Assembly (NCBI GenBank): GCA_964635485.1
Contig: CAZWPV010000001.1
Coordinates: 1-24,968, forward strand
Direction: 5' to 3'
DNA length: 24,968 nucleotides
Origin: an uncultured Anaerolineales bacterium
GTDB lineage: Bacteria; Chloroflexota; Anaerolineae; B4-G1
Part shown: one piece after another, positions 1-24,968 of the stretch
Position numbering within the stretch: the first letter of the stretch is position 1
Layout of the letters: each line of letters begins with the position of its first letter
Translations under genes and position numbers: made by a program
The notes under the pieces: model-generated
What the model saw: the letters and a program-made list of their open reading frames with translations, nothing else
Told to the model about the DNA's origin: nothing
Database searches by the model: none

Positions 1-1
1 G

Positions 2-499
2 GAGTTGTACAAAAAGTGGGCCGAGTACGCTACCGGCTCCACCGAGGTCGGCGTCACGCTGATCTACGGCTCGATGTACGGCAACACCGAAAAGATGATG
101 AACGCGGTAGCCCAGGGCATCTCCGAAGAGGGCGTGCCGGTCTCTATCTTTGACGTCACGCACACCCACGTCAGTTACATCCTGCCCTCGCTGTGGACGC
201 AGCGGGGAGTTATCGTGGGTGCTCCCACTTACGAGGGATCTCTCTTCCCGCCGATGGTCCAGGTGCTGGAGATGGCCGCCGTAAAAAAAATCCAGAACAA
301 GCAGGTGGCCCGCTTCGGCAGCTATGGATGGAGTGGCGGGGCGCAGCGGCGCTTTGAGAGCCTGATCGAACCGCTCAAGTGGGAGTTGACCGATTCCTTC
401 GAGTTCGTCGGCAGCCCGTCGGAGGAGGACCTGGAGCACGGCGAGGCATTTGGCGCGCAGTTTGCCCGGCTGATCAAAGGCGACACGGAGACAGGGTGA
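2..499 (+). CDS. fprA: FprA/flavodiiron (A-type flavoprotein) C-terminal flavodoxin domain, 5'-truncated by the window edge
   Basis: Frame open from base 2 (ELYKKWAEYA...). Flavodoxin FMN-binding motifs YGSMYGNTEKM, GAPTY and FGSYGWSGGA, typical of the FprA C-terminal domain. Confidence 0.85.
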   Translation, partial: ELYKKWAEYATGSTEVGVTLIYGSMYGNTEKMMNAVAQGISEEGVPVSIFDVTHTHVSYILPSLWTQRGVIVGAPTYEGSLFPPMVQVLEMAAVKKIQNKQVARFGSYGWSGGAQRRFESLIEPLKWELTDSFEFVGSPSEEDLEHGEAFGAQFARLIKGDTETG

Positions 500-540
500 C
501 AAGGAAACAAGAATTCGTCTCCCTGTCCCCTTGTCTCCCC
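482..540. repeat. Imperfect palindrome built from GACAAGGA-like octamer tandem repeats, overlapping the fprA stop
   Basis: Units GACACGGA-GACAGGGT-GACAAGGA-AACAAGAA (482-513). 487-508 pairs with 517-538 (22-nt arms, 4 mismatches, 8-nt loop). Confidence 0.65.
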
Positions 541-571
541 CTTCCCTTATCCTTCCACAAAGGGGGGCACC

Positions 572-1282
572 ATGCTACGAGATCAAGTCATCCTCATCAC
601 CGGGGCAACAGGTGCACTGGGCTCCGTCGTGGCACGCGAGTTCGCTCAGACACAGGCTTACCTGGCGCTGACCGGGCGGTCAGAGGAGAAGCTGGAGCGA
701 TTGGCGACCGAGACCGGCCTGCCCGCCGAGCGCATCTTCACCGTGGCGGCGGACGTCACGCAAGCCGACGGCGTCGAAAATCTCGTGGCGACCGTCACGG
801 CTCGCTTCGGCCAAGTCGCCGTACTGCTGAACGTCGCCGGTGGCTGGAGCGGCGGCAAGTCGGTGGGCGAGACCGCCGTGGAGGATTGGGATCACATGCT
901 GGCGCTCAACCTGCGGTCGGCGTTCCTCCTCTCGCGGGCGGTGCTCCCCGGCATGATCGAGGCCGGCTGGGGACGCATCGTCCACGTCAGCTCCAAGACG
1001 GCGGTCGAACCCCGCGCCAAGCAGGCCGCCTACGCCGTCTCCAAGATGGGACTGATCACCCTGACCGAGGTCATCGCCGCCGAGGTCAAGGGCAGCGGCA
1101 TCACCGCCAACGTCATCCTGCCCAGCATCATCGACACCCCGACGAATCGTGAGTTCATACCCAAGGCCGATCCGGCCAAGTGGGTGCCGCCGGAGCGCAT
1201 CGCCGCCACGATGCACTTCCTCTGCTCTGACGACGCCGCCTCCATAAACGGCGCGCGCATCCCCATCTACGGCGCGGTCTAG
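572..1282 (+). CDS. Short-chain dehydrogenase/reductase (SDR) family oxidoreductase
   Basis: TGATGALG Rossmann glycine motif, NVAGG, catalytic Ser (SSK) and YAVSK (YxxxK), and PSIIDTP. Purine-rich RBS upstream. Confidence 0.93.
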   Translation: MLRDQVILITGATGALGSVVAREFAQTQAYLALTGRSEEKLERLATETGLPAERIFTVAADVTQADGVENLVATVTARFGQVAVLLNVAGGWSGGKSVGETAVEDWDHMLALNLRSAFLLSRAVLPGMIEAGWGRIVHVSSKTAVEPRAKQAAYAVSKMGLITLTEVIAAEVKGSGITANVILPSIIDTPTNREFIPKADPAKWVPPERIAATMHFLCSDDAASINGARIPIYGAV

Positions 1283-1361
1283 CGCATCACGCGGACTCAG
1301 AGCCTTCAATTAGGCGGAGTGCCTGCCAAGCGCCCTCCTCGATCTCCTAGCGAAACGAGAC

Positions 1362-1390
1362 TTGCGCCATATAGCGTGAAGTGCTAAACT
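1362..1390 (+). promoter_or_regulatory. Putative sigma70-type promoter for the kinase block
   Basis: TTGCGC (1362-1367), 17-nt spacer, TAAACT (1385-1390), with a TGn extended -10 just upstream, in the intergenic region before 1535. Confidence 0.5.
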
Positions 1391-1534
1391 TGTATGCACC
1401 TATCTCGAAATCTGAGGAAGCCAAACCCGAACGTTTGTCAAGCAGGGAAGCAGCAGCATCCCTCCAGCTGGGAATATGATCCGCATTCGAGCCGCACGAC
1501 GAGAACGGCTCCGTTTGAGGCGCGCTAGAAAATT

Positions 1535-4054
1535 ATGGGTGACTACACGGAAAAGCAAAGGCATACACTCGTCTGGAGAATGGTCATAACCGGCATTGTT
1601 CTCGGCATATTCTACTGGGTCCTCGAATCCATCATGGACGCCGCCGTGTTCGAAAAGGGGAGCATTATCGAGCGGATATTTCCCTCCGACTCCCGCGAAA
1701 TCCTGTTGCGCGCGCTCGCCCTGGGCACCCTCCTCATCTTTGCCATCTATTCTCACGTCGCTGCGACCCTTCAGCGACGAGCGGAAAAAGACATTCAACA
1801 GCGCGCACAAGACCTGGCACTCATCAATTCACTCAATAGCGCCATCAACCGTGGCGATACATTGGACGAGATACTAAACCTGCTGTCCAAAGAGCTCAGA
1901 CAGGTTTTCGATAGCAATGACACGGCCGTTTACTTGGTCAGCGCAGACAAAGAACACCTGATGATGCAGGGACAATTCCTCAATCCGACGCTCACAAACC
2001 AAGTAGAGAAGCTCCTCGGTCAGAAAATACCACCGGTGAGAATCCACCTGGAACCCGGCAGTCTGTACCGCGAGATACTGGAGGGAAAACAACCGCGCAT
2101 TTTCAACGATCCCGAGGCTGTTCGGACGATGATGGCCGAGTGCACCGAGAACGAGACGTTCAAAATGCTCGTTCCCAAGATTTATGCTGCACTGGGCATC
2201 CGCTCGGTGATATCCATTCCACTGGTATCGGAAAACAGGGCCGTTGGCCTGATGGATCTCTCACGCAGCAGGCCGTTTACTGAGTCGGACCTAGAACGTA
2301 TCACCCTCCTCGCAGGCCAATTGACCGCCGCCATCGAGCATAGGCAGATCGTAGAGAAGCTGAGAGAGGAAAGAGACAAGACACGGATATATTTCGATAT
2401 GGCGGGCGTCATGTTCCTGGTCCTCGACACCGCTGGAACAGTCTCTCTCATCAATCAGAAAGGGTGCGAGATTCTCGGATACAAACAACAGGAGGAGGAG
2501 GTCATCGGTAAGAAGTGGGTGGACAACTTCCTGCCGGCGAGCGTGCGACAGGATGCGGAAGCTGTTTTCCAGGCATTGCTGGCCGGAGAAGTCGAGCGGG
2601 CCGAGTATTTTGAGAACTCGGTTTTGACCAAGAGCGGCGAGGAAAGGGTCATCGCCTGGCACAACACAACATTGAGAGACGAGGTAGGAAACATCAGCGG
2701 CATCCTTAGTTCAGGAAAGGATATCACCGACATAAAGCGCGCAGAAGAGATGCTGTGGCAACGGGCAGCTCAGTTGGCGCTCCTCAACGACGTCGGGGGC
2801 AAAATCGCCGCCGTGCTCGACCTGGACAGCCTGCTGGAAAGGGCCACCCAACTGGTCCAAGAGAGCTTTGGCTATCACCACGCGGCTATTTTTGCGATGG
2901 ACCGCGAGCGGCACGAGTTGGTGATGAGAACGAAGGCCGGCTCGTTTGCTCACCTCTACCCACCCAATCACCGGCTAAAACTGGGCCAAGGCATGGTCGG
3001 CTGGGTGGCCCTGCATGGCGAGACACTGTTGGCCAACGACGTGAACGCCGAACCCCACTACGTCAACCTCTACCCTGGCGTGTTGCCCGATGGCTCCGAG
3101 TTGAGCGTACCACTCCAGGGGGGTGAGGAGATCGTGGGCGTCCTCGACATCCAAAGCCCACAAAAAAACGCCTTTGACGATAACGACGTGATGGTGATGG
3201 AAACTCTGGCCGACCAGGTCGCCGTCGCGATTGAGAACGCGCGGCTGTACGAGAAGCTTCAGCGAGAGCTGGCCGAGCGCGTCCGAATCGAAGCGATTCG
3301 GGCGCGGGCAGAGAAGCGACTGGAACACTATGCCGCCGAACTGGAGCGAAGCAACCGAGAGCTGGAGCAATTCGCCTACATCACTTCACACGACCTGCAG
3401 GAGCCTCTGCGCATGGTGACGAGCTACCTGCAACTCCTGGAACGACGCTACAAAGGCGCGCTCGATGAAGACGCCGACGACTTTATCGCCTACGCCGTAG
3501 ATGGGGCAACCCGTATGCAAATGCTCATTCGCGACCTCCTAACCTATTCACGCGTGAGCACCCACGCCAAACCCTTCGAACCGACCAACTGCAACGACAT
3601 ACTGAACCATGCGCGCGCCAATCTGGAAATCGCCATTCACGAAAGCGCAGCAACAGTCACTTCCGACGATCTGCCGACGATAACAGCCGACGCTACGCAA
3701 CTGACCCAGGTATTCCAGAACCTGATCGGCAACGCCGTCAAATTCCGCAGGAAGGAAGAGCCACCGAGGGTGCACGTCACGGCCGAACGAAAAGAAGACG
3801 AGTGGCTCTTCTCAGTGCGCGACAACGGCATCGGCATCGCCCCTGAACACACAGAGCGCATCTTTTTGATCTTTCAGCGCCTCCACACCCGGGATGAGTA
3901 CCCGGGCACCGGCATTGGCCTCGCCGTATGCAAAAAGATCGTGGAGCGCCACGGCGGACGCCTGTGGGTGGAATCAGAACCTGGAAAAGGATCTACGCTC
4001 TACTTCACAATCCCGGCTATAAGCAAGATCGTTAGTACAGAGAAAAGCAAATGA
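1535..4054 (+). CDS. Membrane-anchored sensor histidine kinase: 2 TM - GAF - PAS - GAF - HisKA - HATPase (Cph1-like kinase core)
   Basis: Two N-terminal hydrophobic helices. PAS/PAC ending GKDITD. H-box SHDLQEPLRMV, N-box NLIGNAVKF, G1 DNGIG, G2 GTGIGLA. Confidence 0.93.
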   Translation: MGDYTEKQRHTLVWRMVITGIVLGIFYWVLESIMDAAVFEKGSIIERIFPSDSREILLRALALGTLLIFAIYSHVAATLQRRAEKDIQQRAQDLALINSLNSAINRGDTLDEILNLLSKELRQVFDSNDTAVYLVSADKEHLMMQGQFLNPTLTNQVEKLLGQKIPPVRIHLEPGSLYREILEGKQPRIFNDPEAVRTMMAECTENETFKMLVPKIYAALGIRSVISIPLVSENRAVGLMDLSRSRPFTESDLERITLLAGQLTAAIEHRQIVEKLREERDKTRIYFDMAGVMFLVLDTAGTVSLINQKGCEILGYKQQEEEVIGKKWVDNFLPASVRQDAEAVFQALLAGEVERAEYFENSVLTKSGEERVIAWHNTTLRDEVGNISGILSSGKDITDIKRAEEMLWQRAAQLALLNDVGGKIAAVLDLDSLLERATQLVQESFGYHHAAIFAMDRERHELVMRTKAGSFAHLYPPNHRLKLGQGMVGWVALHGETLLANDVNAEPHYVNLYPGVLPDGSELSVPLQGGEEIVGVLDIQSPQKNAFDDNDVMVMETLADQVAVAIENARLYEKLQRELAERVRIEAIRARAEKRLEHYAAELERSNRELEQFAYITSHDLQEPLRMVTSYLQLLERRYKGALDEDADDFIAYAVDGATRMQMLIRDLLTYSRVSTHAKPFEPTNCNDILNHARANLEIAIHESAATVTSDDLPTITADATQLTQVFQNLIGNAVKFRRKEEPPRVHVTAERKEDEWLFSVRDNGIGIAPEHTERIFLIFQRLHTRDEYPGTGIGLAVCKKIVERHGGRLWVESEPGKGSTLYFTIPAISKIVSTEKSK

Positions 4055-6951
4055 GTGTCACCCCCTTCAAAATCCTACTAATCGAAGACAATCCGGCAGA
4101 TGCTCGCCTGCTGCGGGAGATGCTGGTCGAAATAAAAGACGCTCCGTTCGAGCTGGAGTGGGTCGACCGGCTCTCGGCAGGATTAGAGCGTCTGACGAAG
4201 GGAGACGTCGACGCAATACTACTGGACCTCTCACTGCCGGACAGCCAGGGCCTCGACACGTTCTTGCAGGTGCAGGCCCAAGCTCCCCACGTGCCCATCA
4301 CCGTGTTGAGTGGCCTCGACGACGCAGCGCTGGCCCTTCAAGCTGTGCGCGAAGGCGCGCAGGACTATCTGGTCAAGGGAAAGATAGACGGCAATTTGCT
4401 GGTGCGCGCCATCAGGTATGCCATCGAACGCAAACGGATAGAAGAAGCATTGCGCGATAGCCTGCAGTTCAGTTCCAGCCTGCTGGGCAACTCTCCTCAC
4501 CCGATCCTCGTCATCAATCCCGACACCTCGATACGATATGCAAACCCCGCTCTGGAAAGGCTGACCGGGTTCTCCGCAGCCGAACTGATCGGCCGGAAAG
4601 CCCCCTACCCCTGGTGGCCGGAAGAAATATGGGAACAAGAAACCCGGCTGCTGAATGGGTTAATGCTCCAAGAAACACGTAGACTCGAGAGGTGCTTCCA
4701 GAGGAAGGACGGGAAACCACTCTGGGTTGAGATCAACGCGGTACCGATCGTAAGCAGCGGGGAATTCAAGTACCGCCTGTCCAACTGGATGGACATCACC
4801 GAGCGCAAGCAGGCCGAGGAAGAGATCCGCCGTCGCGCCGCTCATCTGGAGGCCCTCAATGCCGTAATTGCTGCCGCCGCTGGCGCGCCGGTCCTCACAG
4901 ACTTGTTGAAGGCTGCGCTGGAGCACACGCTGCAAGCCTTTGGTCTGGTGATGGGCGCCATCTGGCAATCAGGCCAGTACGTCATACAGGGCATTGAGCA
5001 GAAGGCCGGGCAAACCAATGCCCACGAAGCTCTGGCCGCTGGCCTTGCCATTGCCAAATCCGTCGTCGTGGAGGACTGGTGTAGGGTAACAGACGATGAT
5101 CCGCTGTCGGCCATCGCTCCCATCATGACCAGCTTTGGCATCCGCTCCTCCCTCGCCATACCCATCCAGGTCGAAGAGCGCCGGATCGGCGGGCTGGCCA
5201 TCGTCTCCCCTGATCCCCGCTCTTGGGCTGCCGATGAGGTTGCCCTGGTGGAAGCCATCGGCCAGCAACTGGGAGCAGCGACAGAAAGGCTACGCCTTTT
5301 CCAAGCCGAGCGGGAGCAACGGGAGTTGGCCGAGGCTCTGCAGGAAGCAGCCGCCGTCGTCGGCAGCACCCTGGAGGCCGACGAGGTACTCGACCGCATC
5401 CTGGAGCAGGTAGAGCGCGTCGTGCCGGGCGATGCCTTCAACATCATGCTGGTAACAGACGGTGGCAAGGCCCAGATCGTCCGCTGGCGAGGATACGAAC
5501 GCTTGCCAGCGAACGGCCCGGAAGCTAGAACTGAATATCTACTCGACGAGATCCCTAATCTGCAGAAAATGATGCAGACAGGGGAAGCGATCGTCGTCTC
5601 GGACACCTCCACGGACCCCGACTGGGTGGTATTGGGAGGCCAGAAATGGCATCGTGCCTACATCGGCGCCCCTATAAAACTGGGAGGCGTAACGGTAGGC
5701 TTTTTGAACGTGAATGACACTCAGGCAAGTCCGTTCGGCATCGATGCCGGTCGACGGCTGCAGGCCTTTGCCAACCATGCCGCTATCGCCATCGAGAACT
5801 CGCGATTGTACCAAGAGTTGCTCAGCCACGCCGAGGAATTGAAGAAGCGCGTGGAGGAGCGTACCGCCCAGATACAGGCCCAATATGCCCAGTTGGAAGC
5901 GATTCTGCGCAGTTCCTCCGACGGTATCGTCGTCACCGACAGCCAGGGGAAAACGATCCAAGCCAACCCCATCGCCAACGCTTGGCTCACTCAAACGCTC
6001 TCGCCCGATGATGCAGTGCAGCTAAGCGAGGCAATACAGGGTCTAGCTGCACGAGCCCCGGAGCGGCCAGAACGGGTGCTGGAACTGGCAGGGGTAGACC
6101 TTGAATTGCGCGCAGTGCCGGTCACAGAGGCCGAAGGGGAAGCGACTGCCTTGGTGACAATCCACGACATCAGCCACCTGAAAACTCTAGATCGAATGAA
6201 GTCGCAATTTGTCACCAACGTCTCCCACGAGCTACGGACCCCCATCACGACGATTAAGCTGTACGCGGCGTTGATGCAAAAGTCGCCACGAGACAAATGG
6301 GAAGAATACCTCAACCCACTAGCCCAAGAAGCTGACCGGCAAGCGCGGCTAGTAGAAGACATCCTGCAGATCTCGCGCATCGAAACCGGGCGGCTGGAGA
6401 TCAGCCCCCGCTCTGTTCCTCTAAATGAACTAACCGAGACTGTCTTTATCAACCATCAACCACTGGCACAGGAGAGGGAGATGACCATCGAGCACCGTCC
6501 GGCGGAGCCGGGACCAGAGGTATTGGTAGATCCCGACAGAATGACGCAGGCGTTGGCCAACCTGGTGACAAACGCGATCCAGTATACACCCAGGGGCGAG
6601 GGCATAGCCATCTCCACCGCAGAGAAAGAAGCAAAAGGTCGCACGTGGGGCACAGTAACGGTGGCCGATACGGGGATGGGCATCCCGGAAGAGGAACTGC
6701 CCCACATCTTTGAGCGGTTCTTCCGGGGGGAACGACCGCGGAGCTTGCAGATACCCGGGACGGGTCTGGGGCTGGCGATCGCAAAGGATATCGTAGAACT
6801 GCACGGAGGCCAGGTGACGGTGGAAAGTGAGATAGATATGGGTACCACCTTCACCATTTGGCTACCTCTTGCGCGTGACGTAGATCAACAGGAAGGCCCT
6901 GGTAGCCAACCGCCGTTTGGAGCGAGAAAATGGAGACACAGCACATCCTAG
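4051..6951 (+). CDS. Hybrid kinase: REC - PAS - GAF - GAF - PAS-like - HisKA - HATPase
   Basis: ATGA overlap with the upstream gene. REC motifs LLIEDN, LLDLSLPD and YLVKG. H-box SHELRTP, NLVTNAIQY, DTGMG, GTGLGLA. Confidence 0.93.
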   Translation: MSVTPFKILLIEDNPADARLLREMLVEIKDAPFELEWVDRLSAGLERLTKGDVDAILLDLSLPDSQGLDTFLQVQAQAPHVPITVLSGLDDAALALQAVREGAQDYLVKGKIDGNLLVRAIRYAIERKRIEEALRDSLQFSSSLLGNSPHPILVINPDTSIRYANPALERLTGFSAAELIGRKAPYPWWPEEIWEQETRLLNGLMLQETRRLERCFQRKDGKPLWVEINAVPIVSSGEFKYRLSNWMDITERKQAEEEIRRRAAHLEALNAVIAAAAGAPVLTDLLKAALEHTLQAFGLVMGAIWQSGQYVIQGIEQKAGQTNAHEALAAGLAIAKSVVVEDWCRVTDDDPLSAIAPIMTSFGIRSSLAIPIQVEERRIGGLAIVSPDPRSWAADEVALVEAIGQQLGAATERLRLFQAEREQRELAEALQEAAAVVGSTLEADEVLDRILEQVERVVPGDAFNIMLVTDGGKAQIVRWRGYERLPANGPEARTEYLLDEIPNLQKMMQTGEAIVVSDTSTDPDWVVLGGQKWHRAYIGAPIKLGGVTVGFLNVNDTQASPFGIDAGRRLQAFANHAAIAIENSRLYQELLSHAEELKKRVEERTAQIQAQYAQLEAILRSSSDGIVVTDSQGKTIQANPIANAWLTQTLSPDDAVQLSEAIQGLAARAPERPERVLELAGVDLELRAVPVTEAEGEATALVTIHDISHLKTLDRMKSQFVTNVSHELRTPITTIKLYAALMQKSPRDKWEEYLNPLAQEADRQARLVEDILQISRIETGRLEISPRSVPLNELTETVFINHQPLAQEREMTIEHRPAEPGPEVLVDPDRMTQALANLVTNAIQYTPRGEGIAISTAEKEAKGRTWGTVTVADTGMGIPEEELPHIFERFFRGERPRSLQIPGTGLGLAIAKDIVELHGGQVTVESEIDMGTTFTIWLPLARDVDQQEGPGSQPPFGARKWRHSTS

Positions 6952-8039
6952 TCGTCGAAGATCACGAGTCCCTCTTGGCAGCCATCCAACACGTCTTGGA
7001 GATCGAGGACTACTCCGTCCTGACTGCCATCGACGGCGTGGAGGCATTGGATATGATGGACAAAGTCCGCCCCGATCTGATCGTAGCGGACATCATGATG
7101 CCCCGAATGAATGGCTACGAATTCTACGAAGCCGTCCGCGCTCGTCCCGAATGGGTACCGATTCCCTTCATCTTCCTGACCGCCAGATCGGAGAAAGAGG
7201 ACATGCTGAAGGGAAAATCGCTGGGCGTCGAGGACTATATCGTCAAGCCATTTGACCCAGAGGAGCTAGTGATAGCTGTCCAGGCCCGGCTGAAACGCAC
7301 CCAGGCCATCCAAGAGGCCTCGGAAGCGGACTTTGAGCAACTCAAACAACAGATCGTCAATACACTGAGTCACGAACTGCGTACACCACTGACCTACATC
7401 CAAGGGTACACGGCGCTAGCGTTGGAGGACACTCACACCGCCAAATATCTCCAAGACTTCCTGCTGGCGATCAAAGGAGGTGCCGACCGGCTGACCCGGC
7501 TGGTCGAGGACATGCTGCTACTAGTCCAGTTGGACACAGGCCAAGCGATGAAGGACTTTGAGTCACTGGCCGACGTACAGCAGGATCTGAACGGAATAGT
7601 AAAACATACTGTCCAGCAATATGCAGAACAGGCATCCACCCAAGACATGACTCTGCAGGTCGAGACGACACCTAACCCACCACAGATACGGCTGTGCGAG
7701 CCCTTCTTCGTCAATGCACTGGGTCGCTTGGTAGACAATGCCATCAGATTCTCCCGAAACGATGGGAAACAAGTAACCGTGAGTATCCGCGCCAGTGATG
7801 AATGGGGAGAGATAATTGTGCAGGACGAAGGCATAGGCATCGCCACTGAACAAGTCCCCCATCTCTTCGAACGATTCCGACAGATCGACAGGGAAGAGAT
7901 GGAACAGCAAGGTGCGGGGCTAGGGCTGGCCATTGCCCAGGGACTGATCGCCCTGCACGGCGGCGAGATCACAGTCGATAGCAAACTCGGAGAAGGATCG
8001 ACCTTCACAATTCGGCTGCCAATAGTCAAAAGCGTCTAG
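6930..8039 (+). CDS. REC - HisKA - HATPase hybrid kinase
   Basis: REC motifs LVVEDH, ADIMMP and YIVKPF. SHELRTP, LVDNAIRF, DEGIG, GAGLGLA. Overlaps the upstream CDS by 22 nt. Confidence 0.93.
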   Translation: METQHILVVEDHESLLAAIQHVLEIEDYSVLTAIDGVEALDMMDKVRPDLIVADIMMPRMNGYEFYEAVRARPEWVPIPFIFLTARSEKEDMLKGKSLGVEDYIVKPFDPEELVIAVQARLKRTQAIQEASEADFEQLKQQIVNTLSHELRTPLTYIQGYTALALEDTHTAKYLQDFLLAIKGGADRLTRLVEDMLLLVQLDTGQAMKDFESLADVQQDLNGIVKHTVQQYAEQASTQDMTLQVETTPNPPQIRLCEPFFVNALGRLVDNAIRFSRNDGKQVTVSIRASDEWGEIIVQDEGIGIATEQVPHLFERFRQIDREEMEQQGAGLGLAIAQGLIALHGGEITVDSKLGEGSTFTIRLPIVKSV

Positions 8040-8094
8040 TACAAAAGCAAGAAACTGGCGACCTTGGCCGTCGAACATCCAAGGAGAGTCACTT

Positions 8095-8553
8095 ATGGGT
8101 GAAAGCATCATCGTTCGTCAAAACAGCCAGTTCGAGACCGAGATCAAGGCTCAAGATCCTCGCAATCCAGACGACCAAGACTTCTACTCCGTCGGCGACA
8201 TCCATCAACTGACACCGTACGGACTGCTACTGGCAGGGCTTGGCTCCTGCACGACCATCATCCTGCACACCTACGCCCAGTACCACGACGTGCCGTTGGC
8301 GGAGGTGGAAATACACCTGGAGTACGACCGCTTCTTTGCCGACGACTGCAAAAACTGCGAGGAAATCGAGGAATACAAGGAACAGATCGACATGGAGATC
8401 GCCCTGTTCGGAGGAGGCCTGATGCCAGAGGAGAAGCGCAGGTTGTTCATGGTCTCCAAGCACTGTCCGATTCACAAGATGCTCGCGCAGGGCATCACAG
8501 TCAAGTCGCAACTGATGGAAGGTACAGAGGAGGAACAGAATGCAGACACGTAA
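8095..8553 (+). CDS. OsmC/Ohr-family protein (YhfA-like) with an extra CxxC
   Basis: Conserved OsmC cysteine pair in LLAGLGSCT and KHCPIHKML, extra DDCKNCEE, AAGGAG RBS. Confidence 0.85.
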   Translation: MGESIIVRQNSQFETEIKAQDPRNPDDQDFYSVGDIHQLTPYGLLLAGLGSCTTIILHTYAQYHDVPLAEVEIHLEYDRFFADDCKNCEEIEEYKEQIDMEIALFGGGLMPEEKRRLFMVSKHCPIHKMLAQGITVKSQLMEGTEEEQNADT

Positions 8554-9505
8554 GCTCGGCTACAGCGATTTGCACCTGACGACCGTCGGCCTGGGCACCT
8601 GGGCCATCGGCGGGGAGTGGCAATGGGGCTGGGGACCGCAGGACGACGCCGAGTCCATCGCGGCCATCCAGCGCGCCCTCGATCTGGGCATCAACTGGAT
8701 CGACACTGCCCCGGCCTACGGCGTGGGGCACTCGGAGGAAATAGTCGGCAGGGCGATTGCTGGACGTCGAGAGCAAGTCATCATCGCCACCAAATGCAGC
8801 CTGGTGTGGGACGAGGGCAGCACCACGACCTACGCGCGGCTCAAGGCCGAGAGCGTCCGCCGCGAGGCAGAGGACAGCCTGCGCCGCCTCAACGTGGACG
8901 TCATCGACCTGTACCAGATCCACTGGCCAAGGCCCGACGAGGACGTCGAGGAGGCGTGGGGAGCCATCGCCGACATGATCGGGGAGGGCAAGATACGCTA
9001 CGCCGGGGCCTCCAATTTCAGCGTGGCCCAGCTCAAGCGCGTGCAGGCGATCCATCCGGTCGCCTCCCTGCAGCCGCCCTACAGCATGCTCCGGCGCGAC
9101 GTCGAGGAGTTGCTGCCTTACTGCACCGCCAACGATATCGGTGTGGTTGCCTACAGCCCGATGCAGGCCGGGCTGCTGACGGGCAAATTCAACAAGGAGC
9201 GCGTCGCCAGCCTGCCCGACGGGGATTGGCGCAAGCAGAACCCCTTCTTCCGTGAGCCGCAGATCAGCGCCAACCTGGCGTTGGTCGAAAAGCTGCGCCC
9301 CATCGCGGAGCGAAACGGCAGGCCGCTGGCGCAGTTGGCCATCGCCTGGGTGCTGCGGCGACCGGAGGTGACGGCGGCCATCGTCGGCGCGCGGCGCCCC
9401 TTCCAGATCGAGGAAACGGCCCCGGCGGGAGACTGGACCCTCTCGCAAGAGGACATCGCCGAGATCGACGCACTCCTGGAAGAACGCGATAAAGCACTAG
9501 CCTGA
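8540..9505 (+). CDS. Aldo/keto reductase
   Basis: GLGTWAIGG and the catalytic tetrad in IDTAPAYG (D,Y), IATKC (K) and YQIHWP (H). Also LQPPYSML and YSPMQAGLLTGK. Confidence 0.95.
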   Translation: MQTRKLGYSDLHLTTVGLGTWAIGGEWQWGWGPQDDAESIAAIQRALDLGINWIDTAPAYGVGHSEEIVGRAIAGRREQVIIATKCSLVWDEGSTTTYARLKAESVRREAEDSLRRLNVDVIDLYQIHWPRPDEDVEEAWGAIADMIGEGKIRYAGASNFSVAQLKRVQAIHPVASLQPPYSMLRRDVEELLPYCTANDIGVVAYSPMQAGLLTGKFNKERVASLPDGDWRKQNPFFREPQISANLALVEKLRPIAERNGRPLAQLAIAWVLRRPEVTAAIVGARRPFQIEETAPAGDWTLSQEDIAEIDALLEERDKALA

Positions 9506-9520
9506 GATTGGAGGTCGCCA

Positions 9521-10006
9521 ATGGCCGAGCGAGTCAGCGTTGGGCAAGCAGCCCCCGTCTTTGAGTTGACCGACGTGCAGGGAAACGCCGTCCGCCTCTC
9601 CGATTACCGAGGGGAGAGGCACGTGCTCCTGGTTTTCACGCGCGGTTTTATGTGACCCTACTGCCGTGCCCATCTCGCGCAGTTGCGTGAGGACTATGAC
9701 AAGTTCGTAGAGCGCGATGCAGAAATCCTCGTCATCGGCCCCGAGGGACCGCGCCGCTTCAAGCAGGTGTGGGAGGCAGAGCGCTATCCTTTCGTGGGCT
9801 TTGCCGATTACCGCCACACCGTCGCGGATCGCTACGGCCAGGAGGTCAAACTGCGAAAGCTGGGCCGCATGCCCGCGCTGCTGATCGTCGACAAGCGCGG
9901 CGTGATCCGCCTCGCTCACTTTGGCGACGACATGGCCGACATCCCGAAAAACAAGGACGTGCTGGCGCTGCTGGATCGGTTGAACCAAGAGGAGGTCGCA
10001 CAATGA
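9521..10006 (+). CDS. Peroxiredoxin-like (AhpC/TSA, redoxin) selenoprotein with a UxxC motif, 161 aa
   Basis: GGAGG RBS, then ATG at 9521 reading MAERVSVGQAAPVFELTDVQGNAVRLSDYRGERHVLLVFTRGFM-TGA(9653-9655)-PYCRAHLAQLRE..., in frame with the track ORF 9683-10006. The TGA sits at the first Cys of the redoxin CxxC, and a SECIS-like hairpin follows. Confidence 0.85.
9674..9691 (+). promoter_or_regulatory. Putative bacterial SECIS element
   Basis: 7-bp stem CUCGCGC/GCGUGAG (one G-U pair) with loop AGUU. The loop begins 25 nt after the UGA and has G at loop position 2, matching the general bacterial SECIS model. Confidence 0.65.
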
Positions 10007-10423
10007 GCAATCTGGCGGATATACAAACGCCTATCTTTTGGGCCGAGGGGCACCCCGGTCCTCTTTCGGCGCAGGGTTGGAAAGTCGAAGTCGGCGGGCT
10101 GGTCGAAAAGCCGGTCACGCTGACGTATCAGGAAATCCTCGATCTACCCAAGTCGGTCGCCGATGCCCGCTGACGTCGGTGTCGGGCTGGTCGGTGCGCG
10201 GCAACTGGGGCGGCGTGCGCCTCAGCGACCTGCTGCCCCTGGCCAACCCCAAGCCCGAGGCCAAACACGTCCAATTCATCTCCTACCGCAAGGCCTATAC
10301 CACCTGCATTCCACTCGAGGTTGCCTTGCAGGAGCGCACGCTGCTGGCCTACGAGTTCGACGGCGAGCCGCTGGAGTTCACCTATGGCGACCCCATCCGC
10401 ATCTTTTGCCCCTACCTGTGGGG
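10003..10423 (+). pseudogene. Molybdopterin-dependent oxidoreductase (sulfite-oxidase/MsrP-YuiH-like Moco domain), frameshifted and 3'-truncated
   Basis: ATGA overlap with the redoxin stop. WKVEVGGLVEKPVTLTYQEILDLP...ADAR in frame 1 continues as LTSVSGWSVRGNWGGVRLSDL...YTTCIPL...LLAYEFDGEPL..YGDPIRIFCPYLWG in frame 3 (one base missing at ~10170). Family-like sequence stops abruptly after YLWG. Confidence 0.8.
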
Positions 10424-10430
10424 GGCAGCG
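10412..10430. mobile_element. Probable att junction (left boundary of an integrated element)
   Basis: Host Moco-gene homology ends at TGG GGG (~10423). The recombinase frame crosses this point and stops at 10412-10414 inside the host gene. GC drops from 45/60 (line 10201) to 27/60 (line 10441). Confidence 0.6.
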
Positions 10431-10968
10431 CAATCCGCCATACTGAGACGTGTGCTCCCCGGCTCTTTACTCAGTATGAACGTGGGATAGATAACTTTTT
10501 CCCCATCCTCTACCACGAGATTTGCCCGCACGTCTAGCAACTCGACTATGCGACGTCGCTCTGCAAAATCCTCGTCGGCACTCCCCAATCCGGCCGATAG
10601 GCGCTCACCGAATGTGGCTACCTCACATATCTGATCATCCGGCAAGATATATTGCAAGCGCATCTCCATACCATCCCGTTCTACTTCCAGCTTGGCGATG
10701 GTGTCCTCCAGCCGTTTCTTACGCTCCAACAGCATATCCTTGTCAACGGCGCCGGACAGATATAGGTCAATCAGCCTTTCCAATTGTGCCTTGTGCCCCG
10801 GAGCAGGTTGTTAATCGTTTCGATTTGTGCCAGAACGGGGGCATTTGCCTTCTTGCGCTCCGTCCGATAGACCTCTAGTTTCTCAGCTAACTTCTTCGGG
10901 TCCTGTAGCCAGTCCTTCAGCCAGTCCCATACCAGCGCATCCACATGATCAGCGCGAAGTGAAGGCGC
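10412..10968 (-). pseudogene. C-terminal remnant of a large serine recombinase (coiled-coil/C-terminal region), with an internal frameshift near 10797
   Basis: APSLRADHVDALVWDWLKDWLQDPKKL...NNLL, a frame change, then GHKAQLERLIDLYLSGAVDKDMLLERKKRLEDTIAKLEVER...FAERRRIVELLDVRA.... This is the pattern of the region after the zinc ribbon in large serine recombinases. In-frame stop at 10999-11001 upstream, no start codon and no catalytic domain. Confidence 0.7.
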
Positions 10969-11125
10969 GAGCGTTAAGGCCGTTTGGTGGCCGCCAGGTC
11001 AGCGCGGCAGGCCCCAAGCGGTGAGGCCGTCCAGCAGGAGGTTCCGCGAAGCCGAGGGCGCGTACCGCTGCCGGTGGATACAAGGTTGATGATAGCACAG
11101 CACGAATGTTCTGATTTGGCAAGAT

Positions 11126-11247
11126 CAGGCTGAAGCCAGCGAGACCTGTCCTGAGGCGCCCCCCGAGCAAGTCGAGGGGCGGAGTCGAAGGAAGCCCGCT
11201 TTACCGCATGGACTCAAGCCCAGCAGCTTGCGGCAGGCTGAATCCTG
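11126..11247. repeat. REP-like repeat mosaic with a nested element
   Basis: CCTGTCCTGAG (11145-11155)...CGGAGTCGAAGGA (11180-11192) is interrupted by a related unit CCCCGAGCAAGTCGAGGGG (11161-11179). It is flanked by two degenerate CAGGCTGAAGCCTG-type palindromes (11126-11139, 11234-11247). Confidence 0.6.
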
Positions 11248-11307
11248 TCAAGTGCCTATGCCTGTGAATAGTAACGCCTGGCCTTAATTTAGTTCGTAAC
11301 ATTTATC

Positions 11308-11316
11308 TGCTATCAT
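11308..11316 (+). promoter_or_regulatory. Putative extended -10 promoter element for the surface-protein gene
   Basis: TGC-TATCAT in an AT-rich stretch ~50 nt upstream of the ATG at 11368, with an AAGGAG RBS further down. No good -35. Confidence 0.4.
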
Positions 11317-11367
11317 AAGTGTAGCTGGAGGAACCAGATAAGTAGGAGAAGCTAAGGAGTAGACAGA

Positions 11368-14367
11368 ATGGACAGGCAAGTATCCAATGGGTTCAAATGG
11401 GCACGGGCGGGTCTTTCTGTTGCAGCTTCATCGTTCTTGTTTCTGGCCGTATTGCCGCAACTGCGTGTCAGGGCCGCCGATTCGATTCCCGACGCCCCTA
11501 TCGCGCTCGAATCGGACGCGGCGCAGTGGGAGGCTATCCCTATGTCTGTGGATAAACTCCCGGCATCTCTAGACGCGGCGGAACCTGGCGCGCTTCTGGA
11601 CGCAAGCCCGAACACCAACGTACAGATTGACGGGGCCTACAGCTTGCCGGGCGCGGCAACACACATCGACACGGTCACCGATTCCTCCGGCAACATCTAC
11701 GTGGTTTACGAGTACCTCGACGGCGCCAACTACGACACCATCGTCGGTAAGTCCACCGACAGCGGATCTACCTGGACACTTCACAGCATCGGTGGATCCG
11801 GGAACGAGCGACATCCAGTCATTGCCATCGACACCTCCGGCTACATCTTTATCGCCATCGACCACACGCCGGGTGGCACCACCTATCCAGCTTTTTGCAA
11901 GTCCACCAATCCTGGAAACATCAGCAACTGGAACTGCGGCTACTTCAGTGGCCTTTCCGACGGTTCGCAGAACCCCGCCATCGCCACGTACGGCGGAGGG
12001 GCCACGGCCACCGTCTATATGGTCTGGCAGTACCGCTCCGGCTCGGTCTACACCCTGCGCTACCTGTACTCGACCGATGGGGGAGGAAGCTGGAGCACGG
12101 CGGCCTTCTCGTCCGGGACATACTCCCGCCTCTACCCGGTAGCTGCTCTTAGCGATAGCGGCGGCACGACCTACGTATCCCTGGCTTACCAGTACGACTA
12201 TCCTGGTGAAGGGGATGTGTACGTGATTTATGAAACGGAGGGCAGCAACTCGTGGAGCATAGCCCTCTCTTACACGAACGGTCGCAAGGAAGCCTATCCG
12301 ACGCTGGCCGCCAGCGGCAGCAACGTCTACTTTGCTTACCAGTACAATCGACGGAACAACAACGACGACATCTACTTCCGCTACTCCACGGATGGCGGGC
12401 GGAGCTATAACGGCTCAGACATTGTCATCGCCGCCTCTAATAGCAACGAGCGCTACCCCTCCCTGGCCGCCCAGGGAGCGGACGTGCGGGCGGTCTACGT
12501 TTATAAAAGCCAGGCTACCTACTTGCGGCTGTCTACCTCAGACTACGGGGCTTCCTGGGGCGACCCGTACACGATGAACGACGCCGGGAACACGACCGAG
12601 GAGGGGTTCCGGGCCGTAGACGTCAGCTATCGATACGACGCCCACCCGGCAGTGGTCTGGATCGACAACCGCAACAGCAGAACCGACTACGATCCCTACT
12701 ATGCCACGCTGAACGATGACCCGCTGGCTCCCACGCAGTCTACTCCCTTCGACAACGAGAAGAGCGACGACACCACCCCGGATTTCACGTTCAGCGCTAC
12801 CGACCCTGATGCCGACACGTTGAGCTACCGCATCCAGGTCGACGACGACTACGACTTTAGCTCCCCGCTGGTTGATCGAAATTCCTCCGTCGATGGCACA
12901 GGGTTCAGCGGCAGCGATCCCTACGCCAGCGGTAGCGACGTCACCTACACTTACCAGGCCACGGACCCCGCCCTGAACGACGGCGTGACCTACTACTGGC
13001 GGGTGCGGGTCAAAGACCTCATTGGGGCCTGGAGCGATTGGTCGGCGACTTGGAGCTTTACCGTCGATACCTCCGATGCGACCACGGCCTGGTTCCAGAC
13101 CACCGGGGAGCAGTTCGAGACCGGCACACACGATGACACCGAGATAGCAGCAGGCGGCGACGTCCAACTGGACCTGCCTCAAAAATCCGGTTCCTTCACC
13201 TCGCCCGTCATCGACATCGCAGACTTTGGGGTCGGCGCGGAGTGGGGCGAGATTCACTGGGCAGACAGCGAGCCCAACGACACCGACCTGAAGGTCCACG
13301 TCTACTACGACGCCAGCGGCACGCCGGCGATTATCCCCAATGCTGCGCTACCCGGCAACGCCGCCGGTTTCGGTACCAACTTCATCGACCTCACCGGCCT
13401 CGACGCCGGAACGTACGACAAGCTCTATCTCCGGGCGGAGCTTTTCACCTCAGACAACAAGGTCACTCCAGTACTCTACGAGTGGGCGGTGAGAAAAGAG
13501 AATACCGCCCCCTCCAGCCAGACGGTGACCGGGGCCATCTCCACCGATTCGGGCGAACGGTACACCTTTGGCCAGACCGGCGCCACGATCGAGTTCCCCT
13601 CCGATGCGCCCGACGCCGCCTGCACCATCACGGTGACGGTGAGCCGGAACGCCTCCCTGGGCAGCAGCGTTGGCCGCGGGTACAGCATCGACACCGACTG
13701 CACCTCCTTCAACGCGACGCTGACGCTGGGGTACACGCAGGCCGAGATGAACGGAAACACCGAGAGCACGATGAGCCTGTACCGCTCGAACGGTGGCCCC
13801 TGGCAGCAGGTGCTCGTCTCTGCCCGCGACACCAACGCCAACACGCTGACCACCGAGAACGTGACCGCCTTCTCTGATTGGCGCATGGGCGACAACAACC
13901 CTACGGCAGTCACCCTGGCTGCCCTCACCGCCGAATGGGAGGGTGAGCAGGTGGTGGTGGCGTGGGAGACGACGCTGGAGGTGGATACCATCGGCTTCAA
14001 CCTGTGGCGCAGCACTGCCCCCGATGGCGAGTACGAGCGGGTCAACGAGACGCTGATCCCCGCCGCCTCACCGGGCGGGGTGTGGGGTGGGCCTTATGCC
14101 TACGCCGACGCCGGCGTCACGCTCGGCGCGACCTACTACTACAAGCTCGAGGAGATCGAGATCGGCGGCGCGAGGAACTGGTACGGGCCGGTTTCGACCG
14201 GGGCAGAAGCCCCCACCGCCGTGACGATCTCAAGCTTTGCGGCGCAGAACCCGAGCAGCCCGGCCCTCGCCTGGTGGCTGGCGGTGGCAGCGATAACCAC
14301 CGGCGCGAGTGGAGCGTTGCTCAACCGCCTGCGCAAGGGACGCTGTAAGCAAAACCTTTTCGGCTGA
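11368..14367 (+). CDS. Secreted/cell-surface protein: signal peptide, Asp-box (BNR) beta-propeller, Ig/Fn3-like and other beta-sandwich modules, PTAV-motif C-terminal anchor
   Basis: N-terminal basic + hydrophobic segment ending VRA-AD. Asp-boxes STDSGSTW, STDGGGSW, STDGGRSY and STSDYGASW. TYYWRVRVKD Fn3-like strand. PTAVTL and PTAVTI motifs, then a hydrophobic helix and RLRKGR. Confidence 0.88.
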   Translation: MDRQVSNGFKWARAGLSVAASSFLFLAVLPQLRVRAADSIPDAPIALESDAAQWEAIPMSVDKLPASLDAAEPGALLDASPNTNVQIDGAYSLPGAATHIDTVTDSSGNIYVVYEYLDGANYDTIVGKSTDSGSTWTLHSIGGSGNERHPVIAIDTSGYIFIAIDHTPGGTTYPAFCKSTNPGNISNWNCGYFSGLSDGSQNPAIATYGGGATATVYMVWQYRSGSVYTLRYLYSTDGGGSWSTAAFSSGTYSRLYPVAALSDSGGTTYVSLAYQYDYPGEGDVYVIYETEGSNSWSIALSYTNGRKEAYPTLAASGSNVYFAYQYNRRNNNDDIYFRYSTDGGRSYNGSDIVIAASNSNERYPSLAAQGADVRAVYVYKSQATYLRLSTSDYGASWGDPYTMNDAGNTTEEGFRAVDVSYRYDAHPAVVWIDNRNSRTDYDPYYATLNDDPLAPTQSTPFDNEKSDDTTPDFTFSATDPDADTLSYRIQVDDDYDFSSPLVDRNSSVDGTGFSGSDPYASGSDVTYTYQATDPALNDGVTYYWRVRVKDLIGAWSDWSATWSFTVDTSDATTAWFQTTGEQFETGTHDDTEIAAGGDVQLDLPQKSGSFTSPVIDIADFGVGAEWGEIHWADSEPNDTDLKVHVYYDASGTPAIIPNAALPGNAAGFGTNFIDLTGLDAGTYDKLYLRAELFTSDNKVTPVLYEWAVRKENTAPSSQTVTGAISTDSGERYTFGQTGATIEFPSDAPDAACTITVTVSRNASLGSSVGRGYSIDTDCTSFNATLTLGYTQAEMNGNTESTMSLYRSNGGPWQQVLVSARDTNANTLTTENVTAFSDWRMGDNNPTAVTLAALTAEWEGEQVVVAWETTLEVDTIGFNLWRSTAPDGEYERVNETLIPAASPGGVWGGPYAYADAGVTLGATYYYKLEEIEIGGARNWYGPVSTGAEAPTAVTISSFAAQNPSSPALAWWLAVAAITTGASGALLNRLRKGRCKQNLFG

Positions 14368-14395
14368 ATTCCTTGACGGCGCAGAAAGCGTGGAA

Positions 14396-15682
14396 TCACA
14401 TTTCCACCTTCAAATCTGTGCCCTCAAACGTCTCCATCTCTTGCCCGGGTGCCCCCAGAGGGATGATCAGGGAGAAGATGCTCCCCTGACTCGGCCCTGG
14501 GCTCTCAACGCTCGTTCGCCCTCGATGCACCTCGGCCACGTAGCGCACGAAAGCCCACCCAACGCCTACTCCCTCCTGGCCGCGTCGAAGCGCATCGGCG
14601 CTCTGCTCAAACGGTTTGCCTAACCGGGCCAACTGCTCCTCGGTCAACCCCACACCGGTGTCCGAAACCTGGATGACGACAGTCTGCTCAGACACGAAAG
14701 CCTCCACCCAGGCCCTCCCGCCGGGCAGGTTGAACTTGACCGCGTTGTAAGCCATCTGAAACGCTGCCTCCCCAATCAGTACGGGATCAGCGTGCAACTT
14801 TGGCAGGTCAGGAGAGATGAGGACCCTGAAATCCACCTCTCTTGCCTGGGCCAGGATCGCCACCGGCTGCACCGCCCACGGAATCACTTGATCCAGCGTG
14901 ATGTATCCGGGCTGAGGATCGCGTCTTTTCCCAACCAACTCGGCGAACTTGACCACGCCGCTGACCAGTCTATGCAGGCCCGCAATCTGCGTCGTCAGGT
15001 CTTCCAAAGCATCCTTCAATTCGGCAGGAGATCCCGCACTCTGGCGCTGCAAGACCTCTAGCGCCAGGCCAATCGAGGCGAATGGAGTCAGCATCTCATG
15101 GGTCACCACGCCAAGGAATGCCGCTTTCAGGCGGTCCAGTTCCTCCAGTCGGCGACTCGCCTCTTCCAGTGCATGATGCTCTGCTTGCTCCCGTTGAAAC
15201 AGCTCTTTTAGATCGCGGGCATACACGATCAACTGATCGGCTGGCATCTTGGACAAATTGTCCGGCCGGTGATACTGTGGCTCGTCGCCGGCCAACGTCT
15301 CTCTGACCATGTCGATGAGTTGGACGGGGCTGAAGGGTTTGACCACGTATGCATCGGCTCCTGCCGCCAATCCCAGAGCCCGGTCGTCTTTGCCACCTTT
15401 TGCCGTGAGGAGGATCACCGGGATGGACGAGGTCTCGGGATCGGTCTTTAACGTCGCACATACCTCAACGCCTGACCGACCGGGCAGCATCACGTCGAGA
15501 AGAACCAGGGCAGGGTGCAAGGCCTGGGCGAATGCCAGTGCCTCATCGCCGTCGTGAGCCACGACCGTGTGCAGGCCTTCCAGATCCAGCGTCGCCGCGA
15601 TGGCTTTGGCCAACAGTTTTTCATCTTCGACAATCAAGACTTGACGTCTCGATTCTTCCTGCTGTGACTGATACTCGGTCAT
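14396..15682 (-). CDS. REC - coiled coil - HisKA - HATPase hybrid kinase with divergent boxes
   Basis: Start moved from the track's 15847 (which overlaps the upstream CDS) to the ATG at 15682 (MTEYQSQ...). REC motifs VEDE, LLDVMLP and YVVKPF. THEMLTP, AYNAVKF, DTGVG, GVGVGWA. Confidence 0.88.
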   Translation of the reverse strand: MTEYQSQQEESRRQVLIVEDEKLLAKAIAATLDLEGLHTVVAHDGDEALAFAQALHPALVLLDVMLPGRSGVEVCATLKTDPETSSIPVILLTAKGGKDDRALGLAAGADAYVVKPFSPVQLIDMVRETLAGDEPQYHRPDNLSKMPADQLIVYARDLKELFQREQAEHHALEEASRRLEELDRLKAAFLGVVTHEMLTPFASIGLALEVLQRQSAGSPAELKDALEDLTTQIAGLHRLVSGVVKFAELVGKRRDPQPGYITLDQVIPWAVQPVAILAQAREVDFRVLISPDLPKLHADPVLIGEAAFQMAYNAVKFNLPGGRAWVEAFVSEQTVVIQVSDTGVGLTEEQLARLGKPFEQSADALRRGQEGVGVGWAFVRYVAEVHRGRTSVESPGPSQGSIFSLIIPLGAPGQEMETFEGTDLKVEM

Positions 15683-15705
15683 CACTCTCACATTTACAGC
15701 ATGGG

Positions 15706-18186
15706 CTAGCGTGAAGCGGGTGCGGCCGGTAACGTGAAGGAGAACACACTTCCTGGCCCCACCGCGCTCTCCACAGCCACCTGGCCACCCAGTCTTTCCA
15801 CGATGCGACGCGCGATCGAGAGCCCCAACCCGTGTCCTTTGACGCAAGCCTGATCGAGCCGCGTAAAGGGAGTAAATAGCCGGGCCTGCTCTTCCGGCGA
15901 GATGCCAGGCCCGTTATCGCGCACCCAAAAGCGTACCAGGCCGTGTGGCTGTGTCTCTGCGCCTAACTCTACCCGCGGTGGCTGCCCTCCATACTTGATG
16001 GCGTTGCTCACGTAATTGACCCACACCTCTTCGACCCACTGCTCGTAGCCCACTGCCACCGGCCAGTCGCCGGGTACGATAACCTCAGCCTGAGATTCGT
16101 CGATCAAACCGGCTAACCGCTTTCGGGTTTCTGCCACAATACTATCCATGTCTAGCGGCTCGACCCGTACCTCTTCCATCTTGCGCACGCTGGATAGCAG
16201 GAGCAGCGCGTTGATGATCTTGGTCATCTTGTCGCCGCTCTGAACGATCGCCTGGAGGCAATCTAGAAGCTGCTCGGTCGTAAACGCTGTATAATCCTGC
16301 ACCAGCAACTCGGCAAAGCCCGTCACGTTGCCCAGCGGCCCTTTGAGATCGTGGGCCACGGTGTGGGCGAAAGCGTCCAGTTCTTCATTGCGCGCCTCCA
16401 ACTCGGCGGCGTACTGGCGCGACGATTCCTCAGCCAGCTTGCGCTCGGTGATGTCTCTAACGATTCCGATCACGTGCCATTTACCTCTCAGCATCACAGT
16501 TGAGAGAGACACCTCTACCGGAAACTCGGTCCCATCCCGTTTCATTGCCGTCAACTCGATCATCCCGCCGACTGCAGGCTCTTGGTCTGCTGTTGTGGGT
16601 CTCTCAAAAGCTCGTCGATAAGCTTCGTGGTGACGCTGAGGGGCGAGAAGCACGTGTACTTCTCTGCCTACGGCGTCCTGATTCAAATAGCCAAATATCC
16701 TTTCCGCCGCTTCATTCCAGAAAGACACTCTGCCTTCGTCGTTTGCCATGATGATGGCATCCTGGGCTGAGGCGCTCATCGTCCTGAACCGTTCTTCGCT
16801 CTCACGTGTCTCCCGGTACAATCGCGCTCTTTCCAGGGAAATGGCGATCTGGTTGGCAAAGGCAGTCACAGCTGGCGCATCGTCTTTGGTAAGGCCGGTC
16901 CCATTAACGACCAGTATCCCCTCGGTTTGGCCACCGATGACCAAGGGGGCATAGATGCCTTGCTTCGCCTCCAAGTCGCCGTCAGACTGCCCGGCCAAAG
17001 GGCGGATGAGACCAGGCATATCTTCGGATAGACGCTCGGCCATGCTCTCAACAAACACGGCCTGTTGGCTCCTGATCAGGCAGTCGTGAAACCCACCGGG
17101 CTTGACCGCTACGTGGAAGACACCGGATTCCATGGTCTCCTGAAAATCGGCCACAGAAGTCCCGGCCAGTTCCTCTGCCGCTCGCAGGAGAGGGGATTTG
17201 GCCGTCACGTACGATAGAGCCATGTGCGTTCTATCTTCTGTCAAAGTGAAAACCAGGGCGTGGTAATCCAGTCGAACTACCTCATCCAAGACCGTGCAGT
17301 ATATTTCCTCCGGCGTGCGGGCGCGCTGTACGGCCTCGGATGCGTCGCTGAGAGCCAGTAACAAACGGTGGCTGCGCGCCGTCGCTTCCTGGGAGTGTTG
17401 CAGCGCCTCCTCCACCCGCTTGCGCTCGGCGATCTTGCCCAGTCGCTCGGCGATGGCGTCGAGCAGATTCCTTTCCTCCTTCGAAAAAGGGCCTTCGTCG
17501 CTCGCCGGCTTTTCCTCCAGGTAGCACACTTCCACGACGCCGCCTGGTTTGCCATGCACGATGATGTTGCTGGCCTGTCTCCAGGAGGTCTCGGCAAAGT
17601 TCGGTGTCTGGAACTCTTGCTCCCCAAGGATGATCCGCGCGCACGCGACCTTTGAGTATCGCCAGGCAGGAGAGATAAGCAGGACGCTCTGCCAAAGAAT
17701 CTCCTCTAGTGAAATGCCCAGCCTTTGGATCAGGTTGGAGATGTTGTACAGGCAGTGCAGCTCCTTGAGCCGCTGGCCAAGCTCGGCCGTTTGCTCCTGC
17801 AACATCTCTCCCGCCCACCGCTTGTCAAAGGCCCCTCGGATGAGCATCATCAGTTGCTCCGGGTCGTAGGGCTTTTGCACGTATCCATAAGCGCCCAGGT
17901 TGAGCGCTTCAATGGCCGACTTTTGCGAGGCGTAGCCGGTCAAGACGATGCATTCGGTAGACCAGGCTTGCTCCTTCACCGCCTGTATCAGATCCATACC
18001 CGATCCTTCCTCCAGCCTGAGGTCGATCAGGGCTACTACGGGGGCATCCTCGGCGATCCTGTGCAGCGCCTCTTGCACCGTGCTGGCGACCGTAGTCGTA
18101 TAGCCGCGCTCGCTGAGCGTTCTGACGATAGCACCCCGAAGACCGGGATCGTCATCTACGATCAATATGCTGTTTCTTGTGGTCAT
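15706..18186 (-). CDS. Hybrid kinase: REC - GAF-like - GAF - PAS - HisKA - HATPase
   Basis: REC motifs IVDDD, LIDLRL and YVQKPY. PAS/PAC ending GIVRDITERK. AHDLKGP, NYVSNAIKY, DNGPG, GHGLGLS. GAGGTG RBS. Confidence 0.92.
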   Translation of the reverse strand: MTTRNSILIVDDDPGLRGAIVRTLSERGYTTTVASTVQEALHRIAEDAPVVALIDLRLEEGSGMDLIQAVKEQAWSTECIVLTGYASQKSAIEALNLGAYGYVQKPYDPEQLMMLIRGAFDKRWAGEMLQEQTAELGQRLKELHCLYNISNLIQRLGISLEEILWQSVLLISPAWRYSKVACARIILGEQEFQTPNFAETSWRQASNIIVHGKPGGVVEVCYLEEKPASDEGPFSKEERNLLDAIAERLGKIAERKRVEEALQHSQEATARSHRLLLALSDASEAVQRARTPEEIYCTVLDEVVRLDYHALVFTLTEDRTHMALSYVTAKSPLLRAAEELAGTSVADFQETMESGVFHVAVKPGGFHDCLIRSQQAVFVESMAERLSEDMPGLIRPLAGQSDGDLEAKQGIYAPLVIGGQTEGILVVNGTGLTKDDAPAVTAFANQIAISLERARLYRETRESEERFRTMSASAQDAIIMANDEGRVSFWNEAAERIFGYLNQDAVGREVHVLLAPQRHHEAYRRAFERPTTADQEPAVGGMIELTAMKRDGTEFPVEVSLSTVMLRGKWHVIGIVRDITERKLAEESSRQYAAELEARNEELDAFAHTVAHDLKGPLGNVTGFAELLVQDYTAFTTEQLLDCLQAIVQSGDKMTKIINALLLLSSVRKMEEVRVEPLDMDSIVAETRKRLAGLIDESQAEVIVPGDWPVAVGYEQWVEEVWVNYVSNAIKYGGQPPRVELGAETQPHGLVRFWVRDNGPGISPEEQARLFTPFTRLDQACVKGHGLGLSIARRIVERLGGQVAVESAVGPGSVFSFTLPAAPASR

Positions 18187-18216
18187 CGTTCACCTCGCTC
18201 AATCCTGAGCGTAGCC

Positions 18217-19332
18217 TCACACCTCGGCCGGCGGCAGCCTGATTGTGAAGGTGCTTCCTTTCCCAATGGCGCTCGCTACCGTAATCTCGCCGCCGTGTAG
18301 GTGGATCACCCCTTGGGCGATGGCCAGCCCGAGCCCTACCCCTTGCTGTTCCATCTTCTCCCTGGCGACCTGTCGGAACCGCTCAAAGAGATGGGGGATT
18401 TCGCCGGGCAGGATTCCAGGACCCTCGTCAATCACGGCGATCTCTGATTGATTCTGTACCTGCTGGGCGCTCACCGTAACTCGTTTTCCCTCCCCCTGGG
18501 AGAATTTGATGGCGTTGTCGATCAGCCTGCCCAGTGCGTCGGCAAAGAGCGGCTCGCACAGTTGCACCGGCGGTAGGTTGGGTTCTACCAGATATTCCAG
18601 CGTCATGCCCTTGGCCGCCGCTTGCGGTTCGTACTGGCTGATCGTGCGCGTCACGATCACGTCCAGATCGCTACGCACCTCTACCAGCTGCCGAAACTCC
18701 TTTTCCGCTTGGCCGGTATCCAGCCGAACTAACGTCAAAAAGTCGTCCGCCAGGCGGGTCAGTCGATCCGCTCCCTGGCTGATACTCTGGAGGAACTCCT
18801 CGAGAAGCTCAGGAGGCAAAGAAGGAATGTCTTCCAGCGCCAGTTCGGTGTACCCACGGATATAGGTCAGCGGCGTGCGCATCTCGTGCCCCAACACGGT
18901 GACGATTTGCTGCTTAATCTCATCGAGCCTCGCCTCGGCGTTTTCCTGGACGGCCTGCGCGCGCGCCAGCCGGGCACGCACCGTCACCAGCAGTTCCTCT
19001 GGATCGACGGGCTTGACCAGGTAGTCCTCCACGCCCAGTGCTTTTCCCTTGATCACATCCTCGCGCCGTGCCCTAGCGGTCAGAAAGATAAAGGGAATCG
19101 ACGTCCACTCGGCGTGGGCGCGCACTGCACGGTAGAAATCATACCCATCCATGCCGGGCATCATAATGTCTGCCAAGATGATATCGGGAGCCTTTCCCTC
19201 CATCACTTGCAGTGCTTGCACGCCGTCGTTGGCGGTCGAGACCGCGTATCCATCCGCTTCCAAGAAGCGCTGGATGGCCACCCGCAGGGAGGGCTGATCC
19301 TCCACGACTAACACGTGCCCAATACTGTCCAC
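18217..19332 (-). CDS. REC - HisKA - HATPase hybrid kinase, paralogue of 6930-8039
   Basis: Likely GTG start at 19332 (VDSIGHVLVVED) after AGAAGGTGG. ADIMMP, YLVKPV, GHEMRTP, LIDNAIKF, DEGPG, GVGLGLA. Confidence 0.9.
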   Translation of the reverse strand: MDSIGHVLVVEDQPSLRVAIQRFLEADGYAVSTANDGVQALQVMEGKAPDIILADIMMPGMDGYDFYRAVRAHAEWTSIPFIFLTARARREDVIKGKALGVEDYLVKPVDPEELLVTVRARLARAQAVQENAEARLDEIKQQIVTVLGHEMRTPLTYIRGYTELALEDIPSLPPELLEEFLQSISQGADRLTRLADDFLTLVRLDTGQAEKEFRQLVEVRSDLDVIVTRTISQYEPQAAAKGMTLEYLVEPNLPPVQLCEPLFADALGRLIDNAIKFSQGEGKRVTVSAQQVQNQSEIAVIDEGPGILPGEIPHLFERFRQVAREKMEQQGVGLGLAIAQGVIHLHGGEITVASAIGKGSTFTIRLPPAEV

Positions 19333-19353
19333 TATCCACCTTCTTCGCACACG

Positions 19354-22300
19354 CTATTCGTTCTCTGTACCCGCGTCTAGCATCCGGCGAACGGTCTTGC
19401 ACAGAACACCTACGTCGAGAGGCTTATAGATAATGTCCGCGAAGCCGATTTCCTTTAACGCCTGTACATCCTCTTGCATCGTGTAGCCGGTGATGACCAG
19501 GACTTTGAGGCCGGGGGCAATCTGCTTCAACTCCTGGATCAACTCCTTGCCCCCCATCTCTGGCATGACCATGTCCGTGAGCACCAAGTCCACCCCACCG
19601 GCCTCCTCAAAGACCTCTAATCCCTCCCTGCCATTCGACGCTGTGATAACGCGATAGCCCAGCGATTGGAGGACGCGCTGCCCTGCGTCCCGCACTTTTT
19701 CCTCATCCTCTACGAAAAGGATAGCTTCGCCTCTGCCCTCGGGAATGGCCAATATTTCCTCTGATTGGGCCACTCTGTGTTTTTCCATGTAGGCAGGCAG
19801 GTAGATGCGGAACGTCGTTCCACGGCCCACTTCGGTCTCCACACCAATCTCTCCCCCGTGCTGCTTGACGATGCCGTATACCTGGGCCAGCCCCAGCCCG
19901 GTTCCTTTTGGCCCCTTGGTGGTAAAGAAAGGCTCGAACAGGTGCGCGCGCACGCGCTCGTCCATACCCGTTCCCGCATCCTGGACAGACAGGCACACCC
20001 AATCGCCCGTCGTCAACTCCAGATCCGTAACTCCCGGCTGCCTCACTTTCGCAGACTCGACCGTCATCCTGGACAGTTCGATACGCAGGGTCCCGCCGTC
20101 CGGCATGGCATCCCGTGAATTCAACGCCAGGTTCATGATCACCTGCTGTATGCGGGTCGGATCGATCCCCACCGTGTAGTCGTCCTCTCCCATCTTCGTC
20201 ACGACTCGGATGTTCTCTGGGAGGGTCTTTTGCAGGATGTCCACCACCTCCGCGACGAAGGACGACAGATCCACCGGCTTGGTCTCCATCACCGAGCGGC
20301 GGCTAAAGTCAAGCACCTGCCGCACCAGGGCGGCCGCCCGATTAGCCTCTCCCACGATCGTCTCGGCGACCGAGGTGACGTCCGGCGACGCATCCTCGTC
20401 GCGCAGGAGCAGGTGGGCGTAGAAGATGATGGTCATCAAGAAGTTGTTAAAGTCGTGAGCGATGCCGCCGGCCAGCTGCCCCACGGCTGCCAGCCGTTCT
20501 TGCCGTTGCATCTGTTCCTGCATGCGATGGCGCTCGGTGACGTCGGTCGCCACCCCAATGACGCCGGTGATCTCGCCGCTCTCGTCTCGGAGCGGGGAAT
20601 ACCATGCCTCGAATATCAAACCGGCCCGCTCCTGGATCGAGGTCACTACCTCGCCAGTCAACGCACGGCGAAAATCCTCCAGAATCTCCGGCGCGTCGCG
20701 GTACACGTCGAGGCTCGACTGCCCCACGTGTTCGCCCGGCTTGAGCCCTAGGGCTTCCAGGCCCTTGCCCTCCGAAAGAGTGAACACGCCCTGGCGATCC
20801 AGAGCGCACAGGACGATGGGCATCTTGGAGATGACCGTGTGCAGCCGCTCTTCTAGCGTGGCCTGCACCTGCTCGAACAGGCGCGTTCGCTCGATAGCCA
20901 CGGCCAACTGGTCGGCCATCACCTGCATGATCTCGACGTCGTCCTGGTCGAAGGCCGCCTCCTCGGTGCTCTGTACGTCCAGAGCGCCGATGACGTTCCC
21001 ACCCGCGTGCATGGGCAACGCCATCTCGGAGCGTGTGTCCGGCAGAAAGGGGTTGTCGAAGTAAACGGCATCGCTACCCACGTCTAGGGCGATGCGCGGC
21101 TCGCCGCTGGCGCAGACGTGGCCCACGATGCCCACCTGGCCCACCTTCAGCCTGTGCTCGTGCTCCAGCATCTGCCGCCCGGCCTCGCCGGTGGCAGAGC
21201 GCAGAACGGCGTACTCGCCCCGTTGGTCGGTTATAAAGATGCCGGCGTGGTAGAATCCAAAGCGATCCCGCACCAGGTTCACCGACCGATTCAGCAATTC
21301 GTCCAGGTTGTGCGCCGTAGTGGCGTCGCGGGCCACCTCGGCGGCAACCCTGAGTTGGGCGCTGCGGCGCGCCAGTTCGGCGGTGCGCACTGTGACCTGC
21401 TGTTCCAATTCTTCGGCGTGACGTTGGATCTGCTCGTACAGGCGGGCCTGGCGAATGCCGATGGCCAACTGCCCAGAGAGCTCGCGCGCAATCTCCACGT
21501 GCTCAGTGGTGAAAGCGGCGGGATTCTCAGACGCCAGCAGAAGGGAGCCTACCAACTCCCCCTGGACAATGAGTGGAATGTGCAGATATGAACGGCTGCC
21601 TTCGAGCAGTGTGCCAGATAGTCCAAGCGGTGTCTCTTCCAGCGCTTGAGCATCGCCCGCTACGCTGGTTTTGCCCGTCCGCAAGTTCTCGATGCTCCCG
21701 AATGCCTCCAGCTCAATCTGTGCCCCTGCTTCCAACCAGACTCCGTCGCCTGCCAGAGATGCGAGCACCGTGGCTTTCCCCTTCTCGAGATCGAACGACG
21801 AGATCAGAACCCGGTCGCTGGGCGCCAATCGCTGCAAATGGCGCGAGACGGCCTGGCCAATTTCCTGTGGCGACTGAGCCGCCAAGACGACGCCATCGAT
21901 GGCGCGCAGGATTCTCAGACGCTCGACGTAGCGTTGCAGTGCCACCTCGGCCTGTTTACGCTCGGTGATGTCCTGGCCCACGCCTACCAGCCCGATCACC
22001 TGCCCGGCGCTGTCCCGCAGTGGTATTTTGGAGGTGAGCAGCCAACGCTGCTGCCCGTCGGCAGTGACGATGGTGTGCTCGTAGTCAATCAGCGGCTGGC
22101 CGGTTTGGATGATGGCTTGGTCTCGGGCGTAGAACCGAGCGGCCATGTCTTCTGGGTAGAAGTCGAAGTCGGTCTTGCCGAGCACCTCGGCTTCCGTTGA
22201 CGCCCCCATGTATTCCACGTCCACACGGTTGGACAGAAACTTGCGACACGCGGTGTCCTTGGCGTAGACCAGGGCTGGCAAGATTTCAACGATGGTGTGC

Positions 22301-23706
22301 AGTAGGGTGTGTTCGGCGGCCAGCGCTTCCTCAGCCTGCTTACGCTCATCGATCTCTTGCTGGGCCCGTTGATAGAGCCGCGCGTTCTCAATCGCGATGG
22401 CCGCCGACGCCGCCAGTGGCTCCAGTATCTGCAGGTCTTCCGTGTCGAACCGCCCGACCTGCTTATCCAGCATCTGGAGCACCCCGATCACCGACTGCTT
22501 GGCGCACAGGGGCACGCTGAGGATGGAGTGCATGGTCAACCCGATGTGCCGGTTCACCTCCGCCGAATGACGCTCGTCTTTCTCGGCATCCGGCACGATC
22601 AAACTCTCACCGTGAGTGGCCACCCAACCGGAGATACCCTCTCCCGGCGCCAGTCGCCAGCCGACGACCGATTCGTACTTGGGACCGGTGGCCTGGCTAC
22701 AGACCAGTTCCTGTGTTTCAGGATCGACCAACCAGATCGAGGAAGCCGCTACATCCAGCAGGTGGCGCGCTTCCTCCAGGACAATTGCAAACACCTGACT
22801 CGGGTCGAGGCTGGAACTGAACCCCCGGCTTGCCTGGTTGATCAGGGCCAGGGCGCGGGTGCGTTGTCGCAGCGCCTCCTCGGCCCGCTTACGCTCAGTG
22901 ATGTCGCGGAATATCCCCTGGATGAGTCCTTGGCCGCCTAGTTCAAAGACATTGGCCATGATCTCCACGTCTCTGATTTCGCCATTCTTGGTCACAATCT
23001 GCGCTTCGAGCACCTGCCTTTTTTCCCCCCGGAGATGCTGTTGGAAGGTCCGGGAGAATTCACCTTCTGTTTCCTCAGGGGGGTGGAGTATGCGCTGATG
23101 CTGGCCAACAAGTTCGGATTTCTCTCGGCCCCAAAGCAGGGTGGCGGCCCGATTGCAATCGATTAGCACACCCGTCTCGGCAGACGCGACGATTATGGCA
23201 TCTAGCGCTTCCTCAAAGAGATTGCGGTATTTTTCTTCCGACTCCTGCAGGGCTCTTTCGGCCTGCTTGCGCTCGGTGATGTCCTCGATCATCACCAGGA
23301 AGGCCTTTGCTTGCCCGTTCTCGTCGAGATGAGGCATGTAGGTAGCCCGCACCGTGCGGGGCTGGCCCTGCGTATCGTAGGCGACGTTTTCGTACGTTAT
23401 TCTCTGGCCGCTCAAAACGGCCTCGATGGAAGGTAACGCCCTTTGATACGTCGTCTCTTGCAGGACGTCGCGGACGTGTTTCCCGATGATTTCCTCTCTG
23501 GCAAGGCCGTGCCAATCTGCGTAAAGCCGGTTGACGTACAGATAGCGCTGCTCTGCGTCGATGTAAGCCAGCAGAACCGGCAGGGTATCAACGATCAGCT
23601 CGATTGGCTCCTGAGTGTCCGCCAGGGCCGCCGCAGGCCTGTGCACATCCTCTACCGCCTCCAGTTCGGGCCCGGTCTGGGGCTCGGTTTTGCGATCAGG
23701 TTTCAC
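19354..23706 (-). CDS. Large cytoplasmic multi-PAS/multi-GAF hybrid histidine kinase with a C-terminal receiver
   Basis: GTG at 23706 lies 6 nt after GGAGG (the track ORF extends to 23754). Four PAS/PAC units, three ending DITERK and one ending DVTERH, and three GAF domains. H-box AHDFNN, NLALNSRDAM, DAGTG, GTGLGLA. REC motifs VEDE and LTDMVMP. Confidence 0.92.
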   Translation of the reverse strand: MKPDRKTEPQTGPELEAVEDVHRPAAALADTQEPIELIVDTLPVLLAYIDAEQRYLYVNRLYADWHGLAREEIIGKHVRDVLQETTYQRALPSIEAVLSGQRITYENVAYDTQGQPRTVRATYMPHLDENGQAKAFLVMIEDITERKQAERALQESEEKYRNLFEEALDAIIVASAETGVLIDCNRAATLLWGREKSELVGQHQRILHPPEETEGEFSRTFQQHLRGEKRQVLEAQIVTKNGEIRDVEIMANVFELGGQGLIQGIFRDITERKRAEEALRQRTRALALINQASRGFSSSLDPSQVFAIVLEEARHLLDVAASSIWLVDPETQELVCSQATGPKYESVVGWRLAPGEGISGWVATHGESLIVPDAEKDERHSAEVNRHIGLTMHSILSVPLCAKQSVIGVLQMLDKQVGRFDTEDLQILEPLAASAAIAIENARLYQRAQQEIDERKQAEEALAAEHTLLHTIVEILPALVYAKDTACRKFLSNRVDVEYMGASTEAEVLGKTDFDFYPEDMAARFYARDQAIIQTGQPLIDYEHTIVTADGQQRWLLTSKIPLRDSAGQVIGLVGVGQDITERKQAEVALQRYVERLRILRAIDGVVLAAQSPQEIGQAVSRHLQRLAPSDRVLISSFDLEKGKATVLASLAGDGVWLEAGAQIELEAFGSIENLRTGKTSVAGDAQALEETPLGLSGTLLEGSRSYLHIPLIVQGELVGSLLLASENPAAFTTEHVEIARELSGQLAIGIRQARLYEQIQRHAEELEQQVTVRTAELARRSAQLRVAAEVARDATTAHNLDELLNRSVNLVRDRFGFYHAGIFITDQRGEYAVLRSATGEAGRQMLEHEHRLKVGQVGIVGHVCASGEPRIALDVGSDAVYFDNPFLPDTRSEMALPMHAGGNVIGALDVQSTEEAAFDQDDVEIMQVMADQLAVAIERTRLFEQVQATLEERLHTVISKMPIVLCALDRQGVFTLSEGKGLEALGLKPGEHVGQSSLDVYRDAPEILEDFRRALTGEVVTSIQERAGLIFEAWYSPLRDESGEITGVIGVATDVTERHRMQEQMQRQERLAAVGQLAGGIAHDFNNFLMTIIFYAHLLLRDEDASPDVTSVAETIVGEANRAAALVRQVLDFSRRSVMETKPVDLSSFVAEVVDILQKTLPENIRVVTKMGEDDYTVGIDPTRIQQVIMNLALNSRDAMPDGGTLRIELSRMTVESAKVRQPGVTDLELTTGDWVCLSVQDAGTGMDERVRAHLFEPFFTTKGPKGTGLGLAQVYGIVKQHGGEIGVETEVGRGTTFRIYLPAYMEKHRVAQSEEILAIPEGRGEAILFVEDEEKVRDAGQRVLQSLGYRVITASNGREGLEVFEEAGGVDLVLTDMVMPEMGGKELIQELKQIAPGLKVLVITGYTMQEDVQALKEIGFADIIYKPLDVGVLCKTVRRMLDAGTENE

Positions 23707-23750
23707 GCCATGCCTCCGTATGAAAAAAAAGCATCGACATCCCTCGAAAG

Positions 23751-24137
23751 TCACCCGCAGTCAGCCATAAGCGTCTTCAGGGTTGGCACGAGCTGCGCCT
23801 GCATGTCCTCTTTGAGTACGTAAGCGCTCACTCCGGCATCGGCGGCGTCCATACGATAGGCCATGGTATCGTGGATGGTCAGGATCACCACCCGGGCTGT
23901 TGGCACGATGGCCTTGATGCGCCGCGTGGCCTCCGCCCCGTTCATTCCCGGCAGGCCGAAATCCATGACGACTACCTGCGGCGGCGTATCGCGGGCGATG
24001 GCGAGGGCCTCCTCGCCGGTGGCCGCCGTCATGATGAGGCAGTCGTGAAAAACGGTCGCCAGCCACCTGGATAGCGCCTGGCGCACCGTGTCGTGGTCAT
24101 CGACGATCAGGATCGTTTCTGCCATCTGGGGTCTCAT
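23751..24137 (-). CDS. Stand-alone NarL/FixJ-type receiver-domain protein (no HTH)
   Basis: ATG at 24137 after AGAGG. IVDDHDTVR, VMDFGLPGMNG, ILTIHD, YVLKED. Ends right after the receiver domain. Confidence 0.88.
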   Translation of the reverse strand: MRPQMAETILIVDDHDTVRQALSRWLATVFHDCLIMTAATGEEALAIARDTPPQVVVMDFGLPGMNGAEATRRIKAIVPTARVVILTIHDTMAYRMDAADAGVSAYVLKEDMQAQLVPTLKTLMADCG

Positions 24138-24138
24138 G

Positions 24139-24762
24139 TCAAACCTCTTCGCTTTGTCTTTCCTTGGCCAGCAAAGCATAAACATCGGTGTGGACGAAAA
24201 AGTGCATGGGACTGACGTCAAAAGCCCGGGCCAGGGCAGCGACGGTGGACAGCTTGGGGTCTTGTGCCCGCCATCTTTTGTTCCTCAATTTCCACACATA
24301 CGTACCATCGGTGAGCCCGGCTCTCTCGGCGATTGCCTCGTTGGTAAAGGGGGTGCCGTCGGGCTGGGTTATCAGGGTAAACAGGCGCTCCAGCCTATCG
24401 CCAAAGATGACATCATCGGAGGCGGGAGCAGGTTCGCCGCCCAGGTCAAGCCAATGCTGCAGGGCGCGGAGGGTATCCGGGCTAATCTCATAAAACTGCG
24501 CCTGCACCTCGGCAGACGTGATCTGACGATCGTCCCGCACGGGAGAAAGGACCACGACCAACACGGTGGGGTCTGATGGCTGGTCCCTATCGACGATGAG
24601 CTGCTCGACGTGGGCGCGAGGAACACGCCAGTGATTCCCATCCGCAAAAAACTCCTGGAACGCGCCGGGGAGGTGCCCCGCCTTAACCCATAGTTCAATG
24701 GTACACTCGTCAACTCTACACAGGGCGGTGACGCATGCGGCAGATAGCGTGTCATATTGCAT
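24139..24762 (-). CDS. Double-HTH DNA-binding protein: N-terminal excisionase/MerR-like (HTH_17-like) domain plus C-terminal XRE/EspR-like domain
   Basis: ATG at 24762 after AAGGAGGAAGGAG. N-terminus LSAACVTALCRVDECTIELWVKAGHLPG...WRVPRAHVEQL. C-terminus FGDRLERLF...TNEAIAERAGL..TYVWKLR...DPKLSTVAALARAFDVSPMHF. Confidence 0.72.
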   Translation of the reverse strand: MQYDTLSAACVTALCRVDECTIELWVKAGHLPGAFQEFFADGNHWRVPRAHVEQLIVDRDQPSDPTVLVVVLSPVRDDRQITSAEVQAQFYEISPDTLRALQHWLDLGGEPAPASDDVIFGDRLERLFTLITQPDGTPFTNEAIAERAGLTDGTYVWKLRNKRWRAQDPKLSTVAALARAFDVSPMHFFVHTDVYALLAKERQSEEV

Positions 24763-24877
24763 ACTCCTTCCTCCTTTACTCGACAAGCTCCCCTGGCTAA
24801 CGCCGTAATTGTTCACCCTGCCCACTTTGGATCTGACAACCCAGCGGGAGCGGCTGAACGTATCTTCTCAATAAGTA

Positions 24878-24968
24878 GGGGGAGATGGGGGGTGGGGGGG
24901 GGGGGGGGGGGGGCCGCCCGCCCCCCCCCCCCCGCCCGCGGGGGGGACTTAGGCAGGGGGGATGGAAA
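24878..24968. other. Low-complexity G/C homopolymer tract at the window end (probable sequencing/assembly artefact or collapsed GC palindrome)
   Basis: 20-G run (24894-24913), 13-C run (24921-24933) and further G runs. Confidence 0.6.

What the first reader, a model, noticed from the sequence alone, without database searches (positions are those of the whole stretch)
9521..10006. Hidden selenoprotein: peroxiredoxin-like redoxin with UGA at the catalytic site and a SECIS-like hairpin
Seen: the track only reports 9683-10006, but a complete redoxin N-terminus starts at ATG 9521 with a GGAGG RBS and is interrupted by one in-frame TGA (9653-9655), giving RGFM-U-PYC. A 7-bp hairpin with an AGUU loop starts its loop 25 nt downstream. 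Established: UxxC thioredoxin-fold/AhpC-TSA-like selenoproteins exist, and bacterial SECIS elements lie just 3' of the UGA with a G near the start of the apical loop. Inference: the UGA is decoded as selenocysteine. Standard gene callers would truncate or split this gene.
Basis: partly seen in the sequence, partly recalled or inferred. Interest (0 to 1): 0.78.

Follow-up and report, generated by a model that had tools for sequence, protein, structure and literature searches.

The report
Hidden Prx-like selenoprotein gene with SECIS
This is a real but ordinary selenoprotein gene: a small peroxiredoxin-fold redox protein whose in-frame TGA almost certainly encodes selenocysteine, belonging to a family known since 2005-2008, which gene callers routinely cut short.

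Summary
A 161-codon gene (9521-10006) has a GGAGG ribosome-binding site and one in-frame TGA (9653-9655). A hairpin follows, with its AGUU loop starting 25 nt after the TGA.

Evidence that the TGA is a selenocysteine codon:
- One AhpC/TSA domain spans it.
- 17 other related loci examined also have TGA at this column; 11 non-redundant main-clade genes (window included), from Anaerolineae/Chloroflexota MAGs and metagenomes, are 69-94% identical in DNA.
- One of those loci is a 99.8%-identical contig from a separate assembly.
- More distant full-length homologues carry Cys there (RGFxCPFC).
- The 40 codons analysed upstream of the TGA evolve like coding sequence.
- TGA is the normal stop of 8 of 14 window genes.
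- The hairpin meets all four published bacterial SECIS criteria and is the strongest cold spot of synonymous change in the gene (P about 9e-5).

Refinements:
- Sec aligns with the Thr of the peroxiredoxin PxxxTxxC motif, not the peroxidatic Cys. The protein is a thioredoxin-type UxxC redoxin on a peroxiredoxin scaffold.
- Cys-form homologues also show a hairpin here, so the hairpin alone does not discriminate.
- selA, selB, selD and tRNA-Sec could not be checked in this genome.

Verdict: new member of the known "Prx-like thiol:disulfide oxidoreductase" (PF00578, UxxC) selenoprotein family.

The parts
9510..9514 (+). Shine-Dalgarno-like GGAGG, 6 nt upstream of the start codon
   Evidence: Read directly from the sequence.
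9521..10006 (+). Full selenoprotein coding sequence: 161 codons, Sec at codon 45, terminal TGA at 10004-10006. Prx-fold UxxC redoxin.
   Evidence: The translation has one internal TGA. The PF00578 AhpC-TSA match (93.4 bits) covers residues 7-130 across the TGA. Orthologues are collinear and ungapped over 141 codons.
9653..9655 (+). In-frame UGA, predicted selenocysteine codon (U45)
   Evidence: TGA occupies this column in the window and 17 other loci. Full-length Cys-form homologues have TGT/TGC. Independent contig L007 agrees.
9653..9664 (+). U-P-Y-C redox motif (U45-x-x-C48)
   Evidence: In the alignment to M. tuberculosis AhpE, U45 matches Thr and C48 matches the peroxidatic Cys of PxxxTxxC. 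In the model of Cys-form homologue P0010, C45 sits at the N-cap of helix 46-57 after strand 34-39.
9673..9692 (+). bSECIS-type hairpin: 8-bp stem (9673-9680 with 9685-9692, outer pair U.G) and apical loop AGUU (9681-9684), 25 nt after the UGA
   Evidence: Fold energies are -11.1 to -11.6 kcal/mol. It meets all four bSECIS criteria quoted. 98.9% of cells are paired, with one compensatory swap and two wobble/Watson-Crick switches. It is the gene-wide minimum of synonymous diversity, hypergeometric P = 8.8e-5.
8095..8553 (+). OsmC-like gene, conserved upstream partner in the same operon-like cluster
   Evidence: Pfam OsmC match. Both conserved Cys are present. It lies upstream of the redoxin in L001 and L004-L012 and L014.
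8540..9505 (+). Aldo/keto reductase gene between OsmC and the redoxin. Overlaps the OsmC stop and ends 15 nt before the redoxin ATG.
   Evidence: Pfam Aldo_ket_red, 290.9 bits. It has the same position in L001, L002, L004, L005, L007 and L010.
10003..10423 (+). Downstream molybdopterin-binding oxidoreductase gene. Its start overlaps the redoxin stop as ATGA. In this window it is a frameshifted and 3'-truncated pseudogene.
   Evidence: Pfam Oxidored_molyb match in a shifted frame. Comparison with intact copies in L004, L005 and L008 shows a 1-nt deletion near 10168-10171, and homology ends at about 10423.

Best explanation
Window 9521-10006 is one gene for a 161-residue selenoprotein. It has a peroxiredoxin (BCP/AhpE-like) fold and a thioredoxin-type U45-P-Y-C48 redox motif.

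Recoding (inferred). Translation starts at ATG 9521. At UGA 9653-9655 the ribosome is recoded. The hairpin at 9673-9692 (8 bp, loop AGUU), inside the coding sequence 25 nt downstream, acts as a bacterial SECIS. It recruits SelB-GTP-Sec-tRNA(Sec), so selenocysteine is inserted instead of termination. Translation then continues to the genuine stop at 10004-10006.

Chemistry (inferred). U45 sits at the N-terminus of the first helix and is the exposed nucleophile. It cycles with C48 through a selenenylsulfide. The protein therefore acts as a thiol/selenol:disulfide oxidoreductase, and possibly also as a peroxide reductase. It most likely works in an oxidative-stress module with the co-transcribed OsmC-like hydroperoxidase and aldo/keto reductase.

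Shown here: the conserved TGA, the Cys/TGA alternation, translation of the upstream part, the conservation and geometry of the hairpin, the fold, and the gene linkage.

Inferred only: actual Sec insertion, SelB binding, the chemistry, and the physiological partner.
For: 1. One PF00578 domain spans the TGA.
2. Among the top 120 database hits, all 109 with at least 61% identity are called as 88-123-aa C-terminal fragments. Of the 11 full-length hits (46-59% identity), the nine read have Cys at the column, P0011 is a TGA form, and P0023 and P0026 were seen only as protein.
3. DNA from 17 other loci has TGA at this exact column. The 11 non-redundant main-clade genes (window included) are 69-94% identical in nucleotides.
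4. L007, a 99.8%-identical contig from another assembly, also has TGA.
5. Upstream of the TGA, variable sites at codon positions 1/2/3 number 21/16/37 of 40. Downstream they number 36/25/85 of 100. The same pattern on both sides means the N-terminal part is translated.
6. TGA terminates 8 of 14 window genes, and no other gene has an internal TGA, so the code is not reassigned.
7. The hairpin meets the bSECIS model: loop 3-9 nt, stem 4-16 bp, G within the first two loop bases followed by U, 16-37 nt spacing, and energy of -7.5 kcal/mol or lower.
8. Of 74 degenerate columns with an invariant amino acid, 10 show no synonymous change. Five of those 10 lie in the six hairpin codons (P = 8.8e-5). 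The lowest 6-codon window of synonymous diversity starts exactly at the hairpin (0.085 against a median of 0.476). The fixed codons are non-preferred: CTC 21%, GCG 26%, TTG 17%.
9. The only substitutions in the stem preserve pairing: G-C/G-U, U.G to C-G, and a C-G to G-C double change in distant L025 that costs two amino-acid changes.
10. PF00578 + UxxC is a described selenoprotein family.
11. Cultured Anaerolineae/Caldilineae have SelD, SelA, SelB and 3-4 selenoproteins. Dehalococcoidia MAGs have 46-49.
12. Fold and motif position are supported.
Against: - No selA, selB, selD or tRNA-Sec lies in the window or in the fetched flanks. The organism's Sec competence is inferred, not shown.
- Cys-form homologues form a comparable hairpin at the same place, because A-Q-L-R in GC-rich codons is nearly palindromic. 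Part of the structure may therefore be a by-product of coding, or a fossil.
- True covariation is thin: one compensatory pair in one sequence, and 45 of 500 shuffles reach the observed score.
- The 60-nt fold z-score is only -1.0.
- No Rfam family matches.
- One distant TGA-form locus (L021) has a degraded hairpin.
- There is no protein-level or 75Se evidence.
Confidence: 0.88

Rival explanations
1. The TGA is a nonsense mutation, pseudogene lesion or sequencing/assembly error in an ordinary Cys-type redoxin.
For: TGC to TGA is a single-base change. The gene immediately downstream in this window is a genuine frameshifted and truncated pseudogene, so local decay does occur. L021 is a singleton TGA form without a good hairpin and may be such a case.
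Against: TGA occupies the same column in 17 other loci from many assemblies, at 69-94% nucleotide identity in the main clade. Both flanks show coding-type substitution patterns. Independent contig L007 has the same base. About 109 database clusters are truncated at the same place.
Confidence: 0.01
2. The UGA is bypassed or used without selenocysteine. Possible routes are near-cognate read-through (Trp, Cys or Arg), genuine termination giving a 44-residue peptide plus a separately initiated 107-residue product from TTG 9683, or clade-specific TGA reassignment.
For: Sec machinery was not found in the sequence available. JGI translated the L021 homologue with Trp at this codon.
Against: - TGA is the regular stop of 8 of 14 genes in the window and interrupts no other gene.
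- The two pieces are halves of a single Trx-fold domain, and neither would fold alone.
- TTG 9683 is the conserved loop codon of the hairpin.
- The column is the redox-active Cys of a CxxC motif in homologues, which is the classical Sec/Cys signature.
- The conserved hairpin has SECIS geometry.
Confidence: 0.05
3. The UGA does encode Sec, but the 9673-9692 hairpin is not the functional SECIS. On this view it is a by-product of the palindromic GCG-CAG-YTG-CGY coding of Ala-Gln-Leu-Arg, and the SelB-binding element lies elsewhere or is unconventional.
For: Cys-form homologues with the same peptide also fold into a hairpin of -7 to -13 kcal/mol at this spot. Covariation support is weak.
Against: - In the 11 non-redundant Sec forms, synonymous sites are frozen on non-preferred codons, exactly and only over the hairpin.
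- The loop Leu codon is TTG (giving the G-U loop dinucleotide) in all 11 main-clade Sec forms and in distant L025. It is TTG in 1 of 6 distinct Cys forms.
- L025 keeps pairing through two non-synonymous changes.
- No better candidate hairpin is conserved in the 16-37-nt range.
Confidence: 0.06

Closest known systems
Prx-like thiol:disulfide oxidoreductase selenoproteins (pfam00578, UxxC/UxxU; representative WP_010940744.1 of Geobacter sulfurreducens; 'Prx-like 1' of the GOS selenoproteome)
   Same: Both have a PF00578 AhpC/TSA domain, Sec as the first residue of a UxxC motif, Cys-containing homologues, and an intragenic bacterial SECIS just downstream. Both were predicted by the same comparative logic.
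   Different: This clade comes from Anaerolineae/Chloroflexota MAGs and metagenomes, not the Deltaproteobacteria or marine plankton where the family was defined. The linkage to OsmC, an aldo/keto reductase and a molybdopterin oxidoreductase did not turn up in the passages I read (targeted term searches, not full texts).
Canonical peroxiredoxins of the BCP/PrxQ and AhpE types (e.g. M. tuberculosis AhpE Rv2238c, PDB 1XVW/4X0X; Sulfolobus Bcp1, 3DRN), and the Prx selenoproteins with a TxxU motif
   Same: Same fold: sequence E = 1.6e-10 to AhpE, and TM 0.84-0.88 for the model of Cys-form homologue P0010. Cys48 aligns with the peroxidatic Cys.
   Different: The PxxxTxxC signature is replaced by RGFM-U-PY-C: Pro becomes Arg and Thr becomes Sec. 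In Prx selenoproteins, Sec replaces the peroxidatic Cys (TxxU). Here Sec lies three residues earlier, giving a thioredoxin-like UxxC.
SelL / 'SelL-related redox protein' (NCBIfam NF040769)
   Same: It is the best-scoring NCBIfam model for this protein (73.7 bits). It is also a Prx-like fold with a redox motif at the same position. SelL is described as a Prx-like selenoprotein.
   Different: The score is below the curated cutoff of 120 bits, so this is not a member by NCBI's criterion. SelL proper has UxxU (my own knowledge of Shchedrina et al. 2007, not checked here); this protein has UxxC.
Bacterial SECIS consensus (bSECISearch model; prototype E. coli fdhF SECIS)
   Same: It is a stem-loop inside the coding sequence immediately 3' of the UGA. 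It has a 4-nt apical loop with G followed by U in the first positions, an 8-bp upper stem, 25-nt spacing and -11 kcal/mol. All values fall within the published ranges.
   Different: There is no sequence similarity to fdhF-type elements and no Rfam family. There is no bulged U (the fdhF feature is recalled from my own knowledge). SelB binding is untested.

Membership tests
Bacterial selenoprotein gene (Sec-UGA recoding) | In-frame UGA conserved among orthologues, with coding-type conservation on both sides | tested here: met
   TGA occupies the same column in 17 other loci. Codon-position bias is 21/16/37 upstream and 36/25/85 downstream.
Bacterial selenoprotein gene (Sec-UGA recoding) | Homologues carry Cys at the aligned position | tested here: met
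   Nine full-length homologues read (P0010, P0016, P0023, P0025, P0026, P0073, P0091, P0102, P0106, P0110 minus none with another residue) have Cys there in the protein alignments; the six whose DNA was fetched carry TGT/TGC, in the motif RGFxCPFC.
Bacterial selenoprotein gene (Sec-UGA recoding) | bSECIS stem-loop: loop 3-9 nt, stem 4-16 bp, G in the first two loop positions, 16-37 nt from the UGA, energy of -7.5 kcal/mol or lower | tested here: met
   Loop AGUU (4 nt), stem 8 bp, spacing 25 nt, -11.1 to -11.6 kcal/mol. The criteria are quoted from PMC13188914. Conservation and constraint are shown.
Bacterial selenoprotein gene (Sec-UGA recoding) | selA, selB, selD and tRNA-Sec present in the same genome | not testable with these tools
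   None is present in the 25-kb window or in the fetched flanks, and the rest of the genome is not available. Class-level support only: Anaerolinea thermophila and Caldilinea aerophila are SelD+ SelA+ SelB+.
Bacterial selenoprotein gene (Sec-UGA recoding) | Selenium physically incorporated at the UGA position (75Se labelling or mass spectrometry) | not testable with these tools
   This is an experimental test.
Prx-like thiol:disulfide oxidoreductase selenoprotein family (pfam00578, UxxC/UxxU) | pfam00578 (AhpC-TSA) domain | tested here: met
   93.4 bits against a cutoff of 26, covering residues 7-130.
Prx-like thiol:disulfide oxidoreductase selenoprotein family (pfam00578, UxxC/UxxU) | Sec in a UxxC (or UxxU) motif. 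The family is defined by domain plus motif (PMC9312934). | tested here: met
   U45-P-Y-C48. The definition is quoted.
Prx-like thiol:disulfide oxidoreductase selenoprotein family (pfam00578, UxxC/UxxU) | Demonstrable sequence relationship to the reference member WP_010940744.1 | not tested
   The reference sequence could not be fetched by accession with these tools.
Canonical peroxiredoxin (including Prx selenoproteins, TxxU) | PxxxTxxC (or PxxxTxxU) active-site signature with Sec/Cys at the peroxidatic position | tested here: not met
   The alignment to AhpE pairs FFPLAFTGIC with FTRGFMUPYC. Pro becomes Arg and Thr becomes Sec, and the peroxidatic position holds Cys48 rather than Sec.
Canonical peroxiredoxin (including Prx selenoproteins, TxxU) | Prx/Trx fold | tested here: met
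   The model of Cys-form homologue P0010 (58% identical; pLDDT 90.4) matches Bcp1, AhpE and BCP structures with TM 0.84-0.88.
Canonical peroxiredoxin (including Prx selenoproteins, TxxU) | Conserved active-site Arg | tested here: inconclusive
   The invariant LGR(116)MPA lies one alignment column from the AhpE Arg in the phmmer alignment. The register is uncertain.
SelL-related redox protein (NCBIfam NF040769) | Score at or above the curated cutoff (120 bits) | tested here: not met
   73.7 bits, and only profile positions 2-80 of 173 are matched in the best stretch.

The most novel reading that the evidence does not exclude
The Anaerolineae clade defined here is a distinct, Chloroflexota-specific subfamily of Prx-fold selenoredoxins, in which Sec replaces the Thr of the peroxiredoxin motif. 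On this reading it has been recruited as the dedicated selenol-based reductant of the co-transcribed OsmC-type hydroperoxidase. The OsmC-(aldo/keto reductase)-selenoredoxin cluster would then be a previously undescribed selenium-dependent peroxide or electrophile detoxification module.
Probability: 0.15. Interest if true: 0.45.

Novelty: new member of a known kind. Interest (0 to 1): 0.3.

Why it matters
Practically, it is an annotation fix. At least 109 protein clusters in public databases, including NCBI and JGI entries named 'peroxiredoxin' or 'redoxin domain-containing protein', appear to be C-terminal stumps of this selenoprotein that lack the active site. Functional and selenium-utilisation surveys of Anaerolineae therefore undercount it.

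Biologically, it adds a widespread Anaerolineae lineage to the users of Prx-like UxxC selenoproteins. It also gives a clean example of an intragenic SECIS whose RNA constraint is visible as frozen synonymous sites. The conserved linkage to OsmC gives a testable hint about the still-unknown function of this family.

It does not open a new category or change current understanding of Sec decoding.

Tried and rejected
- Rfam scans, both at gathering thresholds on the whole window and permissively on 9600-9760, found no SECIS or other relevant family. The weak snoRNA-type hits on the minus strand are chance.
- ARAGORN found no tRNA-Sec in the window or in 12 related loci.
- Pfam on all large window ORFs found no SelA, SelB or SelD. 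The window is dominated by hybrid histidine kinases.
- I expected the hairpin to be absent from Cys-form homologues. It is not, so I dropped 'hairpin present versus absent' as an argument and used synonymous-site constraint and loop identity instead.
- The whole-segment folding z-score is uninformative.
- Classical covariation statistics are weak because the element is almost invariant.
A 58%-identical Cys-form homologue was modelled instead.
- Genome-wide TGA reassignment was considered and rejected.
- The antisense ORF 9497-10003 (168 aa) was considered. I treat it as a GC-rich shadow ORF, because the Pfam domain and codon-position pattern are on the + strand.
- The promoter/terminator scan of 7900-10600 found nothing, which is compatible with one operon but is not evidence for it.

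Full report
**1. Checking the observation**

- ATG lies at 9521-9523, preceded by GGAGG at 9510-9514.
- The frame stays open for 161 codons to TGA 10004-10006.
- There is a single internal TGA at 9653-9655, in the context RGFM-*-PYC.
- The mechanical ORF list contains only the 107-codon stump 9683-10006, starting at a TTG.

Folding the 60 nt from the TGA gives the hairpin CUCGCGC-AGUU-GCGUGAG (9674-9691). A U.G pair (9673/9692) extends it to 8 bp. The loop starts 25 nt after the UGA.

With Cys substituted for the stop, a single Pfam AhpC-TSA domain covers residues 7-130, straight across the TGA (93.4 bits against a cutoff of 26). The Redoxin family also matches at 69 bits.

**2. Is the TGA real and conserved?**

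A search of 5.8 billion proteins returned 253 homologues. Among the best 120:
- All 109 hits with at least 61% identity are called as 88-123-aa proteins covering only the C-terminal two-thirds or less.
- All 11 full-length hits (155-168 aa) have at most 59% identity.

In the protein alignments, the full-length hits read carry Cys at the column, in the motif RGFxCPFC; the exception is P0011, which is a TGA form.

I fetched DNA for relatives from GTDB genomes, JGI metagenomes and by exact-protein lookup. Seventeen other loci have TGA at exactly this column: L001-L015, L021 and L025. Six distinct Cys-form loci have TGT or TGC.

The organisms named are Anaerolineae, Anaerolineales and Chloroflexota MAGs.

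L007 is a 2.7-kb contig from a different metagenome assembly. It matches window 7718-10293 with one difference, a synonymous CGT/CGC at 9667, and it has the same TGA. That removes base-call or assembly error as an explanation.

After removing near-duplicates, 11 main-clade genes remain at 69-94% nucleotide identity.
- Upstream of the TGA, variable sites fall 21/16/37 on codon positions 1/2/3 (40 codons).
- Downstream they fall 36/25/85 (100 codons).

The same third-position excess on both sides means the N-terminal part is translated.

TGA is the ordinary stop of 8 of the 14 window genes, and no other gene has an internal TGA. The genetic code is therefore not reassigned.

**3. The hairpin**

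A 2026 review quotes the bacterial SECIS model (PMC13188914):
- apical loop of 3-9 nt and upper stem of 4-16 bp;
- G within the first two loop positions, mostly followed by G or U;
- 16-37 nt between the UGA and the loop;
- energy of -7.5 kcal/mol or lower.

The window element has a 4-nt loop AGUU, an 8-bp stem, 25-nt spacing and about -11 kcal/mol. It passes all four.

This model is permissive. Of 697 TGA triplets in the window, 5% pass it, and 0.9% (6, including the target) have a hairpin as stable as this one.

There is also a complication. Cys-form homologues fold into a hairpin at the same place, because Ala-Gln-Leu-Arg written as GCG-CAG-CTG-CGC is palindromic. Hairpin presence is therefore not diagnostic.

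Three other features are informative.
- **Synonymous constraint.** Among the 11 non-redundant TGA forms there are 74 degenerate columns with an invariant amino acid. Only 10 show no synonymous change, and 5 of those lie in the six hairpin codons (hypergeometric P = 8.8e-5).
  - The lowest 6-codon window of synonymous diversity in the gene starts exactly at the first hairpin codon (0.085 against a median of 0.476).
  - The frozen codons are non-preferred in this genome: CTC 21%, GCG 26%, TTG 17%.
  - Codons just before the hairpin (Pro, Tyr, Arg, Ala) and just after it (Asp/Glu at +13 and +15) vary freely.
- **Pairing is preserved.** The only changes within the stem keep it paired: G-C/G-U at CGY, U.G to C-G in L010, and a C-G to G-C double change in the distant L025 that required Leu-to-Met and Glu-to-Gln replacements. 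Overall 98.9% of cells are paired.
- **Loop identity.** The loop Leu codon is TTG in every main-clade TGA form and in L025, which gives the G-U dinucleotide typical of bSECIS loops. It is CTG or TTA in five of six distinct Cys forms.

Formal covariation is weak because the element barely varies: 45 of 500 shuffles reach the observed score. No Rfam family matches.

**4. What the protein is**

The closest solved structure by sequence is the 1-Cys peroxiredoxin AhpE of M. tuberculosis (E = 1.6e-10). The alignment places VLLVFTRGFM-U-PYC over VLLVFFPLAF-T-GIC.
- Sec45 corresponds to the Thr of the peroxiredoxin PxxxTxxC signature.
- Cys48 corresponds to the peroxidatic Cys.
- The signature Pro is replaced by Arg.

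An AlphaFold model of the 58%-identical Cys-form homologue P0010 is confident (pLDDT 90.4, pTM 0.88). The first motif Cys sits at the N-cap of helix 46-57, after strand 34-39. Its best structural neighbours are BCP, Bcp1 and AhpE peroxiredoxins, with TM 0.84-0.88.

The protein therefore has a peroxiredoxin scaffold carrying a thioredoxin-type UxxC motif. This is exactly how the literature defines the 'Prx-like thiol:disulfide oxidoreductase' selenoprotein family (pfam00578, UxxC/UxxU), as distinct from Prx selenoproteins (TxxU).

That family was reported in Geobacter, Syntrophus and Desulfotalea in 2006. As 'Prx-like 1' it has 225 members in the GOS data.

The best NCBIfam model is 'SelL-related redox protein', but at 73.7 bits it is below the 120-bit cutoff.

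**5. Genomic context**

The genes are tightly packed on the + strand:
- OsmC-like gene, 8095-8553, with both conserved Cys present;
- aldo/keto reductase, 8540-9505;
- the selenoredoxin, 9521-10006;
- a molybdopterin-binding oxidoreductase starting at 10003.

No promoter-like or terminator-like site lies between them.

OsmC lies upstream of the redoxin in most main-clade loci, either directly or with the reductase in between. Downstream there is either the molybdopterin oxidoreductase or a rubrerythrin-like gene. This suggests an oxidative-stress role, but it is only inference.

**6. Sec machinery**

The window and the fetched flanks contain no tRNA-Sec, selA, selB or selD.

At class level, Peng et al. 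2016 (Table S1/S2) list Anaerolinea thermophila UNI-1 and Caldilinea aerophila as SelD+, SelA+ and SelB+, with 4 and 3 selenoproteins. BSepDB lists Dehalococcoidia MAGs with 46-49 selenoproteins. Sec decoding is therefore established in Chloroflexota.

**7. Verdict**

Three refinements apply:
- the active-site position of Sec;
- the non-diagnostic nature of the hairpin taken alone;
- the untested Sec machinery.

It is a new member, in fact a large mis-annotated Anaerolineae clade, of a selenoprotein family known for about twenty years. Interest is modest. The main value is correcting annotation, plus the OsmC linkage as a functional lead.

Noticed in passing
window 10003-10423 (+): The molybdopterin-binding oxidoreductase gene downstream of the redoxin is a pseudogene in this strain. 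A 1-nt deletion near 10168-10171 (GCCCGC-TGACG here, GCCCGCCTGACG expected) shifts the frame. Homology to intact copies (about 199 aa in L004, L005, L008) stops after '...IFCPYLWG' at about 10423. The independent contig L007 has the same frameshift, so it is real.
   Followed up: yes
window 10412-10944 (-): Directly after the breakpoint, the minus strand carries broken ORFs. One of them (10412-10783) weakly matches the C-terminal part of a phage-type integrase (phrog_95, positions 470-567 of 651, E = 4.8e-4). This is probably a mobile-element scar that truncated the molybdopterin gene. Contig L007 ends exactly at window 10423.
   Followed up: partly
window 10294-10416 versus L007: The window and L007 differ at 1 base in 2,576 (7718-10293), and then at 17 bases in the next 123. 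This sharp change in divergence suggests a strain-level recombination boundary inside the pseudogene.
   Followed up: no
L021 518-1003 (protein P0011): JGI's protein record has Trp at the Sec column, but the DNA has TGA. The gene was evidently called under a TGA=Trp code. The neighbouring genes on this contig have no in-frame TGA, and the hairpin downstream is degraded (GCG to GCC breaks the stem). This may be an independent nonsense mutation in a Cys-type lineage, or a divergent SECIS.
   Followed up: partly
L017-L020, L022-L024 (Cys-form homologues), 18-42 nt after the Cys codon: Cys-form genes keep a hairpin of -7 to -13 kcal/mol at the SECIS position, with loops AGCU, GCCU or GCUU. This is either a fossil SECIS left after Sec-to-Cys conversion or a by-product of palindromic GCG-CAG-CTG-CGC coding. 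There is precedent for fossil SECIS elements in PMC1794560.
   Followed up: partly
window 1535-8039 (+) and 14396-24221 (-): The window is unusually rich in two-component signalling. There are seven histidine kinases, six of them with a receiver domain and four with PAS/GAF domains (369-1466 aa), plus a stand-alone receiver (23751-24221). They flank the redox operon on both sides. A homologous kinase precedes OsmC in L001, L006, L008, L010 and L014.
   Followed up: no
L008 2107-2703; L004 2399-2995; window 10174-10200: In the molybdopterin oxidoreductase, the motif reads LTSVSGWS. From memory, the sulfite-oxidase/YedY family has the Mo-ligand Cys at about this position (xCVxGWS). The Ser here could mean an unusual or inactive Mo site. 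This was not checked against an alignment.
   Followed up: no
L025 9851-10336: In the most distant confirmed TGA form (61% aa identity, GCA_034433475.1), the gene caller split the gene into a 43-aa and a 111-aa ORF. The neighbours there differ: a short-chain dehydrogenase lies downstream and a xanthine-dehydrogenase-like Mo enzyme lies upstream.
   Followed up: no

Follow-up and report, generated by a model that had tools for sequence, protein, structure and literature searches.

Probable fossil of a site-specific serine-integrase insertion in the PYLWG codons of a YedY-like molybdopterin oxidoreductase gene of an uncultured Anaerolineales bacterium

Well-known large serine recombinases (LSRs) include SPbeta SprA/YokA, A118 Int, TP901-1 Int, Anabaena XisF and the Ccr recombinases of SCCmec. 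In the serine-integrase scheme, crossover takes place at a central dinucleotide between attP and attB. Elements that split a gene are known in the form of skin in sigK (SpoIVCA), SPbeta in spsM and the fdxN element (XisF), and 'active lysogeny' is known from Listeria comK. Site-specific LSRs typically integrate into and disrupt conserved coding genes (Durrant et al., 2022; PMC10083194). The literature searched contains no co-mention of YedY-like Moco oxidoreductase or molybdopterin genes as an LSR attB, so that the insertion site described here, of which the first-pass annotation too knew no description, appears to be undescribed so far.

The window (the whole stretch of 24,968 nucleotides that was analysed) contains the broken 5' part of such a gene with the tail of an LSR gene running antisense into it. 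The arrangement is likely to be the fossil of a site-specific integration by an LSR element, of which the recombinase-proximal att junction has been kept and has since decayed. The features of the locus, in window coordinates, are as follows.

10003–10423, plus strand: 5' pseudogene fragment of a YedY/MsrP-like SUOX-fold molybdopterin oxidoreductase gene (codons 1–141 of 199, ending in ...FCPYLWG)
10170–10173, plus strand: 1-nt deletion (CGC[C/T]TG to CGCTG) in the Moco fragment, from DNA alignment with L005 and L007
10410–10425, no strand: recombinase-proximal att junction (attL-type), from the breakpoints of the window and three more junction contigs, compared with intact genes
10412–10968, minus strand: LSR pseudogene remnant, from homologues P0002–P0008, tblastn and the L010 domain map
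10795–10801, minus strand: frameshift of the remnant in a C4G2 run, from three-frame translation and a tblastn frame switch at 10795–10798
10969–11282, no strand: orphan noncoding stretch of 314 nt, reaching to the promoter region of the next gene, with no protein, Rfam or locus similarity
11283–14367, plus strand: upstream region and gene of a 999-residue secreted BNR/Ig-domain protein (Pfam); host-type DNA, second synteny break

The molybdopterin-binding domain PF00174 was detected by Pfam on both frame pieces of 10003–10487 (E = 1.6e-20 for the second piece and 1.3e-4 for the other), and a complete, uninterrupted 199-residue Moco reading frame is not present in the window. More than 1000 homologues were found; the 120 listed are 166–214 residues in length, nearly all of them 199, and the best match among those listed is the 199-residue protein P0009 (91% amino-acid identity to the fragment). 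This intact orthologue scores 82.8 bits against the MsrP equivalog of NCBIfam (NF003767), far under the cut-off of 207, and the gene is therefore a shorter YedY/MsrP-like relative and not MsrP itself. In all seven homologues that were read (five of 199 residues and two cut at 166 residues) the sequence continues past the point of truncation as ...RIFCPYLWG-YKSAKSVVGI.... Seven metagenome loci with an intact Moco gene (L003–L009) are collinear with the left side of the window at 74–95% DNA identity. The blastn identity of 87–95% to these loci ends in all seven at 10423, the last G of TGG-GG, which confirms the earlier reading that the host gene departs from its family directly after PYLWG. Beyond this point the open reading frame runs on for 22 unrelated codons, and the insertion has provided no replacement 3' end. 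The 58 missing codons (starting YKSAKSVVGITLEAHSIPGYWEVRG...) were not found in the window by tblastn, in line with the previous statement that the 3' end of the gene lies outside it. The deletion at 10170/10171 shifts the frame and gives a premature TGA at 10171–10173, and the same frameshift is present, gap-free, in an independent Logan contig. From the end of identity at 10423 and the 1-nt deletion, the host gene is therefore a frameshifted stump of 141 codons. The insertion has inactivated the Moco gene.

In L003–L006 the intact Moco gene belongs to an apparent oxidative-damage repair cluster (about 8100–13100 in L003 coordinates; compare 8095–10423 in the window). The order in these relatives is OsmC, aldo-keto reductase, Sec-peroxiredoxin, Moco oxidoreductase, 90-residue ORF, second Moco oxidoreductase (Moco2), 81-residue ORF, MsrA and thioredoxin. 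In the closest relatives 12 genes lie 3' of the Moco gene (the 90-residue ORF, Moco2, the 81-residue ORF, MsrA, thioredoxin and seven others). None of these 12 is present in the window, and in this lineage the left half of the cluster alone has been kept at the locus.

The gene directly upstream of the Moco fragment (9521–10006, plus strand) is of the AhpC/TSA peroxiredoxin type and has an in-frame TGA at 9653–9655, which sits in FTRGF(M/V/I)-U-PYC, a UxxC redox motif. The TGA is kept in seven loci, namely the window and six relatives including the distant L039, and a hairpin (CUCGCGC-AGUU-GCGCGAG) that resembles a bacterial SECIS element lies 21 nt downstream of it. Gene callers split the gene into ORFs of 44 and 107 residues. 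On these sequence features it looks like a selenocysteine-containing peroxiredoxin and not a pseudogene.

The recombinase remnant on the opposite strand (10968–10415) comprises 545 nt of recombinase sequence and corresponds to the last ~183 residues of an LSR, that is, the end of the zinc ribbon, the coiled coil and the C-terminal domain. Three-frame translation gives a peptide in two frames, ...SLRADHVDALVWDWLKDWLQDP...LERLIDLYLSG...IVELLDVRANLVVEDGEKVIYPTFILSK...AAPHR-stop, the frameshift in the C4 run at 10796–10799 splitting the remnant into ORFs at 10771–10944 and 10412–10783. The coiled-coil and C-terminal region is homologous to bona fide LSRs: identity to P0002–P0007 is 42–56% (P0005 and P0007 carry PF13408/PF07508), SPbeta YokA is the best match among solved structures (E = 2e-16) and XisF the best in NCBIfam. 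The closest full-length relative, at 57% identity, is the LSR of L010, a Thermoflexales MAG, which matches the window in tblastn with E = 2.5e-49. Its domain map (Resolvase 25–173, Recombinase 198–309, Zn ribbon 330–386) places the start of the window remnant at about residue 370. The ~370 N-terminal codons, with the catalytic, recombinase and zinc-ribbon domains, are missing from the window. Four full-length or near full-length LSRs gave no tblastn match upstream of 10968, the catalytic domain PF00239 with its nucleophilic serine is absent from the window and present in the homologues L001, L010 and L037, and Pfam detected neither PF07508, PF13408 nor any other domain in the window recombinase fragments. 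One relative of the remnant, in L001, follows a Resolvase-domain ORF. As judged from its sequence, the remnant is the last third of an LSR gene, without the catalytic or DNA-binding core. A candidate LSR N-terminus in 10969–11370 was also considered and was rejected; the apparent match that tblastn extends as far as 11118 is spill-over of the alignment and lacks conserved Cys residues and other motifs.

The terminal codons of the remnant, CCC-CAC-AGG-TAG (P-H-R-stop), are the reverse complement of host sequence 10412–10423, and the stop codon (TAG, 10412–10414) is host-derived, as the first-pass annotation had proposed for this minus-strand LSR C-terminus. The sharp fall in GC content that it reported at the junction is real as a drop (0.629 in the Moco part and 0.539 in the remnant) but is not extreme, the remnant lying at the 5th percentile of the 545-nt windows of the whole stretch. 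Like the LSRs of phages and integrative elements, the remnant has homologues with a Resolvase, Recombinase and Zn-ribbon/coiled-coil architecture, and as with known LSRs the recombinase gene lies at the element edge, adjoining the att site, and a conserved coding gene is disrupted. Unlike known LSRs, the window copy is a dead fragment with no catalytic part, and its ORF reads across the junction into host DNA.

At the junction the host arm (CCCTACCTGTGG) meets an element arm that begins at 10424 (GGCAGCGCAATCC...). We infer that crossover took place within the GGGG run at 10420–10423, probably at the GG at 10422–10423. The closest intact relatives have an ACTTGT-GGGGAT-ACAAGT dyad, the centre of which would place the crossover at the third and fourth G. 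Such symmetry, an expected property of an attB, is weak here, is not kept across the relatives and reaches significance in the closest ones only: around the GG, ten of 20 positions pair in L005 (the top 2% of positions in that locus), compared with a background-level five of 20 in L007. In core sequence and in shape, the event fits the established serine-integrase scheme. A reciprocal junction (attR, of the form (element arm)-GG-ATACAAGTC) or a two-junction locus was not found in genome, metagenome and viral scans, nor was an attP found in any collection searched. The reconstruction of attB and attP by way of the other att site, as had been envisaged, was thus not attainable from these collections. 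With no attR, attP or intact recombinase found, the attB/attP pair is therefore defined from one side of the recombination only.

The same junction was found elsewhere. In three more contigs, L001 (a Logan contig from run SRR10589506), L002 (an NCBI MAG) and L039 (a JGI metagenome), a related recombinase tail runs antisense into a Moco gene that is broken at the same codon. When aligned on the breakpoint, all four junctions read ...TA(C/T)-(C/T)TG-TGG-GG and then enter the element, where the intact genes read ...TGG-GGA-TAC-AAG. L002 and L039, at 94% DNA identity, represent one lineage. Between the window, L001 and L002/L039, identity is 65–70% for the Moco protein and 47–55% for the recombinase, and at this distance they are three independent witnesses of one insertion point. 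Common to all three are the nucleotide breakpoint, the convergent orientation and the recombinase reading frame. The shared breakpoint beside LSR tails in two further lineages indicates site-specific integration and not chance, and it upholds the initial proposal of a serine-recombinase integration junction in the PYLWG codons.

The recombinase is 5'-truncated in two of the three lineages and frameshifted in the sole contig of the third (L001). Truncation in L002 occurs at nearly the same residue as in the window, and L039 is truncated ~30 codons further in; from this difference between L002 and L039, an active integrase may have persisted during some of the time in which they diverged. The dN/dS ratio between these two remnants is 0.31, a value based on nine synonymous and ten non-synonymous changes and hence on too few to interpret. 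At L002 2–649 and 701–1261 an IS66-family transposase gene (PF03050, E = 1.7e-25) and the truncated recombinase tail directly abut each other, which suggests, but does not show, a possible route to such stumps.

A scan of genomes with the recombinase tail gave 27 loci, none of them near a Moco gene, and a scan of metagenomes gave 59, of which L039 alone is near one. As all 27 genome loci and 58 of the 59 metagenome loci lie away from Moco genes, the association is specific to this subclade. IMG/VR yielded no recombinase relative and the phage collection no recombinase match; in plasmids there were only marginal matches, in Rhizobium (~30% identity over 71% of the query). A profile search of 1.84 billion representative proteins returned 428 matches at E <= 1e-30. 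Among the best 150 of these 428, ~40 are 500–660 residues long, the size of a full-length LSR, and P0003 only has the antisense-Moco tail ...PHR. Intact recombinase homologues in the same gene, as sought by the first-pass annotation, were not found, and no collection searched contained an intact recombinase that targets the Moco gene. The clade is confined to Chloroflexota-type metagenome genomes.

The relatives that lie away from Moco genes have C-terminal tails that are all different. In L010 (2229–7020) the LSR gene is convergent with, and ends inside, a truncated AlkZ-related gene that neighbours recF, and an FtsK/SpoIIIE-like gene lies two genes upstream of the integrase. Given the loci away from Moco genes, the differing tails and the AlkZ-related target of L010, the clade appears to change targets and the Moco-targeting branch is small. 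The L010 locus is a candidate for an integrative element, either mobilisable or conjugative, that uses another attB. Its FtsK/SpoIIIE-like gene gives a hint of conjugation or mobilisation and not of a phage, and the absence of the clade from phage collections agrees with this.

To the right of the scar, the orphan stretch resembles neither the remainder of the window nor any of the loci retrieved, and its own repeats are at chance level; nothing relevant came from Rfam and tRNA scans that covered the window and 10300–11500. Similarity of the BNR region to relatives begins at 11283–11413. In relatives the BNR homologues follow a response-regulator/histidine-kinase pair at another place in the chromosome, and on neither side does the 999-residue BNR gene of the window have its usual neighbours. 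Five sensor kinase/response regulator genes and a weak HTH_17 ORF lie farther right. No mobility genes and no conjugation, replication or phage genes were found on this side, and its tetranucleotide signature correlates with that of the left side at r = 0.95, as high as between halves within a side. The element was initially thought to extend rightwards; what follows the junction is the 545-nt remnant, the 314-nt orphan stretch and then host-signature DNA without mobility genes. A look-up of a 156-residue response regulator, aimed beyond the end of the window, found nothing on record.

A ~50-nt GC-rich, hairpin-like dispersed repeat (...CCTGAGGCGCCCCCCGAGCAAGTCGAGGGGCGGAGTCGAAGG...) of salt-marsh metagenomes lies within the orphan stretch at 11143–11193, with three to nine times the depth of its flanks and many loose ends in four runs, and at least six other contexts in one run. 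At 11173 the window has C and the independent contigs of all four runs have T; at 11185 it has T and those of three of the four runs have A. Response-regulator/histidine-kinase hybrid paralogues with ~67% DNA identity flank the scar at 6930–8039 and 18217–19350. Finally, a ~80-nt intergenic repeat at 24860–24939 has 78–90% identity to copies in L003, L004, L005 (two), L006 and L100. In these relatives the copies are found behind thioredoxin in the Moco cluster and ahead of the gene for the BNR protein, and the repeat is probably REP- or MITE-like and specific to the lineage.

It is most improbable that the window is an assembly chimera or carries sequencing errors that have created the 10423 join and the frameshifts. 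In favour of an artefact one could cite the metagenomic origin of the contig, the three reading-frame interruptions within about 1.2 kb and the dispersed repeat at 11143–11193, which breaks many contigs. However, the stretch is present in 24 salt-marsh or marsh runs, Logan contigs from separate runs span 9400–11181 (X1), 10314–11091 and 10442–11335 gap-free, and an independent JGI contig (L104) covers 10388–11416 at 99.8% identity with no gaps. The Logan and L104 contigs reproduce both joins and the recombinase frameshift, and X1 also covers the Moco frameshift. The third interruption, the TGA of the peroxiredoxin gene, is in frame and, being kept in seven loci, is not an error, and long ORFs elsewhere in the window (839–1466 residues) are intact. 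From the agreement of the independent contigs, the 10423 join, the two frameshifts, the 10968 truncation and the connection with the following gene are real in a natural population. The region has no RNA runs on record. On the three points where the first-pass annotation saw itself as vulnerable, the evidence went its way: the minus-strand peptide is an LSR tail, intact homologues continue past YLWG and independent assemblies reproduce the join. The Moco deletion, the recombinase frameshift and the loss upstream of residue ~370 go beyond what it had described. Chance juxtaposition, in which an unrelated deletion ended in the Moco gene beside a stray recombinase fragment, can be given hardly any credence. 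The lack of an attR or attP and the weak dyad symmetry of the attB would be in keeping with it, but the breakpoint nucleotide, the orientation and the recombinase frame are identical in three independent lineages, and no Moco gene lies near the relatives in the 27 genome loci or in 58 of the 59 metagenome loci.

The element might instead still be present and extend to the right past the window, with the BNR and sensor-kinase genes as cargo and the integrase internally deleted. Neither the Moco 3' end nor the second junction is found in the right-hand 14.5 kb, as would be the case for a longer element; the 999-residue gene lies outside the context that its homologues keep in relatives; and the weak HTH_17 ORF (24139–24825; 24.2 bits, under the cut-off) has an excisionase-type fold. 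We nevertheless consider a persisting element to be unlikely, because the right side is free of genes for conjugation, replication or phage functions, shares the tetranucleotide signature of the left side, and carries lineage-specific repeats and a paralogue of the left-side kinase gene. Moreover, the related intact L010 locus has an FtsK-like gene near its integrase and there is nothing like it here. We conclude that the element is gone, and that the second junction and the host gene block are gone too or have moved elsewhere. The loss may have come about by deletion or by a more complex rearrangement, and the right-hand DNA may have originated as former cargo.

In the preferred reading, that of a decayed site-specific integration, an element bounded by an LSR gene in convergent orientation to the target would have recombined its attP with an attB that lies in codons 138–143 (P-Y-L-W-G-Y) of the Moco gene, which encodes a cytoplasmic 199-residue YedY-like molybdopterin oxidoreductase. 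Crossover in the GGGG run of TGG-GGN would have split the gene after codon 141 and left the recombinase ORF ending in antisense host codons (P-H-R-stop). A later deletion or rearrangement would then have taken the first ~370 recombinase codons, the rest of the element and the second junction, as well as the 3' part of the Moco gene and its Moco2-MsrA-thioredoxin neighbours. This would have left the stump joined to unrelated host DNA, after which both stumps may have gained their frameshifts. We infer this order of events, and also that the missing remainder was deleted and not transferred to another place in the genome.

The locus would resemble the skin, SPbeta, fdxN and comK insertions in that a coding gene appears to be split at a precise codon with no replacement 3' end. 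In contrast to these systems, there is no evidence of regulated excision for the window element; the split is permanent in the window, and the recombinase is dead by 5' truncation in two lineages and frameshifted in the third. It also resembles degraded prophage and ICE remnants, in that a frameshifted integrase stump adjoins a former att site, the other parts of the element are lost and, in the sister copy L002, an IS element abuts the remnant. It differs from these in that the 545-nt remnant is unusually small and in that the host genes of one side were lost along with the element. What is new is the target gene and codon and the Chloroflexota-restricted integrase clade; gene-splitting serine integrases and decayed relics are known kinds.

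For genome engineering the use of the system is limited, as neither an intact integrase nor an attP was recovered. For annotation the lesson is that the Moco and recombinase fragments should be called pseudogenes. A more far-reaching possibility is that a Chloroflexota-specific subclade of serine integrases has the YLWGYK codons of this cytoplasmic YedY-like Moco gene, in its oxidative-stress repair cluster, as a dedicated attB, with an ORF that spans attP so that integration would swap its last residues, and that with a live integrase the insertion would act as a reversible on/off switch of the gene; this we regard as speculative and rather improbable. The decay of an insertion is illustrated by the integrase, which is truncated, with an IS66 transposase gene adjoining it in one sister copy, and frameshifted, and the neighbouring repair genes Moco2, MsrA and thioredoxin have been lost from the locus. 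The PYLWG-YKS codons of the YedY-like Moco gene, split between G and Y, are a previously unlisted addition to the targets of serine integrases.
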